From Anaerolineae bacterium (lineage in GTDB: Bacteria; Chloroflexota; Anaerolineae; CG2-30-64-16): a DNA stretch of 64,000 nt. Positions 1-64,000 of the stretch are shown here, one piece after another. Numbering within the stretch: position 1 is the first letter of the stretch; each line of letters starts with the position of its first letter. The DNA is taken from assembly GCA_034432655.1 (NCBI GenBank), contig DAOUBP010000157.1, positions 6,874 to 70,873 on the forward strand, read 5' to 3'. The position numbers and the translations under genes are program-made. The notes under the pieces are model-generated. The model did not search any database. It saw only the letters and a program-made list of their open reading frames with translations, and was not told the DNA's origin.

Positions 1-431
1 TCCACATAGTGGCTGAAAAACGCCAGCTCGGGGGTCTCCGCGATCCAGCCGTCCACCCGGTCCAGGCCGATGGCCATCAGCTCAGGATCGAAGAAGCTGA
101 CGGACGCTGCGAAGTTGGCCATCAGGGTGCGCGCCTGGCCGGCCCGCGCAGCCGCGGCCTGATCGGTGGCATCCACCGCAGCAGCGTTCGAGGCGTAGGT
201 CATGATCTTGCCCATCAGGATGCCGGCGTCCTGATAGGCGTCCAGGAAGGCCAGCAGCACGGCCGGGCCTCCGGCCAACCGGCCACGATAGGCCGCCAAC
301 GCCGGCAAGCGCTCTTTCAGCTCCACACAGGCCGCTTCCCAATCGGCCGGGGTGGCGAAGATGCTCTCGAGATCCCAGGTTTGTTCGACCGGGACGTCGC
401 TACGCGGGGGGAGGGAGGTTGTTTCGGTCAT
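1..431 (-). CDS. pepF: Oligoendopeptidase F (M3 peptidase) N-terminal part; gene continues beyond window start
   Basis: Minus-strand ATG at 431; translation MTETTSLPPRSDVPVEQTWDLESIFATPADWEAA... matches the PepF N-terminus. Not in the ORF track because it runs off the window edge. Confidence 0.6.
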   Translation of the reverse strand, partial: MTETTSLPPRSDVPVEQTWDLESIFATPADWEAACVELKERLPALAAYRGRLAGGPAVLLAFLDAYQDAGILMGKIMTYASNAAAVDATDQAAAARAGQARTLMANFAASVSFFDPELMAIGLDRVDGWIAETPELAFFSHYV

Positions 432-498
432 GGATTCCAGTATCCTTTCGAATTCAGAGAAGCAAGCATCCTCAGATGCCGCGCTCCGATTGTGCGTG

Positions 499-519
499 TT
501 CTATCTGCGTTCCCTATAA
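499..519. promoter_or_regulatory. 21-nt motif TTCTATCTGCGTTCCCTATAA, copy 1 of 2 (second copy at 36398..36418)
   Basis: Exact 21-mer found twice in the window, both times in intergenic DNA upstream of minus-strand genes. Confidence 0.35.
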
Positions 520-543
520 GGATGCTCGCTCCGCAGTAAACGT

Positions 544-2115
544 TCAACCGTTCCACCGCTCCAGCAGCGCCGCAAACAGCCGCACGCCGTACCCGGTGGC
601 GCCCTTGGGCTGGGCGGGCTTATCCTCTTCGGCCCAGGCCATGGAGGCCATGTCTATGTGTGCCCAGGGGTAACCTTCGGTAAAATGCTCCAGGAACTTG
701 GCGCTGGTGCCGATGCCGGCAAAGCGGCCGGCTGTGTTCTTCACATCGGCCACCTGGCTCTTGATGGCCTCGGCGTACTCGTCATACAACGGCAGCCGCC
801 ACAGCCGGTCACCGGACGCCTCGGCTGCGGCCAGCAATTTGCCGGCCAGGTCATCGTTGTTGCTGAACACGGCCGCAGCCTGCGGGCCCAGGGCGATGGC
901 CTGCGCGCCGGTGAGGGTGGCGATGTCCACCACCGCAGCCGGGTTGTATTGCGCGGCATAGGCCAGCGCGTCGGCCAGCAACATACGGCCCTCGGCGTCG
1001 GTGCTGATCACCTCCATGGTCTTCCCTTTCATGCCGGTGAAGACGTCGCCCGGCTTCTGCGCGCGGCCGCCGGGCAGGTTCTCGGCGCAGGGGGCCAGGC
1101 CGACGACGCGCAGCGGCAGGTTCAAGCGGGCCACCACGCCCAGGGCCGCGATCACCGCGGCCGCGCCGGCCATGTCGTCCTTCATCTTCCACATTTCCTC
1201 GGACGGCTTGATGGAGATGCCGCCTGAGTCGAAGGTGACCCCTTTGCCGGCCAGCACCACCGTCGGCAGGTCGGTGCGATCCGGGTTGTGCTCCAGCACG
1301 ATGAACCTGGGTTCCTGCTCCGATTCCTCGGCCACAGCCATGAAGATGCCCATGCCCAACGCCTTGCACTCGGCGCGACCCAACGCCTGGAACCGCAGGC
1401 CGGTCTCCCGGGCCAGCGCCTCGGCCCGTTCGGCCATGACGGTGGGGGTCATGTGGTTGGCCGGGGTGTTCACCAGGTCGCGCGCGAAGTTGACGCCTGC
1501 CGCCACCACCTCGGCGCGGGCCGCGGCGGCCTGCAACGTGGGCAACCGCTCGGGGTCCCGCTCGACGATGGTCAGCGTCTCCGGGTCGGGCTTCCAGTCC
1601 TTGGGTGGCACGGAGCGGTAGCCGGCGTAGCGGTACAGGCCCAGCCGGGTGCCTTCGACCAGCGCGGCGGCCGCCTTAGCGGGGTCCAGCCCGCCGATGC
1701 CGGCGCCATGGACGATGGTCGCCACGGTCTTGGCGCCCAGATCGCGCGCCTTGCGCGCGGCTGTGGCAGCCGCGTTGCGCGCCTCGCGCAGATCGAACTT
1801 AGCGGCCTCACCCAGGCCGACGACCAGCACACGTGGGGCCGGCAGCGCGCCGCGGGTGTAAAGCACCAGCGTCTCGCCGCTCTTGCCGCTGAAGTCACCC
1901 GCCGCGATCACCTCGCTGATTGCGCCGCCCAGCGCCTGGTCCACTGCGCCCGTTGCGCCCCCGGGCGCGGTCACGCCCTGGAAGAGGTTGACGACGATGA
2001 GGTCAGCGATGACCTCGGTGATACTGCCTTTCCAAACGGTTATTTTCATTGCCTGGCTCCTGTCGCTGTAAATACCATGAAGTTCCGGAATTGACCCATG
2101 CTCGAATTGTAACAC
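544..2115 (-). CDS. pepA: Leucyl aminopeptidase (M17 family)
   Basis: NTDAEGR-type signature (VISTDAEGRMLLADALAYA) and NTPANHMTPT region. 523 aa. Confidence 0.9.
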   Translation of the reverse strand: MLQFEHGSIPELHGIYSDRSQAMKITVWKGSITEVIADLIVVNLFQGVTAPGGATGAVDQALGGAISEVIAAGDFSGKSGETLVLYTRGALPAPRVLVVGLGEAAKFDLREARNAAATAARKARDLGAKTVATIVHGAGIGGLDPAKAAAALVEGTRLGLYRYAGYRSVPPKDWKPDPETLTIVERDPERLPTLQAAAARAEVVAAGVNFARDLVNTPANHMTPTVMAERAEALARETGLRFQALGRAECKALGMGIFMAVAEESEQEPRFIVLEHNPDRTDLPTVVLAGKGVTFDSGGISIKPSEEMWKMKDDMAGAAAVIAALGVVARLNLPLRVVGLAPCAENLPGGRAQKPGDVFTGMKGKTMEVISTDAEGRMLLADALAYAAQYNPAAVVDIATLTGAQAIALGPQAAAVFSNNDDLAGKLLAAAEASGDRLWRLPLYDEYAEAIKSQVADVKNTAGRFAGIGTSAKFLEHFTEGYPWAHIDMASMAWAEEDKPAQPKGATGYGVRLFAALLERWNG

Positions 2116-2262
2116 ATGACAAATACCTCTCTCAAGTTAGTGTAAATGTCACTTCACATCGGCCAGATGAGGCCTTATACTGCCGACAGTTAGTGTGACG
2201 GGGCTCAGGGCGGCAGCGTGCCCTAAACCAGGCCTTCATTCTAATGCAAAGGAGAGATTCCC

Positions 2263-2400
2263 ATGACGGCTATTGACCTCAACGAACTCGAAGTTGTCGA
2301 ACAATCGGTCGTGCAGTCGGGCGCTTCGACTACCGGCGGCGTCTTGTGCGGGATCGGGTGCAGCGGCTGGATCTGCGGCCTGGGCTGCGGCTGGGTCTAA
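2263..2400 (+). CDS. 45-aa Cys/Gly/Trp-rich peptide; candidate RiPP precursor
   Basis: ATG 2263 preceded by AAAGGAGAG at 2248-2256. Translation MTAIDLNELEVVEQSVVQSGASTTGG-VLCGIGCSGWICGLGCGWV, a leader-like N-half and a core with a duplicated C-G-x-G-C-(S)-G-W motif. Too short for the ORF track. Confidence 0.5.
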   Translation: MTAIDLNELEVVEQSVVQSGASTTGGVLCGIGCSGWICGLGCGWV

Positions 2401-2485
2401 GGCTCTGCGCCGAATCGCGCCGGGGGCAGGGCGCCTGTCAGAGGGTTCCCTGTCCCCGGCCTCACCACGTATCAGGAGTTGGCTC

Positions 2486-3739
2486 ATGTTCGGTCGGAAA
2501 GTACGCTCAGGCGTTGGCGTCACGTTGCTGCTGACTGTGCTGATGCTCGGCGCATGCGCTCCCAAATCAACGCCGGGTTCGAGTACGGCCGAACAGGCGC
2601 CGACGATTCACCAAGTGCTGCTCGGCCAACGCGTGGCTCTGGATCTGGCTGCCGGACGCTACGCCTGGCAAGGAACATCCGATATCCTGTTTCTCGGTGA
2701 TCTCTTTGCGGAAGGGACCAAACCTACGCTAGTTATCGCCTACTCAGTAGCCGATCAACAGGAACGGTGGCGAACTGAGCTGACCGCCACGCCACTCAAC
2801 GCTTGGCAGGCAGGCGATACGTATCTGGTCGCGACCGCCCCAGCTGAAACCAACCATGACAACCAGGGGCATCTTGTCGCCCTGGCGACAGACGACGGCC
2901 ATGTGTTATGGGATCAGGCGCTGGGCGAGGCGAACGTGGCGGTGACCGGGCTCGGTTCGCGGGTGTGGGTGGCGGCCGCAGCTGGGGTCGTTGAGATTGA
3001 CCCGCAGACCGGCGCGACCATCGGTGACGTGGTGGCGTGGCAGGAGCGGCCGCGCGGCAACGCGCGGACGGTGCACGCCTACACCTACGAAGGGCGCACG
3101 CAACTTGTCCTATCCGGCGGTCAGGAGCTTTACGCCTACGAGGAAAGCGCGACCGGCTGGACTGAGCGTTGGCATTTTCACGCCGCAAGCCCTGTCATGG
3201 AGACGGGAACGGTGGTCTGGGAGGCGGGCCAGGCGCCACACGTAGAGGCGCTGGCCTTCGGCGCCGCGTACGACATCAAGCCGGATGGAACCACTGGCTG
3301 GCGGATCACCAACCAGGATGTGAACCAGGGGATGCAGCTCGTAAGCTGTGGCGATGGCACAGTTCGCTACGTTTTCGGCAACGTGGCGAGCGGCGTCTAC
3401 CTGGTGGGCAGCGCAGGCGTTGAGCGTTCCTGGCAGTTGCCGGGTGGCCAGGCCAGGCTGGGACCGATCCCGCTCCCGATCGCTGCCAACCCCACCTTCG
3501 GTGTAGCTGCGGGGGACTTGAACGGTGACGGACAGGACGAAATCATAGCTCGTTCGCCCAAGGCGTTGTTCGTGTTCGATTGCCGGGGCCGCCTGCTCGG
3601 CAGCACGGCGCTGAATGACGGCACAAACGATAGCCTGGTCAGCCAGATACGCGGCCTGCCAGGTTATCGGCCCTTCGTGCTGGGCGCCCAATTGGTTGTA
3701 GCCGAAAAGGGACAACTGAGTTATTTTACACTGCAATAA
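2486..3739 (+). CDS. Secreted lipoprotein with beta-propeller (PQQ/BamB-like) and FG-GAP-like repeats
   Basis: ATG 2486 after AGGAG at 2474-2478. Lipobox-like LLTVLMLGAC. Repeats such as DDGHVLWDQALGE and GDLNGDGQDEIIARSP. Confidence 0.6.
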   Translation: MFGRKVRSGVGVTLLLTVLMLGACAPKSTPGSSTAEQAPTIHQVLLGQRVALDLAAGRYAWQGTSDILFLGDLFAEGTKPTLVIAYSVADQQERWRTELTATPLNAWQAGDTYLVATAPAETNHDNQGHLVALATDDGHVLWDQALGEANVAVTGLGSRVWVAAAAGVVEIDPQTGATIGDVVAWQERPRGNARTVHAYTYEGRTQLVLSGGQELYAYEESATGWTERWHFHAASPVMETGTVVWEAGQAPHVEALAFGAAYDIKPDGTTGWRITNQDVNQGMQLVSCGDGTVRYVFGNVASGVYLVGSAGVERSWQLPGGQARLGPIPLPIAANPTFGVAAGDLNGDGQDEIIARSPKALFVFDCRGRLLGSTALNDGTNDSLVSQIRGLPGYRPFVLGAQLVVAEKGQLSYFTLQ

Positions 3740-3750
3740 GGAGCTTCAAG

Positions 3751-4275
3751 ATGACCTCCACTAAGCTGCACCTGTTCAGTGATGGGAGAACGCACATAGC
3801 CTATCACCCCGAGACCCGAATATTCTACCGGCTCGATGACGCAGCATGGGAATCCCGCGATGTGGCCGACGATGCCTTTCTCACCGCGCCGACGTTGCCG
3901 TCATCAGCCGCCAGCAAGATCCAGGGTACGTCCTCCAATGCGGCGCCAGCCGCTAGCCCCTGGACCTTGGAACGGCTGGTCATGGTGATCACAACGCACT
4001 GCAATCTGCGCTGCCGCTATTGCTATGCCGAAGGCGGGCACTACGGGACAACGCGGCAGCATATGCAGCCTGAGCTGGCGCGACAGGCATTGGCGTGGGT
4101 GCTGGAGCTTTTCGAGACGGTGGGCGTCGTGCAGTTTTTCGGGGGCGAACCTTCGCTGAATACCAAGGCGATCGCGGCCATTTGCGAGCAGTTCGACGCG
4201 CACGTAGCGGCAGGACGGCTGGCGCAGCCTCCCGGGTATGCGATGGTCACGAATGGCACATTGCTGGGAGCGTGA
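3751..4275 (+). pseudogene. Radical SAM (SPASM/anSME-type peptide maturase family) N-terminal half only; truncated
   Basis: CNLRCRYC (Cx3Cx2C), FFGGEPSLN and MVTNGTLL motifs. N-terminus LHLFSDGRTHIAYHPETRIFYRLDD typical of peptide-modifying rSAM enzymes. The ORF stops at 174 aa, directly before the ABC ATPase start, and no SPASM/C-terminal barrel half follows. Confidence 0.55.
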
Positions 4276-4279
4276 AAAC

Positions 4280-5179
4280 ATGAGCGAGCGCTTGTTGCTT
4301 GAGACGCGTCACCTGGGCAAAAGATTTGGCTCGTTCGAGGCGCTGCGCGATGTCAATCTGCATATCGCGGAGGGCGACATCTACGTGTTGCTGGGCCCGA
4401 ACGGCTCCGGCAAGAGCACGACGCTGAGCATCATCACGGGGATGCTAAGGCCTACGTCCGGCGAAGTGGTCTATACCGGCCGGCCGGGTACGCTGGCCGG
4501 CTTCATTGGCACGCCGCCGGTCTATCCCCACCTGTCGGCGCGCGCAAACCTGGAAATCTCCTACCTGATGCGCGGTCTGCCGGTGGTCACGCGCCGGATC
4601 GATGACGTGCTGGCCACCGTCGGCCTGGCGGAGGCGCGCGACCGCCGGGCGGGGGAGTTCTCCACCGGGATGCGCCAGCGGTTGGGGATCGGCCGGGCGC
4701 TTCTTTTCTCGCCGCGGCTGATCGTGCTGGATGAGCCGACGAACGGGCTCGATCCCGAGGGCATCGTGGACATCCGTGAGATAATCCAGCGTCTCAACCG
4801 GGATCACCGCATCACCTGGTTGGTTTCCAGCCACATGCTCGCGGAGGTCGAAAAGATCGCCACGCGGGCCGGCATTCTGATGAACGGATCCCTGTTGAGG
4901 GAAATGAGCCTGGATGGCGCGCTGGACAACGCAAAGGTTTTCTCACTGGATACCCCGGAGCCGGAACGGGCCAAGGCGCTTCTGCCGGTCGGAGTCACCC
5001 TGCTGGAGGAGGATGCGACGAGCCTGATCATCCAGCTCGACAACGGTCTCGGCCCGGTGGAGTTGAACCGGTATCTGGTGGGCAAGGGCATCCCGGTGGC
5101 CGGACTGGGCCGCGTGCCCAATCGGCTGGAGGCCACCTACTTTCAAGTGTGCTATGGCGGGAAAGGAGACAGACGATGA
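4280..5179 (+). CDS. ABC transporter ATP-binding protein (ABC-2/DrrA-like)
   Basis: Walker A GPNGSGKST, signature FSTGMRQRL, Walker B LIVLDEPTNGLD. Start chosen at MSERLL. Confidence 0.9.
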   Translation: MSERLLLETRHLGKRFGSFEALRDVNLHIAEGDIYVLLGPNGSGKSTTLSIITGMLRPTSGEVVYTGRPGTLAGFIGTPPVYPHLSARANLEISYLMRGLPVVTRRIDDVLATVGLAEARDRRAGEFSTGMRQRLGIGRALLFSPRLIVLDEPTNGLDPEGIVDIREIIQRLNRDHRITWLVSSHMLAEVEKIATRAGILMNGSLLREMSLDGALDNAKVFSLDTPEPERAKALLPVGVTLLEEDATSLIIQLDNGLGPVELNRYLVGKGIPVAGLGRVPNRLEATYFQVCYGGKGDRR

Positions 5180-5946
5180 TCCGGGCTGCGCTGAAAACCT
5201 ATCTCAGTTGGCGCGGATTCTGGGCGCTGAACCTCATCGGTCTGGGTTTGCTGGTGCTCTATTCGTTGGTTTTGGTCGGCATGGATCGCGTCGGCTGGAT
5301 GCCGGTGAGTGGGCTGGATTACCTGGTGGGTTCACTCAATGTCTATCTGACCAATCTGCTGCCCCTGCTGGTTTGCCTGTTCGCGGCCCAGGCCTTTGCT
5401 TCCGAGTACCAGTGGCGTACGTTGATGATCCCACTGTTCGAAGGCGTGCCGCGCTGGCGGATCGCGCTCAGCAAGGTGGTATTGAGCGCGGTTGCCACGG
5501 TCGTGTTCGTTGCGGTCTATCTTGTGGCGGCGGCCGGGCTGGCTTTTCTCCTGTTTTCGTTCAAAGGAGTGATGCTGGAAAGCCGGGTGATCTCGGCCGG
5601 CGAGGCGCTCTTCAGGCTGGCAGTCGCAGGCGGCTGGCTGACTTTGGTCATTTGCCTGTTCGGCTGGTTGGCGCTGGCGCTGGTGGTCCAGCTCAGGCAG
5701 CCCCTCCTTGCCGGTATCGGCGCGTTTCTGGTCTTCATTGCGATATTGGAAACCCAGGGCCCGCGCAGCCCATTCGCACCCTGGTTCCAGGTCGCGCAAA
5801 CCTTGGTCAAGGCGCCGGACCTGGCCAATTCGGACGTTGCGCGGCTTGTGGCCCGCGGTGGCGCCATCTGGCTGGCCGCTGCCGCCTTGATCATTGGCTG
5901 GTTGTTGTGCCTGTTCAACCGCCGCGACATCACCTTGGACGCGTGA
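5176..5946 (+). CDS. ABC-2 type transporter permease (multi-TM)
   Basis: ATGA overlap with the upstream ATPase and AAGGAG RBS. About six hydrophobic helices. Confidence 0.7.
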   Translation: MIRAALKTYLSWRGFWALNLIGLGLLVLYSLVLVGMDRVGWMPVSGLDYLVGSLNVYLTNLLPLLVCLFAAQAFASEYQWRTLMIPLFEGVPRWRIALSKVVLSAVATVVFVAVYLVAAAGLAFLLFSFKGVMLESRVISAGEALFRLAVAGGWLTLVICLFGWLALALVVQLRQPLLAGIGAFLVFIAILETQGPRSPFAPWFQVAQTLVKAPDLANSDVARLVARGGAIWLAAAALIIGWLLCLFNRRDITLDA

Positions 5947-5952
5947 CGGGTG

Positions 5953-5982
5953 TTGACGGGTTTTGGTCTGCTATGGTAGAAT
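5953..5982 (+). promoter_or_regulatory. Putative sigma70-type promoter: TTGACG / 18 bp / TGgTAGAAT (extended -10)
   Basis: Sequence read directly; drives the 6014 small ORF, polyprenyl-synthase-like gene, HK and RR block. Confidence 0.35.
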
Positions 5983-6013
5983 TCTGTCACTTTTCTCACG
6001 AAAGTAGTTCATC

Positions 6014-6223
6014 ATGAACACTCTTGCAACGGCAGTTCGGATGCTCAGTGAAGGTCGCCAGTCTTCAGACAGAATGGCCCTATCGGCCGCTGAGCGTGAA
6101 GCGTTGAAGCGGATTTCCTCCTTGCTTGATGGGTCTACGCGCCGGTTAGCTACTGCGCTCGATGAGATCAGCACAGATATGGTTTGGGTGGTTGCCCCGG
6201 AGCGTGATGCGGTCACGGGATGA
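6014..6223 (+). CDS. Hypothetical small protein (69 aa)
   Basis: ORF with ATGA overlap into the downstream gene. No recognisable domain. Confidence 0.35.
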   Translation: MNTLATAVRMLSEGRQSSDRMALSAAEREALKRISSLLDGSTRRLATALDEISTDMVWVVAPERDAVTG

Positions 6224-7236
6224 TCGGCGTTCCTCCGGCAGAGCCTGCACACATCGAGTCTCTGGTTGCCCGCTATCGGCAGGCGTTCAGCGCCCAAGTC
6301 CGTTCGGCGATCCAAGAAAGCATTGATCCGACCCCATTGCGCGCCTACTTGATACGCCTGGTTGAGGCGGGGATGCTGCGTGATGTGGAGACGGTCGGTA
6401 TTGGCTGGCTGCCAATTCTGGCCTGTGAAGCGTGCGGCGCCGATGGCGCCCGCGCCCTGCCCGTTGCTGCAGCCTGGCAACTGGTTCGTCTCGCGGTCAA
6501 GCTCCTGGACGACGTGGAAGACGGGGATGGCGGCGCCAGCGAGCACTCAGGCATCGCGATCAACGCCGCGACCGCCCTGCTCTCCGTGGCGCATGTGACA
6601 ATCGGGCACGGGACCGGCATGTCGTTGAGCCGGACACAGCGCACGGCAGATGGCTTGCAGCATGCGCTCCTGTTAGCGGCCTCCGGTCAGCATCGTGACC
6701 TGGCGGCCAGGGGTTCGGCCGATCCGATGAGCCCGGATGAGTGGCTCGCGGTCGCGGAAGCCAAATCGGGCGCGCTGCTGCGCTGGGCGGTCGAGGCTGG
6801 CGCCCTGGTCGCGGGTGCGCGTCGCGCGCTCGCGACGGCGCTGGGCGAATATGGTTGGCGCCTGGGCATCCTCCTGCAGCTGGCAGACGATCTGACCGAT
6901 TGCTGGCGAGGCGGGGATGACAGCGACCTTGCCGCAGGATCTCTGACCTTACCGCTATGCTATGCACTCTGGGTTGCATCCGACGACGAGCAGCGGCGAC
7001 TTGCGCAGCTGCTGCTGGCTCGGCGGCAGGGGGATCAGGCTGCCGCCAGCCAACTTGGGCAGATGCTGATCGACATGGGGGCCCAGGCCTACCTGCTGAC
7101 GGTCGCGCTGGCCCAGCGTGCGCAAGCACTGGCCGCGCTCGATCGGGCAGCGCCGGCGCTCGGCGAGACGGGACGGCTTCTCCTGGAGCCGATGATTGAC
7201 TATGCCTTCCCGGCATTTCGGCCGCTTGGAATTTGA
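6220..7236 (+). CDS. Polyprenyl synthetase (isoprenyl diphosphate synthase) family protein, divergent
   Basis: Two Asp-rich motifs, LLDDVEDGD and LADDLTDCWRGGDDSD, in the expected spacing for the FARM/SARM of trans-IPPS enzymes. Confidence 0.55.
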   Translation: MIGVPPAEPAHIESLVARYRQAFSAQVRSAIQESIDPTPLRAYLIRLVEAGMLRDVETVGIGWLPILACEACGADGARALPVAAAWQLVRLAVKLLDDVEDGDGGASEHSGIAINAATALLSVAHVTIGHGTGMSLSRTQRTADGLQHALLLAASGQHRDLAARGSADPMSPDEWLAVAEAKSGALLRWAVEAGALVAGARRALATALGEYGWRLGILLQLADDLTDCWRGGDDSDLAAGSLTLPLCYALWVASDDEQRRLAQLLLARRQGDQAAASQLGQMLIDMGAQAYLLTVALAQRAQALAALDRAAPALGETGRLLLEPMIDYAFPAFRPLGI

Positions 7237-7237
7237 C

Positions 7238-9493
7238 ATGGCAGACGGCATGATGGGCCGCATCCGGGCGCTTCACGATTGGAAACGGCTCTTGCGCGGG
7301 CTGGTCGGGATCGGGTTGCCGTGCCTCGGCCTGGCGATGACCATCTTCGTGGCCTACAGCGCCTGGCAGTGCCCCAGCTCAGCCTATCCGCAAGACTGTC
7401 CTACACCGGCGCTCATCATTTCCCCCAGCCTGACCGCGCTGGGTTTTCTGGGCACGGCATTTTATGCCTGGCGCGCGCGCCGGCCTGTTTCGGTCGTGGC
7501 CTACTTCTGGGTGGGGAGCATGGCGCTCGTCACCGGACTGTTTTCCGGTGCAAGCCTGGTGATTGCTGCGCCGTTATTCTATACGACCATCGTCTGGCTG
7601 GCTCCTGTCAGTCTCAAAGCACACTTGACGCTGCTCGGGCGCTCGCTCAAGCCGGTTGAGCAGATGCTCCTGGTGATCTCAGTCGCGCTGGCCGTAGTTT
7701 GGACAGCACCGTTGCTCGCGTATGTCGGCCCCGCGCTACCGGCCAGGAACTTGATCAGCAGGCTGTGGGGCGGTGTACTCCTGACCCTGGTCCTCACGCT
7801 TTTCCTCATCCCCATCGTCTTGTGGCGTGGCTATCGTTCGGGCCTGTCTCCCGCGGCCGCCCGGCAGATCCGCTTCGTGGCGGTGGGCAGCAGCCTGGCG
7901 TTCGCGCCGTTGGCCCTACTTTCGATCTTACCTGGCCAATTGGGAAGCCCGATCCAGGTACCTTACGAAATCACTTTCCCCTGGTTGCTGCTGAACCCGT
8001 TGTCCTATCTGTATACGTTCTACCGAGCGCGACTGGCGCGGATGGAACCGCTGATCGACCGGATCGCGGTGGTGTTTCTGCTGACGGTGTTCTTTCTCTC
8101 GACCTACCTGGTCATCGAACCGTTGGTTGCACGCCTGGCGATCCCGTCAGACTACAAATTGTTGGCGGTAACGGTTGCCCTCTTGTTGGGCATCCTGCTG
8201 TTTCGCCGTCTGGAGCGGGTACTCAAGGCGTTTGTCGCCTGGCCGCTTCAGGGGGATCACCCGCCCGGTGTCATTATTGACCGTCTGACCGAAGTGTTCT
8301 CGCTCACTACCGAACATGCCGTGCTTCGGCAGTTGCTGCTTGATCAGCTGCCGCAGACCTTCCGGGCGCTGGCCGAAGTGTTAGCACTGCGGACGCGAGG
8401 CCAGGAACTGGCACTGGAGTATGCTGCACATTGGACACCAGAGAAACGTTTGGGTTGGGCGATGTCCGTCAAAGGGGTGCTGGCAAGCAGGCTGGTCGAG
8501 TTGGCGCGCCCTGTGACGTTCCATGATCTTCAGAGGAGCCTGCCGGACCGCAGTAACCTTACATCGGCCGAGGTCTGCCTGCTCGAGATGCAGCCCGGTT
8601 GGCTTCTTTTACCCCTGGTTTCTGGCGGCGTTTTGCAAGGCATCTTGATCCTGGCCGGCCGGGCTGATGACGATCCCTGGCAAAACGTGGACTTTGAAAC
8701 CTTGACCATCCTGGGGCGTCAGGCCGGCGCGACGATCCACAACTTGCTGCTCCTGGAGCAAATCCGCGCCAGCCGCGATGAACTGGAACGTGTCCATCGT
8801 CAGTTCGTGGTGAGCCAGGATCGCCAGCAACGCCAGCTTGCGCAGGATCTTCATGACGGCGCGGTCCAGCACCTGCTCGGCATCAGTTACCAGTTGGCCG
8901 AGGCTCAACGCCGCGCGGCCCATCCATCGGATACCGCAGCGCCTTCCCTGGAGGAGATTCGGGCGGAGGTGCTGGCTGTCAGCGGGCAGTTGCGCAAGCT
9001 GATCGGCCAACTGCATCCTGCCGGGCTTGATGAGATGGGCCTGGTTGCCGCCCTGGAGGGCTACGTGGCACGGGTGCAGCGGGAAGCCGGGCCGCACGCG
9101 CCGTCGATCCGGCTGGATTTGGACCGTCGCGGCGCCTTCCTGCCGGAAGCGGTGAGCGTCTGCCTCTTTCGGACGGCCCAGGAGGGCATCCGCAACGCCC
9201 TGGAGCACGCTTGCGCGACCCGCATTGATGTGACGCTACGCATCAGTCGCGACGCGGCCGATCTGAGCGTGGAGGACGACGGCTGCGGGTTCCTGATCCC
9301 GGATCGTCTCAGTGAGTTGGCCCAGGCCGATCATTTCGGGTTGGTGGGTGTCGCCGAGCGGGTCGCGTGGATCGGCGGTCAGTTCGAGATACGATCTCAG
9401 CCCGCGAAAGGCGTGACGATTCGCGTCAGTGTGCCGCTGACGCAGAGTGAGGAAACGGATGAGCAGTCTGATCAGGGTAGTGCTGGCGGATGA
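7238..9493 (+). CDS. Sensor histidine kinase (multi-TM N-terminus, HisKA_3 + HATPase_c; NarX/DesK-like)
   Basis: H-box LAQDLHDGAVQHL. ATPase G-boxes DDGCGF and GLVGVAERV. Start set to ATG 7238 just after the upstream stop. Confidence 0.85.
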   Translation: MADGMMGRIRALHDWKRLLRGLVGIGLPCLGLAMTIFVAYSAWQCPSSAYPQDCPTPALIISPSLTALGFLGTAFYAWRARRPVSVVAYFWVGSMALVTGLFSGASLVIAAPLFYTTIVWLAPVSLKAHLTLLGRSLKPVEQMLLVISVALAVVWTAPLLAYVGPALPARNLISRLWGGVLLTLVLTLFLIPIVLWRGYRSGLSPAAARQIRFVAVGSSLAFAPLALLSILPGQLGSPIQVPYEITFPWLLLNPLSYLYTFYRARLARMEPLIDRIAVVFLLTVFFLSTYLVIEPLVARLAIPSDYKLLAVTVALLLGILLFRRLERVLKAFVAWPLQGDHPPGVIIDRLTEVFSLTTEHAVLRQLLLDQLPQTFRALAEVLALRTRGQELALEYAAHWTPEKRLGWAMSVKGVLASRLVELARPVTFHDLQRSLPDRSNLTSAEVCLLEMQPGWLLLPLVSGGVLQGILILAGRADDDPWQNVDFETLTILGRQAGATIHNLLLLEQIRASRDELERVHRQFVVSQDRQQRQLAQDLHDGAVQHLLGISYQLAEAQRRAAHPSDTAAPSLEEIRAEVLAVSGQLRKLIGQLHPAGLDEMGLVAALEGYVARVQREAGPHAPSIRLDLDRRGAFLPEAVSVCLFRTAQEGIRNALEHACATRIDVTLRISRDAADLSVEDDGCGFLIPDRLSELAQADHFGLVGVAERVAWIGGQFEIRSQPAKGVTIRVSVPLTQSEETDEQSDQGSAGG

Positions 9494-10100
9494 TCATCCG
9501 CTGGTCCGCGCCGGTTTGCGAACGGTACTGACCGGCGTGGAGGGCATCCAAATCGTGGGTGAGGCCGTAGACGGCCACGTCGCGCGGCGGATGGTCCAGG
9601 AGCTGCGGCCCGATGTACTGCTACTGGACTTGAGTATGCCCGGCCCGCCGGCGGTGGAGACCATTGCGTGGCTGGCCGAGCATTGCCCCCAGGTCAAAGT
9701 GCTGGCCCTGACCGCATACGACGATGACGCCTACGTGCGCGGCGTGGTGGCAGCGGGTGTACCCGGGTACGTACTCAAGGATGAGGCGCCGGAAGCCGTG
9801 GTCCGCGCGATCCGCGCGGTCATGGAGGGAGACACGTGGTTCAGCCGGCGCGTCGTGGACAAGCTCGTCCGGCTCAGCGTTGATAAGGAAGATGTCCACC
9901 TGACTAAGGTATCGCTGAGCGAGCGAGATGCGGCCGTGCTCAAGTTGATCGCGCGGGGTTGGGACAACAGCCGGATCGCTGCCGAACTTTGCGTCGCCGA
10001 GCCAACCGTGCGCAACTATGTCAGCCGCATCTACACAGCCCTGGGCGTCCGTTCGCGCGCTGAGGCGATCGTGTGGGCGCGGGAGAATGGGTACACGTGA
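9459..10100 (+). CDS. Response regulator, NarL/LuxR family (REC + HTH_LuxR)
   Basis: VVLADDHPLVRAGL and DLSMPG receiver motifs. C-terminal LuxR HTH (LSERDAAVLKLIARGWDNSRIAAEL). Confidence 0.9.
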   Translation: MSSLIRVVLADDHPLVRAGLRTVLTGVEGIQIVGEAVDGHVARRMVQELRPDVLLLDLSMPGPPAVETIAWLAEHCPQVKVLALTAYDDDAYVRGVVAAGVPGYVLKDEAPEAVVRAIRAVMEGDTWFSRRVVDKLVRLSVDKEDVHLTKVSLSERDAAVLKLIARGWDNSRIAAELCVAEPTVRNYVSRIYTALGVRSRAEAIVWARENGYT

Positions 10101-10103
10101 GAC

Positions 10104-10210
10104 GTGTTGCGTGCGTACTGCGTATTGCGTACTGCGTACTGCGTATTGCAGAGCTGCGCGCAGTTGTTAGAGTGCGAGATGAAGTACGCAGTACGCAGTG
10201 CACAGTACAC
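10104..10210. repeat. Heptanucleotide tandem repeat (TGCGTAC/TGCGTAT x~6) followed by inverted copies (GTACGCA x3); hairpin-forming
   Basis: Seen directly between convergent genes; probable bidirectional terminator-like structure. Confidence 0.7.
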
Positions 10211-10225
10211 CGGGTGTCAACGTGC

Positions 10226-10834
10226 TTAGAGCTCCTCTCGTAACCTCGCCAGGATCGCCAACGCTCTCTCCAGCCTCTGCTGGTTCGCCGCCACGTTGAA
10301 CCATTGGCTCGCGCCCGAGGGGTGAGGGAGGGGCACGATGATGCGGCCGTCGCGCTCGAAACAGCCGCCGATCAGGTCGGTCATGGCGGTCCCATTGCCC
10401 AGAAATCTCGCGATCGCCAACGCGCCGATGGGGATGAGCACCCGCGGCTGGATCAGCGCCAGCGCAGCCTCCAGCCAGGGCGCGCAGAGCGCCTGCTCGG
10501 CCCGCGTGGGCACGCGGTCCCCGCGGCCGGCCGGGTGCGGGCCAGGGTAGCACAGGGTGATCGCGGTCATGGCCTGCGTGGCGCGAAACTCGGCCTCGGC
10601 GAAGCCGGCCTCCGCCAGCCAGCGGAAGAGCCGCCGGCCGGCCGGGCCGGAGAAGGGCTGATGCGACACCTCGGCCTCGTGCCGGCCGGGCGCCTGGCCG
10701 ATCGTCATGAAGGTCGCGCCGGGGTGAAGGATGAAGATGGGCGTCGAGCCGATAAAGTAGCCCGCCTCCGCGCAGCGGCGACAAGTGGCGAGAGCGGAAC
10801 AGAGAACGTCGAGAGAAGAGATAGGGACGTTCAA
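10226..10834 (-). CDS. Uracil-DNA glycosylase superfamily protein (family 4/5-like)
   Basis: GQAPG motif and C-terminal HPS motif (PLPHPSGAS). Confidence 0.7.
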   Translation of the reverse strand: MNVPISSLDVLCSALATCRRCAEAGYFIGSTPIFILHPGATFMTIGQAPGRHEAEVSHQPFSGPAGRRLFRWLAEAGFAEAEFRATQAMTAITLCYPGPHPAGRGDRVPTRAEQALCAPWLEAALALIQPRVLIPIGALAIARFLGNGTAMTDLIGGCFERDGRIIVPLPHPSGASQWFNVAANQQRLERALAILARLREEL

Positions 10835-10860
10835 GACATCAGTCTCCCGATTTGCGAACT

Positions 10861-12015
10861 CTACACCACATTGTGCTCCCGCACCAGGTCCCCTTCTGCG
10901 AAGCGGCTGAAGCGGAGCTGACGGATGTCCAAGGTATGCGCATGGCCGTCCAGGATCAGCTCGGCCATCAGCAGGCCGGCGACCGGGCCGTGCATGAAAC
11001 CGTGGCCGCTGAAGCCGGCGACGATGTAAAAGCCCGCAGGGTCGCTCAGCCCGTCAATCACCGGGTGCGCGTCGGGGGTCACTTCGTATAGCCCAGCCCA
11101 CTCGCGCAGCAGGCCGGCCCGCTCCAGCAACGGGAAACGCCACATAGCGGTCTCCAGATGGCGCTCGGTCCAGGCGTGATCCACCGACTGGTCGAAGCCG
11201 GGCTTCTCGTCCGGGTTGGACTGGCCGGTGAGGATGCCCCGGCCCTCTCGATGGAAGTAGAGGCTGCGGCTGAAATCTATGACAAAGGGGAAATCGTCCG
11301 GTATTCCCTGCAGCGGGGTGGTGACCACAATCTGACGGCGCAGCGGCACGATCGGCAAATCCACGCCCGCCAGCGCGGCTACCTGGCCGGCCCACGGCCC
11401 GGCCGCGTTCACGACCGCCCGGGTGGCAATCGTCCCTTGGGAAGTCTCGACTGCAGCCACGCGGCCTGCCTCAACGCGGATGCCGGTGACCTCAACCCCG
11501 GTGAGGATTTGCGCGCCCAACCGCCGGGCCGCGGCCGCGTACCCCTGCACCACCCCGTTGGGGTCGGCCAGGCCGTCCCGCGCATGCCACGCGCCGGCGA
11601 TCACCCCCTCCAGGTTCAACAGGGGCACCTTTGCCCGCACCTCGTCGCGTGAAAGGATACGTGAGGGCACCCCCAGCCGGTTCTGCATGGCCACGTTGGC
11701 GCGAAAGGTCGCCAGATCACGCTCGTTATCCAGCAAGAACAGGTAGCCGGTCCAGCGCAGGTCAATCGCCTGGCCGATCTCTTCCTCGAAACGCTCCAGC
11801 ATGGGCAGGCTCAGCAGCGAGAGGCGCACGTTGATCTCGGTGCTGAACTGGTAGCGGATGCCGCCGGCGCACTTGCCGGTGGCCTCGGTGCCCAGGAACT
11901 CATGTTTCTCCAGCAAGACGATGTTCTGACAGCCACGCACAGCCAGATGGTAGGCAGTGCTGGCCCCCATCACCCCGCCGCCGATAATGACGACATCAGC
12001 AGTTTTCGGTAGCAT
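10861..12015 (-). CDS. FAD-dependent oxidoreductase (DAO family; glycine/sarcosine oxidase-like)
   Basis: N-terminal VVIIGGGVMGASTAYHLA Rossmann motif. GGAGGAG RBS upstream. Confidence 0.85.
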   Translation of the reverse strand: MLPKTADVVIIGGGVMGASTAYHLAVRGCQNIVLLEKHEFLGTEATGKCAGGIRYQFSTEINVRLSLLSLPMLERFEEEIGQAIDLRWTGYLFLLDNERDLATFRANVAMQNRLGVPSRILSRDEVRAKVPLLNLEGVIAGAWHARDGLADPNGVVQGYAAAARRLGAQILTGVEVTGIRVEAGRVAAVETSQGTIATRAVVNAAGPWAGQVAALAGVDLPIVPLRRQIVVTTPLQGIPDDFPFVIDFSRSLYFHREGRGILTGQSNPDEKPGFDQSVDHAWTERHLETAMWRFPLLERAGLLREWAGLYEVTPDAHPVIDGLSDPAGFYIVAGFSGHGFMHGPVAGLLMAELILDGHAHTLDIRQLRFSRFAEGDLVREHNVV

Positions 12016-12028
12016 GTCTCCTCCGAGT

Positions 12029-12130
12029 GAATCAGCGAATGAGCGAATGAGCGAATGAGCGAATCAACGAATCAACGAATCAGCGCATCAGCGAATCGGC
12101 GAATCAGCGAATCAGCGAATCGGCGAATGA
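12029..12130. repeat. Heptanucleotide tandem repeat GCGAAT(C/G) about 14 units
   Basis: Seen directly; intergenic. Confidence 0.8.
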
Positions 12131-12137
12131 CGAAGGT

Positions 12138-12608
12138 TCACGTCCGCAACGTGGCGATCAGCCGCAAGGGATTAAGCAGCAGGTCGAGCGCAGCCAGGAT
12201 GTCGGGCACGACGATGTCGGCCGCGTGAATGGCGTCCAGCGCGGCACCCTCGGGGCCGATCACGGCAATGCCTAGCGCGGCGGCCTGCAGCATCAGTCTG
12301 TCGCTGCGGCCGTTGCCGATGCAGACAGTATTGGCCCGGCCCAACTGGGCAGTGTAGGCCATCTTGGCATGGGCCTGCCCCTCCTTAGGGAGGACCTGAA
12401 CGACGCAGGGCAGGTCGCGCACGGCCGCGACTGCGCCGCCGAAGGTGTCGGCGGTCACCACATGCACATCCATCTGTCGGGAAAGTGCGACGATCCGTCC
12501 GGCCACGCCGGGCAACAAAGCGCCGTCGCAGGCCAGGGTGCCGTTGTAGTCCAGGACGAGATGCGCCAACCGGAGCGCCTTGTCGCCGGGGATCAAAACT
12601 TCGATCAT
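12138..12608 (-). CDS. HAD-superfamily hydrolase (soluble P-type ATPase-like domain)
   Basis: DYNGTL (motif I) and GNGRSD motifs. Confidence 0.65.
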   Translation of the reverse strand: MIEVLIPGDKALRLAHLVLDYNGTLACDGALLPGVAGRIVALSRQMDVHVVTADTFGGAVAAVRDLPCVVQVLPKEGQAHAKMAYTAQLGRANTVCIGNGRSDRLMLQAAALGIAVIGPEGAALDAIHAADIVVPDILAALDLLLNPLRLIATLRT

Positions 12609-12618
12609 CGGGATAGCT

Positions 12619-13470
12619 CTACTTTGCGCTCCGGGCGCGCGCGGCCAGTTCGGCCCACTCCGCGTCGCTCAAGGCCTCCAGCCAGTTGAACTGCCCCGCG
12701 CCCTTCAGCCATTCGCCACCGTCAATGACCACACATTCGCCGTTGATGTAGGCCGCGCCGTCGGAGAGCAAGAACGCGGCCAGATTCGCCAGCTCCTCAT
12801 GACGCCCCACACGTTTGAGCGGGATGCGGCTCAGCGCGCTCTCAGCAAGCGCAGCGCTGGGCATCAGGCGCTCCCATGCGCCAGGGGTGGGAAAAGGGCC
12901 GGGCGCGATGGCGTTCATGGTGATGCCGTATTTGGCCCATTCCACTGCCAGGGAGCGCGTCATGGCCAGCACACCGGCTTTCGCCGCAGCCGAGGGCACC
13001 ACATAGCCCGAACCGGTCCAGGCATAGGTGGTGACGATGTTGAGCACCCGCCCGCCGCGGCCGGCGGCGATCCACCGCTTGCCCAGCGCCAGGGTGCAAT
13101 AGAACGAGCCGTGCAACACGATGCCCAGGATGGCATCCACCGCGCGCGGAGAGAGCCGCTCGGTGGGACTGGCGAAGTTGCCCGCCGCGTTGTTCACCAA
13201 CACGTCAATGCCCTCGTAATGCTCCCAAACAGCGGCCATCATGCGTTCCACAGCCTCGGGATCGCGCACGTCGCACGGTATCGGGAACACTTCGCCCCCG
13301 TGCGCGGCCATCATCTCCGCCGCGGCTGTGCGCAACACCTCTTCCCGCCGGCCGCAGATCGCCAGCCTGGCGCCCAGCTGCAGAAACCGTTCCCCCATGG
13401 CGCGGCCCAGCCCCGTCCCGCCGCCGGTGATCAAGATGACCTTGTCTTTGAGCAAGTCAGGTTGAAACAT
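12619..13470 (-). CDS. SDR family NAD(P)-dependent oxidoreductase
   Basis: ITGGGTGLGRAM cofactor motif; NNAAG. Confidence 0.85.
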   Translation of the reverse strand: MFQPDLLKDKVILITGGGTGLGRAMGERFLQLGARLAICGRREEVLRTAAAEMMAAHGGEVFPIPCDVRDPEAVERMMAAVWEHYEGIDVLVNNAAGNFASPTERLSPRAVDAILGIVLHGSFYCTLALGKRWIAAGRGGRVLNIVTTYAWTGSGYVVPSAAAKAGVLAMTRSLAVEWAKYGITMNAIAPGPFPTPGAWERLMPSAALAESALSRIPLKRVGRHEELANLAAFLLSDGAAYINGECVVIDGGEWLKGAGQFNWLEALSDAEWAELAARARSAK

Positions 13471-13500
13471 GATGACCTCACGCTAAGTGTCACGACTTGC

Positions 13501-13553
13501 GGATTGTGGAGTGCGTAACGCGTGATGCGTAATACGTGATTCGCCGATTCGCT
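13501..13553. repeat. Heptad repeats TGCGTAA x3 + GATTCGC x2
   Basis: Seen directly; intergenic. Confidence 0.6.
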
Positions 13554-14019
13554 ATCTCCCAAAGCTGTCCGGCATGCGCACGCACACCACCTCCCCGCGC
13601 GCGCAGAGCTCGCCCCCCGCCGAAAGGGTGACCTCCAGCGCGACCTTCCGGCCTTTAATCTCCACCGCGCGGCCGCGCAACTCCAGCTCCGCGTCAATGG
13701 GGGTGGGGCGCAGGAAATCCACTTTGAGCGAGGCGGTGACAAAACGGGGAGCCGGGTCCACGCCGATGCGGCAGCCCTCAGCCTGGCCGGCGGCGGCCGC
13801 GGCGGTGCCGGTCGCGTGACAATCTATCAGCGACGCGATCAGCCCACCGTACACATAACCGGGGATAGCGGTGTGGTAGGGACGGGGACGAAAGTGACAG
13901 ATGGCCTCGACCCCGTCCCAATAACTCTTGATCTGCAGGCCGTGCTCGTTCAGCCGGCCGCAACCGTAGCAATGGGCGACGTTCTCAGGGTAAGTGTCTT
14001 GGATGGCAACCTTGTCCAT
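13552..14019 (-). CDS. PaaI-family hotdog thioesterase
   Basis: HGG/YGG-type motif context (CHFRPRPYHTAIPGYVYGGLIASLIDCH). Start chosen at MDKVAIQ. Confidence 0.7.
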   Translation of the reverse strand: MDKVAIQDTYPENVAHCYGCGRLNEHGLQIKSYWDGVEAICHFRPRPYHTAIPGYVYGGLIASLIDCHATGTAAAAAGQAEGCRIGVDPAPRFVTASLKVDFLRPTPIDAELELRGRAVEIKGRKVALEVTLSAGGELCARGEVVCVRMPDSFGR

Positions 14020-14117
14020 CGAAAGCCCTCGCGAGAATACTGGTCCTGCGCCCAAACAGGGCAAGGCTCAGTATCCCCCGAACGGGCAGGTTTGTCAAAG
14101 TGGCAGGGCTCAGGAAA

Positions 14118-15659
14118 TCAGCGGTTGCGGCCGTACGTCTCGTGCGCCGAAACCCAATCCAGCGATGAAATCGCAGCCGCCAGCGAGATCTCGCCGGCCA
14201 GCGCCACCCCGGCCACGATCTCGGCGAACTTGAGCACCTTGCCCTTGCCGTAGCAGCCCAGGATCTCCAGGCACTCGCGCTGGGTGGCCAGGCCGGTGCC
14301 GCCGCCATAGGTGGCCACGATCAACGACGGCAGGGTCAGGGAAAGGTAAAGATCGTGTTCGGGCGTCAGCTCCGAGTAGATGATGCCGGCCGAGGACTCC
14401 GCAACATTGGCCGCATCCTGACCCGTAGCGATAAAGAGGGCTGTGATCGCGTTGGCCGCGTGCAGGCCGTTGTTGTTGGCACCGGACAGAAACGCGCCCA
14501 CGTTGGCCACCCCCGCATGATAGGCGAGTTGTTCCGGCTCCACGCGCAACTGCTGGATCAGCACATCGCGCTTGATGGTGGCCTCGGCGGTGACGCGCTT
14601 GCCGCGCGTGCGCATGATGTTGATCTGTGAAGCTTTCTTGTCCGTGGCGAAGTTGGATTCCAGATAAAAACGCCGGATGCCGGGATAGTTATCAATGATC
14701 CAGCTGCACGCGGCAAAGGTCGCCCGGCCCACCATGTTCTGGCCAGCCGCGTCCCCGGTGTAGAAGTTAAACCGCAGATAGGCGAACTTGTTTGCCAGGA
14801 AAGGATCAATGTAGCGCAGCTTGGCCACATGGGAGGTCGCCTCGGCCTCCTCCCGGATCTTGTCAATATGCTCCTGCACCCAAACCACGAAATCGCGTGC
14901 GCCGCGGGCATCATCGAAGACGAAAACCGGTGCGCGTTGCATGGCATCATCCACCACGGTGCATTTGACGCCGCCGCACTGGTTCAGCACCTTCATACCG
15001 CGGTTGTACGAGGCCACCAGGGTGCCTTCAGCCGTTGCCAGGGGGATGATGAACTCGCCCTGGGCGTGCTCGCCGTTGATCCGCAGCGGGCCGGCAAACC
15101 CCAACGGCACTTGCGCCACGCCGGTAAAATGCTCGCAGTTGCCTTTAGCCAGATGGGGATCGAAGGAGAAATGGGAGATATGTTGCAGTTTGACGCCGCT
15201 GAAACTTTCAACGAACGCCTGCCTGCGCTTCACCACCTCATCGTTGTAGTCGTCCACAGGGTCACGCGGGATGCGGACCTGCGCCTCCTCCGTCTGAGAG
15301 ATGGCGTCTTCCACGGCAAACTGCAACTTGCCGAACGGCCGCGACTCGAACGCAACGACGATGCCGTGCTTGCCGTCCTTCAACGGCTCCACCGCCAATA
15401 CCACATCCACCACCATGCGCAGCGGAAAACTTAATGGGCGGTCGGGCGTGATCTCGGCCGGGGTCAGGCTCCGGCCGTCCGGCAGGATCAGTTTCACAGC
15501 CTGGAGCGGGACGGTGCGGCCATCGAGGACAATGCTGCGCAGGCCCACCAGCTCGGCGTCGCTCAGCCGGTTCTTGATCGAGAAAACGACCCCCTGCGGT
15601 GTGTTCTTCAGGCTGCCCAGGGTATACAACTTCTTCAAAAGCAGACTCGGGATCAACAT
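14118..15659 (-). CDS. Hydroxymethylglutaryl-CoA reductase (class I catalytic domain) with about 110-aa N-terminal extension
   Basis: HMGR motifs ATAEGTLVASYNRG, GDAAGQNMV (DAMGxN-like) and ATYGGGTG (GTVGGGT-like). Confidence 0.85.
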   Translation of the reverse strand: MLIPSLLLKKLYTLGSLKNTPQGVVFSIKNRLSDAELVGLRSIVLDGRTVPLQAVKLILPDGRSLTPAEITPDRPLSFPLRMVVDVVLAVEPLKDGKHGIVVAFESRPFGKLQFAVEDAISQTEEAQVRIPRDPVDDYNDEVVKRRQAFVESFSGVKLQHISHFSFDPHLAKGNCEHFTGVAQVPLGFAGPLRINGEHAQGEFIIPLATAEGTLVASYNRGMKVLNQCGGVKCTVVDDAMQRAPVFVFDDARGARDFVVWVQEHIDKIREEAEATSHVAKLRYIDPFLANKFAYLRFNFYTGDAAGQNMVGRATFAACSWIIDNYPGIRRFYLESNFATDKKASQINIMRTRGKRVTAEATIKRDVLIQQLRVEPEQLAYHAGVANVGAFLSGANNNGLHAANAITALFIATGQDAANVAESSAGIIYSELTPEHDLYLSLTLPSLIVATYGGGTGLATQRECLEILGCYGKGKVLKFAEIVAGVALAGEISLAAAISSLDWVSAHETYGRNR

Positions 15660-15788
15660 GGCATCCTCCCCACCTCATAGAATAACCGGCCGCAGGCTAG
15701 CGATGAAGACCGCAACAACGGCACCTATTGCATAGTGCCCGTGATGATATTGTGTTTTATTCGCAATGTCAATTTTGAGAAGAGAGGT

Positions 15789-17015
15789 TTATTCCAGCGT
15801 GAGGCGCGTCACGCGCCAGTGGACGTCGGCCGTGACCTGTTGGTTGGCGATGCTGATCAAGCGGGCCACAACCCAGCGGGGCTCGCTTGCACCGTTGAAG
15901 ACAACTGCAGCCTGCACTACAGCTTCTTCGGCACCGCACCACCATTTGGCGTCCTCCGAGTCTTGCACCATATCGAGGGGGCACTCCGCACCCTGGCCGG
16001 GGATTGCGACAACCACGCCCTGATTGATCACCGAGACGATCCGCAACGGCTGGCGGTTGGCTGTGCCCAAGGCGGCCAGGCCAGGATCCAGGAAAGCATT
16101 CTTGGTCAGAAAGCTATTACCGGTGGGGCTGCCGTCAGACCTCGGGTTGGCGCCACGCAATAAAGCGACGAGCACGGCTTCGGGGTAGACCGGATCGTTG
16201 GGCGTGCCGAAACAGAAGTCAATGGTGAAACCGGAGGTCTTCTCTATGAAATTCAGCTCCTCCAACTCCCCCGAGCGTTCAAAACGCCTTACTTCGCAGA
16301 GCAAGCTACGGTGGTTCGCCAGTCGGTCGTAAGTGGTCACCTCGGTGACTGGCGTCGCAGGATCGGTGGCCCCGGGAGCGTCTACGCGAGCATTCCCGAT
16401 GAAATGCACACCCTGGTATCCCTCCTGAGGGTTTCGCCAGCGGAAGATGGAGAGGCGGGTGGGCAGCGGTAAATAGCTGTAACCCAGAAAATACAGCTCC
16501 TCAGCGCGGCACTGGGTGGTGGCCCTCCGATCCGCCCTCTGCCCCGGTGCATAAGGATAGAATTTGACATCGGTCTCGCCCAGGTAACCCTGGCCCTTGC
16601 CGAGATAGTAGTCCGGCAACAACTTATAGGGCACCAGGAGGGCGGGGCGATACGGGCTGAGGTTGCCCAGCGCCTGGGGTACCCGGTTGACCTGTGCATC
16701 GTACACCACACCGCCGATGAGGCTATAGCCGACCTGGCCTCCGCGCGCCGCGTAAACGTTGGTCACTGCTGAATTATCGTACCGATAGAGCACCAGCCAC
16801 TCGGTTTCATCATCGCGATCCAGATCGCACGCCTGCGGTTGTCCATCCAACGGCGTCCAACTGTCAGGAATGATCTTGCGCAGCTCGATGGGGATTTGGG
16901 CCTGCTGCGAGGTGAGCGCGCCCAGGAGCCCGCGCTGGCGCAGCAACAACACCAGGATCAAAACCAGCACGATCAAGATAATCGCGAAGATGATGCCGCT
17001 GCGTCCTTTGGGCAT
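15789..17015 (-). CDS. Hypothetical membrane-anchored/secreted protein
   Basis: N-terminal TM/signal (GIIFAIILIVLVLILVLLL). No recognised domain. Lies downstream of lon. Confidence 0.45.
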   Translation of the reverse strand: MPKGRSGIIFAIILIVLVLILVLLLRQRGLLGALTSQQAQIPIELRKIIPDSWTPLDGQPQACDLDRDDETEWLVLYRYDNSAVTNVYAARGGQVGYSLIGGVVYDAQVNRVPQALGNLSPYRPALLVPYKLLPDYYLGKGQGYLGETDVKFYPYAPGQRADRRATTQCRAEELYFLGYSYLPLPTRLSIFRWRNPQEGYQGVHFIGNARVDAPGATDPATPVTEVTTYDRLANHRSLLCEVRRFERSGELEELNFIEKTSGFTIDFCFGTPNDPVYPEAVLVALLRGANPRSDGSPTGNSFLTKNAFLDPGLAALGTANRQPLRIVSVINQGVVVAIPGQGAECPLDMVQDSEDAKWWCGAEEAVVQAAVVFNGASEPRWVVARLISIANQQVTADVHWRVTRLTLE

Positions 17016-17045
17016 GGATCAACTCCAAATCTGAGCGCGCCGGGT

Positions 17046-19637
17046 CTAGGCCGCGGCCGGCAACGCCGCATTGCCGTCAGACGACGGCGCTTCAACGGCG
17101 GGTGCCGTTATCCCTTTCCTGCGCCGGGCACGCCGCGCGGCCCCGACCTGTGGCGCATCCGCCACGGGCGGCAGCAGCACGCGCGGCAAGATCTCCTCCA
17201 TCCGATCCACCAGGACCAGCTCCAGCTCGCGCTGCACCTGGCGCGGCACGTCAACCAGGTCCTTCTGATTGCGCCGGGGGATCACCACCGTCTTCATGTG
17301 CATACGGTGGGCGGCCATCAATTTCTCTTTAAGGCCGCCGATGGGCAACACCCGGCCGCGCAGGGTGATCTCACCGGTCATCGCCACATCATGGCGGACA
17401 GGGCGACGGCTTAAAGCCGAGATCAAGGCCGCGGCCATGGTGATGCCGGCGCTGGGCCCGTCCTTGGGGATGCTCCCCTCGGGCACATGGATGTGCAGGT
17501 CAATTTTGTCGAAGTCAACCTTCTCGATGCCGAAATCCTTCGCGTGGGCCCGGGCAAAGGTCAACGCGGCCTGAGCCGACTCCTGCATTACCTCGCCGAG
17601 CTGACCGGTTAGCAACAGACTCCCCTTGCCTGGGACCGCCGAAACCTCGACCTGCATCACATCGCCGCCCGCCTCAGTCCAGGCCAGGCCGTTGGCCACC
17701 CCCACCTCATCCGTCTCGTTGGCCAGCCACTCGGAGAATTGCGGCGGGCCCAGGAATTTGTAAACCAGGCTGGGCGTGATGCGCCGCGGCGCCTTCTTAC
17801 CCTCGGCCACGCGGCGGGCAATCTTGCGGCAGATGTTAGCGATCGCCCGCTCCAGGTTACGGACCCCTGCCTCGTAAGTATACTCCCGGATCATCACGCG
17901 CAACGCGGCCGTGCTGAACTGCACCTGGCCGGGCTGCAGGCCATGGGCCTCGAGCTGCCGCGGCACCAGGAACTGCCGCGCGATGGCCAGCTTCTCCTCC
18001 TCGATATACCCCGGAAACTCGATCACCTCCAGGCGGTCACGCAGTGCTGGCGGCACCGGATCCAGGTAGTTCGCCGTGGTGATGAACATCACCTTGCTGA
18101 GATCGTAGGGCACCTCCAGGTAGTGATCGCTGAACGCATGATTTTGTTCTGGGTCCAGCACTTCCAACAACGCCGAAGCCGGGTCCCCGCGGAAGTCCAT
18201 GCCCAGCTTATCAATTTCATCCAGCATGAAAAGCGGGTTGATGGTGCCCGCCGTGTGCATCGTCTGGATGATGCGGCCCGGCAACGCGCCGATGTACGTG
18301 CGCCGGTGCCCGCGGATTTCGGCCTCGTCGCGCACACCGCCCAGGCTCAGCCGCACGAACTTACGCCCCAAAGCCTCGGCAATGGATTTGCCCAGGCTGG
18401 TCTTGCCGGTGCCGGGCGGGCCGACAAAACACAGGATGGGACTCTTCATCTTGTCCTGGGCCAGCTTGCGCACGGCGATGTATTCCAGGATGCGCTCTTT
18501 GACCTTGGGCAAGCCGTAATGATTGCTCTCCAGGATCTTTGCCGCGCGCGCCAGGTCCAGGTTGTCCTCGGTGGCTGTGCTCCACGGTAGCTCCAACAAC
18601 CAGTCTATGTAGTTGCGGACAACCGTGGTCTCCGGTGAGCCGGGCGGGATGGTAGCCAGTTTGGCGATCTCCTTTTCGGCCCGGGCGTGAGCCTCCGGAG
18701 GCAGGCCTGCCTTGGCCAGTTTCTCCCGCAACTCATTGATCTCCTGTTGGACCTCGTCCCCTTCGCCCAACTCAGATTGAATGGCGCGCATCTGCTCGCG
18801 CAGATAGTATTCGCGCTGGCTCTTGTCCACCTCCTGCTGGACCTGGGTCTGGATGCGATCCTCCAGCTCCAACACGTCCAGCTCCTGGCCCAAGATGATG
18901 CTCAGGCGCTGCAGGCGTTGGTTGGCATCCAACATTTCCAGCAACTCCTGGCGCTGTGAAGTCTCCAGGTCCAGGACATGAGCCAGCAGATCGGCCAGGC
19001 TGCCCGGCTCCTTTTCGTTCATCGCTGCGACATAGGCGTCCTCGGGGACGTTGGGGTTGAGGCTGACGACCTTCTCAAACAGCGCCAGCACGGCGCGCAT
19101 CAGCGCTTCGCTGGCCATGTCGTGGCGCTCATCTTCATACAACGGCACCCCGCGCACGCGTAGGTAAGGCTCAGTGTCTATCAGCTCGATGATCCGTACC
19201 CGTTCGATGCCCTGCACCAAGACAGTGGTACCGCCGTCAGGCATGCGCAGGATACGGCCTACCTCGACCGCAGTGCCGATGGTGTACAGGTCGGCGAGAT
19301 CGGGGTTGATGATCTCAGGGTTGCGCTGCGCGACCACCAGCAGCGGCACTTCCATTTCCTCGGCCGCCTCTACGGCGCGCACCGACTGATCACGGCTCAG
19401 GAACAGCGGGGTGACCAGGTTCGGGAACACCACCGTATCGGGCAAAGGCAGGACGGGATACTCGTTGCCCTCCAGCCCCTCCAGGTCGCGGCCAGGTGCA
19501 CGCCGGGGCTCCTGCTCCTTGCGGCTGCGTCGCCGCGCCAAAAGATGAATCAACGGCCATTCAGGCACCATACGCGGGCCGATATTACGATCTAACACGT
19601 TCAAACCTACCTCCACACAAACACGATCCATTCCCAT
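17046..19637 (-). CDS. lon: ATP-dependent Lon protease (LonA)
   Basis: N-terminal LPLPDTVVFP, Walker A GPPGTGKTSLGKS, protease Ser motif DGPSAG. The true start may be an internal Met. Confidence 0.95.
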   Translation of the reverse strand: MGMDRVCVEVGLNVLDRNIGPRMVPEWPLIHLLARRRSRKEQEPRRAPGRDLEGLEGNEYPVLPLPDTVVFPNLVTPLFLSRDQSVRAVEAAEEMEVPLLVVAQRNPEIINPDLADLYTIGTAVEVGRILRMPDGGTTVLVQGIERVRIIELIDTEPYLRVRGVPLYEDERHDMASEALMRAVLALFEKVVSLNPNVPEDAYVAAMNEKEPGSLADLLAHVLDLETSQRQELLEMLDANQRLQRLSIILGQELDVLELEDRIQTQVQQEVDKSQREYYLREQMRAIQSELGEGDEVQQEINELREKLAKAGLPPEAHARAEKEIAKLATIPPGSPETTVVRNYIDWLLELPWSTATEDNLDLARAAKILESNHYGLPKVKERILEYIAVRKLAQDKMKSPILCFVGPPGTGKTSLGKSIAEALGRKFVRLSLGGVRDEAEIRGHRRTYIGALPGRIIQTMHTAGTINPLFMLDEIDKLGMDFRGDPASALLEVLDPEQNHAFSDHYLEVPYDLSKVMFITTANYLDPVPPALRDRLEVIEFPGYIEEEKLAIARQFLVPRQLEAHGLQPGQVQFSTAALRVMIREYTYEAGVRNLERAIANICRKIARRVAEGKKAPRRITPSLVYKFLGPPQFSEWLANETDEVGVANGLAWTEAGGDVMQVEVSAVPGKGSLLLTGQLGEVMQESAQAALTFARAHAKDFGIEKVDFDKIDLHIHVPEGSIPKDGPSAGITMAAALISALSRRPVRHDVAMTGEITLRGRVLPIGGLKEKLMAAHRMHMKTVVIPRRNQKDLVDVPRQVQRELELVLVDRMEEILPRVLLPPVADAPQVGAARRARRRKGITAPAVEAPSSDGNAALPAAA

Positions 19638-19648
19638 TCAGTCACGAT

Positions 19649-21070
19649 TCAGTCCGGCACAGGGGTTCCGGCCGTCTCATCTTCGAACACCCAATCGTCT
19701 GGGGCAAAAGCCTCCGGATGGCGCGCGGCCCAAACCCGACGCGCCTGCGCGACCACAAAGATAGACCCTGTCACACAGATCAAATCATCGGGTTCCGCCC
19801 ACGCCAGCGCTTCGGTGAGCGCGTTGTCAAGATCGGGCTGGACGCTGATGGGGCAGGCTCTGTTCACGCTGCGCACCAGGTCGGCCAGTTGAGCCGGCTG
19901 GGCCGAGCGGGGATGCCCGCTCTTGGTGACGATCACCTTGTCGGCCGGCGGGTAACCCGTTTCACTCTCCGGCGCCAGGAAGGTCCGCAACATGCCGCGG
20001 ATGTCCTTGTCGGCCGAGGCGCCGAAGACGATCGCCAGACGGCGTCGCGCGGGCCGCGGGAAGTAATTCGCCAGCGCAGCCCGCAACTTCTGCGCCGAGT
20101 CTTCATTATGGGCGCTGTCTACCACCAGCGCCGGCCGCTGGTGCAACACCTCGAAACGGCCCGGCCAACGGGCCATCGCCAGCCCCTGCCGCAGCGCCTC
20201 GTCCGAGATCTCCACCCCCTGATCCCGCAACTCGTGCAACATCGCCACCGCTACGGTGGCGTTATCCCGCTGGTGCTGGCCCAGCAGCGCGATGCGCAGC
20301 CCCGCCAGAACCGGCTGACCGCCCGGGCCGGTGATCCTCAAGTATTGGCCCGTCAGGTCGCGGCCATCAGGATCGCAAATCCAGTCCTGGCCGACAACGA
20401 TAAGGCGGGCCCCGGTGTCCTGGCTCACCCGGCGGATCACCGCCATCGCCTCGGGCTCTTGGGGCGCGCTCACCACCGGCACACCGGCTTTGATGATCCC
20501 AGCTTTCTCGAAGGCGATCAAGGACAACGTATGGCCCAACAGCTCCATGTGGTCATAGCTCAGGCTGGTGATGGCACAGACCGCCGGGTGTACCACGTTC
20601 GTGGCATCGAGCCGGCCGCCCAGTCCCACTTCCAGCACCGCCCACTCGACCCCTTGCTCGGCGAAAAACTGAAACGCCAGTGCCGTCATGATCTCAAACG
20701 CGGTGATGTCAGGCGTGGCGTCAATGGCCGGCCGGCAATACGCCAACAGGTCCACCAGCTGGGCCTTGGTCATCAGGGCACCGTTCACACGGATGCGCTC
20801 GCGAAACGTATGGAGATGCGGCGAGGTGAACAGGCCCGTCTTGAACCCGGCCGCGCGCAACACCGACTCCACCATGGCCGAAGTGGACCCTTTGCCTTTG
20901 GTCCCGGCGATGTGCACACACCGAAACCTGTCTTGCGGCCGACCCAACAGCGTCAGGACGTGTTCCATCCGGCTGAGATCAAAGGTCACGGCGTTATACG
21001 GGTACCGCACCTTCTTCTCATAATTCACATAACTAAAAATAGTATCCAGGGCATCCTGATAACGGCCCAT
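19649..21070 (-). CDS. folC: Folylpolyglutamate synthase/dihydrofolate synthase (Mur ligase family)
   Basis: HIAGTKGKGST P-loop and Mur-ligase layout. Confidence 0.9.
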   Translation of the reverse strand: MGRYQDALDTIFSYVNYEKKVRYPYNAVTFDLSRMEHVLTLLGRPQDRFRCVHIAGTKGKGSTSAMVESVLRAAGFKTGLFTSPHLHTFRERIRVNGALMTKAQLVDLLAYCRPAIDATPDITAFEIMTALAFQFFAEQGVEWAVLEVGLGGRLDATNVVHPAVCAITSLSYDHMELLGHTLSLIAFEKAGIIKAGVPVVSAPQEPEAMAVIRRVSQDTGARLIVVGQDWICDPDGRDLTGQYLRITGPGGQPVLAGLRIALLGQHQRDNATVAVAMLHELRDQGVEISDEALRQGLAMARWPGRFEVLHQRPALVVDSAHNEDSAQKLRAALANYFPRPARRRLAIVFGASADKDIRGMLRTFLAPESETGYPPADKVIVTKSGHPRSAQPAQLADLVRSVNRACPISVQPDLDNALTEALAWAEPDDLICVTGSIFVVAQARRVWAARHPEAFAPDDWVFEDETAGTPVPD

Positions 21071-21220
21071 CCAAAACGCTCCACCGGCTGATATCGCACC
21101 CCTGCGTATGCCGAAGTGTTCAAAAGATTATTTTAGCGCAAGCAAACACAAAACACAAACGGCTTGCTGATTCATGCCTCTGATGGCATAATCGAGGCGA
21201 CAAAACGCTCCGAGGAGAAA

Positions 21221-24085
21221 GTGCGCAAACATCTTTGGGTTCTTGTGCTCTACGCCTTGCTCAGCCTGCTGCTCACCTGGCCCACGGCAGCGCACTTCAG
21301 CACCCACGTGCCCGGCGACGGCATTGACGATCCCTCTCTCGCGTGGAACCTTTGGTGGGTCAAATATGCCCTGGTGGATCGGCCGCAGAATCCGTTTAGC
21401 TGCACCTGGCAGTTCTGGCCGATTGGGATCAATCTGGCCTTCTATACGCTGACGGTTCTCAACGGGCTGCTCAGCGTGCCGTGGCAGGTGGTCTTCGGCG
21501 TGGTGCCCGCCTATAACATCCTGCTGCTGTCGTCGTTTGTCTTGAGCGGGCTCGGCGCCTATTTGCTGAGCCTGGATTTCCTGAAGCGTCATTCACACAG
21601 CGCGTCTGCCCACCGTCCTGCTCAGGATGTTTCCCCAGGCCATTCTGATGGCACAAAGGGCCCAGAGAAACAAGGGGAGCTGCGGGTGCTGGCCGCCGCG
21701 TTTGTCGGCGGCGCGTTCTATGCGTTTGCGTCGGCCAAGATGTTCTACGCAGCGTTGGGCCAGGGCAACATCGCCAGCTCACAGTGGATCCCTTTTGCGG
21801 CGCTGTACATCCTGCGGGCTACCCGGGCCGACGGCAAGCCGCGGGAAGCGTGGCTGGCAGCGCTTTTCCTGATCCTCCAGGCCTACGCGGAGATGACCTA
21901 TGCGTCGTTCCTGGTGGTATTTGCGGCCCTGTGCGTGTTGCGTACTGCGTACAGCGTATTGCGTACGAAATACAGAATACGAAGTGCGCAGTACGCAGTA
22001 CAGAATACGGAATACACGGTACGCAATCCGCAATCCGCAATCCCCAATCCCCAATCCATCATCCTCCGCCTTGCGCTCTTCGCCCTGATCTTCGCCGTGG
22101 GGATCGCGCCGATCCTGGCCAACATGCTGCCCGACCTGCGGGCCGAGGGCGATTTCTTCACCTCCGGGGGCGGGTTTGCCGACATCTTTTCGGCCGATCT
22201 GGCGGGCTATCTGGTGCCCACGCAGCTCCATCCGGTGTTGGGCGGCCTGGTGCGGCAGTGGTCGAACAATGCCATGCCGCAACCGGACGGCCGCCACTTC
22301 GCGGTGGATAAAGGACAGCAGATCTATTTGGGCTATGTCGCGCTCGCCCTGGCGGGGGTGGGGGGTTGGCACGGCCGGCGCCGCGGCGGGACATGGTTCT
22401 GGGCCGCGGCGGCCGCGCTTTTCTTCCTGCTTACCCTGGGGCCCTCTTTGCGTATCGCCGGCCAGGATACCGGTATCCCCTTGCCTTTTCGGATTATGGA
22501 ACAATTGCCGTTTTTCAAAGGGAACCGCTATCCCAGCCGCTACAGCGTCATGCTGTTGGTAAGCCTGGCCCCACTGGTCGCGGCGGGGGTGGATCGGGTG
22601 ATTGCCTGGGCGGACCGTAGACGGCAGGCGGCAGATGGCAGATGGCGGATAGTTTCCTCTTTTCCTTTTCTCCTTCTCCTGCTCCTCCTCTTCGAGCACC
22701 TCTCCGTGCCGCTGCCCGTCTTCGACCTGCGGGTGCCAGCACTTTACGACCGGGTCGCGGCCGAGCCGGGCGATTTCGCCTTGTTGGAGCTGCCCCTGGG
22801 CTGGCGCAACGGTGCGCGTGTCGCCGGCAAGCAAGACATCGTGATCATGCAGCAGCTGTGGTATCAAACCCGACATGGCAAACGGCTGCTGGGCGGCAAC
22901 ACCTCGCGCAACCCGGAGTATAAGTTCCAGTATTTCAGCGAGGACCCCACTCTGGCGCGGCTTATCGCCGTGATCAACGCCGCTGACCTGCCGCAACACA
23001 CTGCACTGCGCGCCGCCCTGGCTGCGCGGCCCGTCACCGAGGCCGAACGGGCCGCAGCGCGCGCCTGGGCAGCCCTGCTGGAGGTCCGCTACGTCATGGT
23101 ACACCGGGACAAACTGCCTGCCGAGGCCGAGGCGTTGGCGCGTGACCTTCTGCCGCTGGACCTGGTGGCCGAGGAGGGGAGCCTGGCCCTCTACCGGCTC
23201 AGCCGACCGCTGGCCCCACCGGTGCAATTCTTGCCCGGTAGTGACACGGGGCGGCGCGTCCTCGGCGAGGGCTGGAGCCCACCCCCGTTCGACCCCGGCC
23301 AGGCGCCGGGGCCTGTCTACGCGCAACGGAAGGAAGCCCGCCTGCTGTTGCCGTTGCCCACAGCAGAAGCAACGCTCTTGCTGTCCGGCCAGGCGCTGAC
23401 CGCCGGGCAGACCGTGACCCTGATCGTCAACGGACACCGGATCGGTACGCAACCGTGGCCGCCAGAGCCCACAGCTCTGGCGTTCACCGTGCCGGCCGAC
23501 CCGACACGTCCGCCCTTGAGCGATGTGCGCTTACGCTTCGCCCGCGTCGCACCCCAGGCCGGGTTCGCCGGTGAACGCCGTGCCGTCGGGGTGCTCATCC
23601 GCAGCGCAGGCCAGGAAACAGGCGATTTCGCGCACATCTACATCGCCGGCCAGGACAGGTCACCTAACCGCCGCGGCTATAACCTGGTGGCCTTCGACCC
23701 GGGCCAGGGCCAGGTGGTGGCCGCGGCCGCCTTTGACACCCATGCCGATCCCGCCGCCGGCGCTGCGCTGGCCCGGTGGGTGGCAGCGCTGCCCGCAGGG
23801 CTGACGGTGGCGGGCGCCGTGCGCGATGAGGCCGCGATGAACCTTACCGAGGAGGCGGTTACAGCCTTGCGCAGCCTGGGGGTGATAAACGACTTGCGCG
23901 GCCATTTCCGCTGGGGCCATGCCTTCCTGGGCCAAAAGGGCGCCGCAGCCGGCACCGCGGTCGAGGCCCTGGACGGCCTCCGGCCTGCCCAGATACAGGT
24001 CGCGCCGGCGCTCAGCGCGACCGCTGCGGCCGTGACCCTGACGCAGATCGAGATCATCCCCAGCACCACGCGAATCGTCCAGTAA
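21221..24085 (+). CDS. Large polytopic membrane protein with C-terminal ILEI/FAM3-like domain (putative glycosyltransferase-associated); carries an in-frame heptad-repeat insertion
   Basis: More than 10 TM segments. PGDGIDDPSLAWNLWW N-terminal motif. C-terminal ...YIAGQDRSPNRRGYNLVAFDPGQGQVV... Start at GTG 21221 after GAGGAG. Confidence 0.55.
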   Translation: MRKHLWVLVLYALLSLLLTWPTAAHFSTHVPGDGIDDPSLAWNLWWVKYALVDRPQNPFSCTWQFWPIGINLAFYTLTVLNGLLSVPWQVVFGVVPAYNILLLSSFVLSGLGAYLLSLDFLKRHSHSASAHRPAQDVSPGHSDGTKGPEKQGELRVLAAAFVGGAFYAFASAKMFYAALGQGNIASSQWIPFAALYILRATRADGKPREAWLAALFLILQAYAEMTYASFLVVFAALCVLRTAYSVLRTKYRIRSAQYAVQNTEYTVRNPQSAIPNPQSIILRLALFALIFAVGIAPILANMLPDLRAEGDFFTSGGGFADIFSADLAGYLVPTQLHPVLGGLVRQWSNNAMPQPDGRHFAVDKGQQIYLGYVALALAGVGGWHGRRRGGTWFWAAAAALFFLLTLGPSLRIAGQDTGIPLPFRIMEQLPFFKGNRYPSRYSVMLLVSLAPLVAAGVDRVIAWADRRRQAADGRWRIVSSFPFLLLLLLLFEHLSVPLPVFDLRVPALYDRVAAEPGDFALLELPLGWRNGARVAGKQDIVIMQQLWYQTRHGKRLLGGNTSRNPEYKFQYFSEDPTLARLIAVINAADLPQHTALRAALAARPVTEAERAAARAWAALLEVRYVMVHRDKLPAEAEALARDLLPLDLVAEEGSLALYRLSRPLAPPVQFLPGSDTGRRVLGEGWSPPPFDPGQAPGPVYAQRKEARLLLPLPTAEATLLLSGQALTAGQTVTLIVNGHRIGTQPWPPEPTALAFTVPADPTRPPLSDVRLRFARVAPQAGFAGERRAVGVLIRSAGQETGDFAHIYIAGQDRSPNRRGYNLVAFDPGQGQVVAAAAFDTHADPAAGAALARWVAALPAGLTVAGAVRDEAAMNLTEEAVTALRSLGVINDLRGHFRWGHAFLGQKGAAAGTAVEALDGLRPAQIQVAPALSATAAAVTLTQIEIIPSTTRIVQ
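21931..22058 (+). repeat. Heptad tandem repeats (TGCGTAC, TACGCAG, CGCAATC, CCCAATC) inside CDS 21221..24085
   Basis: Encodes LRTAYSVLRTKYRIRSAQYAVQNTEYTVRNPQSAIPNPQSII in frame. Confidence 0.75.
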
Positions 24086-24140
24086 TTCGCAGTTGCATTT
24101 TGGGGTGTGATACGCTATCATGCGGCGGGCAGGAGCCCGG

Positions 24141-24788
24141 CTACCAGGGCGATACCGCTGACTCAATCGCCGGGGTCGGCGTGGGCACGACGACCCGCTC
24201 GGGACCGGATGTTTCCGGGGCTGCCGATACGGGAGGCGCGCTCCAGCCAGTGGAACCGACGGCTGGGCCTGGCGTGGCGACAACAGCCGGGGGCGCCGAC
24301 GCAGCGGCCCCTCTGGTTGTGAGGACCTGTCCCACGCGGATGACGTCCGAGCGCAAGCCGTTCCACCGCTTGAGACTGGTCACGCTCACGCCGCAGCGCC
24401 GGGCGATTTTCGCCAGGGTATCGCCCGCCCGTACCGTATAGTACAGGGGACACCCTGCGTTCCCGGGGCTGCTGGCCGCACTCACCGGCACGGCCAAGGC
24501 AGCGCCAGCCGGCATGACAAGCCGCTGGCCGGGGTAGATAATGGCGTCCAAGCGCAACCCGTTGGCCTGCGCCAGCTGAACTGTGGAGACACCACAACGC
24601 CCGGCGATTGCGGACAGGGTGTCGCCGGCACGCACCACGTAATACGGGATACAGCCGCCGGCGCGATTGATTGTCGGGCCGACGGCGCCAGGTGGGGTCG
24701 CTCTAGCCACCGACGGCAATCCGAAGGAGGCTAAGCCCGCCACGATGAGAAACGCCAACACGCCCGGCAGAGGAGAACGGTGGCTCAT
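24141..24788 (-). CDS. LysM domain-containing secreted protein (3 LysM repeats)
   Basis: YVVRAGDTLSAIAGRCGVS and YTVRAGDTLAKIARRCGVS LysM repeats. Signal peptide from MSHRSPLP. Confidence 0.8.
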   Translation of the reverse strand: MSHRSPLPGVLAFLIVAGLASFGLPSVARATPPGAVGPTINRAGGCIPYYVVRAGDTLSAIAGRCGVSTVQLAQANGLRLDAIIYPGQRLVMPAGAALAVPVSAASSPGNAGCPLYYTVRAGDTLAKIARRCGVSVTSLKRWNGLRSDVIRVGQVLTTRGAAASAPPAVVATPGPAVGSTGWSAPPVSAAPETSGPERVVVPTPTPAIESAVSPW

Positions 24789-24909
24789 GGACTTGTCCTC
24801 CTTTGAAGATGACGTTCGCCGCCCATGTGCAGGGTCTTGTAGGTGCATTCCGTCATCTAAAATAACTATATCACATTTCAATTCAGATTACAATAGCATT
24901 TATTTGAAA

Positions 24910-27900
24910 TTGCAAAGGCAAAATCATGAGAGGCTGTGGCGCATCGGCATCTGGCTCCTGATGGCAGTGCTGGTCTGGTTGCCGTCCACCGGCCAGGCAG
25001 CCGAGGAGCTCGCCTCCCTGTGGACGACCTTCACTGTGGAAGATGGCCTGCGCTCGGGGAATATCCTGTCCATCCTGGTGGCGCAAGACGGCACGCTTTG
25101 GTTCGGGACCGATGCCGGGGCGGGGCACTATGACGGGAGCTGGCGATGGCTGACTGAGGCAGATCGTCTGCCGGCAGGCAGAGTGCACGCCATGGCACAA
25201 ACGGCAGACGGGGCGCTGTGGTTTGCGACCAGCGCAGGGCTGGCCAGGCTGACGCCCGATGCCCCTTGTTGCACCGTATGGACAACGGCTCTCGGGCTGC
25301 CGTCGGACGACGTTCTCAGCCTGGTCGCTGCCTCTTACCCGGCAACCGACAATAAACGTCCGGGGGTTTGGGTCGGCACGGCCGGAGGTCTGGCTTACGT
25401 AGATCCACAACAGGTGACGGTTGAACGCGAGGTGCCGCCTGCAGGCATCTCAGCATTGGCGCTGGGCAGCGACGGCGTGCTGTTGGCGGGCGTCCGGGGC
25501 CGCGGTGTGTGGCAGCGCAGCCCCGCTGGCCGTTGGCAAGAACCGGAAGACACCGGGCTGTTCACAGGGGATATCTACGCGCTGTTGCCGGAGGCAGACG
25601 GCACCCTCTGGGCCGGGACGACAAACGGCCTGTTGCTGCGCCGGCCGGGCGCTCCGTGGGAGCGTTTTCCCCTGACTGAGGGCAATCGGGTCCTGCCGGT
25701 CTTCGCCCTCGTACGGGATCCCCATGGCGGATTGTGGGCAGCCACCGATCAAGGGATCTATTATGACCCGGACGCCAGGGCCGACGGCCTGCCCGTAACC
25801 CACATCCGCGCCGGCCAGGGCAGCCTGGTGAACGACTACGTACGCGCGTTGGCCCTCGACCGCGATAACGCCCTCTGGTTAGGCACCATCGGCGGGGTGA
25901 ACCGCTACACGGGTCTGATCTGGCACGTGATAACCGATGAACCCTTGTCTGGCCAGCGGATCAACGCCGTGTTGACCGACCATGCCGGCCGCGTTTGGAT
26001 CGCCACCGAGAACAACGGCCTGGTGCTGCGTGACCGCACGCGCTGGCGCCACATCACGGCCCCCGAAAGCCTGCCCGACAACCGTGCGGTAACCCTGTTC
26101 GAAGACGATACCGGCCGGGTATGGGTTGCCACCGGCACGGCGGTCGGCCGGCTGGCCGAAAACAATGGCTCGTGGCGCTTCGAGCCGCTGGATACCCGCG
26201 GCCTGATCGGCCTGCCCGTCTTCGCGTTCGCGCAAGATACCCGCGGCGGCCTGTGGCTGGGGGGCGAACAGGGAGCGGCGCGCTGGACAGCGCAGGAGGG
26301 CATCCAACGGGTCGTCGAACTGGAGGGCCAGCGTGTCAACGCGATCTATCAGGCGCAGGACGGCGTCCTGTGGTTCGGCACCCGAGGGGACGGCCTGATC
26401 CGCCGGGTCAACGGCCAGTGGCAGGCGCTGGCCGGCGCACCTGGCGGCGTGACGGTCAACGACGTGGTGGTCAACGGCATCGGCCAGACCGCTGATGGCA
26501 GCCTGTGGGTCGGCACGTATAACGACGGCCTGTGGCGGTTCCATGCTGGTCTGTGGGAACGCAACGACATGAACCTGGCCAGCCCCAAAATCCTGGCCCT
26601 GCACGCTGTGGAAGACGGCCTCTGGGTGGGCACCCGCCAGGGGCTGTCGCATTTTGACGGGCTCACCTGGCAAAGCTACCGGGGAGATGCGCTCCCGGGA
26701 TCCTGGGTAACTGCGTTGGCGGCGGAGAGGGCCGGCGCGGTCTGGATCGGCACCACGGCCGGCCTGGTGCAATACCGGCCCGAAAAAACCGCTCCCTGGG
26801 TGCAGATCGAAGCAGTGAACCTGGAAAAACCCAAGAACGGTTACCTTGCGCTCAGGGAGGACAGGTTGCGCAGCATACTCCTCCGCGCGGGCGACCTGGC
26901 CACGCGTCCCGGCGACCTGGTGTACCTGACGCAAATCGAAGGGCTCGAAAACGCCCCCCGCGTCCATACCACGCCCCAGATTGCCGCCTATAGCAGCCTG
27001 GCCCTGGCGCCGGGCACCTACGTGCTGCGAGTGATGGCCCGCGATGCCGCCTTCAACTATTCCCGGCCGGCCGAACTGAGCATTACGGTGCCGCGCATGG
27101 TGGTCTTGCCCGGCGGGCACAAGGTGCGCGCCGTCCTGTTCTATCCGCTGCTGACAGCCGGTGCGTTGATCCTGACAGGCCTCGGTATCACCAGCGGCAT
27201 CGGCCTGCGCGCCCGCGCCCGGGCTCGTCGGCTGACGGCAGAGAAAGCACAGCGACAGCGCGAGGCGCTGGCACGTGGCTTCAACCCTTACATCTCGGGC
27301 GAGCCGATCCGCGAACCGGACATGTTCTTCGGCCGCGAAGCGTTGTTACAGCGCGTCTTCAACGCCCTTCATCAAAACAGCATCATGATCCACGGCGAAC
27401 GGCGCATGGGCAAGACCACCCTGCTCTATCAGCTGGCCGACCTGCTGCGCCAGACCGACGATCCCGAGTGGATGTTCGTGCCGGTGTATGTTGATCTGGA
27501 GGGCACGCCGGAGCAACGTTTCTTCCATCAGTTGATAGAGGCGATCTGGAGCGCCCTGCAGAGCTACCTGAAAGGGACGGCCCTCCCGCTACGCTTCCAG
27601 ACCGCAACGCCGGAAGCCTACAGCGATCGCGATTTTGCAGCCGACCTCCGGCTTGTGCTGGACAAGATGAAGGAGGCGGTTGCGCCGCGCACGCTGCGCG
27701 TGATCCTGCTGATGGATGAAATGGATGTCGTCAGCAGCTACAACACGCTGACACAACAACAGTTTCGCCGTATACTGATGAGCTCCCTGGCCACCCATCT
27801 GGGCGCTGTGGTGGCGGGGGTGCACATCAGCAAAGATTGGGACCGCCTGGAAAGTCCCTGGTACAACCTGTTCAACGAGGTCGCCCTGGAACCGTTCAGC

Positions 27901-28125
27901 CCTGAGGAAGCACGCGAACTGCTGACCGAGCCGGTGCGCGGCATCTACGAATGGGAACCGGAGGCCCTCGAAACCGTGATCCGTAGGGCAGGGGGCCGGC
28001 CGCATCGCCTCCAACAGTACGCCCTGGAGGCCGTCAACCGGATGCTGGCGGATGGCCGGCTGCGGATTACCCTGGCGGACGTGGAGGCGGCACACGAAAT
28101 CATCGAACGCTCGTACGGGCCCTGA
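24910..28125 (+). CDS. Membrane receptor: periplasmic two-component-regulator propeller (Reg_prop repeats) + Y_Y_Y domain, single TM, cytoplasmic STAND/AAA-like P-loop NTPase
   Basis: Repeated W(F/V)GT..GL..YDG propeller repeats. Y_Y_Y (PGTYVLRVMARDAAFNYSRP). TM AVLFYPLLTAGALILTGL. NTPase NPYISGEPI...FFGRE...HGERRMGKTTLLYQL. Start uncertain (TTG near 24910 or ATG 24961). Confidence 0.7.
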   Translation: MQRQNHERLWRIGIWLLMAVLVWLPSTGQAAEELASLWTTFTVEDGLRSGNILSILVAQDGTLWFGTDAGAGHYDGSWRWLTEADRLPAGRVHAMAQTADGALWFATSAGLARLTPDAPCCTVWTTALGLPSDDVLSLVAASYPATDNKRPGVWVGTAGGLAYVDPQQVTVEREVPPAGISALALGSDGVLLAGVRGRGVWQRSPAGRWQEPEDTGLFTGDIYALLPEADGTLWAGTTNGLLLRRPGAPWERFPLTEGNRVLPVFALVRDPHGGLWAATDQGIYYDPDARADGLPVTHIRAGQGSLVNDYVRALALDRDNALWLGTIGGVNRYTGLIWHVITDEPLSGQRINAVLTDHAGRVWIATENNGLVLRDRTRWRHITAPESLPDNRAVTLFEDDTGRVWVATGTAVGRLAENNGSWRFEPLDTRGLIGLPVFAFAQDTRGGLWLGGEQGAARWTAQEGIQRVVELEGQRVNAIYQAQDGVLWFGTRGDGLIRRVNGQWQALAGAPGGVTVNDVVVNGIGQTADGSLWVGTYNDGLWRFHAGLWERNDMNLASPKILALHAVEDGLWVGTRQGLSHFDGLTWQSYRGDALPGSWVTALAAERAGAVWIGTTAGLVQYRPEKTAPWVQIEAVNLEKPKNGYLALREDRLRSILLRAGDLATRPGDLVYLTQIEGLENAPRVHTTPQIAAYSSLALAPGTYVLRVMARDAAFNYSRPAELSITVPRMVVLPGGHKVRAVLFYPLLTAGALILTGLGITSGIGLRARARARRLTAEKAQRQREALARGFNPYISGEPIREPDMFFGREALLQRVFNALHQNSIMIHGERRMGKTTLLYQLADLLRQTDDPEWMFVPVYVDLEGTPEQRFFHQLIEAIWSALQSYLKGTALPLRFQTATPEAYSDRDFAADLRLVLDKMKEAVAPRTLRVILLMDEMDVVSSYNTLTQQQFRRILMSSLATHLGAVVAGVHISKDWDRLESPWYNLFNEVALEPFSPEEARELLTEPVRGIYEWEPEALETVIRRAGGRPHRLQQYALEAVNRMLADGRLRITLADVEAAHEIIERSYGP

Positions 28126-28151
28126 ATCTGCGAGAGAGCAAGAGGAGCACT

Positions 28152-29465
28152 GTGCGCAACCCTTATGTCACCGGGTCGTATGTCACCGGCAGCCAGCACT
28201 ACGGCCGGGAAGACCTGTTGGACTATCTGTTGAACGGCGACAGCCGTGCCTGCTGGGTGGTGGGCACCCGCCGGATCGGAAAAACCTCGTTACTGAGACA
28301 GTTGGAGCTGTTGGCCGGCGCCGGCAAGCGCCTGGTCCCGCTTTATTGGGACATGCAGGGGTGCAATTCCTTCGCCTGCCTGGGCCGTTATCTGGCCGAC
28401 GCCGTGCGTGATCGGGCCGCGCGGCTTGAGCCATTGGGGGTGACCGAGGCGTTGATGGAAGAAGAGGACCCCCTGGCTTTGCTGGTCAATCTGCGCCGGC
28501 TGGCCCAACGCGCCGGCCGCGAACTGTTGCTCCTGGGCGACGAAACCGAAGTGCTGGTCAACATCGCGGCCGCGGAGCCGGAGGCCATGCAACGGCTGCA
28601 CCGCCAGCTTACCGCCGGGGTCGGGCTGCGCGTCGTGATGGCCTCCACGCGCCAGATCTACCGGATGCACGACGTATGTCGTGACTGGCCCACCTCGCCC
28701 TTCCTGTCCGGTTTCGATATGTCCCTGACCCTGGGCAGCCTGGAACAGGAGGCGGCCGAGGCGTTGATCTTGCAAACGCAGTCCAACCGCCGGGTACGAG
28801 CCGCCCCCGAGACAGTGGAGGCCATCTCGCGCGCCACCAACAACCATCCCTTCCTGCTGCAGGTGTTGTGCTCCCGGTTGTTCGTCACCAGTGGCCGGCT
28901 GCGCAACTTGACCCCTGAAGACCTGCGGGTGGATCCCCTGCTGGCGGGCTTTTTCGAGCACGATTTCCGCCAGCTCACCAACGCCGACCGGAGGACGGTG
29001 CTGGCCGTGCACCGGGAGAAACTGGCCGATGAAGCGCAGCTCATGAAAGTGACCGGGGACAACCCGGTGGAGCTCAGCCTGCGTCTGCACAACCTGGAGG
29101 GGCTGGGCTACCTGCGCCGCGCCTACGGCCGGATCGAGATCGGCAACGATTTCCTGGCGAACTGGCTGGCTGCGGCCGACGACAGGCTGGACATGCTGCC
29201 CCTTGCGGAGACCTCAGAAACGGCAGCCCGCCGCGCGTTCGTGCGCCAGCAGCTCCAGGACCTCCCTTCGCTGGTCGCCCAGCTGAACGCCCGGCGTTCG
29301 CGCCTGGTCGAGCTGGAGCTGATCCGCGCGCAAGAGCTCGCCAACGTCTCGCCACAGGTGCTGGCGGAGATCGAACAGGTGGAAAACGAAATCGTCGCGC
29401 TGCGGAGCGCGCTGGATCGGCGAGAAGGCTCGCCAGCATCTTCAAAAGGAGTGTCTGCTTTATGA
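28152..29465 (+). CDS. Soluble STAND/AAA-like P-loop NTPase, paralog of the upstream receptor C-terminal domain, with C-terminal coiled coil
   Basis: NPYVTGS...YGREDLL...VVGTRRIGKTSLLRQL. GTG start after AGAGGAG. C-terminal heptad-rich helix. Confidence 0.7.
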   Translation: MRNPYVTGSYVTGSQHYGREDLLDYLLNGDSRACWVVGTRRIGKTSLLRQLELLAGAGKRLVPLYWDMQGCNSFACLGRYLADAVRDRAARLEPLGVTEALMEEEDPLALLVNLRRLAQRAGRELLLLGDETEVLVNIAAAEPEAMQRLHRQLTAGVGLRVVMASTRQIYRMHDVCRDWPTSPFLSGFDMSLTLGSLEQEAAEALILQTQSNRRVRAAPETVEAISRATNNHPFLLQVLCSRLFVTSGRLRNLTPEDLRVDPLLAGFFEHDFRQLTNADRRTVLAVHREKLADEAQLMKVTGDNPVELSLRLHNLEGLGYLRRAYGRIEIGNDFLANWLAAADDRLDMLPLAETSETAARRAFVRQQLQDLPSLVAQLNARRSRLVELELIRAQELANVSPQVLAEIEQVENEIVALRSALDRREGSPASSKGVSAL

Positions 29466-30601
29466 CGACAACAATTCCCCTGGTTGATCTGCAGGCGCAG
29501 TATGCTGCCATCCAGGACGAGATTGACGCAGCTATCCGGCGGGTGGTGCAAAGCGCTAACTTCATCATGGGGCCTGAAGTCCACAACTTCGAGGAAGCTT
29601 TTGCCCGCTTCGTCGGTTGTGCCGAGGCGGTAGGGGTCGCCTCGGGCACCGCGGCCCTGCACCTGGCGCTACTGGCCTGTGGCATTGGGCCGGGAGATGA
29701 GGTGATCACCACGCCTTTCACGTTCTACGCCACAGCTGAGGCCATCGTCCAGGCCGGGGCTACGCCTATCTTTGTGGACATTCGACCCGACACGTATAAT
29801 ATGGATCCGGAGAAACTGCCCGCGGCGATTACGCCGCGGACGCGAGCTATCATTCCGGTGCATCTGTTTGGCCAGCCCGCAGACATGGACCCGATCTTGG
29901 CCGTGGCGCGGCAGCACGGACTGTGGGTGATCGAAGACGCTGCCCAAGCTCATGCTGCAGACTATCGCGGCCGACGCTGTGGAAGCATCGGCGACCTGGC
30001 TTGCTTCAGCTTTTTCCCAAGCAAGAACCTGGGCTGCTATGGTGATGGCGGAATGGTGACCACCAACGACCCGACACTGGCAGCGCGCATACGGAGGCTG
30101 CGCGATCATGGCCGGGTCAGCAAATACGAACATGTCGAGCCAGGCTGGGGCTATCGGCTGGACGCCTTGCAGGCCGCGATTCTGGCCGCTAAACTGCCTC
30201 ATTTGGAACAGTGGACCGAACAACGACGCGCGGCAGCACGCCGTTATGCTGAACTTTTGCAAGACTCTGAAGTGATCTTACCGGTGGAACTGCCCGGCAA
30301 CCGACACGTTTATCACCTGTACGTGATCCGCACGCCGCGGCGCGATGAGCTGTATCAGCATCTGGCTGCGCAGGGGATCGGTGTGGGGATCCATTACCCG
30401 TTGCCGTTACATCTTCAACCTGTACATCGCAACATGGGCTGGGGGCCGGGCTCGTTTCCGGTGGCCGAGTTCGTCGCCAACGAAGTGCTCTCGCTGCCCC
30501 TCTACGCCGAGATCACCCCGGAACAGCAGGCCCGAGTAGCGAGTGCGCTCCTGGCGTTCACAAGTCAAGGTAACGGGCGGCGAGAAAAGCGAAAACCATG
30601 A
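29462..30601 (+). CDS. DegT/DnrJ/EryC1/StrS family PLP-dependent sugar aminotransferase
   Basis: Family-typical N-terminus (PLVDLQAQYAAIQDEIDAA) and PLP-Lys region FSFFPSKNLG. Confidence 0.9.
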   Translation: MTTTIPLVDLQAQYAAIQDEIDAAIRRVVQSANFIMGPEVHNFEEAFARFVGCAEAVGVASGTAALHLALLACGIGPGDEVITTPFTFYATAEAIVQAGATPIFVDIRPDTYNMDPEKLPAAITPRTRAIIPVHLFGQPADMDPILAVARQHGLWVIEDAAQAHAADYRGRRCGSIGDLACFSFFPSKNLGCYGDGGMVTTNDPTLAARIRRLRDHGRVSKYEHVEPGWGYRLDALQAAILAAKLPHLEQWTEQRRAAARRYAELLQDSEVILPVELPGNRHVYHLYVIRTPRRDELYQHLAAQGIGVGIHYPLPLHLQPVHRNMGWGPGSFPVAEFVANEVLSLPLYAEITPEQQARVASALLAFTSQGNGRREKRKP

Positions 30602-31680
30602 GCAAGCGCAGAACGACCGACTATGCGCGGCGCGAGACAGCGGATGTCCTTCCGGCTTTCCCGGCCAACGCCTTCCCCGGCGACCGGACGCACCGGCAAT
30701 CGGCGGACGGACCGAGAGTATCGGTCTTAGTGCCGGCGCATGACGAAGCAGGCAACGTCGCCGAACTGGTGGCCCGGGTCGGCCGGGCGTTCGCAGCGCG
30801 CGACTTGACCGCCGGCCAGGGTGAGCTGGTTGTCGTCAACGATGGCTCCACCGACGGGACGGGAGAACTGCTCGAACAGCTCAAGCCTGACTACCCGTTT
30901 CTGCGCGTCATCCACCATCGGCGCAATTTGGGTTTGACGGCCGCGTTGCGCACCGGCTTTCGGGCTGTGCGCGGCGATCTGATCCTGTTTCTGCCGGCCG
31001 ATCTTGAATCGGACCCCGAGACTGATATCCCCTTGCTGCTGGACAAGCTGGCCGAAGGGTATGACATCGTGGCTGGCTGGCGCCAGGGCCGCAAAGAAGG
31101 CAAGGTCTTCGCCTCCGGGATTTATAACCTGGTATCGCGCTGGCTGTTCGGGTTGCAGCTACACGACATGAACTGGATCAAAGGCTTCCGTCGTGAGGTG
31201 ATCGAGTCTTTGCCGCCGCTGCGCTCCGACTGGCACCGTTTTATCCTGCACATTGCTGCCCACCAGGGCTATCGCATCGGCGAGGTGGCAACTCCCTGGC
31301 ACAAGCGCCGCGCCGGCCGTTCGAAATTCGGGCTCAGCCGCATCCCTATTTCACTCCTCGATGTATTGGTGGTGTGGTTTTTGCTCACCTTCAGCCGCGC
31401 GCCCATGCGCTTTTTCGGCGGGCTAGGGCTCGCCTCGCTGACTTTGAGCGGCCTGACCTTCTTGTGGCTGTTGTGGCTGTGGCTGGCCTATGAAACCCAA
31501 CGCCGGCCTGTTTTCTGGGCAGCCAGCGGCCTGGCCATCGCCGGCCTGCTGCTCTTCCTGATCGGGTTTGTCGCCGAGTTGGTGGTAAGCCAGGCTGACC
31601 AGCTGGCCGAGATTGAGCGATCCCTGCGCGTTTCTCCGTCTTCTCTTCAGGCCCCCGGAGAGGATCGGGAGGGCGCATGA
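30598..31680 (+). CDS. GT2 polyprenyl-phosphate glycosyltransferase (ArnC/GtrB/DPM-synthase-like) with C-terminal TM helices
   Basis: VLVPAHDEAGNV, VVVNDGSTDGT and DAD motifs, plus 2 C-terminal TM helices. Confidence 0.85.
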   Translation: MSKRRTTDYARRETADVLPAFPANAFPGDRTHRQSADGPRVSVLVPAHDEAGNVAELVARVGRAFAARDLTAGQGELVVVNDGSTDGTGELLEQLKPDYPFLRVIHHRRNLGLTAALRTGFRAVRGDLILFLPADLESDPETDIPLLLDKLAEGYDIVAGWRQGRKEGKVFASGIYNLVSRWLFGLQLHDMNWIKGFRREVIESLPPLRSDWHRFILHIAAHQGYRIGEVATPWHKRRAGRSKFGLSRIPISLLDVLVVWFLLTFSRAPMRFFGGLGLASLTLSGLTFLWLLWLWLAYETQRRPVFWAASGLAIAGLLLFLIGFVAELVVSQADQLAEIERSLRVSPSSLQAPGEDREGA

Positions 31681-32957
31681 AGATCGGCGTCCTCACTCAC
31701 AACTATCCCCGTTTCCCCGGCGATTTCTCCGGCCGCTTTGTCGAAGCCCTAAGCGAGGAGCTAGCCGCGCAGGGGCACCAGGTCACCGTATTGGCTCCCT
31801 GGGACCCGGCCTATGCGCGCCGGCCTGACGATCACCGCGTGGAAATACTTCTCTACCGCTACGCACCACGGGCCGACTGGCATCGCCTGGGCTACATGCG
31901 CACCATGAAGGCCGATCTGGCGATGCGCAAGTTGACCTATTTGCTGGCCCCGGGGCTGTTCCTGGCCGGAGCGCGGGCGGTGTTGCACTGGACTGCAGCA
32001 GCCCGCCCCGATGTGCTGCATGCCCACTGGGTGCTTCCCAACGGCTTTTTGGCTGCGCTGGCCGCCCGGCGCTATCACGTCCCGTTGGTGGTCTCGATCC
32101 CCGGTTCGGATGCGACCGTGGCGACGGCAAGCCCGGCGTTCCGCTGGATGGCCCGTTTTGCGTTCGCCACTGCCGGGCTGATCACCGCCAACTCCACTGC
32201 GCTACGAGACGTGGCAGTGAAACAATTGGGCGCTGATCCGGCCAGGTTTGACCTGATTGCCTACGGCGTGGCACCCGACGCACTGCGCCCGGACCCTACA
32301 AACACCGCCGCATTGCGGGCACGCCTGGGCATCCCGGCCAACGCCTTTGTCGCGCTGGCCGTGGGCCGAATGGTGCATAAGAAGGGGTTCGATCACCTCT
32401 TGCGCGCGGCAGCGATCGTGCAAGGCACCAGCGAAGACCAGAAACAGCCGAGCGCCGGTGCGACGTCCCCCGAGCCCAACCCTGCCACCCTTGCGCCCCT
32501 GCACCTGGTCATGATCGGCGAGGGGGACTTGTGGGCCGAATGGCAGGCCTTGGGCGAAAGGCTGGGGCTAAATGACCGCGTGCACTGGGTAGGCAACGTC
32601 CCTACCGACCGTATCGGCGTCTTCTACAACATGGCCGACGTGCTGGTGATGCCGGCGGTCACACTGCCTGCCGATGGGCTGAACGTGACGGTGCTGGATG
32701 CTATGTCATGCAGCAAGCCGGTAATCGGCACTGCGGCCGCGGGGAACGAGCTGGCAATTCGCGACGGGGTCAACGGTTTTCTGTTGCCAGAAGGAGACGA
32801 TCTTGCTCTGGCGAACGCCCTGGTGAAGCTGATGCATGATCCTGAGCTGTGTGCCAAGATGGGCCGCGCCGGCCGACAGCTCATCGAGACGGAACTGGGC
32901 TGGCCGGTCCTGGCACGCCGCTACCTGGCCCACTTCGAACAACTCAAGAGGTCCTGA
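31677..32957 (+). CDS. Glycosyltransferase family 1 (GT4-like)
   Basis: GT-B fold N-terminus KIGVLTHNYPRFPG. C-terminal EG-type region. Confidence 0.8.
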   Translation: MKIGVLTHNYPRFPGDFSGRFVEALSEELAAQGHQVTVLAPWDPAYARRPDDHRVEILLYRYAPRADWHRLGYMRTMKADLAMRKLTYLLAPGLFLAGARAVLHWTAAARPDVLHAHWVLPNGFLAALAARRYHVPLVVSIPGSDATVATASPAFRWMARFAFATAGLITANSTALRDVAVKQLGADPARFDLIAYGVAPDALRPDPTNTAALRARLGIPANAFVALAVGRMVHKKGFDHLLRAAAIVQGTSEDQKQPSAGATSPEPNPATLAPLHLVMIGEGDLWAEWQALGERLGLNDRVHWVGNVPTDRIGVFYNMADVLVMPAVTLPADGLNVTVLDAMSCSKPVIGTAAAGNELAIRDGVNGFLLPEGDDLALANALVKLMHDPELCAKMGRAGRQLIETELGWPVLARRYLAHFEQLKRS

Positions 32958-34012
32958 TGACCGAATTACTCCGTTTCGGCCTGATCGGCTGTGGCCGTGT
33001 GGCACCCCGCCACGCCGACTCGCTGAGTTCACTGCCCGGCGTCAAGCTGGTTGCCGTGGCTGACATTAGGGCAAGCCGCGCCGAACGCTTTGGCGCGCAA
33101 TACGGCGCGACCGCGTACACCGATTATCGGGCGCTCCTGGACCGGTCCGACGTTGACGTGGTCAACATTTGCACACCCAGCGGTACCCACGCGCCAATTG
33201 CGCTGGACGCGCTTTCCGCCGGAAAGCATGTCCTGGTGGAGAAGCCAATCGCCTTGTCGTTGGCCGACGCCAACCGTATGATCGCAGCGGCCAAACAGGC
33301 AGACCGCAGGCTGGGCGTGGTGTTGCAAAACCGTTACAACCCGCCTATGCAGGACCTCAAACGCGCAGTGGATGAAGGCCGTTTGGGCCGGTTGTTTCTG
33401 GGCAATGCCACCGTGCGCTGGTATCGCACCCAGGAGTACTACGAGGACGACTGGCACGGCACCTGGGCCATGGACGGTGGCGCGTTGATGAATCAATCCA
33501 TTCATCACATTGATGCGTTGCAGTGGCTGATGGGGCGGCCGGAGAGCGTGTTCGCCTACACTGCGACCCTGGCCCATCGCATGGAAGCAGAAGATGTCGG
33601 CGTGGCCGTGATCCGCTTTTCCGAGGGCGCCCTGGCCACGGTAGAAGGTTCCACGGTAACCTACCCGGAAAACCTGGAGGGATCGGTGGCGGTCTTCGGC
33701 GAGCGGGGCTCCGCCAAAGTGGGCGGCACCGCGCTCAACCGCAAGGTCTTGTGGAAAATCGCCGGGGAGCTAGAGCGCGAACGCGAGCTGCTGACCCGTG
33801 AGCAGGTGGACCCGCCCTCGGTGTACGGTGCCAGCCACAAGGCCGTGATCGCTGACATGGCTGCTGCTGTGCACGAGGGACGTGATCCGCAGACTAATGG
33901 TTGGGAGGCGCGCAAGTCACTGGCCCTGGTGCTGGCCATGTACGAGTCGGCGCGCACCGGCCAGCCGATCACCATCGGCAACGGCATCTGGGACGAAGAG
34001 CCGGCAAGCTGA
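32957..34012 (+). CDS. Gfo/Idh/MocA family oxidoreductase (UDP-sugar dehydrogenase WbpB-like)
   Basis: LRFGLIGCGRVAPRHA Rossmann. EKP and NRY motifs. Confidence 0.85.
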   Translation: MTELLRFGLIGCGRVAPRHADSLSSLPGVKLVAVADIRASRAERFGAQYGATAYTDYRALLDRSDVDVVNICTPSGTHAPIALDALSAGKHVLVEKPIALSLADANRMIAAAKQADRRLGVVLQNRYNPPMQDLKRAVDEGRLGRLFLGNATVRWYRTQEYYEDDWHGTWAMDGGALMNQSIHHIDALQWLMGRPESVFAYTATLAHRMEAEDVGVAVIRFSEGALATVEGSTVTYPENLEGSVAVFGERGSAKVGGTALNRKVLWKIAGELERERELLTREQVDPPSVYGASHKAVIADMAAAVHEGRDPQTNGWEARKSLALVLAMYESARTGQPITIGNGIWDEEPAS

Positions 34013-34114
34013 ACCAGGCATTCATGCCAACGCGTTCATTGCAATAGGAGAGGAGACCGAGTACAACATCCCTACTCCCGGAGAAGCGCCGAAGCACAAA
34101 GGCCCGGCAGGACT

Positions 34115-35284
34115 TCAGCCATGCAGGGCCGCACCCAGTGCCTCGATCACCCGGACAACCTGTTCATCCTGCAATTCGGGAAACATGGGGAGGCTCATTA
34201 CCTCGCGTGCCGCCTGTTCCGTGACCGGCAACCCGGTCCCTATCCAGACACGATCCTGATACGCGGACTGACAATGAACCGGCAGCGGATAGTGTACTAA
34301 CGTGCCGATCCCAGCGGCCGCCAAACGCTCTCGCAGCACGTCACGCTGTGGGTGTCGTACCACAAACTGATGATAGACATGGGTGACCCCGGGCCGCTCC
34401 ACAGGCAACACGAGACTGGTATTGCTCAAACCAGCCCGATACCTGGCGGCCAATACACGGCGCCGCTCGTTCTCGGCCCGCAGATGGCGCAGCTTGACGC
34501 GCAATATCGCCGCCTGCAGTTCATCCAATCGGCTATTGTATCCCGGCAAGGCGCTGACATAGCGCTCACGCCAGCCGTATTCGCGCAGCAGCCGCGCCCG
34601 CTCGGCCAGTTCAGGATCGTTGGTGGCGATTGCACCGCCATCCCCTAGCGCAGCCAGGTTCTTAGTGGGGTAAAAGCTGAAGGCAGCTATGTCACCGATG
34701 GAACCGGTCATCCGCTCGCCGATCGAAGCACCGTGTGACTGCGCGCAGTCTTCGATCAGCCACAGGTCATAGCGCCGGGCAATCTCGCCCAGCGCGACCA
34801 TGTCGGCCGGGTGACCGTAGAGATGCACGGCGATGATAGCGCCGCGCCGCGCCGGCCCTCGCCTGCTGGCGCCAGCCCCCCGCTCTCTGCTCACCGCCCG
34901 CACTGCATCCTCGAGTCGGTCAGGGTCCAGGGTATAAGTAGGAGCCGAGATGTCCACCAAGCAAGGGGTCGCGCCAGCATGTTCGATCGCCGCTACTGTG
35001 GCCACCGCGGTGTGCGAAACGGTGAACACCGGCGCGCCGTGGCCGACCTGGCAGGCGCGCAGAGCGAGATGTAGGGCATCCGTCCCGCTGGCCACTCCGA
35101 TCACATGGCCGACGCCCAGGAACGCAGCAAACTCACGTTCAAAACACGCCACTTGCGGGCCTAAGATGTAACGACCGCCCGCCAACGCCTGGGCAATGGC
35201 CGCGTCTATTTCGGCGCGGTGGGCCAGGTAGTTTGCCAAAGGGCTCGTTTGGGGGACGGGTGTGGTCATGGGATTACTAGACAT
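34115..35284 (-). CDS. DegT/DnrJ/EryC1/StrS family aminotransferase
   Basis: PLP-Lys region FSFYPTKNLAALGDGG. Start moved to MSSNPM because the upstream ORF part overlaps the epimerase gene. Confidence 0.85.
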   Translation of the reverse strand: MSSNPMTTPVPQTSPLANYLAHRAEIDAAIAQALAGGRYILGPQVACFEREFAAFLGVGHVIGVASGTDALHLALRACQVGHGAPVFTVSHTAVATVAAIEHAGATPCLVDISAPTYTLDPDRLEDAVRAVSRERGAGASRRGPARRGAIIAVHLYGHPADMVALGEIARRYDLWLIEDCAQSHGASIGERMTGSIGDIAAFSFYPTKNLAALGDGGAIATNDPELAERARLLREYGWRERYVSALPGYNSRLDELQAAILRVKLRHLRAENERRRVLAARYRAGLSNTSLVLPVERPGVTHVYHQFVVRHPQRDVLRERLAAAGIGTLVHYPLPVHCQSAYQDRVWIGTGLPVTEQAAREVMSLPMFPELQDEQVVRVIEALGAALHG

Positions 35285-36272
35285 ATCTCGCCAAATGCTC
35301 GCGATAATACCCCAGGGTACGCGCCAGGCCGGTCCGCAGATCAACCGCCGGCGCCCAACCCAAGGTCGTGCGCAGCAAACGATCATCGGCATAGTAATCG
35401 CCGATGTCAATCCGCTTCCGTTCGGGCGGGAAAGGCCGGAGCACGAAACTGCCACCGCCGTTGATCTCCACCAGCAAGTGGGCCAACGCTTCCAGGCTGA
35501 TCGGCGGGTCCCCACCCACGTTGAAAACTTTGCCGTCGGCGGCCGGGCTGACCGCGGCCAGCAACAGCGCCTCCACGGCATCATCCACGTAGCTGAAATC
35601 GCGCAACTGCTGGCCATCCCACACCTCAAACGGCCGGCCTTCGACCAGGCGACGAATCCACACTCCGAGGAAGGTCTGACGAGCATCCTTAATGCGCATG
35701 CGCGGCCCATACGTGTTGGTCAGCCGCAGCGCGCAGGCCCGAATGCCGTACACGTTGTTGTAGAGGATATGATACCACTCGCCGGCCATCTTGTTGATGC
35801 CGTTCACATCCACAGGCCGCAAGGGATGAGCCTCATCCACCGGCAGATAATCCGGCTTGCCGTAGATCTGTCGCGTGCTGGCGAAAACCACCTTGACCCC
35901 TGGGTTGCCTTTGCGACACGCCTCCAGGATTGCCAGCTGGGCCCGACAGTTGATGTCCAGGTCGGTGTAAGGATCATGCATTGAGTCCAAATGGCTGGTC
36001 TGGCCGGCCAGGTTGAACAGGTAATCCTGCCCCTGTACCAGATAGCGCATGCTATACTCATCCCGCACGTCGGAGATGTTCACCCGCACCCGATCCTCGA
36101 TGCCGGCAATATTGAACAGGTTGCCGCCGTATTCCGGGATCAGGCTGTCGGCCAGAGTAACGTGCGCGCCGGCCGCGACCAGGCGCCGGGCCAGGTTCGA
36201 GCCGATGAAGCCGAGCCCGCCGGTGATCAAAACATAGCGATCAGCGAAAAGAGTGTTGGCGTCCTCAAACAT
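35277..36272 (-). CDS. NAD-dependent epimerase/dehydratase family (UDP-glucuronate decarboxylase/ArnA-C-like or dTDP-glucose dehydratase-like)
   Basis: VLITGGLGFIGSNL; STRQIYG (YxxxK region). Start chosen at MFEDANT. Confidence 0.8.
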   Translation of the reverse strand: MFEDANTLFADRYVLITGGLGFIGSNLARRLVAAGAHVTLADSLIPEYGGNLFNIAGIEDRVRVNISDVRDEYSMRYLVQGQDYLFNLAGQTSHLDSMHDPYTDLDINCRAQLAILEACRKGNPGVKVVFASTRQIYGKPDYLPVDEAHPLRPVDVNGINKMAGEWYHILYNNVYGIRACALRLTNTYGPRMRIKDARQTFLGVWIRRLVEGRPFEVWDGQQLRDFSYVDDAVEALLLAAVSPAADGKVFNVGGDPPISLEALAHLLVEINGGGSFVLRPFPPERKRIDIGDYYADDRLLRTTLGWAPAVDLRTGLARTLGYYREHLARYV

Positions 36273-36397
36273 GATCCATAAAGCGTCTGTTTGGGTATCT
36301 CGATGGTCAACGTAAACCGATAATAACGCAAGGCCTATTCGTTGGCAAATGGAGATTTCAAACCCAGTAACAGCATTCACCTTCCCACGCGCTCATC

Positions 36398-36418
36398 TTC
36401 TATCTGCGTTCCCTATAA
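36398..36418. promoter_or_regulatory. 21-nt motif TTCTATCTGCGTTCCCTATAA, copy 2
   Basis: Exact match to 499..519. Lies in the divergent intergenic region between the epimerase (minus) and the 36458 (plus) gene. Confidence 0.35.
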
Positions 36419-36457
36419 CTTTCTCACGCGCCACATCTATGATATGATTTTATTATT

Positions 36458-37399
36458 ATGCGGAACCGATGGACACGGTTGATCAAAGGCCTCGTTCTCG
36501 TTGCGGCACTAGGTTTCCTGGCAGCCCTGGTGCGCAGCCAATGGTCAGCCCTCCATAACTACAACTGGCAGTTGGCACCGGGATGGGTGCTGACGGCCCT
36601 GATCGGCTTCGAGTTGACCTGGTTTTTCGAGGCAGCCACCTGGCGAGCGATTATCGTCAATATCGGCGGATCTCTGACTTACCGACAGGTTTGGCCCATC
36701 TGGTTTCTCAGTAACATCGTGCGCTACATCCCAGGCAATGTCTGGCAATTCCTCGGCATGGCCGAGCTGGCCGCAGAGCATGGCGTGCCTCGCCTGGTCA
36801 CGCTGACCGGCATCGTGTTGCATCAGGTGATCTCGATCACGGTAGCCATCGTACTGGCTGCAGCCTATTTCGCCGCGACCGGACAGGGCACCTGGTTCGA
36901 TCAGGTGCGGCCCGTGTTGTGGCTGACACCTCTGGGCCTGCTCTTGCTGCAACCGCGCCTCCTCGAACGGGTTTTGAACTGGGCCCTGGCGCGCCTGGGC
37001 CGACCTCCGATCCGCGTTACACTCAGTTGGGGCCAGATCGTGCTGCTCTGTCTGCGCTACACGATTGTCTGGCTCGGCTTGGGTCTGAGCTATGCAGCCC
37101 TGGTACGCGCGCTGACCCCTTTTCCTGGCGCTATCATCCCCCATCTCGCCGCAGCGTGGACAGCAGCCTACGTGATCGGCTTCCTCAGCTTGCTCACGCC
37201 ATCGGGCCTGGGGGTGCGTGAAGGGGTGATGATCTTGCTGCTGAATCCCATCCTGCCGCCGCCGTTGCCGGCCGTGGTCGCTATCATCGCCCGACTCTGG
37301 ATGGTGGTGGGTGAACTGGCCGGGGCTGGCCTGGCCCTGTTAATGCGGCCCGCCGGCCGCAAAGTGCCGGCGCGTCGACAAGCTATGCACCATGAGTGA
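36458..37399 (+). CDS. Lysylphosphatidylglycerol-synthase-TM-region/flippase-like membrane protein (UPF0104)
   Basis: 8 TM segments; IVRYIPGNVWQ motif. Confidence 0.65.
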   Translation: MRNRWTRLIKGLVLVAALGFLAALVRSQWSALHNYNWQLAPGWVLTALIGFELTWFFEAATWRAIIVNIGGSLTYRQVWPIWFLSNIVRYIPGNVWQFLGMAELAAEHGVPRLVTLTGIVLHQVISITVAIVLAAAYFAATGQGTWFDQVRPVLWLTPLGLLLLQPRLLERVLNWALARLGRPPIRVTLSWGQIVLLCLRYTIVWLGLGLSYAALVRALTPFPGAIIPHLAAAWTAAYVIGFLSLLTPSGLGVREGVMILLLNPILPPPLPAVVAIIARLWMVVGELAGAGLALLMRPAGRKVPARRQAMHHE

Positions 37400-37402
37400 C
37401 CT

Positions 37403-39994
37403 GTGATTGCGACCCCTGCTTCCCATTGGACCCCAGCCCCCGCCGCACGACGCGGTGCAACCTGGCTCGTCATCGGGCTGATGCTGCTGTTCGCTGCCTG
37501 GTTCTCGGCCTACAGCATCCGTCTACATGACGCACACCTGACCCATAAGGCCGACTTGGGGCAGATTGATCATGCCATCTGGAACACGGCCCACGGCCGG
37601 TTACTGCAAGAGATAAAGGATGATCACCTCAGCACGCGGCTGACCGACCACGTGGAACCGATTTTTTTGTTGGTAGCCCCGATCTTCTGGCTGTGGGATG
37701 ACGTGCGCGCCCTGCTGGTGTTGCAAGCGGTGGCGTTGGCTGCGGGCGCCTGGCCGATTTACCTGTTCGCGCGCCAGAAGCTCATCCGGGTGGCGCCCGG
37801 CGCAATGGCGGAGTGGGGTGCAGCGGTATTTGCGGCAGCCTATCTTCTGTACCCGGCGCTGCAAGCAGCCGCCGTCGCCGAGTTCCACGCGCTGCCACTG
37901 GCTGCGCCGCTGATCGCGGCCGCGGTGTGGGCAGCCGAAGAGCAACGCTGGGGCCGGTTTGTCCTCTGGACTGTAGCAGTGATGGCGGTTCAAGAAGGCG
38001 CGGCGCTGTTGGGTGCCACGCTGGGCGCCTATGTGGCGGTCACCAGCGGTCGCGCCGCCTGGCAGAACCGGGTTTCGCGGAGAAACCCGATTTCGACGGG
38101 GCCACTCGCCAAGGGCGTCGTCAGTGGCCTGGGCGTCTTCCTGGCCGGCCTGGTTTGGTTCGGCCTTGCTACCTTCGTCATCATCCCCCGCTTTGCGGCT
38201 GCGGCTTACGCCCTGGATCAGAGCCCTTACGTGGCCCGTTATGGCGCGCTGGGCGATTCTTTCGGAGATGTGTTGATCGCCCTGGTCACCCGACCTGCGA
38301 CAGTCGTGCAAATCGCAGGGGAGCCGCTGCGCGTGCAATATCTGCTGGGACTGCTGCTGCCCGCGGCCGGGCTGGCATTACTCAGCCCCGGGCTACTGCT
38401 GGCCAGCGCACCCTTGCTGCTGGCGAACCTGCTCAGCGCGTTCCCCTTGCAGTTCTCGGGTGAATCGCACTATTCTGCTGCGTTGGTACCATTCTTTGTG
38501 CTGGCGGCTGCCTCAGGTGCGGCACGGGTGCTGGGACGTCAGAAAGCGCAACAAGGCTGGGCAGCCTTGATGGGCAACCGGCTGCCGGCCTTTATGTTCA
38601 GCGTCGTAGCGATGTGCGCCATCGTGTTTCAAGTGGCCGAAGGGTTCACACCCATCGGCGGCGAATTCCGACGGAGCCCCAGCCGAGGCTGGCCGGAGGT
38701 GACTGCCCATCACCGACTGCTGGAGCGCCTCGCCCGCGACATCCCGGCCGACGCAGCCGTCTCTACCACACCGCCGCTACATCCACATCTCTCGCACCGC
38801 CAGCGCATCTACCTTTTCCCGGTCATCGGGGACGCGGACTATGTGCTGGTAGATGTGGCCGGCACCACCGACATGCACCCGGCCGATGTCAAGGCCAAAC
38901 TGGAGCGACTGATCGCCACCGGCGAGTTTGGCGTGGTGGCTGCCGAGGACGGCTATCTGCTCTTGGCCCGTGATGCAAGCAGGCCAGTTGGCGGCGTTCC
39001 CGATCCCTTCTTCGACTTCGCCCGGGCCAAAAAGCCACCACGCTACCCTCTGGATGTGACATTTGGCGATCATCTCACACTGATCGGGTATGATGTGGAG
39101 GATAACCCCAAATGGCGGCTGACGCGCTTGCGGTTCTACTGGCAGGTTGACAAGCCCTTGCCTGCCGACGCGACTTTAAAGTTTCAAGTGATGACGCCCT
39201 GGGGCGAAATCGCTGATGATAGTGCGTTGCGTCCCCCGCCAGCACTCCTGTGGTACCCGCCAGCGCAATGGCGTCCGGGAGAAACGTTGATGATCGAGAC
39301 CCTGCCGTGGTTCATGCCACGGGCCTGGGCCGCAACGCTGTCCCTCACAACCAGCTCCGGACCGTTGTGGCCGCAGGTCAACGCCGCATCCCCCGTCCCC
39401 GAGCTGGAAATAGCCCCGGATGGCCGGTTGCGCCTGCCGGCATGGACGCGAAAAGAAGGCGCATTGGTGCCGCTGAGCGGCTCGCCCTATCCCTCCGAAC
39501 CGGCCGAGGCGCGCTTTGCCCAGGGGAACTGGACAGTCCGATTGCTGGAATGGGCGGCGCCGATGGCGGCAGCGCCGGGTGGCGTTCTGCCGGTGATGCT
39601 GCATTGGCGCGCTAACGGCCCCGCCGGACAAGACCTGGCAGTGTTCCTGCATTTGCGCGACGCCACAGGGCGCACCGTAGCCCAGGGCGATGCCGGCCCG
39701 GCCTGGTTCGTGCCACGGCCGACCTCACAGTGGCCGACCAAAAACGGCGATCCCGCGGGCCTCTGGAGTGCCCATGCGATTTCACTGCCGGACGACATGC
39801 CGGAAGGCCGTTACGAGCTGGTGGTAGGCTGGTACGATTGGCAGAGCGGTATGCGGCTCCCATCAGTGGACGCAGTGGGGAACCCCAACGGAGATGAATA
39901 CGTCCTTGGCCCCGTAACGCTTGACCAACGGGCCGTACCGCGACCTGATATCGCTTGCCTGTTGCTGCCGGAAAGCTGTGCGGCGCAGGAGTGA
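37403..39994 (+). CDS. DUF2079-family polytopic membrane protein (putative GT-C-like glycosyltransferase) with large C-terminal extracytoplasmic domain
   Basis: HDAHLTHKADLGQIDHAIWNTAHG N-terminal motif. Multi-TM. Confidence 0.65.
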   Translation: MIATPASHWTPAPAARRGATWLVIGLMLLFAAWFSAYSIRLHDAHLTHKADLGQIDHAIWNTAHGRLLQEIKDDHLSTRLTDHVEPIFLLVAPIFWLWDDVRALLVLQAVALAAGAWPIYLFARQKLIRVAPGAMAEWGAAVFAAAYLLYPALQAAAVAEFHALPLAAPLIAAAVWAAEEQRWGRFVLWTVAVMAVQEGAALLGATLGAYVAVTSGRAAWQNRVSRRNPISTGPLAKGVVSGLGVFLAGLVWFGLATFVIIPRFAAAAYALDQSPYVARYGALGDSFGDVLIALVTRPATVVQIAGEPLRVQYLLGLLLPAAGLALLSPGLLLASAPLLLANLLSAFPLQFSGESHYSAALVPFFVLAAASGAARVLGRQKAQQGWAALMGNRLPAFMFSVVAMCAIVFQVAEGFTPIGGEFRRSPSRGWPEVTAHHRLLERLARDIPADAAVSTTPPLHPHLSHRQRIYLFPVIGDADYVLVDVAGTTDMHPADVKAKLERLIATGEFGVVAAEDGYLLLARDASRPVGGVPDPFFDFARAKKPPRYPLDVTFGDHLTLIGYDVEDNPKWRLTRLRFYWQVDKPLPADATLKFQVMTPWGEIADDSALRPPPALLWYPPAQWRPGETLMIETLPWFMPRAWAATLSLTTSSGPLWPQVNAASPVPELEIAPDGRLRLPAWTRKEGALVPLSGSPYPSEPAEARFAQGNWTVRLLEWAAPMAAAPGGVLPVMLHWRANGPAGQDLAVFLHLRDATGRTVAQGDAGPAWFVPRPTSQWPTKNGDPAGLWSAHAISLPDDMPEGRYELVVGWYDWQSGMRLPSVDAVGNPNGDEYVLGPVTLDQRAVPRPDIACLLLPESCAAQE

Positions 39995-40061
39995 CAGGGA
40001 TAGGAGGCACAGAGACACGGAGACGAAGGGTCAAGGGAAACGCGGAGAACAGCAGGCCAGC

Positions 40062-42191
40062 GTGAAACGAAACCGACGCGCCGATCCTGCTCGGCTCTGG
40101 CTGGCAGCCATGTTGCTGCTGGCCCTCGCCCTGCGCGTCTACCGGCTGGACGCGCAAAGTCTGTGGTACGACGAGGCAGTCACCGCGCAGGTGGCCGGCC
40201 GCGGCATCGCCGAGCTCACCCGCTGGACCGCCGATGACATCCAACCGCCGCTGTATTACTACGTGGTGGCCGGTTGGACGCGGCTGGCCGGCCGCTCCGA
40301 ATGGGCGCTGCGTTTCCCTTCTGCCTGCTTCGGCATCCTGACGGTGCCGCTGCTTTGGGCGGCCGGCCGGCGCCTGTTTGGCCGCAGGAACACCGGGCGC
40401 TGGGCGGCCGGCCTCGCGGCGTTGCTGGCTGCGACCTTACCGCTCTACGTCTACTACGCTCAGGAAGCACGCATGTACACGCTGCTGACGTTCCTGGGCG
40501 CCCTGGCCGGGTATGCCCTGCTGCGGACGACGGCCAGGAAGCCGGGGGCAGAGGACAGGGAGCAGGGGACAGGCGCCAGGGAGCAGGCAACCGAGGACAG
40601 GCAGCAGGAGACAGAGGACAAAGGGGCCAGGGAAACCAGTTCAGGCCGGCCAGGCGGATTTGCGCCCTTGGTTGTCAGGGCAACAGGCTCGACCTGGTGG
40701 CTCGTTTTCGTGCTGGCTGCGGCGGCCTTGCTCTACACCCACTACTTCGGCATCTTCTTGCTGGGCGCATATGGCATCTGCTGGTTGGCGTGGTGGACCC
40801 TGACAGCTCACGCGACAAGGCTGCGCTCGCTGACCGCGTTCGCGATCTCCGCCCTGACGATCATCGTGCTCTATCTGCCCTGGCTGCCGGCCATGCTCAA
40901 CCGTTATCGGGCCGACGCATCCTACTGGCGGGGCGCGCTGAAACTGGGCGAAGCGCTGCGCCACGTCGCGATCAACTTCAGCGTGGCCGCACCGGAGATG
41001 ATGCTGGAAAGCGAGGCCGTGCGACTGCTGCCCATCTTCGGCGGGGCCTTTGCCCTGGCCTTGATCTCGCTCTTCTGGCAGGGCAGACATGCGCGCCAGG
41101 CCAGCCTTCTGCTGATCGTCCTGCTGGTGCCGATAATCGCTGTGCTGTTCCTGGCCTCGCGCACCCCTAAGTTCAACCCACGCTACCTGATGCTGGCATC
41201 ACCGGCGTATGTGCTGCTGTTGGCGGGCGGCGTCAGCGCGCTGCGTGGACGACGTGAAAAGCCCCCGACACGACAAGGCATGCAGCACGCCACACGCAGC
41301 ACACCATACGCCATACGCCACACCTCAGCCCTCCTGCTGACCGCCTTCCTGGTTGCAGCGTCTCTGGTCAGCCTTCGTAACTGGTTCACCGACCCGGCCT
41401 TCACCAAGGCCCAGTGGCGCGAGTTGACCGCCTTGGTGCGCGCCGAACGCGCGCCAGATGAAGCTGTGCTGCTGGTCTCCGGCCATGCGTATCCGGCCTG
41501 GGACTACTACGCGGCCGATATCCCGGTTGTGCGGCTGCCCCAGATCGAGATCCTGGACGTCAACGCCGTGTTGGATTTCGGTGTCGGCGCAGAGCTGGCC
41601 ACTGCCCTGGCCGGCAAAAAGGGCGCCTGGCTGGTAAGCTGGCAGGATGAGGTAGTGGATCCCGTGGGGATCGTGCCCTACCTCCTGGAGCGCGCTGGGG
41701 CCGAGCAGGAAGTCCCCCGCAGCTTCTGGCACCTGAAACTACGGCACTGGCGGCTGCAGCCTGATGCCGCCTTCCCGACCGAGCCGCAACCCCAGCACCT
41801 CCAGGGCGCCAACTTCGACCACAAACTGGCGCTGTTGGGCTGGGATGACCCGGTGGGTGGCGAGATCATCATGTACTGGCGCGTGCTCAACATGCTGACC
41901 CAAGACTACCAGATCGCGCTGGTGATCGAGGACGCGGCAGGCAACCGGTTGGGCCAGTGGGATGGCCGGCCGGCCGGTTACCATTACCCGACGTTTCGCT
42001 GGCGGCCCGGCCAGGTTTTGTTCGGCCGTTACCCGCTCCCGCTGCCGGCTGGGGCGGCCGCCGGGGATTACACCATCACTTTGACCGTCTACGACCCCGC
42101 CGACCCCAGCGGCCTGGACATCCGTGACGTGGCCGATAACCCGGCCGGCAAACAGGCACGCCTGGGGCCGGTACGGATGAGGGGGGATTAG
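40062..42191 (+). CDS. GT-C glycosyltransferase, ArnT/PMT (GT39/GT83)-like, with heptad-repeat-encoded low-complexity inserts
   Basis: YDEAVTAQVAGRGIAE...DIQPPLYYYVVAGWTRLAG N-terminal loop motif. Multi-TM. The start (GTG 40062 or ATG 40110) is uncertain. Confidence 0.7.
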   Translation: MKRNRRADPARLWLAAMLLLALALRVYRLDAQSLWYDEAVTAQVAGRGIAELTRWTADDIQPPLYYYVVAGWTRLAGRSEWALRFPSACFGILTVPLLWAAGRRLFGRRNTGRWAAGLAALLAATLPLYVYYAQEARMYTLLTFLGALAGYALLRTTARKPGAEDREQGTGAREQATEDRQQETEDKGARETSSGRPGGFAPLVVRATGSTWWLVFVLAAAALLYTHYFGIFLLGAYGICWLAWWTLTAHATRLRSLTAFAISALTIIVLYLPWLPAMLNRYRADASYWRGALKLGEALRHVAINFSVAAPEMMLESEAVRLLPIFGGAFALALISLFWQGRHARQASLLLIVLLVPIIAVLFLASRTPKFNPRYLMLASPAYVLLLAGGVSALRGRREKPPTRQGMQHATRSTPYAIRHTSALLLTAFLVAASLVSLRNWFTDPAFTKAQWRELTALVRAERAPDEAVLLVSGHAYPAWDYYAADIPVVRLPQIEILDVNAVLDFGVGAELATALAGKKGAWLVSWQDEVVDPVGIVPYLLERAGAEQEVPRSFWHLKLRHWRLQPDAAFPTEPQPQHLQGANFDHKLALLGWDDPVGGEIIMYWRVLNMLTQDYQIALVIEDAAGNRLGQWDGRPAGYHYPTFRWRPGQVLFGRYPLPLPAGAAAGDYTITLTVYDPADPSGLDIRDVADNPAGKQARLGPVRMRGD
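40532..40640 (+). repeat. Heptad-periodic repeat (xxxCAGG units) inside GT-C CDS
   Basis: Encodes RKPGAEDREQGTGAREQATEDRQQETEDKGARE. A second heptad tract (CATACGC units) lies at about 41281-41322. Confidence 0.6.
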
Positions 42192-42287
42192 GGAGTGCGG
42201 ATGGCGAATTACGGACTGCCGCTCATGAGAATAATTTGAGTTGCAATTTTGACGTTGGGTAATCTATCGTTTAGACTCTCACCACCA

Positions 42288-42333
42288 TTCGTTGATTCGC
42301 CGATTCGCTGATTCGCCGATTCGCTATTCGCTC
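42288..42333. repeat. Heptad tandem repeat GATTCGC x6 (reverse complement of the GCGAATC family)
   Basis: Seen directly, upstream of the 42349 gene. Confidence 0.75.
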
Positions 42334-42348
42334 ATGCGGAGGTTTCTC

Positions 42349-43653
42349 ATGCGGGTGCGCCCCCGTTTGGTTTTGTGGTTTGGGCTGATGCTGTTGCTCA
42401 GCAGCTGTTCTCTGGGGCCGCTGTTATCTGAAGTCTCGGTCAACCCTGACGTCATCAGCCCCAATGCGGACGGCCAGGACGATGTTACATTGATCCGCTA
42501 TCGCATCAACCGGACCGCCGATGTTTCGATCTACTTTACGGACCAGAGTGGCCGACGCTTCTTCTTCCGCCAGAACGAACGCCGTTCGCCCGGCAGGTAC
42601 AACGTCTATTGGGGCGGCGTCATCAACGATCCCGAGGTGCGCACGTTGAACGGCAGCACCATGTTGGTGGAAAGCCAGGTGTTGCCCGACGGCCGGTATC
42701 TCTGGACCATCGAGGCGGTGGATGACCGGGGGCGCAGTCAAAAGGTAGAGGGCCAGATGATATTGCAGGGCGCCGATACGACGCTGCCGGAGCTCCGCAA
42801 CTTCACTGTGGTGCCGCAAGAGTTCACCCCGAACCAGGACAGCATCCGCGACCGCGTCTCCATCTCATACTACCTGACCAAGAAAGCTGAACGTGTCCAG
42901 GTGTATCTGGAGCCTTTGACGCCGGTGCTGGGACGAACGCTGCCCAAGTATCCTGTTGCCGAGAAGCAGTCTTCCTCCACAGCCGAGCCCGGCGACCCCG
43001 GCTATCACGGCTATGACTATGATGGCGGCGTGGACCTCTTTGCCGAGCCGCCTCCCGATGGAGATTACATCGTCTGGGCCCGCGCGGAGGATAAGGTGGG
43101 GAACCGGGTGGTGGTTTCTTCCACTCTGACCATCAAAGAGGGGGGCAAACCGCGCGCTGAGGTGGTTGGGGGCGAGATTGATTGGGCCGGCGAGATGAAC
43201 CGCGTCGTCAGCGTACCGCTGGGACAAACCCTGTGTTTCACGGCTACCGTGCAGAACATCGGGCCGGTGCCCATCCGCACCGCCGGGCCCTGGCCCGGAC
43301 AGACCTTCAAGTTTAGCGAAAACTACAATACCCTGGCAGCCCGTTCGGGTGAGGCGTCATGGTACCAGCAAGCCGGCATCTGGCGGTTCGGCATCAACTT
43401 CGACACCACCGGCGTGGACTTCCCCTTCCGCTGGGCCGTGGGCCGGCCCGAGGACCTGGAGCTGCGCATCATTGACGGACAGCCGCAATACTACCTGTTG
43501 CCGGGGAAGCGCGGGCTGGTATCCGGCTGCATCGAGTTCGACCAACCGCCGCCGGTGGGCACTCTTTTCTGGTGGGGCGGCTTGATCCACGAGTTTGTGG
43601 AAGTGGCCAACAATTACATTGATCGGATCACCGTGTCGGTGGGCACGCCTTAG
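42349..43653 (+). CDS. Hypothetical lipoprotein/secreted protein
   Basis: GGAGG RBS. Signal with lipobox LLSSC. No confident domain. Confidence 0.5.
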   Translation: MRVRPRLVLWFGLMLLLSSCSLGPLLSEVSVNPDVISPNADGQDDVTLIRYRINRTADVSIYFTDQSGRRFFFRQNERRSPGRYNVYWGGVINDPEVRTLNGSTMLVESQVLPDGRYLWTIEAVDDRGRSQKVEGQMILQGADTTLPELRNFTVVPQEFTPNQDSIRDRVSISYYLTKKAERVQVYLEPLTPVLGRTLPKYPVAEKQSSSTAEPGDPGYHGYDYDGGVDLFAEPPPDGDYIVWARAEDKVGNRVVVSSTLTIKEGGKPRAEVVGGEIDWAGEMNRVVSVPLGQTLCFTATVQNIGPVPIRTAGPWPGQTFKFSENYNTLAARSGEASWYQQAGIWRFGINFDTTGVDFPFRWAVGRPEDLELRIIDGQPQYYLLPGKRGLVSGCIEFDQPPPVGTLFWWGGLIHEFVEVANNYIDRITVSVGTP

Positions 43654-43763
43654 GACAGGGGGTAGGGGTCAGAGGTCAGTCCTCGTGCTGCCCGGGGCGT
43701 GAAATCTCAGGCAACTCCTGCCGGGTTGCCCTGCTGGGCAGCGGGTTAATGACGAGATGGGAG

Positions 43764-44822
43764 ATGGACGCGCAACACGGAGTACGCAATACGCAATACG
43801 GAGTACGCAATACGCAATACGGAGTACGCAATACGCTCGCCATCATCGTCGTCAGCTACAACGTGCGTGATTTGTTGCGCGCCTGCCTGCAAGCCACGTA
43901 CGCCAGCCTGGCGCTCAGCCCGGAGATCGCGGCAACCGTGTGGGTGGTAGACAACGCCTCGGCCGATGGCAGCGCCGAGATGGTAGCGGCCGAATTCCCC
44001 CAAGCGCGCTTGATCGCCAGCCCCCAGAATCTGGGCTTCGCCGGCGGCAACAACTTGGTGTTGCATGCACTGGGCTTTGGAGATTCAACACAACAGGATG
44101 ATCGGAAACACTCCCCAAGCCCCAATCCCCAATACGTCCTTCTGCTCAACCCCGACGCCGAACCCATCGGCGACGCCATCGGACAGATGGTCCGTTTCTT
44201 GCGCGAACACCCGGGAGTTGGTGGCGCCGGCGCGCAGCTCCAGTACCCCGATGGCAGATTTCAGCACGCCGCGTTCGCCTTTCCGGGGCTGCTGCAACTG
44301 TGGTTCGACCTCTTCCCCCCGCGGCCGCGGCGGCTGTTAGATTCCCGCCTCAACGGCCGCTACCCCAGACGGCGCTACCAGGCCGGGCAACCCTTCCCGG
44401 TTGATTTCGTCTTGGGCGCGGCGTTGCTGGTGCGGCGAGAGGCGATCGCGGCGGTGGGCCTGCTGGATGAGGGCTACTTTATGTACGCCGAAGAGGTGGA
44501 CTGGTGCTGGCGGATGCGCCGCGCGGGCTGGCCGCTATGGTGCGTGCCCTCGGCCCGCGTGATCCATCATGGCGGCGCCAGCGCGCAGCAATTCCGCTCG
44601 CAATCGTTCGTCAACCTCTGGCGCAGCCGCCAGCGCTTGTATTCTCGTTTCTATGGGCCGCTGCGGCAAAGGCTGGCAAGCTGGATCGTGCGCCTGGGCA
44701 TGGCAGCCGAGATCAGGCGGGCAAAAGCCGGCTACAGACGCGGGGAGATCAGCATGGAAGAACGGGAGGCCCGAATCCAGGCAGCGCAAACCGTGAAAAA
44801 GCTATTCGCGAGGAACAGATGA
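43764..44822 (+). CDS. Glycosyltransferase family 2
   Basis: IIVVSYNVRDLL...VDNASADGS...GFAGGNN GT2 motifs. The 5' end carries a repeat-encoded (GVRNTQY)x3. Confidence 0.75.
   Translation: MDAQHGVRNTQYGVRNTQYGVRNTLAIIVVSYNVRDLLRACLQATYASLALSPEIAATVWVVDNASADGSAEMVAAEFPQARLIASPQNLGFAGGNNLVLHALGFGDSTQQDDRKHSPSPNPQYVLLLNPDAEPIGDAIGQMVRFLREHPGVGGAGAQLQYPDGRFQHAAFAFPGLLQLWFDLFPPRPRRLLDSRLNGRYPRRRYQAGQPFPVDFVLGAALLVRREAIAAVGLLDEGYFMYAEEVDWCWRMRRAGWPLWCVPSARVIHHGGASAQQFRSQSFVNLWRSRQRLYSRFYGPLRQRLASWIVRLGMAAEIRRAKAGYRRGEISMEEREARIQAAQTVKKLFARNR
43779..43836 (+). repeat. 21-nt unit (GGAGTAC-GCAATAC-GCAATAC) x about 3 within the 5' coding region of the GT2
   Basis: Seen directly. Confidence 0.75.
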
Positions 44823-45607
44823 GTGAACTTTTGTACCCTGTTCAGCTGGCGGCCATTATCCTGACCAAAAACGCGGCCCGCCATATCGGCGACTGCATCG
44901 CCACCCTGGCGTTCGCCGACCAGGTCGTGGTCTCCGACTCGTACAGCGACGACGGCACGGTGGAACTGGCCCGCCAGGCTGGCGCGATCGTGATCCAGCG
45001 GCCGTTCGACAACTTCGCCGGTCAACGTAACGCGGCTATGGAGGCGGTGCAGGCCGAATGGATCTTCTTCGTGGACGCAGATGAGCGCATCCCTCCCGCG
45101 CTGGCCGCAGAGGTGCGGCAGGTGATTGCCGAACGCCCCGAGGTGGGATGGTGGGTGCCGCGGCACAACTACATCGTGGGGCGACATGTACGCTACGGCG
45201 GGTTCTACCCGGATTATCAATTGCGACTGATGCGCCGGGATCGCGCGCGCTACGACCCAGCGCGGCCTGTGCACGAGGTCGTTCTACTGGACGGGCCTTC
45301 AGGTGAACTTCAGAACGTGATGATCCATTACAACTATGACACCTGGGCCCAATTCCACGCCAAACAACGACGCTACGCGCAACTGGAGGGAGAGGCTTTA
45401 CGCCAACGGGGCATAAGACCGTGGCCACATAAATTCGTGCGCCAGCCGCTGCGCGAATTCTGGCGCCGTTATGTCAGGTTACAAGGCTACCGGGACGGAT
45501 GGATCGGCTTCAAACTGGCGGTTTTACTAGGTTTCTACTATGGCTTTATGCCCCACTGGTATTTATTGAAAGGCGCCTCAGGATCCTCGGCAGCCCGGCG
45601 TCAATGA
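44819..45607 (+). CDS. Glycosyltransferase family 2
   Basis: ATGA overlap with the upstream GT2. LAAIILTKNAARHIGDCI and DSYSDDGT motifs. Confidence 0.8.
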   Translation: MSELLYPVQLAAIILTKNAARHIGDCIATLAFADQVVVSDSYSDDGTVELARQAGAIVIQRPFDNFAGQRNAAMEAVQAEWIFFVDADERIPPALAAEVRQVIAERPEVGWWVPRHNYIVGRHVRYGGFYPDYQLRLMRRDRARYDPARPVHEVVLLDGPSGELQNVMIHYNYDTWAQFHAKQRRYAQLEGEALRQRGIRPWPHKFVRQPLREFWRRYVRLQGYRDGWIGFKLAVLLGFYYGFMPHWYLLKGASGSSAARRQ

Positions 45608-46025
45608 GTCTTTCCAAAAGATCTGCTGTTTGCTCATACCCTTCGATGGGCCCTCCGTAGGGATCTGCCACCTCATCGTATTCGCCCGCCATCTCGGCAA
45701 GCAGAAAAACTTTCCCCAGATGTTGCGGGGCCATATAAAACAGCGACCGCCGATGCGCCTCCTCCATGACAAGCACAATATTTGCCTGGTCCAGCAGCGC
45801 AGGTGTCACCTGACGGGACCGGTGGCCGGTCAGATCGCAATCTCGCTGGCCCAACACTTTGACGGCATTGCGGCTGGCCTCCAAACCTTCCTCGGCCCAC
45901 ACGCCGGCCGACAGCACTTGCACTTGATCCGCCAGCCCCAGCTCAGCAATGCGACGGCGCATGATGGCAGCGGCCATCGGAGAACGACAAATGTTGGCAG
46001 TACAGACGAAGAGGATCGTTTTCAC
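45546..46025 (-). CDS. Low-molecular-weight protein-tyrosine phosphatase
   Basis: P-loop VCTANICRSPMA. Confidence 0.85.
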   Translation of the reverse strand: MKTILFVCTANICRSPMAAAIMRRRIAELGLADQVQVLSAGVWAEEGLEASRNAVKVLGQRDCDLTGHRSRQVTPALLDQANIVLVMEEAHRRSLFYMAPQHLGKVFLLAEMAGEYDEVADPYGGPIEGYEQTADLLERLIDAGLPRILRRLSINTSGA

Positions 46026-46084
46026 GAGGTCTCCAGAGGGGGCCTCCAGGCCCGGTACGGGCCTGGTGGCCGGCTGATCATCAA

Positions 46085-46645
46085 CTAGGCGAGCTCAGGC
46101 TGGATCAGCCCATAATCACCGCTGCGTCGGCGGTAGAGGACGTTGATCTGGTTCTGGTTGATGTTGTAGAATACATAAAAATCGTGCCCCAGCAGTTCCA
46201 TCTGCTCGATCGCCTCTTCCTCGTCCATAGGAATCATCTGGAACCGCTTCACACGGGTAACCCCCTTGCGCTCCTCCTCAGGGGCCTCCTCTGCGAGCGC
46301 CTCCTCGGGAAGCTGCGCCTCGATCTCACCGCCCTCACCCCGCCGAGCGCGGCGCCGACGCTTATGTCGGTCAATCTGGCGCTGCATCTTTTCAAAAACG
46401 GCATCCACCGAAGCGAACATGTCAGCTGACGCTTCCTCCGCCCGCAGGATCGCGTTTTTTGTCCGGAGGGTTACCTGCGCAATCTGCCGGTCTTCAGCGG
46501 CGCGAGCTCCGTCGGCAACGGCAAGCTCAACACGGCCATCAATGATATTGGGGAGGAAACGTTCCAGGCGGCCGATCTTTTTCTCGACGTACTTGCGCAG
46601 GTTGTCGTTGATTTCGAGGTTCTTGCCGGTGATGCTGAGTTGCAT
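46085..46645 (-). CDS. hpf: Ribosome hibernation promoting factor (long HPF/RaiA)
   Basis: MQLSITGKNLEINDNLRKYVEKK N-terminus. AAGGAG RBS. Confidence 0.9.
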   Translation of the reverse strand: MQLSITGKNLEINDNLRKYVEKKIGRLERFLPNIIDGRVELAVADGARAAEDRQIAQVTLRTKNAILRAEEASADMFASVDAVFEKMQRQIDRHKRRRRARRGEGGEIEAQLPEEALAEEAPEEERKGVTRVKRFQMIPMDEEEAIEQMELLGHDFYVFYNINQNQINVLYRRRSGDYGLIQPELA

Positions 46646-46794
46646 AGGCCTATGCTCCTTTCCGTAATCGTGGCGGCGTATGCGCTTTGACGATCAGCCT
46701 GCGGGGTATAGCCGATCGCTGGCCGGAATTTCGGGCGCATGAGGCCGCCGGATGTGGGTAAACAGATTTTAATCTGAGTTGTGCGAAAAGTCAA

Positions 46795-47568
46795 TTAACT
46801 CGCGGCGTCCGGGGCAGGCTGGCCTGGCTCCCAACGCGCCCGGGCCAGGGTGAAGCCGCCGACCCACGACGCGCCTCCGCCGCGCAATGCCTCGGCGCAG
46901 GCCTGCAACGTGCTGCCGGTAGTACAGACATCATCCACCAGCACGATTCGCTTTCCCGCCACGCTGCGGGTACAAGCGAACGCCCCTACTACGTTCAGAG
47001 CGCGCTCTGAACGTCCCAGCCCAACCTGCTGCCGCGTCGCTCGGACGCGAACCAACGTTTGCTCGTCCACCGGGACACCCACGGCCTCGGCCAGGCCCTT
47101 CGCCAACAGCGCCGCCTGATTGTAGCCACGCTCAGCGACCCGCTGGCGGTGCAATGGCACGGGCACGATCACATCTGCCGGGGCAGGGATACGTGGCCAG
47201 GCAGCCGCCATCAGCGCGGCCAACGGCTCTGCGAGGCTGCGGTTGTTCTCGTATTTCAGCTGATGAATAGCATCCCGCAGAGGCGGAGCGAAGACAGCGG
47301 CCGAGATGATGACGTCCAACGGTGAAGGGAGCGCCAGACAATCCGGGCAGAGCAACTCGTCCGGGCCCGGCCGGCCACAACGCGGACAGGCCGGCGCAGG
47401 CGGTGGCACGACCCGTGCCAGGCAAGCCCGACAAAACACCTCCCCCATGCGCCCACAACCGGGGCAGCGCGGGGGGTAAAGCACATCAAGCAGGATCCGG
47501 CCGGCCCGCCGCAACTCACGCCGGAGCCCTGTGAACCTGGCGGCACCGGTTAAAGCCATCCCCATCAT
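46795..47568 (-). CDS. comF: ComF family protein (zinc-ribbon + phosphoribosyltransferase domain)
   Basis: CPGCG/CPRCG double zinc ribbon. PRTase motif VLVDDVCTTGST. Confidence 0.8.
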   Translation of the reverse strand: MMGMALTGAARFTGLRRELRRAGRILLDVLYPPRCPGCGRMGEVFCRACLARVVPPPAPACPRCGRPGPDELLCPDCLALPSPLDVIISAAVFAPPLRDAIHQLKYENNRSLAEPLAALMAAAWPRIPAPADVIVPVPLHRQRVAERGYNQAALLAKGLAEAVGVPVDEQTLVRVRATRQQVGLGRSERALNVVGAFACTRSVAGKRIVLVDDVCTTGSTLQACAEALRGGGASWVGGFTLARARWEPGQPAPDAAS

Positions 47569-47590
47569 CCGTCCCTCTCCCGGGGACGTC

Positions 47591-47746
47591 TCACTGACGG
47601 CCGGTGAACAGGCCCTGGACGGTGTTGATGACCCATAAACGAAGGTCATCACCCATGATCAGCAAAATGGCCACGATGATGATGGCGATCAGAACGATGA
47701 TCAGGGCCAGCTCAAGGAGGCTGGCACTAGAACCTTGATTACGCAT
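47591..47746 (-). CDS. Small (51 aa) membrane peptide, Flp/type IV pilin-like
   Basis: MRNQGSSASLLELALIIVLIAIIIVAILLIMG... with RBS AAAGGTAGAGG. Below the ORF-track size cutoff. Confidence 0.35.
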   Translation of the reverse strand: MRNQGSSASLLELALIIVLIAIIIVAILLIMGDDLRLWVINTVQGLFTGRQ

Positions 47747-47844
47747 CCTCTACCTTTCTCTCAACCTCTGGCGCCAGCCTGATGATACACCGGCCGCGCT
47801 GTCATGTGAAGTATCCATCTCATCAATCACCTGCTCTGCCTCTG

Positions 47845-48612
47845 TCAACGGCCGGACGGCGCCAGCGCGGCCCGGATGCGACGCCCTTTGCGCAAGAGCC
47901 GCCGGAGCGCAAGCCGCAGAACGGTGCGCGCGGCTTTCAGGATCTCGTTGCGGGAGATCTTGGATTGTCCCAGGCGACGATCAACGAAAACGATCGGCAC
48001 CTCACCGACAGTGAAGCCGAGCTGCTGACAATTGTACAACATCTCGATCAGATATGAATAGCCATTGGCACGAATCGCATCCAGATCAATGGCTTCCAGC
48101 ACCGCGCGACGATAGCAACGAAAGCCCGCTGTGCAATCGCGCGCGTGCAGGCCCAGTACCAGGTGTGCCAGCGTGTTTGCGCCCCAACTCAGCAACTTGC
48201 GCTCAACTCCCCACAGGCGCACCCCGCCCCCTGGGACATACCGCGACCCGATGACCAGGTCGTAACGCTGGCTGGCCTCCAACAGGGCAGGCAGATAAGA
48301 AGGATCATGGGAGAAATCGGCGTCCATCGTCAGGATCAAATCTGCTCCCATCGCCAGGGCCTGCCGAAAGCCGGCTGTGTAGGCCGTGCCCAGGCCTAAC
48401 TTGCCGGCCCGATGGATGACGTGAATATCATCGCGGCCGCGCGCCAGCTCATCGGCCAGCTGGCCGGTGCCATCGGGAGAATTGTCGTCTACGATGATGA
48501 CCTGGATCGGGGCAGACAGCGCTGAGATCGCCGCAATGAGAGCGCGCAGGTTCTCTCGCTCATTGTAAGTCGGCAATACAAGGACCACGTTAGGACGATA
48601 AGTATGGGGCAC
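47845..48612 (-). CDS. GT2 polyprenol-phosphate mannosyl/glucosyltransferase (DPM1/Ppm1-like)
   Basis: VVLVLPTYNERENL and IIVDDNSPDGT motifs. Start likely the GTG after GAGGAAAA. The longer ORF would run into the divergent promoter. Confidence 0.8.
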   Translation of the reverse strand: MPHTYRPNVVLVLPTYNERENLRALIAAISALSAPIQVIIVDDNSPDGTGQLADELARGRDDIHVIHRAGKLGLGTAYTAGFRQALAMGADLILTMDADFSHDPSYLPALLEASQRYDLVIGSRYVPGGGVRLWGVERKLLSWGANTLAHLVLGLHARDCTAGFRCYRRAVLEAIDLDAIRANGYSYLIEMLYNCQQLGFTVGEVPIVFVDRRLGQSKISRNEILKAARTVLRLALRRLLRKGRRIRAALAPSGR

Positions 48613-48755
48613 GAACTGTTTTCCTCGATGAGAATGGCCAGACTTTAACTGCCATGCACGTTTCAAGCCTATTCTAGCACAACCTGACATACGACGCCAG
48701 TGTAATGGGGGCAGTGGTGCAATTGATGAAACTAGAAAAATCTTGCACAAACCCC

Positions 48756-48783
48756 TTGACATTCTCGTGAAAATCATTATAAT
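48756..48783 (+). promoter_or_regulatory. Near-consensus sigma70 promoter TTGACA / 16 bp / TATAAT
   Basis: Read directly; 60 nt upstream of the Rrf2 start. Confidence 0.55.
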
Positions 48784-48802
48784 TGAGACTAGTTTAGTCT
48801 CA
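48784..48802. promoter_or_regulatory. Perfect palindrome TGAGACTA-gtt-TAGTCTCA abutting the -10; candidate Rrf2 operator (autoregulation)
   Basis: 8-bp arms, 3-bp spacer, located at the predicted transcription start. Confidence 0.5.
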
Positions 48803-48842
48803 ATTCCTCAACGCAAGTTCTTACGCAACCGGCTGAGCTGCC

Positions 48843-49265
48843 ATGATCACTATCAACCGTGAGACCGACTATGCAGCTCGCGTGCTCCTGCATCTGGCAC
48901 TCCAGGAACCAGGCAGCCGCGTCACTGCGCAACAAATAGCCGCGCAGCGCGTGATCCCTCGTGCTCTGGTGCGCCGGGTGGTCAGCCGCCTCAGCGCCGC
49001 CGGTCTCGTGATCACGACGCGCGGCAGCGAAGGCGGGATCAGCCTGGCCCGGCCAGCTGCGCAGATCAGCCTGTTGGATGTCGTGGAAGCCCTCGAGGGG
49101 CCACTGGCTCTCAACATCTGCACCATCGAGCCCGAAGTGTGCCCCTTGATCCCGGTTTGCACCGTACACGACGCCTGGGTCCACGCCCGGCAGCTATTGC
49201 GCGACACCCTGGCCCAGATCACATTCGACAGGCTGGCGAACAAGAAGGAGGTGGGTAGCGGGTAG
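48843..49265 (+). CDS. Rrf2 family transcriptional regulator (IscR/NsrR-like, 3 Cys)
   Basis: N-terminal wHTH (YAARVLLHLA). C-x6-C-x5-C cluster ligands. Confidence 0.85.
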   Translation: MITINRETDYAARVLLHLALQEPGSRVTAQQIAAQRVIPRALVRRVVSRLSAAGLVITTRGSEGGISLARPAAQISLLDVVEALEGPLALNICTIEPEVCPLIPVCTVHDAWVHARQLLRDTLAQITFDRLANKKEVGSG

Positions 49266-49267
49266 GA

Positions 49268-49365
49268 GCGAAACAGCGAAGCAACGAATCATGAATCAGC
49301 GAATCAGCGAATCACGAATTCACTGTTCGTCCGTTCGCCGTTTGCTGATTCGCCCATTCACCGTC
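49268..49365. repeat. Heptad tandem repeat CGAATCA x~5 followed by its inverted copy (TGATTCG); large hairpin
   Basis: Seen directly between the Rrf2 gene and cydA. Confidence 0.75.
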
Positions 49366-49398
49366 AGGTATCAGCCATTTCTCTGTGGAGGTTGACGC

Positions 49399-50766
49399 AT
49401 GGATTCCCTTATTCTGGCGCGCTGGCAGTTTGCCATCACGACTGTCTACCACTTCTTCTTCGTGCCTCTGACGTTGGGGCTGTCGGTCCTGGTTGCCCTC
49501 ATGCAGACCATCTATGTGCGCACCGGAGACGAAACCTGGAAGCGCATGACTAAATTCTGGGGCAAGCTATTCGTCATCAACTTCGCCATGGGGGTCGTCA
49601 CCGGCATCGTCCAGGAGTTCCAGTTCGGCATGAACTGGTCGGAATACTCCCGCTTTGTAGGCGATATCTTCGGCGCACCGCTGGCCATAGAGGCATTATT
49701 GGCCTTCTTCATGGAGTCTACCTTCCTGGGGGTCTGGATCTTCGGCTGGGACAGGCTGTCCAAGAAGGTGCATCTGGCGTCCATCTGGTTGGTGGCGATC
49801 GGTTCCAACCTGTCGGCGCTGTGGATTCTGATTGCCAATTCGTTCATGCAAGAGCCGGTCGGTTTCGTAATCCGTGGCGGCCGGGCCGAAATGGTGGACT
49901 TCGGCGCCTTGCTGACCAATCCCCACGTCTGGTTGCAATGGCCGCATGTCTTCTTCTCCGGTTTGGCCACCGCTGCCTTCTTCATGCTGGGCATCGTGGC
50001 GTGGCGGATGCTACGAAAGGATAGCGACCGGAGCTTTCTACGCCGCTCGTTCCAGATGGCGGCAGTGGTTGCGCTGTTAGGCTCTGTCATGGTGGGGCTG
50101 ATCGGCCATTCCCAGGCCCAGCACATGATCCGGACGCAACCGATGAAGATGGCCGCGGCCGAGGCGCTGTGGAACACGGAACAACCGGCTGCCATGTCTC
50201 TTTTCACCGTCGGCGATATGGTCAACCGCCGCGACATCTTCGCCATCCGCTTGCCGGCTGTGTTGAGCATCCTGGCCTGCAACCGCACCGATTGCGCAGT
50301 GCAAGGCATCAACGAGCTGCAAGCGCAATATGAATCGCAATACGGGCCGGGCAATTACGTGCCGTTCGTGGTATTAATCTACTGGGCCTTTCGGGCAATG
50401 GTGGGGGCCGGTGTGGCGATGGTCGCGCTGGGCGCATGGGCTTTGTATCGCGTGTTGCGTGATCGCATCAGCGCGCCGGGCTGGCTGCTGCGACTCCTGC
50501 CGTTAGCGATCGCCCTACCGTATATTGCGAATACCGCAGGTTGGATCCTCACCGAAATGGGCCGCCAGCCATGGATCGTGTTTGGCGTGTTGAAAACCGA
50601 AGATGCCGTATCGCCCAACGTGGCCGGCGGGATGGTGCTGGCATCGCTGATCGGCTTCACGCTGCTTTACGGCGTGTTGATGGCTGCCGATGTCTACCTG
50701 CTGGCGAAATACGCCAAAGCCAATACCGAGGACGTGGCAAAGGACGTGGTCCCGAGCTGGGCGTGA
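49399..50766 (+). CDS. cydA: Cytochrome bd ubiquinol oxidase subunit I
   Basis: MDSLILARWQFAITTVYHFFFVPLTLG and Q-loop. Confidence 0.95.
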   Translation: MDSLILARWQFAITTVYHFFFVPLTLGLSVLVALMQTIYVRTGDETWKRMTKFWGKLFVINFAMGVVTGIVQEFQFGMNWSEYSRFVGDIFGAPLAIEALLAFFMESTFLGVWIFGWDRLSKKVHLASIWLVAIGSNLSALWILIANSFMQEPVGFVIRGGRAEMVDFGALLTNPHVWLQWPHVFFSGLATAAFFMLGIVAWRMLRKDSDRSFLRRSFQMAAVVALLGSVMVGLIGHSQAQHMIRTQPMKMAAAEALWNTEQPAAMSLFTVGDMVNRRDIFAIRLPAVLSILACNRTDCAVQGINELQAQYESQYGPGNYVPFVVLIYWAFRAMVGAGVAMVALGAWALYRVLRDRISAPGWLLRLLPLAIALPYIANTAGWILTEMGRQPWIVFGVLKTEDAVSPNVAGGMVLASLIGFTLLYGVLMAADVYLLAKYAKANTEDVAKDVVPSWA

Positions 50767-50807
50767 GGGACGTATTGCGTAGTGTGTACACACAACGGAG
50801 GCAACTC

Positions 50808-51821
50808 ATGGAGCTCAGTACCCTCTGGTTTATCCTGATCGGTGTGCTTTTCACCGGTTTCTTCATCCTGGAAGGGTTTGACTACGGCGTGGGTATCCTG
50901 TTGCCGTTCTTGGGCAAGAAGGACGAAGAACGCCGGGTGATCATCAACACCATTGGTCCATTTTGGGACGCCAACGAGGTGTGGCTGCTGACGGCCGGTG
51001 GTGCGATGTTCGCCGCGTTTCCCAACTGGTACGCCACGCTGTTCAGCGGTTTCTATCTGGCGCTGTTCCTCATGCTGGCGGCATTGATCGTGCGCGGGGT
51101 GGCGTTCGAGTTCCGCAGTAAAGACAAAAATCCCCGCTGGCGCGCCCTATGGGATTGGTGCATCTTCGTCGGCAGTTTCGTGCCCGCGCTGTTGTGGGGC
51201 GTGGCAATGTCCAACATTGTGCGCGGGGTGCCCATTGACGCGAACATGCACTACGTGGGCGGCTTCTTCAACCTCTTGAATCCTTACGCGCTGTTGGGCG
51301 GCGTGGCCGGATTGGGTGTGTTCACCCTGCACGGGGCGATCTTCCTGAGCTTGCGCACCGAGGGCGAGCTACATGCACGCGCAGAAACGGTGGCGAACCG
51401 TCTGTGGCCGATCGTGCTGGCCGTCGGCGCGGCAACCGTGGTTGCCAGCTACTTCGCCACCGACATCTTCCAGCGGTTAGGGATCAACCCGGGCATCAGC
51501 GCGCTGGGCGCGGGCGCAGCATTCCTGGCCGGCGGCTGGTTCTTGCGGCAGAAGCAAACGGGGTGGGCCTTCGCCATGACCGCCCTGACCATTGCACTGA
51601 CGATCGTGACTACCTTCCGCGGGCTCTACCCGCGTGTAATGGTGTCCAGCCTGAACCCGGATTGGAGCCTGACGGTCGCCAACGCCTCGTCGTCGCCTTA
51701 CACCTTGCGCGTCATGACCATCGTCGCGCTGATCTTTGTGCCCATCGTGCTGATTTATCAGGCCTGGAATTACTGGGTGTTCCGGGCCCGGCTCAGCGGT
51801 AAGAGCGCCCTGAAGTACTGA
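50808..51821 (+). CDS. cydB: Cytochrome bd ubiquinol oxidase subunit II
   Basis: MELSTLWFILIGVLFTGFFILEGFDYGVG. ACGGAGG RBS. Confidence 0.9.
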   Translation: MELSTLWFILIGVLFTGFFILEGFDYGVGILLPFLGKKDEERRVIINTIGPFWDANEVWLLTAGGAMFAAFPNWYATLFSGFYLALFLMLAALIVRGVAFEFRSKDKNPRWRALWDWCIFVGSFVPALLWGVAMSNIVRGVPIDANMHYVGGFFNLLNPYALLGGVAGLGVFTLHGAIFLSLRTEGELHARAETVANRLWPIVLAVGAATVVASYFATDIFQRLGINPGISALGAGAAFLAGGWFLRQKQTGWAFAMTALTIALTIVTTFRGLYPRVMVSSLNPDWSLTVANASSSPYTLRVMTIVALIFVPIVLIYQAWNYWVFRARLSGKSALKY

Positions 51822-51876
51822 TCTGCCTCGGTGCAGGTGTAGTCAATCAGGCTCAATAGCAGCAAAGGGGTGAGCG

Positions 51877-51933
51877 TCCTCAGATGCGGACGGCGAATGC
51901 GCACAACCCTGTAAGACCGCTCGCATCTGAGGA
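51877..51933 (+). other. 12-bp perfect inverted repeat (TCCTCAGATGCG...CGCATCTGAGGA) with 33-nt loop between cydB and cydDC
   Basis: Seen directly. Confidence 0.3.
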
Positions 51934-51992
51934 TGCTTGCTCCTCAGCCTTACTCCCCAACGCCATTCCTGGCAGTCACCCACGGGCTCGGC

Positions 51993-54900
51993 ATGTCTAA
52001 ATTCTTCGACCGCCGCCTTCTGAAAGAGGCCCAAGAGCGCCGCCTCGGCCTGGGACTGACCGTTGCGCTCAGCGCGCTGGCCGGCATCCTGACGGTGGGC
52101 CAGGCAACCGCTCTGAGTCATGCCGTAGCTGCCGTTTTCCTGGCCAACAGCGATCTGGGAGGCGTGCAACCCTGGCTGCTGGCACTGGCCGGCCTGACGG
52201 CGGCGCGCAGCCTGGCGGCCTGGGGAGGCGAGGTGGCGGCCAATCGCCTGGCGTTACAAGTGAAAAGCACGCTGCGCGCGCGGCTGATGGGCCACATCCT
52301 GACGTTGGGCCCGGCCTACATCCGAGGCGAGCGCACCGGTGAGCTGGTCAACACGGTCACCGAAGGGGTCGAGGCGCTGGATGCATACTTCAGCCAATAC
52401 CTGCCGCAAGTGGCACTGGCCGCTATTGTCCCGTTGGCTTTCCTCGCCGTCGTGTTCCCACGCGATCCGCTTTCCGGCCTGGTGTTGCTCCTGACAGCAC
52501 CGCTGATCCCCCTCTTCATGGTGCTGATCGGCAACGTGGCAGACGCGCTCACCCGCCGCCAATGGGGCGCACTCGGCCGCATGAGCGCGCACTTCCTGGA
52601 CGTGCTACAGGGTTTGACCACTCTCAAACTTTTCGGCCGCAGCCGGGAGCAGATCGCCATCATCCGACAGATCACCGATCAGCATCGCGATGCTACGCTG
52701 AAGGTGCTGCGGGTGGCTTTCCTGTCTGCTCTGGTGCTGGAGATGGTGGGCACGATCAGCACCGCCATCGTCGCGGTCGCGATCGGCCTGCGGTTGCTTT
52801 ACGGCAAGATGCTCTTTCAAGACGCGTTTTTCGTGTTGATCCTGGCTCCGGAATTCTACCTGCCGTTGCGCCTGCTGGGCACGCGTTTTCACGCCGGCAT
52901 AGCGGGGGTGGCAGCGGCTGGACGTATCTTCCAGGTGTTAGAGACAGGGGAGTGCAGAGACGCGGCGACGCAGGGACGCGAGGACATTGGGGCGCAGAGA
53001 CGCGGCGACGCGGACACAGAAACGCGGGGACGCGAAGACGCAGGGACATTGAGATGCGGGGGCGCGGAGACGCAAGGACGCTCTGCGTCTCCCTCTCTCC
53101 ACGTCTCCCTCTCCCCCCCTCTCCCCCTTCGCGTCGTGTTCGAGAACGTCTCCTACACCTATCCGACCCGCGCTACCCCTGCGCTGGACAGCATCAGCTT
53201 TGAGATCGGTCCCGGCGAAGTAGTGGCACTGGTCGGCCCCACCGGCGCAGGCAAGAGCACCGTGGCACAACTGCTCCTGGGCTTTATTCGTCCCACAACG
53301 GGCAAAATCACGGCGAAGATCGAAACAAAACCCGATGCCCATCAAACCGTCCGGCCTGACGCCACACCTCAGCCCCCAGCCTCCAGCTCCCGGCTCCCGA
53401 CTCCCGGTTCCCAGCCGCCGGCCGCCAGCCCCCGGCCACCAGCTGCCAGTCTCCAGCTTCCAGCCACCAGCTTCCGTCCTGCCTGGATGCCGCAATCTCC
53501 TTATCTGTTCTACGCCTCAGTGGCCGATAACATCCGGCTCGGCCGGCCCGCTGCCTCATGGGAGGAACTGCTTCGTGCAGCCGAGGCCGCCAACGCAGAC
53601 GACTTCATCCGGGCGTTGCCTCAAGGCTACGACACCGTCATCGGCGAACGCGGGGAACGACTCAGCGGCGGCCAGGCACAGCGGATCGCCCTGGCGCGCG
53701 CCTTGCTGATGGATGCACCGCTGGTAGTGTTGGACGAGCCCACGGCCAATCTGGACCTGGAAAGCGAAGCAGCAGTGCAGGCCGGCATCGGACGTTTGCT
53801 GCAAGGCCGCAGCGCCCTGATCATCGCCCACCGGCTGAACACGGTGCGCGCCGCGGATCGCATCATCGTGCTCGATGCCGGAAGGATCGTCGAACAAGGC
53901 ACACACGACGAGCTGATGGCGCGCCAGGGCAGCTACGCACAATTGGTGACCAGTGCGCAAGCCGAGAGCGCACCGGACGCGGCGGTCAGCCCTGTGTCAC
54001 CGGCGGCCGACCTGCAAACGCTTCGGCGCCAGGACTTACACACGGCACAACGTGGAGCACAGGACACGCAACACGCGGCACACAATACCCAGGACGCAAT
54101 ACACAACACGCAGTACGGAATACACAATCCCCAATCCACAATCATCGCCCTTCTCTCGTTTCTCGCCCCTTTCTGGCGCTGGGTGGCACTGGCAGTACTG
54201 CTGGGATTTCTGGCCATCGGCAGCAGCATCGGGTTATTGGGCACCTCAGCCTGGATCATCGCCATGGCCGCACTGCAGCCTTCCATCGCAGTCCTGCAGG
54301 TCGCAATCGTGGGGGTGCGCTTCTTCGGCATCGCGCGCGGCGTTTTCCGCTACCTGGAACGCCTGGTCTCCCATCAAGTCACATTCCGGCTGCTCGCCCA
54401 ATTGCGGGTCTGGTTCTACAGCATGATCGAGCCGCTGGCACCGGCGCAGCTCTCCGGCCGGCGGAGCGGCGACCTGCTGAACAGGATCGTATCCGACATC
54501 GCGGCGCTAGAGCAGTTCTACGTCCGGGCCGTCGCACCGCCCCTGGTCGCCCTGCTCACATCTGCCCTGGCGGTCTTGATCGTCGGCCTACACCACCCGG
54601 TGTTGATCGGGCCGTTGTTGATCTTTCTGGCCTTGACCGGCCTTGCAACACCGTTCGTTGTCCAACTGCTGGCCCGACCGGTGGGGGTAGAAGTAGCAGA
54701 AAGCCGCGCTGCGCTGAGTGCTGCGCTGGTGGATGGCGTGCAAGGCGCGGCCGATTTGCTGGCCTTTGGGGCTGAGGAAACGCACCTGGGACACATACAA
54801 GACCTCGACCGCCGGCTCGCTGATGGCCAGGCGCGCACGGCGGCCATCACTGCGCTGAGCACTGCACTGGGTATCCTGTTCACGTGGCTGGCAGCAACCT

Positions 54901-55949
54901 TGATCCTGGCGACAGCCATTCCCTTGGTAACTGGGGGCCAATTGTCCGGTGTCAACCTGGCTGTATTGGCGCTGGTAACCCTGGCAGCCTTCGAAGGGGT
55001 GCTCCCGCTGTCGCAAGCTGCACACGCGCTGCAGACCAGCCTGGCAGCGGCACACCGCCTGTTCGAGCTGATCGCGCAGCCGGCTTATGGCGTGCCGCTG
55101 TCGTCCCCTGCCCCTGTCACCGGCCTGCCGGCCGAAATACGGCCTCTTCCGGCACCGCCAGCGGCCCAACAGCCCCCCACTTTGACCGCCGCCCCACCGC
55201 TCCGGGTGGAGAACCTGACCATGCGCTACGCGGCGGACGAGCTGCCGGCCCTGTGGGATGTGAGCTTTGCCGTGCCGGCTGGCGGCCGGGTTGCCATCGT
55301 GGGGGCCAGCGGCGCGGGGAAATCGTCCCTGGCCGCCGTCCTGCTCCGTCTCTGGGATTACCAGCAGGGCCAGGTGTGGCTGGGTGACTACGAGCTGCGT
55401 GAACTGCCTCCCGAATGGGTACGCCAACAGATTGCAGTCGTAACGCAGCAGGCCCATCTATTCAACGGGACGATACGGGACAACCTCCTGTTGGCCCGAC
55501 CGGAAGCGACCCCAATCGAACTGGAACAGGCGGCGCGCGCAGCACAAATCCACGACTTCATTCGAGCGTTGCCGGCCGGCTATGACACCTGGATCGGCGA
55601 GCATGGCCTGCAGCTCAGCGGAGGGGAGCGTCAACGGCTGGCGATCGCGCGGGCCTTTCTAAAAAACGCTCCCATTTTGATCCTGGATGAGCCAACCGCC
55701 AACCTGGATGCGCACACTGCCCGTGCTTTGCTACAGGCACTTACACCGCTGACTGCGGGCAAGACCACACTCATCATCACCCATCGTCTGGAGCAACTGC
55801 GCGATGACGACCAGGTCCTCCTTCTCAACCGCGGGCGGCTGATAGCAACCGGCTATCACGCAGACCTGCTGGCGCGTGACCCTCTATATCAGCGCCTCTG
55901 GCGGCGCGAACGCGAAACACTGGACGACCAGGCGGGCAGACAATGGTAA
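51993..55949 (+). CDS. cydDC: Fused CydD-CydC thiol-reductant ABC exporter (two TMD-NBD halves in one ORF) with repeat-encoded inserts
   Basis: Two ABC halves, each with Walker A (GPTGAGKST; GASGAGKSS), signature (LSGGQAQR; LSGGERQR) and Walker B. Continuous 1338-aa ORF in the track. Confidence 0.8.
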   Translation: MSKFFDRRLLKEAQERRLGLGLTVALSALAGILTVGQATALSHAVAAVFLANSDLGGVQPWLLALAGLTAARSLAAWGGEVAANRLALQVKSTLRARLMGHILTLGPAYIRGERTGELVNTVTEGVEALDAYFSQYLPQVALAAIVPLAFLAVVFPRDPLSGLVLLLTAPLIPLFMVLIGNVADALTRRQWGALGRMSAHFLDVLQGLTTLKLFGRSREQIAIIRQITDQHRDATLKVLRVAFLSALVLEMVGTISTAIVAVAIGLRLLYGKMLFQDAFFVLILAPEFYLPLRLLGTRFHAGIAGVAAAGRIFQVLETGECRDAATQGREDIGAQRRGDADTETRGREDAGTLRCGGAETQGRSASPSLHVSLSPPLPLRVVFENVSYTYPTRATPALDSISFEIGPGEVVALVGPTGAGKSTVAQLLLGFIRPTTGKITAKIETKPDAHQTVRPDATPQPPASSSRLPTPGSQPPAASPRPPAASLQLPATSFRPAWMPQSPYLFYASVADNIRLGRPAASWEELLRAAEAANADDFIRALPQGYDTVIGERGERLSGGQAQRIALARALLMDAPLVVLDEPTANLDLESEAAVQAGIGRLLQGRSALIIAHRLNTVRAADRIIVLDAGRIVEQGTHDELMARQGSYAQLVTSAQAESAPDAAVSPVSPAADLQTLRRQDLHTAQRGAQDTQHAAHNTQDAIHNTQYGIHNPQSTIIALLSFLAPFWRWVALAVLLGFLAIGSSIGLLGTSAWIIAMAALQPSIAVLQVAIVGVRFFGIARGVFRYLERLVSHQVTFRLLAQLRVWFYSMIEPLAPAQLSGRRSGDLLNRIVSDIAALEQFYVRAVAPPLVALLTSALAVLIVGLHHPVLIGPLLIFLALTGLATPFVVQLLARPVGVEVAESRAALSAALVDGVQGAADLLAFGAEETHLGHIQDLDRRLADGQARTAAITALSTALGILFTWLAATLILATAIPLVTGGQLSGVNLAVLALVTLAAFEGVLPLSQAAHALQTSLAAAHRLFELIAQPAYGVPLSSPAPVTGLPAEIRPLPAPPAAQQPPTLTAAPPLRVENLTMRYAADELPALWDVSFAVPAGGRVAIVGASGAGKSSLAAVLLRLWDYQQGQVWLGDYELRELPPEWVRQQIAVVTQQAHLFNGTIRDNLLLARPEATPIELEQAARAAQIHDFIRALPAGYDTWIGEHGLQLSGGERQRLAIARAFLKNAPILILDEPTANLDAHTARALLQALTPLTAGKTTLIITHRLEQLRDDDQVLLLNRGRLIATGYHADLLARDPLYQRLWRRERETLDDQAGRQW
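52944..53125 (+). repeat. Heptad-periodic GC-rich repeat tract with internal inverted segment inside cydD half (between TMD and NBD)
   Basis: Encodes ETGECRDAATQGREDIGAQRRGDADTETRGREDAGTLRCGGAETQGRSASPSLHVSLSPPLPL. Confidence 0.6.
53377..53478 (+). repeat. Heptad repeat CCAGCTx x~14 inside the CydD NBD (between Walker A and Q-loop)
   Basis: Encodes a Pro/Ala/Ser-rich insert ...PQPPASSSRLPTPGSQPPAASPRPPAASLQLPATSF... Confidence 0.7.
54040..54147 (+). repeat. Heptad repeats (CACGCAA/ATACACA/CCCAATC) forming the CydD-CydC linker
   Basis: Encodes HTAQRGAQDTQHAAHNTQDAIHNTQYGIHNPQSTII. Confidence 0.7.
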
Positions 55950-55997
55950 GGTTTTGGGCAAATGTTCACCGCTACCACAGGAGGCCCCTGACCCCAG

Positions 55998-56024
55998 CCC
56001 GCCCCCCGCTTGGCGGGGGGCGGG
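55998..56024 (+). terminator. GC-rich hairpin CCCGCCCCCCGC-ttg-GCGGGGGGCGGG after cydDC (no U-tract)
   Basis: Seen directly. Confidence 0.35.
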
Positions 56025-56161
56025 AGGCATCACTGATCTGGAAGCATGACAAGCCCAGTTTTGGGGCCCACAAGAGGATTATGGTATACTCATCACCTAC
56101 AAAGGCAGCCCCAAATGATTGGGGCTGTGTGTTTTGAATCAAGGCAGGAGGCGGTTTTACT

Positions 56162-56386
56162 GTGAAGATCTATCTGTATCTGGCGCAGATCATCCTCGCC
56201 ATTGTCATCATGGCGTTGGTGCTCATTCAGGCCAAAGACGCGGGCCTTAGCAACGTCTTCGGCGGCAGCGATATGGGCGTAGCCAGGACCCGCCGCGGCG
56301 TAGAAAAGACGCTATTCAACGCAACCATTGTCACGGGCATCCTCTTCCTGGTGCTCGCCCTCGTCACCGTCATCATCGCCGGGTAA
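56162..56386 (+). CDS. secG: Preprotein translocase subunit SecG
   Basis: GTG start after GGAGG. VLIQAKDAGLSNVFGG SecG motif. Two TM helices. Confidence 0.8.
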   Translation: MKIYLYLAQIILAIVIMALVLIQAKDAGLSNVFGGSDMGVARTRRGVEKTLFNATIVTGILFLVLALVTVIIAG

Positions 56387-56388
56387 CC

Positions 56389-58053
56389 TTGGGCAAATAC
56401 TTACGTTGGCAGGCGGTCATTGCCTTTTTGGGCGTTCTCTTGCTGGCCGCCCTGCTGCACTATTCCGCCTACAACTTCACCAGCGTAACCGTACCGGAGC
56501 GGGGAGGTACGCTGGTGGAGGGAATAGCCGGGAATCCGCAATATGTGAATCCCCTCCTCAGCCAGTACAACCAGGTAGACGAGGTGCTTTGCGCCTTGCT
56601 CTTCAATGGTTTGACGCGGCTGGACGAACGCGGCAACGTGGTCCCTGACCTGGCCGATACCCTGACCATTGCCCCCGATGGCCTCACCTATGATTTCCGT
56701 CTGCGTTCCGGCCTCTACTGGCACGATGGCGTCCCTGTCACCGCGGCAGATGTCCTTTTCACAATAGGGGCGATGCAGTCAGATGACTTCCCGGGCGTTT
56801 CATGGCTGAGGACGTTCTGGCAGGCGGTGGAGGTGTCTGCGCCTGACGGGCCCGATGGCCTGGCGGTGCGGTTTCAGCTCCAGCAGCCCCTGGCTACTTT
56901 CCTGGATTACACCACTATCGGCCTGTTGCCGGCGCATCTCTGGGAAAAGGTGCCGGTCGCCGAGATGATGGCATCGCAGTTCAACACCCGACCGGTGGGC
57001 ACCGGGCCGTTCCAGCTGACCCAGATCACCGCTACCCGGGCGGAACTAAGTGTCAACCCACGTTATCATGGCCCTACACCCTACCTGACCGGCATCAAAT
57101 TTCGCTTCTATCCCGATCATCAAAGCCTGCTACCGGCCTACGATCGGGGAGAGATAGATGCCATCAGCTGGCTCTGGCCTGAAGACATGGCCGAGGCGGG
57201 CCAACGGCAGGATTTGCAGCTTTTCACCGCTCCCCTGGCCGGCTATACATTGGTATATCTGAACCTGCAAAACACCAACGTGGCCTTTTTCCAGGAGACA
57301 GCAGTGCGTCAGGCGCTCTTGTATGCCCTGGATCGGCAAGCCCTGCTGGATAAGCTGGAAAACGGCCAGGGGCTGGTGGCGCACACGCCGGTCCTGCCTG
57401 GCTCGTGGGCCTATGAACCACAGGTCAAGCAATATAGCTTCAACCCTGCAGAGGCGAAACGCCTGCTGGAAGAAGCCGGCTGGACCGACAACGATGGGGA
57501 CGGCGTGCGAGAGCGCGATGGGATTGCGCTCCGCTTTGTGCTCTTGGGCAAAGACCAGGCCTGGCTGGACGCTCTGTCGTCGGCCTGGGCTGCTATCGGC
57601 GTCCAGGCTGTTCCGCAAGCGGTCACCCTGGCCGGATTGACGCGAGATTTCCTGGCCCCACGCGCCTTCGACGCGGCAATAGTAAGTTGGGAGTTGTCCG
57701 GCGACCCTGACCCATATCCCCTCTGGCACTCGACACAGGCACAAAACGGACAAAACTTCGGAGGCTGGTCGAACCGTCAAGCGGATGAAGCGATCGAGCG
57801 GGCGCGCTCGATCAACGATCGGGAACTGCGAAGGGGTTACTACGCGGAGTTCCAACGCATCTTTGCCGAAGAGATGCCTGCTTTGCTCCTGTACTACCCC
57901 GTGTACACCTACGGCGTGCGCTCCAAGATCCACAACGTTCAGATGGGCCCGCTCAACAGTCCGGCCGATCGTTTCCGCACCATCGCCGACTGGTACATCG
58001 TGACCAAACGTATCACAGTCAGCAACGCGGGACTTGACAGCGCAAGGCAATAG
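56389..58053 (+). CDS. ABC transporter substrate-binding protein, family 5 (Opp/Dpp-like)
   Basis: SBP_bac_5 architecture. N-terminal hydrophobic anchor. TTG start. Confidence 0.85.
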   Translation: MGKYLRWQAVIAFLGVLLLAALLHYSAYNFTSVTVPERGGTLVEGIAGNPQYVNPLLSQYNQVDEVLCALLFNGLTRLDERGNVVPDLADTLTIAPDGLTYDFRLRSGLYWHDGVPVTAADVLFTIGAMQSDDFPGVSWLRTFWQAVEVSAPDGPDGLAVRFQLQQPLATFLDYTTIGLLPAHLWEKVPVAEMMASQFNTRPVGTGPFQLTQITATRAELSVNPRYHGPTPYLTGIKFRFYPDHQSLLPAYDRGEIDAISWLWPEDMAEAGQRQDLQLFTAPLAGYTLVYLNLQNTNVAFFQETAVRQALLYALDRQALLDKLENGQGLVAHTPVLPGSWAYEPQVKQYSFNPAEAKRLLEEAGWTDNDGDGVRERDGIALRFVLLGKDQAWLDALSSAWAAIGVQAVPQAVTLAGLTRDFLAPRAFDAAIVSWELSGDPDPYPLWHSTQAQNGQNFGGWSNRQADEAIERARSINDRELRRGYYAEFQRIFAEEMPALLLYYPVYTYGVRSKIHNVQMGPLNSPADRFRTIADWYIVTKRITVSNAGLDSARQ

Positions 58054-58062
58054 TGGTATAAA
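58034..58062 (+). promoter_or_regulatory. Promoter TTGACA / 17 bp / TGgTATAAA upstream of tRNA-Leu
   Basis: Read directly; overlaps the SBP 3' end. Confidence 0.45.
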
Positions 58063-58088
58063 ATAGGCCGTAACAAGCATAGACCTAT

Positions 58089-58176
58089 GCCGAAGTGGCG
58101 GAATGGCAGACGCGCTAGGTTCAGGACCTAGTGAGGATTAGACCTCGTGTGGGTTCAACTCCCACCTTCGGCACCA
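58089..58176 (+). tRNA. tRNA-Leu (anticodon CAG), long variable arm, encoded CCA
   Basis: Acceptor GCCGAAG/CTTCGGC. Anticodon loop TTCAGGA. T-arm GGTTCAACTCC. Confidence 0.85.
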
Positions 58177-58249
58177 CGTTTCGTAAGAATCCCACGCACG
58201 ATTGTCGTGGGATTCTGCGCTTGAAGGCCACAGAAGACTGGAGGATGGC

Positions 58250-58654
58250 ATGTCCGCAGACCGCGGGTGGCGGCGTCTGCCGAGCCGCGAACACTGGCTC
58301 TTGCTAGTCGGTATTGCGGCACTGGTCTTCTTCGCCTTCGGTTTCGTGGAATTGACCGTCACCCGGCAGAATTTGATGGCTCGTTACGAACGTGCCGCCG
58401 GGCGGGTGGAACGGATGCGAGAGCAAAACGCTCTTCTGCAACCAGAACTGACCCGGGGCCAACAAGATGAACATCTGCCCGGGCGGGCGTGGCAATACTT
58501 CGGGCAGACCCCGCCGGGGGCTGGGGTGATCATTGCCGAACCGCCAACAATGGCAGCGCCGCAGCCAGCCGCAACGACATCGGCAACGCGGGAACCTGTT
58601 TGGATTGTGGTCTGGAAACGTTTGATCGGGGCTTTGACAAATCGGCGGTTTTGA
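58250..58654 (+). CDS. Hypothetical small membrane protein, FtsB/DivIC (septum formation initiator)-like
   Basis: Single TM (WLLLVGIAALVFFAFGF) followed by a coiled coil (NLMARYERAAGRVERMREQNALLQ). Confidence 0.4.
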   Translation: MSADRGWRRLPSREHWLLLVGIAALVFFAFGFVELTVTRQNLMARYERAAGRVERMREQNALLQPELTRGQQDEHLPGRAWQYFGQTPPGAGVIIAEPPTMAAPQPAATTSATREPVWIVVWKRLIGALTNRRF

Positions 58655-58661
58655 TTATAAT
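58634..58661 (+). promoter_or_regulatory. Consensus promoter TTGACA / 16 bp / TATAAT for initiator tRNA
   Basis: Read directly; 12 nt upstream of the tRNA 5' end. Confidence 0.55.
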
Positions 58662-58673
58662 ATAAGTCAGTGA

Positions 58674-58747
<74 letters not shown>

Positions 58748-58750
58748 TCG

Positions 58751-58788
58751 TAAGCCTGATAGCAAAAGCTATCAGGCTTATTCTTTTG
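58751..58788 (+). terminator. Rho-independent terminator (TAAGCCTGATAGC-aaaa-GCTATCAGGCTTA + TTCTTTT)
   Basis: Seen directly after the tRNA-fMet. Confidence 0.6.
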
Positions 58789-58852
58789 CGGAACTAATCA
58801 CAGCGTGAGCCCGTCGGGCCTTTTCAGGCTGAGAAGCGCAATCGGCTGCGAT

Positions 58853-58881
58853 TTGACCGCGGAGCCCTACTTGCATATAAT
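58853..58881 (+). promoter_or_regulatory. Promoter TTGACC / 17 bp / TATAAT upstream of tRNA-Met
   Basis: Read directly. Confidence 0.5.
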
Positions 58882-58894
58882 GTAAATGGCTTAC

Positions 58895-58968
58895 GGCGAC
58901 GTAGCTCAGTGGCAGAGCAAGCGGCTCATAATCGCTGGGTCGACAGTTCAAGTCTGTCCGTCGCCACC
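58895..58968 (+). tRNA. tRNA with CAT anticodon (elongator Met or lysidine Ile2)
   Basis: Acceptor GGCGACG/CGTCGCC. Loop CTCATAA. T-arm GACAGTTCAAGTCTGTC. Confidence 0.8.
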
Positions 58969-59006
58969 TGAGCAGGTGGCCCATTGACCACCATTCAATC
59001 CGATAA

Positions 59007-59050
59007 CGCCCTGTCGCAGGTCCATGGCCGCGCCAGGGCGTTTTGTATTT
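59007..59050. terminator. Hairpin CGCCCTG...CAGGGCG followed by TTTTGTATTT
   Basis: Seen directly between the tRNA and the msrA 3' end. Confidence 0.4.
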
Positions 59051-59613
59051 CACCGCTTCAATTTCGCCATGAACTCTTTCCGAAATTTGGCCACCTTCGG
59101 CGCGATCACAAAGGCGCAGTAGCCCTGTCCGGGATTGCGGGCGAAGTACTCCTGATGATACGCCTCGGCCGGGTAAAAAGCTGTGAATGGCGTCACCTCG
59201 GTGACGATCGGCCGGGGCCACAGCCTGGCCGCATTCAACTCGGCGATCATTTGTTCCGCTACCGCCTTCTGCTCAGGCGAGTGGTAGAAAATCGCCGAGC
59301 GGTATTGCGTCCCCACATCGGCGCCCTGACGGTTGAGGGTCGTCGGATCATGTATGGCAAAAAAGACCTGCAGAATCTCACGAAAGCTGATGGTCTGCGG
59401 GTCAAAGGTCACCTGAACCACCTCAGCATGGCCGGTCGTGCCGGTACACACTTGTTCGTACGAAGGGTTGGGAACATGCCCGCCGGCATAGCCGGAGACG
59501 ACATCCTCGACCCCGCGCAACTGGTCATAAACTGCCTCCAGGCACCAAAAGCAACCACCGCCCAAGGTGGCAACTTCTTTGCGGCCTGATTCTGGTTGTC
59601 CTGTATTGCTCAT
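59050..59613 (-). CDS. msrA: Peptide-methionine (S)-S-oxide reductase
   Basis: [12 protein letters not shown] active-site motif. Confidence 0.9.
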
Positions 59614-59649
59614 GGCATCTCGCTCTCAAGAATAAGTTGTTGCCGGGCC

Positions 59650-61209
59650 TTACACCCGTTCGCTGATCACTTTGGCCTGCATGAAAAGCAACAAATAGTC
59701 GCTGCCGCCGGCCTTCGAGTCGGTACCGCTCATATTGAAGCCGCCGAAGGGATGCACCCCCACCAACGCATGGGTGCACTTACGGTTCAGATACAGGTTG
59801 CCGCAATGGAACTCCTCGCGGGCGCGTGCCAGCCGATCGCGACGCATGGAGTAGACGCTGCCCGTCAGGCCGTACTCGGTGTTGTTGGCAATCGCCAGGC
59901 CATCCTCAAAGTCCCTAGCCTTGATGACCGACAACACCGGGCCGAAGATTTCCTCTTGCGCCAGCCGGGCATGCGGTGAAATCTCGGCAAAAATCGTGGG
60001 CTCCAGGAAGTAGCCACCGCTCGGCACTGAAATGGCTTTTCCGCCGGTCACCAGCCGGCCTTCCCGCTTGCCGACCTCGATGTACTCCAGGTGTTTCGCC
60101 AACGCGTTCCCATCTATCACCGGCCCCATGTCCACCTCGGGCCCCAGCGCCGGATCGTCCACCCTCAGGCGCTCGGTGCGCTCAACGATTTTGGCCAGCA
60201 AGGCATCATAGATCGGCTCGACCAGGATCGCCCGAGAGCAGGCCGAACACTTCTGACCCTGATAACCGAAGGCGGCTGCCACGATGCCGGCCGCTGCTTC
60301 GTCCAGATCGGCGGTTTCGTCCACCAGGATCGCATCCTTGCCCCCCATTTCCAGGATGGTGCGCTTAAGCCACTTCTGGCCGGGATGAACCAGCGCAGCG
60401 CGCTGGAAGATACGGAGGCCCACCTCCTTGCTGCCGGTGAACGCAATGAAACGGGTCAGAGGATGATCCACCAGCACGTCCCCCACCGCGCTGCCGGGCC
60501 CCGGCACGAAGTTCAGCACACCGGGGGGCAGGTACAGTTCGTCGTTGAACAGCTCAGCCAGCCAGGCTGCGATGACAGGGGTGGCGCTGGCCGGTTTCAA
60601 TACCGCAGTGTTGCCGCTGACAATGGTGGCCGTGGTCATGCCGGTCATGATAGCGCAGGGAAAATTCCAGGGCGGAATGACCACCCCGACCCCCAACGGG
60701 ATATAGTGCAGTTCGGTCTCGTGGTTCGGTTCGGGCAGCGTGGGGAGCGGACAACATAGCCGCAGCATCTCGCGACCGTAAAACTCCAGAAAATCAATCG
60801 CCTCGGCCGTATCTGCATCCGCTTCAGCCCAGGTCTTGCCCGCCTCCAGCACCATCAGCGCGCTGAACTCATGTTTGCGTTGACGCATGAGTTTGGCTGC
60901 CGAGAACAGATAGCGCGCCCGCTCGACGGCCGGCACCCGTCGCCAGCTTTCAAAGGCCTCGGCCGCAGCGCGCACGGCACGGTCAGCCAGCTCCGGAGTA
61001 GCCTTGCTCACCCGCCCGATGATCTCAGCAGGATTAGCAGGGTTGATAGAGACGAAAGTGTCTTTTGTATAGATTTTCTCGCCGCCGATGATGAGCGGAT
61101 AGGTGCGCCCGAGGTTGGCCCGCACCTTCTCCAGCGCGGCGCGAAAGGCCGCCACGTTCTCAGGGACGCTGAAATCGGTCAACGGCTCATTGCTAAACGG
61201 CTTCTTCAT
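59650..61209 (-). CDS. L-glutamate gamma-semialdehyde (1-pyrroline-5-carboxylate) dehydrogenase, aldehyde dehydrogenase family
   Basis: [10 protein letters not shown] and [13 protein letters not shown] catalytic motifs. Start MKKPF after CGGGGAGGA RBS. Confidence 0.85.
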
Positions 61210-61322
61210 GGCAGATTCCTCCCCGACACTCTTGGATTTTGCACAAACATAACACAAAAGACGGAGGCGGTCTGTAACTGGTTTCTCACTTACGAGGGAG
61301 GAACATGTTCGCAACAAACGCC

Positions 61323-61360
61323 TGCAAAAAAACAACGCAGCCGGTGGGGGACCGGCTGCG
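61323..61360 (-). terminator. Rho-independent terminator for the DinB-family gene (CGCAGCCGGT-ccccc-ACCGGCTGCG + TTGTTTTTTTG on the minus strand)
   Basis: Seen directly. Confidence 0.55.
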
Positions 61361-61398
61361 CAAATAAGGAATCTACCGAACGGAAAGCAAAAGGGGAT

Positions 61399-61887
61399 CT
61401 AGTCGCAGCCTTCCAGGCAATCCTTCTGATACTTCTGGAGCGGCTTGGCGTGCTCCGTATAATGCTCGGCCATGCTATACAAGAAGTCCACCAAAGACAT
61501 CTTCTCGCCCCACGGCGCCTTGCCCTCGGCGGCCAGCGTTTTGTCGTCGAGGACATCCAACAGATGCATCATCTGCCGATGCGCGCTGGTCAGACCATCC
61601 ACCACCGTGATCAGAGGCAGAGAGGCGCGCTCGTGTACCTGGTGTTCATTCCAGGCATCATCGTAAACCACACCTTCCTGCCAGGGGCGCCGGTCTCGCC
61701 AGGCCCGGGCCGTCTGAACCGCCTCTTCGGCCCACGACCACAAATGGGCAATCACATCTTTCACCGTCCAATGCCCTTCCACAGGCGTTGAGACCAACTC
61801 CTCTTCGGTCAGTTGTCCCAAACAGTCCATCAACGTCTTGAAGCTTCGATCCAGGGCATCGAACGTCTCTTCCCTCGTGTGCACCAC
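61399..61887 (-). CDS. DinB/YfiT-like (DinB_2) family protein
   Basis: Conserved His ligands in helix-bundle context (DVIAHLWSW, HYTEH). Confidence 0.75.
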   Translation of the reverse strand: MVHTREETFDALDRSFKTLMDCLGQLTEEELVSTPVEGHWTVKDVIAHLWSWAEEAVQTARAWRDRRPWQEGVVYDDAWNEHQVHERASLPLITVVDGLTSAHRQMMHLLDVLDDKTLAAEGKAPWGEKMSLVDFLYSMAEHYTEHAKPLQKYQKDCLEGCD

Positions 61888-61899
61888 TTGACACCTCCT

Positions 61900-62667
61900 T
61901 TACCGCTCTGCACGCACACGCGCCAGCCCTGTGTACACATTCAGGCTGCCGCGCCGAACGTAACCGACCACGGTCACGTTCCACACCTCTGCCAGCGCTA
62001 ACGTCAAAGTCGTCGGTGACGTGCGGCTAGCCACGATCGGCGCCCGCATCCGGGCTGCCTTACGCAACATCTCGGAACTGATCCGCCCCGTCGTGAGCAC
62101 GATCCGATCCTGTGTCGCAATCCCTTCGACCAGGCACCGGCCCCACAATTTATCAACGGCATTATGCCGTCCTACATCCTCTGCCACGGCCAACAGCCGC
62201 TCACCATCCGCCAGGGCCGCGGTGTGAATGCCGCGGATGCGTTGCCCCTCCTGAAGCATAAACAACAGACGTCCCAACTGATCGGCCGTCACGGTCAGAT
62301 TGGAATCCAGCGGCTCCACCTTCTCCGTCAGATCTGCAAACGTAATGCCGCCGCCGCAGCCGCTGGTCAAAACCCGGGCAGTCGGCAGCGCGCGACCGGC
62401 GTCCCATAGCCATACCTCAACGCACGTGCCACTGGGACAGACCACGATGCGCCGCACATCCGAGAAGCTCTCAATGATCCCCTCACTGCGCAAAAAGCCT
62501 ACCGCCAGGTGGTCCAGAGCAACCGGTGTGCACATGATCATGGCCAGCTCCTGCCCGTTCACATGGATGCGAACCAAGCCCTCCCGCACCACCTGGGTGG
62601 TCACGTTGGAGAACTGGCCGCTCTCATAGCGCAGGTGCACCACCTCCTGACTGACTGACATGCTCAC
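61900..62667 (-). CDS. fdhD: Formate dehydrogenase accessory sulfurtransferase FdhD
   Basis: GRHNAVDKLWG motif and conserved Cys (CPSGTC). Confidence 0.85.
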   Translation of the reverse strand: MSMSVSQEVVHLRYESGQFSNVTTQVVREGLVRIHVNGQELAMIMCTPVALDHLAVGFLRSEGIIESFSDVRRIVVCPSGTCVEVWLWDAGRALPTARVLTSGCGGGITFADLTEKVEPLDSNLTVTADQLGRLLFMLQEGQRIRGIHTAALADGERLLAVAEDVGRHNAVDKLWGRCLVEGIATQDRIVLTTGRISSEMLRKAARMRAPIVASRTSPTTLTLALAEVWNVTVVGYVRRGSLNVYTGLARVRAER

Positions 62668-62856
62668 TCCTCAGCAAACACGCAATATTATAACCTGTGT
62701 GCGGTGACATGTGCAAAGTCATCGTCAACCCTCTTGTTCCTCTGCGGCACGTGCAAATTTGACACATCGGTTCGCTTCAGGTATACAGTTTTATCAGTGT
62801 CCAGAAGTCGTCGGTCTGCAATAGGCCAGCGACGATTTTTATGCCTAGCAAGGAGT

Positions 62857-63156
62857 ATGGTTGTGAAAAAGGAACCGGTTGCGAACAGCTCGAAGGTCTC
62901 GGTCACCTTCGAAATGCCGTCTGACATCCAGGCCGCGAGCCTGGCGGTGGTGGGAGATTTCAACAAGTGGGATCCGGCAGCGGGTCAAATGAAGCGACGG
63001 AAAGACGGTACATGGGCCAGGACGATCCGCTTGGATCCGGGCACCTATCGTTTTCGGTATGTGACGGGCGACAACGTCTGGTATAACGATCCTGAGGCCG
63101 ATGGTTACGAGCCTTCTGGCCTGGGCGAGGACAACTGCATTCTGGTGGTCGGGTAA
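62857..63156 (+). CDS. Small glycogen-binding (CBM48/AMPK-beta GBD-like) domain protein
   Basis: VTFEMPSDIQAASLAVVGDFNKWDP...GTYRFRYVTGDNVWYNDPEA. AAGGAG RBS. Confidence 0.55.
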   Translation: MVVKKEPVANSSKVSVTFEMPSDIQAASLAVVGDFNKWDPAAGQMKRRKDGTWARTIRLDPGTYRFRYVTGDNVWYNDPEADGYEPSGLGEDNCILVVG

Positions 63157-63200
63157 ATCAGCCAGGCCCCCCTGCCGTAACTACAGGTGATCACAAAAAG

Positions 63201-63241
63201 AGAGGCCGCCTTCCTGTGCATGAAAGGCGGCCTCTTTTTTT
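63201..63241. terminator. Bidirectional rho-independent terminator (AGAGGCCGCC...GGCGGCCTCT flanked by A-run and TTTTTTT)
   Basis: Seen directly between convergent genes. Confidence 0.65.
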
Positions 63242-63267
63242 GACCTTTGCACGACTGCCAGGAGTCG

Positions 63268-64000
63268 TTAACGCTTCGCCTGGGCCTGCGCTGCAACAGC
63301 CGCTGCAGCCCGCGCCGCGGCTTCCGGATCGCCGAGATAGTAGTGCCGGATGGGCTTCAAATCATCGTCCAGCTCGTACACCAACGGGATGCCGGTGGGG
63401 ATGTTCAGCTCGACGATGTCTTCATCGGAGATGTTATCCAGATACTTCACCAACGCGCGCAGGCTATTACCGTGCGCCGCAATGATGACCCGCTTGCCAG
63501 CTTTCAGAGTTGGCACGATTGTCTCGTGCCAGAAGGGCAAGAAACGGGCCACGGTGTCTTTCAAACACTCGGTGAACGGAATGTCTTCGGGTGCCAGGTC
63601 CTTGTAGCGAGGATCGTGACCCGGCCAGCGCGGGTCATCCCTGGTCAGGGCCGGCGGTCGGACATCATAAGAGCGGCGCCACAACTTCACCTGCTTCTCA
63701 CCGTATTGCTCAGCGGTCTGGGCTTTGTTGAGACCTTGTAAAGCGCCGTAATGCCGTTCGTTGAGACGCCAAGAATTGATGATCGGGATCCACATCAGGT
63801 CCATCTCATCCAGCACAATCCAAAGGGTGCGGATCGCGCGCTTCAATACGGATGTGTAAGCAATGTCAAAGACATAACCTTCTTCACGCAGCAGCCGGCC
63901 GGCCTCATGAGCCTCCTGCAGGCCTTTTTCGGATAGATCCACATCGGTCCATCCGGTGTAAAGATTCTCCTTGTTCCAGACGCTCTCGCCGTGGCGGAGC
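63268..64000 (-). CDS. gpmA: 2,3-bisphosphoglycerate-dependent phosphoglycerate mutase; N-terminus runs past window end
   Basis: Upstream of the track ORF the frame continues as [26 protein letters not shown] (dPGM catalytic His motif). Confidence 0.9.

Follow-up and report, generated by a model that had tools for sequence, protein, structure and literature searches.

A predicted single-chain CydDC exporter and its 7- and 8-nt repeat arrays in an Anaerolineae bacterium

The CydDC exporter of Escherichia coli (PDB 7ZD5 series; Wu et al. 2023, PMC10374445) is a heterodimer composed of two polypeptides encoded by adjacent genes, in which heme is bound by residues R77C, R81C, H85C, R136C, and H312D. 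The CydD subunit has an LSVGQ signature, and its nucleotide binding domain is presumed to be degenerate. In Streptomyces, a single cydCD gene, sven_3715, takes the place of the two genes (PMC5207766). The window analysed here, a 64,000-nt stretch of DNA from an Anaerolineae bacterium, likewise contained a single ORF with the CydD half followed by the CydC half downstream of cydAB, as in the Streptomyces and JGI-named 'CydCD' genes. Repeat-encoded inserts, which have not been described for the actinobacterial cydCD genes, were present in this cydDC.

Architecture of the cydDC gene and its product

The genes and domains of the locus were assigned as follows.

48843..49265, + strand: gene of a transcriptional regulator of the Rrf2 family, preceding the cyd genes (Pfam PF02082, E 1.2e-34)
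49262..49362, + strand: hairpin of the Rrf2-cydA spacer, made of an octamer array (GAATCAGC)n and then its near-complement (GCTGATTC/GTTCGCC) (Tandem Repeats Finder, sequence, RNA fold)
49399..50766, + strand: cydA, cytochrome bd oxidase subunit I (Pfam PF01654, E 5e-174)
50811..51821, + strand: cydB, cytochrome bd oxidase subunit II (Pfam PF02322, E 1e-115)
51993..55949, + strand: cydDC, predicted single-chain ABC exporter, 1318 aa (start from homolog starts; alternative ATG at 51933 gives 1338 aa)
51993..52943, + strand: TMD1, CydD membrane domain, residues 1–317, with H300 (PF00664; helices with pLDDT 83–98; E. coli alignment)
53124..53969, + strand: NBD1, residues 378–659 (PF00005; conservation in 115 homologs; alignments to ABCB1 and E. 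coli CydD)
54144..55079, + strand: TMD2, CydC membrane domain, residues 718–1029 (E. coli alignment; invariant residues)
55200..55949, + strand: NBD2, CydC ATPase, residues 1070–1318, and stop codon (PF00005 at 1089–1236; E. coli CydC alignment)

The cydDC gene was contained in a single unbroken ORF on the + strand (51933..55949; 1338 aa counted from the first ATG) with the domain order TMD1-NBD1-linker-TMD2-NBD2. The ATG at 51993 (MSKFF...) gave a product of 1318 aa, and CydDC homologs begin with MSKFF or MSRFF. The first-pass annotation had paired the start at 51993 with 1338 aa; this start goes with 1318 aa, and the greater length needs the upstream ATG at 51933. The 1318-aa sequence was the same as database protein P0001, which was also called on a contig of an independent Logan assembly. 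The CydD half scored 873.8 bits with NCBIfam TIGR02857 (cut-off 435) and the CydC half 699 bits with TIGR02868 (cut-off 329), so that the presence of CydD and CydC in one ORF, as first annotated, was borne out by the frame and by both equivalog models.

Both halves were orthologous to those of E. coli over their full lengths, with 32% and 34% identity. Residues 24–587 of E. coli CydD mapped to residues 20–658 and residues 3–566 of CydC to residues 719–1299, which placed the linker at about residues 660–717. The two systems share the heme-binding residues, the type IV exporter fold, and the genetic link to cytochrome bd. However, the protein described here is one chain with a tether of ~58 aa and is longer at three sites, by ~43, 39, and 25 residues. 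The cydA and cydB genes were located directly upstream of cydDC, and the order Rrf2-cydA-cydB-cydDC-secG was syntenic in loci L082 and L083, with the Rrf2 gene in the equivalent place.

The best structural matches to the single-chain model were ABCB1-type exporters (TM 0.76, E 3e-44). Full-length eukaryotic ABCB exporters such as ABCB1 (P-glycoprotein) have the same order of domains in one chain, with a flexible linker that is disordered and similar in length to the linker found here. They differ in substrate, share only ~19–20% identity, and represent an independent fusion. Linker-deletion mutants of mouse Pgp were also among the structural matches.

Variable segments and repeat arrays

The segments that varied among homologs, and the array within the linker, were located as follows.

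52944..53123, + strand: insert 1, TMD1-NBD1 junction, residues 318–377 (Tandem Repeats Finder, inverted repeats, pLDDT, length relative to homologs)
53313..53480, + strand: insert 2, Pro/Ala/Ser-rich, from the Walker A helix to the Q-loop strand, residues 441–496 (Tandem Repeats Finder, pLDDT, length)
53970..54143, + strand: D-C linker, residues 660–717 (E. coli mapping; pLDDT)
54064..54143, + strand: linker heptamer array, units CGCAATA/CGCAGTA/CACAATC/CCCAATC, periods 7/14/21 (Tandem Repeats Finder, sequence)
55080..55199, + strand: variable Pro/Ala-rich TMD2-NBD2 junction, residues 1030–1069 (pLDDT, length; no array by Tandem Repeats Finder)

The AlphaFold2 model (mean pLDDT 85, pTM 0.85) fell below a pLDDT of 50 only at residues 332–374, 451–489, 661–690, and 1036–1055, and three of these four segments of predicted disorder coincided with 7/8-nt tandem arrays. 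Structure prediction, which the first-pass annotation had proposed as a check, thus placed the inserts in putatively disordered surface or junction segments of a confident model. The four segments ranged among homologs over 23–75, 8–71, 31–113, and 33–228 aa, and control regions were near constant (69 aa, IQR 69–69). Arrays at the insert 1, insert 2, and linker sites were also present in the orthologous loci L082 and L083, where both the units and their copy numbers differed.

Insert 1, seen before as a 60-aa insertion between TMD1 and NBD1, measured 69 aa between conserved anchors against a median of 32 in 115 homologs. Its DNA (52954–53128) contained period 8/16 arrays and an inverted C/T-rich array. 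The purine-rich octamer array (GGAGACGC-like) encoded the peptide GREDxGxxRRGD..., and the inverted array of the second part (GCGTCTCC-like) encoded SPSLHVSLSPPLPL. The Pro/Ala/Ser-rich insert between Walker A and the Q-loop, also noticed before, took the place of a canonical 21-aa stretch and was encoded by a heptamer array (53370–53475, period 7, CAGCCTC x15). It measured 59 aa between anchors against a median of 21 (IQR 21–21; 115 homologs). In the closest ~35 relatives, the canonical segment was lost to 7/8-nt repeats, and the site held 8–71 aa, often heptad-like (QLPASSF).

The first half of the D-C linker was non-repetitive and was followed by a heptad part (HNTQDAI/HNTQYGI/HNPQSTI), which ran into the start of the CydC half; the period 7/14/21 arrays agree with the earlier description of a linker encoded by heptad repeats. 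The array was degenerate (64–83% matches), and its unit family also occurred at 10116, 21987, 22022, 43785, 43806, and 44121 of the window. A weak helix was predicted at residues 694–709 (pLDDT 58–68), and the heptad part could be under selection. This part ended just before the hydrophobic segment of TMD2, and in three other ORFs the repeats ended before a hydrophobic or first-strand segment.

The Pro/Ala-rich TMD2-NBD2 junction was a fourth variable segment, absent from the first-pass annotation, and measured 55 aa, the median of the homologs being 45.

Fifteen arrays were found in the window, four of them in cydDC, and all had a period of 7/8 or multiples; 30 second-order Markov simulations gave a mean of 2.3 arrays and a maximum of 5. 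The heptamer family occupied seven places (0.23 expected), six of them inside ORFs, and the GAATCAGC octamer family five places, all intergenic. By direct reading, GCTGATTC, the complement of this octamer, gives TGA in every frame, and the units found within ORFs contain no stop on either strand. The unit families occurred between genes as well as in three unrelated ORFs, often in inverted pairs that make hairpins: the peptides RNTQYxV, NPQSxIP, and GDxxTRGR recurred in a GT2 gene, a PMT_2 gene, and the gene of a 973-aa membrane protein. Repeat copy numbers varied among GT2 orthologs.

The low-complexity segments are best explained as translated 7- or 8-nt tandem arrays, often inverted pairs making hairpins, of a kind that populates the coding and intergenic DNA of this lineage. 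Neither 7 nor 8 is divisible by 3, so an array encodes one periodic peptide in each of its three frames, and any array of stop-free units is therefore readable in every register. Such arrays would persist solely where the protein tolerates them, in cydDC at three domain junctions and one peripheral segment of NBD1, and would form disordered loops there. The D-C segment would in addition tether NBD1 to the elbow helix of TMD2, a connection that an exporter made of one chain requires. We infer that the inserts are neutral and that selection filters for stop-free units. As a whole, this explanation, a functional inherited single-chain CydDC with translated arrays at permissive sites, was assigned a probability of about 0.75.

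A few families of 7-nt tandem arrays, the STRR heptanucleotide repeats, are reportedly dispersed in cyanobacterial genomes, mainly between genes. The arrays described here similarly comprise a few dispersed 7-nt families, but they belong to another phylum, have other units, are frequently translated, and often form inverted pairs. The palindromic elements of Rickettsia and other intragenic MITE/REP-like elements (reviewed in PMC10969869) are likewise short dispersed hairpin repeats, inserted in frame into housekeeping genes of unrelated kinds, with translation at sites where the structure permits it; the Rickettsia elements are ~150-bp units with a conserved peptide, whereas the present arrays are tandem 7/8-nt arms of variable copy number. 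Simple-sequence contingency loci of Haemophilus and Neisseria (PMC12721329) also have non-triplet units within or upstream of genes, but the arrays here are degenerate and unchanged in length between near-identical genomes.

Origin of the fusion and the linker

The best 120 homologs, mostly from Anaerolineae, were all fused, with lengths of 1100–1400 aa and identities down to 46%, and both halves lay in one ORF in 27 of the fetched loci. Many fused homologs bear the JGI name "ATP-binding cassette subfamily C protein CydCD", which we take to be KEGG K16014; SCO3947 of S. coelicolor is presumably also a fused cydCD. In a neighbour-joining gene tree with 100 bootstraps, fused and split forms alternated through 4 or more changes of state (bootstrap median 6.5), and the fused forms were monophyletic in 0 of 100 bootstraps. 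Judged by the fused homologs and loci, the architecture is inherited rather than made in this window. The contrast first drawn between normally separate genes and a fusion here is wrong for this lineage, where the closest homologs are fused, and Streptomyces has its single cydCD (PMC5207766). A conserved ancient fusion, which the first-pass annotation had named as contrary to its proposal, was largely what the relatives showed.

That proposal attributed the fusion to repeat insertion. A stop-free heptamer array may have spread over or replaced the cydD stop/cydC start junction, leaving the present linker as a remnant, a reading that we consider less likely than not. The halves are separated by 23–47 nt in split forms, with GGAGG..ATGA coupling at this tight junction, against 114–306 nt in fused forms; extra DNA, encoding ~40 aa or more, was therefore needed to make the tether. 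The 7-nt periodicity of the linker was 0.47 in L001, 0.54 in L003, 0.43 in L004, 0.66 in L005, 0.50 in L011, and 0.52 in L019, against a background of ~0.21–0.28, and these linkers belong to several separate fused lineages. The repeated changes in the tree also favour this reading. The junction of the split relative L043 is itself a heptamer array (CACTGCT/TACTGAT), whose TGA-containing units supply the cydD stop and whose last unit abuts the cydC ATG; however, L043 may just as well have arisen by fission. The fused clade of the window (support 99/100) has deeper members, L035 and L040, with linkers lacking 7-nt periodicity, so that the present array cannot be shown to be the cause of the fusion. 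About 60% of fused linkers are non-periodic, and the linker array of the window is degenerate. Arrays also occur at other sites of cydDC and in unrelated genes, so that no particular history is required to explain one in a disordered linker. The linker may nevertheless derive from repeats, a view favoured by the L043 junction, the recurrent linker heptamers, and the short split spacing.

Hairpins, ATP sites, and integrity of the gene

RNA hairpin folding was significant in six of the seven arrays tested. We regard it as rather unlikely that the arrays act at the DNA or RNA level, whether through mRNA hairpins at which translation or transcription would pause between domains, through regulatory 5'-leader or terminator elements, or through phase-variation slippage. 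The hairpins orthologous to insert 1 folded significantly with other units in L004 (z = -6.4), L083 (z = -5.6), and L002 (z = -4.0), and the persistence of complementary arms despite differing units suggests that a hairpin, and not a peptide, is conserved, which would argue for a role at the nucleic-acid level. Hairpins of the window also folded significantly between convergent genes (10100–10212, z -3.4), in ORF 21164 (z -4.8), and upstream of cydA (49262..49362, z = -3.59, 0/200 shuffles as stable), where L083 has a 320-nt version of the octamer array in its Rrf2-cydA spacer. Octamer arrays lay 14–80 nt upstream of start codons, with those nearest to genes in one shared orientation, and slippage by one non-triplet unit would cause a frameshift. 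However, the insert-1 hairpin of the window was not significant (z = -1.4 and -0.6), and this copy is decayed; the cydDC arrays are degenerate, and no Rfam family matched any array. Rapid switching is opposed by the unchanged copy number in the independently assembled pairs P0004/P0121 and P0003/P0122 (99.8% protein identity).

It is unlikely that the repeat insert rendered the CydD ATP site of NBD1 degenerate, non-hydrolytic, and only regulatory or structural, as had been suspected. The canonical segment is lost in the closest ~35 relatives, with 8 aa at the site in P0007 and P0008, which points to a relaxation of constraint in one part of NBD1. However, judging by the general structure of ABC proteins, this segment is probably peripheral to the nucleotide site, and the remainder of NBD1 was modelled at pLDDT 79–97. 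The motifs of NBD1 (Walker A GPTGAGKST, Q501, LSGGQ, Walker B D581-E582, D-loop D588, and H613) and of NBD2 (Walker A GASGAGKSS, LSGGE, D1232-E1233, and H1264) were canonical, and those of both domains were at least 90% conserved and nearly all invariant across 115 homologs, so that NBD1 is not visibly degenerate. The invariant residues of NBD1 were G415, G418, G420, and T423 of Walker A, Q501, LSGGQ, D581, E582, D588, and H613, and K421 was kept in at least 90%; the LSGGQ signature is more canonical than its E. coli counterpart. Residues R786, R790, H794, and R845 of the CydC half, equivalent to R77, R81, H85, and R136 of E. coli CydC, and H300 of TMD1, equivalent to H312 of CydD, were also invariant in the 115 homologs.

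The internal start of a separate CydC, for which a check had been suggested, was absent: reading of the sequence gave no start codon that was both in frame and accompanied by a Shine-Dalgarno sequence. That misassembled repeats conceal a stop or frameshift, with the genes really separate or dead, is very improbable: repeat tracts are error-prone in assemblies and some long-read MAG relatives (L031, L045, and L053) have overlapping D and C frames, but a second assembly yields the identical product, more than 100 homologs hold one frame across linkers of varied length, conserved residues of both halves are under strong purifying selection, and the CydC half lacks its own Met.

Judged by residue conservation, the ORF probably encodes a functional CydDC in one polypeptide, which as a type IV ABC exporter would supply heme for maturation of the cytochrome bd oxidase of the adjacent cydAB genes. 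The single-chain CydDC is an arrangement common in this bacterial class; the gene itself is ordinary, and its translated repeats are moderately interesting.

The cydDC gene and its fused relatives

The cydDC gene of the window was located directly downstream of cydA and cydB, which were preceded by an Rrf2-family regulator gene, and this cyd gene order was kept in the syntenic loci L082 and L083. Further downstream, beyond secG and SBP_bac_5, came three tRNA genes (58089-58173, 58674-58745, and 58895-58966; Rfam).

48843-49265, Rrf2-family regulator gene
49399-50766, cydA
50811-51821, cydB
51933-55949, + strand, single unbroken ORF containing cydDC

The first-pass annotation had described a fusion of 1338 aa starting at 51993. 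A length of 1338 aa fits the upstream ATG at 51933, whereas the ATG at 51993, which gives 1318 aa, is the likelier start because the homologs open with MSKFF or MSRFF. The fusion itself was confirmed, with both halves in one frame and no stop codon between them. Two ABC_membrane and two ABC_tran domains were found by Pfam, and the curated HMM cut-offs of NCBIfam were exceeded by the CydD equivalog on the first half (TIGR02857, 873.8 bits; cut-off 435) and by the CydC equivalog on the second half (TIGR02868, 699 bits; cut-off 329). The 1318-aa product was identical to the database protein P0001, which also appears among the gene calls of an independent Logan assembly contig. An assembly artefact was rejected, since the same product occurred on a second assembly and the best 120 homologs were fused.

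An old, conserved fusion among relatives, which the first-pass annotation had itself named as speaking against an origin by repeats, was largely borne out: all of the best 120 database homologs, from Anaerolineae, Thermoflexales, and other Chloroflexota MAGs, were fused (46-76% identity, 1100-1400 aa). Many of them carry the JGI name 'CydCD', and a single cydCD gene is also present in Streptomyces (PMC5207766). The gene is therefore a CydDC family member in an already recognised fused form, and the fusion is old, common, and ordinary in itself. The NCBI name 'thiol reductant ABC exporter subunit CydD' was attached to fused proteins of 1200-1300 aa (P0003, P0063, P0077, P0080, and others), ignoring the CydC half.

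In the species-representative genome set the nearest relative showed 63% identity, and both halves occurred in one ORF at 27 loci among 80 loci of this set together with L001. For 72 sequences, 41 split and 31 fused, the latter including three frameshifted ones (L031, L045, and L053), the two halves were concatenated and a tree was built by neighbour joining with 100 bootstraps. The three frameshifted loci come from long-read MAGs; their cydD and cydC frames overlapped by 100-500 nt with linkers of fused length, and they are probably fused genes with a frameshift, through sequencing errors or real breaks in repeat tracts. The split loci included other Anaerolineae (for example Bellilinea, Caldilineae, and Aggregatilineaceae). 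The fused forms were monophyletic in 0 of 100 bootstraps, and parsimony required at least four changes between the fused and split states (median 6.5). The window clustered with three fused loci, L002, L035, and L040, with 99% support.

The distance from the end of NBD1 to the start of TMD2 was 23-47 nt in the split forms, typically with GGAGG and then overlapping stop and start codons (ATGA), and 114-306 nt in the fused forms, in which the shortest measured linkers were 38-40 aa. From these lengths, a tether of about 40 residues or more is evidently required by the single-chain exporter. In three Chloroflexota loci (L030, L048, and L062), 0.9-1.3 kb of unrelated DNA, which appears to hold an inserted gene, separated cydD from cydC. 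A separate translation start for the CydC half of the window, raised in the first-pass annotation, was rejected: the in-frame candidate codons from aa 650 to 730 were limited to TTG 651, GTG 652, GTG 668, and GTG 730, and none was preceded by a GGAGG-type site at a distance of 5-10 nt, in contrast to the split relatives with their GGAGG..ATGA junctions.

Conserved motifs and variable segments of CydDC

When the protein was aligned pairwise with E. coli CydD and CydC (locus L078), residues 24-587 of the 588 of CydD matched aa 20-658 and residues 3-566 of CydC matched aa 719-1299, which places the linker at about aa 660-717. The CydC half lacked a Met of its own and began at the position matching E. 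coli residue 3. Three further stretches were longer than in E. coli, namely aa 318-377 at the TMD1-NBD1 junction (insert 1), aa 432-496 of NBD1, which separate the Walker A helix from the Q-loop strand and include insert 2, and aa 1030-1069, which connect TMD2 to NBD2. Alignment with ABCB1 gave the same gap in NBD1, with about 60 residues in place of about 22 canonical ones.

The heme-binding residues of E. coli, which ligate the heme or bind its propionates, are H85, R77, R81, and R136 of CydC and H312 of CydD (Wu et al., PMC10374445). They aligned with H794, R786, R790, R845, and H300, respectively, and all five were invariant in an alignment of 115 homologs. In NBD1, Walker A residues G415, G418, G420, and T423, Q501, S558-G560-Q563 of LSGGQ, D581-E582, D588, and H613 were invariant in the same homologs, and K421 of Walker A was kept in at least 90% of them. 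E582, H613, and LSGGQ of NBD1 and E1233, H1264, and LSGGE of NBD2 were all canonical and conserved; neither NBD thus showed a change in its Walker B glutamate, H-loop histidine, or signature sequence. These motifs lend no support to the earlier suggestion that insert 2 may have degenerated the nucleotide-binding site. The CydD NBD of E. coli is thought to be the degenerate one (PMC10374445), so a somewhat relaxed periphery of NBD1 would be unsurprising.

The AlphaFold2 model, which covered aa 1-1200 with NBD2 truncated, was confident (mean pLDDT 85.1, pTM 0.85) and showed a type IV exporter fold with an elbow helix, 6 + 6 TM helices, and two NBDs. The single-chain model superposed on full-length ABCB1-type exporters with a TM-score of 0.76 (Foldseek). 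Values of pLDDT below 50 were confined to four segments, residues 332-374, 451-489, 661-690, and 1036-1055, which were exactly the variable ones; the inserts are thus predicted to be disordered, a possibility that the first-pass annotation had named for checking. The heptad part of the linker (residues 694-709) formed a weakly supported helix continuing into the elbow helix. Judged from its sequence, the CydDC is probably intact in function, with a probable role in heme export and cytochrome bd assembly.

Among the 115 homologs the four segments spanned 23-75, 8-71, 31-113, and 33-228 aa, and the control regions were near-constant at 69 aa (IQR 69-69). The canonical NBD1 segment, 'xITVDGxPLxxLxxxxWRxxxA', had a family median of 21 aa (IQR 21-21) and was swapped for heptad-like or arbitrary sequence in the ~35 closest relatives. 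Since it was replaced across this sub-clade while every catalytic motif was kept, the 21-residue segment would be dispensable in CydD.

Repeat arrays in cydDC and the origin of the linker

Tandem Repeats Finder (TRF) located arrays of 7- or 8-nt units in insert 1, insert 2, and the linker.

52954-53081, arrays of period 8/16
53086-53128, C/T-rich array of period 8/16, approximately the reverse complement of the 52954-53081 arrays
53370-53475, array of period 7
54064-54143, arrays of period 7/14/21, ending exactly at the last codon of the linker

Together with the E. coli alignment, these arrays bear out the low-complexity inserts at both CydD sites and the coding of the linker by heptad repeats. 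In the syntenic L082 and L083, arrays occupied the same three sites with other units and copy numbers. The cydDC arrays of the window were degenerate (60-83% matches), and no copy-number change or indel was observed between the relatives P0004 and P0121 or P0003 and P0122, each pair being 99.8% identical. The arrays are therefore not rapidly switching, and a phase-variable contingency locus is disfavoured. The sole two differences between P0004 and P0121, at aa 369-370, fell inside insert 1 ('ISPFDHL' and 'ISPSPHL'), which is consistent with faster substitution in repeat-encoded segments.

In the close relatives P0002-P0006, a ~17-aa module (SPHxAADRLKPRxQ) occurred once or twice in the first, non-heptad half of the linker. 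Its DNA contained a 7-bp stem, AGCCGGT...ACCGGCT, with a small stem in L083 (11900-12070), and the linker of the window kept a degenerate trace ('PAADLQTLRRQD'). No other copy of the AADRLKPRxQ module was present within the window, and its treatment as a dispersed element was dropped.

Seven-nucleotide periodicity was high in the linkers of several separate fused lineages (L001, L003, L004, L005, L011, and L019) and was absent from those of L035, L040, and about 60% of the fused loci. In the split locus L043, the cydD/cydC junction (7737-7795) was itself a heptamer array (CACTGCT/TACTGAT), in which TGA-bearing units terminated cydD and the final unit abutted the ATG of cydC. This locus may represent an intermediate stage, or the outcome, of a fusion or fission mediated by repeats. 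With this junction and the periodic linkers of several lineages, such an event is plausible in the CydDC family. For the gene of the window, its array being degenerate and the linkers of L035 and L040 non-periodic, fusion by repeat insertion is possible but rather unlikely. The observation behind the first-pass annotation was confirmed and its interpretation was upheld in part.

Dispersed heptamer and octamer arrays

The census by TRF, set against second-order Markov simulations, gave 15 distinct tandem arrays in the window, all with periods of 7, 8, or multiples of these, compared with a simulated mean of 2.3 and maximum of 5. The heptamer family of the linker (CGCAATA/CGCAGTA/CCCAATC) occurred at seven places in four loci against 0.23 expected, six of them within ORFs, which encoded a 973-aa membrane protein, a GT2 glycosyltransferase, and cydDC. 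Including related arrays in a PMT_2 ORF, translated copies were present in four ORFs of the window. The octamer family GAATCAGC occurred at five places, all intergenic. Host ORFs were assigned to GT2, PMT_2, and ILEI from Pfam.

21164-24085, + strand, 973-aa protein with multiple TM segments and an ILEI domain at its C-terminus; arrays at 21930-22060
39921-42191, + strand, PMT_2 glycosyltransferase-like membrane protein; related arrays at 40535-40620 and 41282-41323
43749-44822, + strand, GT2 glycosyltransferase; arrays at 43771-43836 and 44121-44134
12029-12128, intergenic, near-perfect GAATCAGC x12.5 (90% matches)
13536-13550, GAATCAGC-family array in the upstream spacer of the 12619-13470 gene
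42287-42331, GAATCAGC-family array where the ORF at 42292 is predicted to start
49267-49319, GAATCAGC-family array in the spacer before cydA

In the 973-aa protein, an in-frame (TGCGTAC)n array was followed by its complement (CGCAGTA/CGCAATC)n, and these were translated as 'CVLRTAYSVLRT...RNPQSAIPNPQSII' right ahead of a hydrophobic helix. The GT2 protein had an N-terminal extension of three 'VRNTQYG' units from CGCAATA x9.4 and an internal vestige, 'SPSPNPQ'. Its orthologs carried about two N-terminal heptads in L082 and about five in L083. The L083 ortholog was 438 aa long compared with 357 aa in the window, and most of its 81 extra residues formed an internal insert of a 'GDxETRGR' array followed by a 'NPQSxIP' array, the same two peptide families as in insert 1 and the linker of cydDC. 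The PMT_2 ORF contained repeats of 21 nt (acidic 'GAEDREQGTGAREQATEDRQQETEDKG') and of 14 nt ('HATRSTPYAIRHTS') before a TM helix, and its N-terminus, 'RHRDTETKGQGKRGE', resembled the octamer-encoded peptide. A minus-strand gene (10861-12015) encoding a DAO-family oxidoreductase has its GGAGG-ATG start 14 nt downstream of the end of the 12029-12128 array.

When a 7- or 8-nt unit is read as codons, the same cyclic peptide results in all three frames; the register of an array is therefore irrelevant and its stop content alone counts. The units resident in ORFs were stop-free on both strands (for example CGCAATA/TATTGCG, GGAGACGC/GCGTCTCC, and CAGCCTC/GAGGCTG), and by direct reading the complement GCTGATTC of the octamer GAATCAGC gave TGA in every frame. 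Such frame-indifferent arrays were translated in several unrelated genes, and within ORFs only stop-free unit families were found. The arrays commonly occurred as inverted pairs, and stop content together with inverted pairing would account for which array families are translated.

Hairpin folding of the arrays was judged against dinucleotide shuffles (z), and three arrays of the window folded much more stably than the shuffles.

10100-10212, spacer between convergent genes, z -3.4
Rrf2-cydA spacer, z -3.6
21930-22060, array inside the ORF starting at 21164, z -4.8

At 10100-10212, (TGCGTAC/TGCGTAT)n stood opposite (GTACGCA)n over a ~40-nt loop, and this hairpin, composed of heptamer arrays, may serve as a terminator in both directions. 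The orthologs of insert 1 folded stably despite their differing units (z of -6.4 in L004, -5.6 in L083, and -4.0 in L002), whereas insert 1 of the window formed no significant hairpin (z of -0.58 for the whole and -1.4 (-1.42) for the core). The hairpin of the window's insert 1 is decayed, and the claim that this insert is an inverted array rests on the orthologs.

No Rfam family matched any array, the only Rfam matches in the window being the three tRNAs, and the literature search returned no relevant report of heptanucleotide, tandem, or palindromic repeats in Chloroflexi/Anaerolineae, or in Chloroflexota. The arrays resemble the STRR of cyanobacteria, which are dispersed heptamer arrays with different units. 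The window likewise held dispersed tandem arrays of a few 7-nt units, far above chance. The Rickettsia palindromic elements insert in frame into housekeeping genes (PMC10969869), and like them the translated arrays sat in frame within ORFs at unlinked sites. What sets the arrays apart from both systems is that they consist of tandem units, often hairpin-forming, whose copy number varies.

A broad reading can be offered tentatively, at a probability of roughly 0.3. It holds that this Anaerolineae lineage carries an undescribed class of dispersed, hairpin-forming 7/8-nt arrays that act as frame-indifferent cassettes for disordered linkers, have colonised permissive loops of essential proteins, have replaced a segment of an ABC ATPase, and have repeatedly mediated cydD/cydC fusion and fission through gain or loss of stop-containing units.

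For cytochrome bd biology, the gene is an ordinary, probably functional CydDC, and automatic annotation calls such proteins of ~1300 aa 'CydD' only. For ABC structure, the family offers a natural experiment, a sub-clade with 8-71 low-complexity residues in place of a 21-residue segment and the catalytic motifs kept. The repeats underlying the inserts are a lead of moderate interest, one that reaches well past the coordinates of cydDC, and for genome evolution this broader pattern is perhaps the more useful one: translated arrays offer a simple and testable way in which repeats may give rise to linkers and N-terminal extensions, and perhaps to gene fusions.
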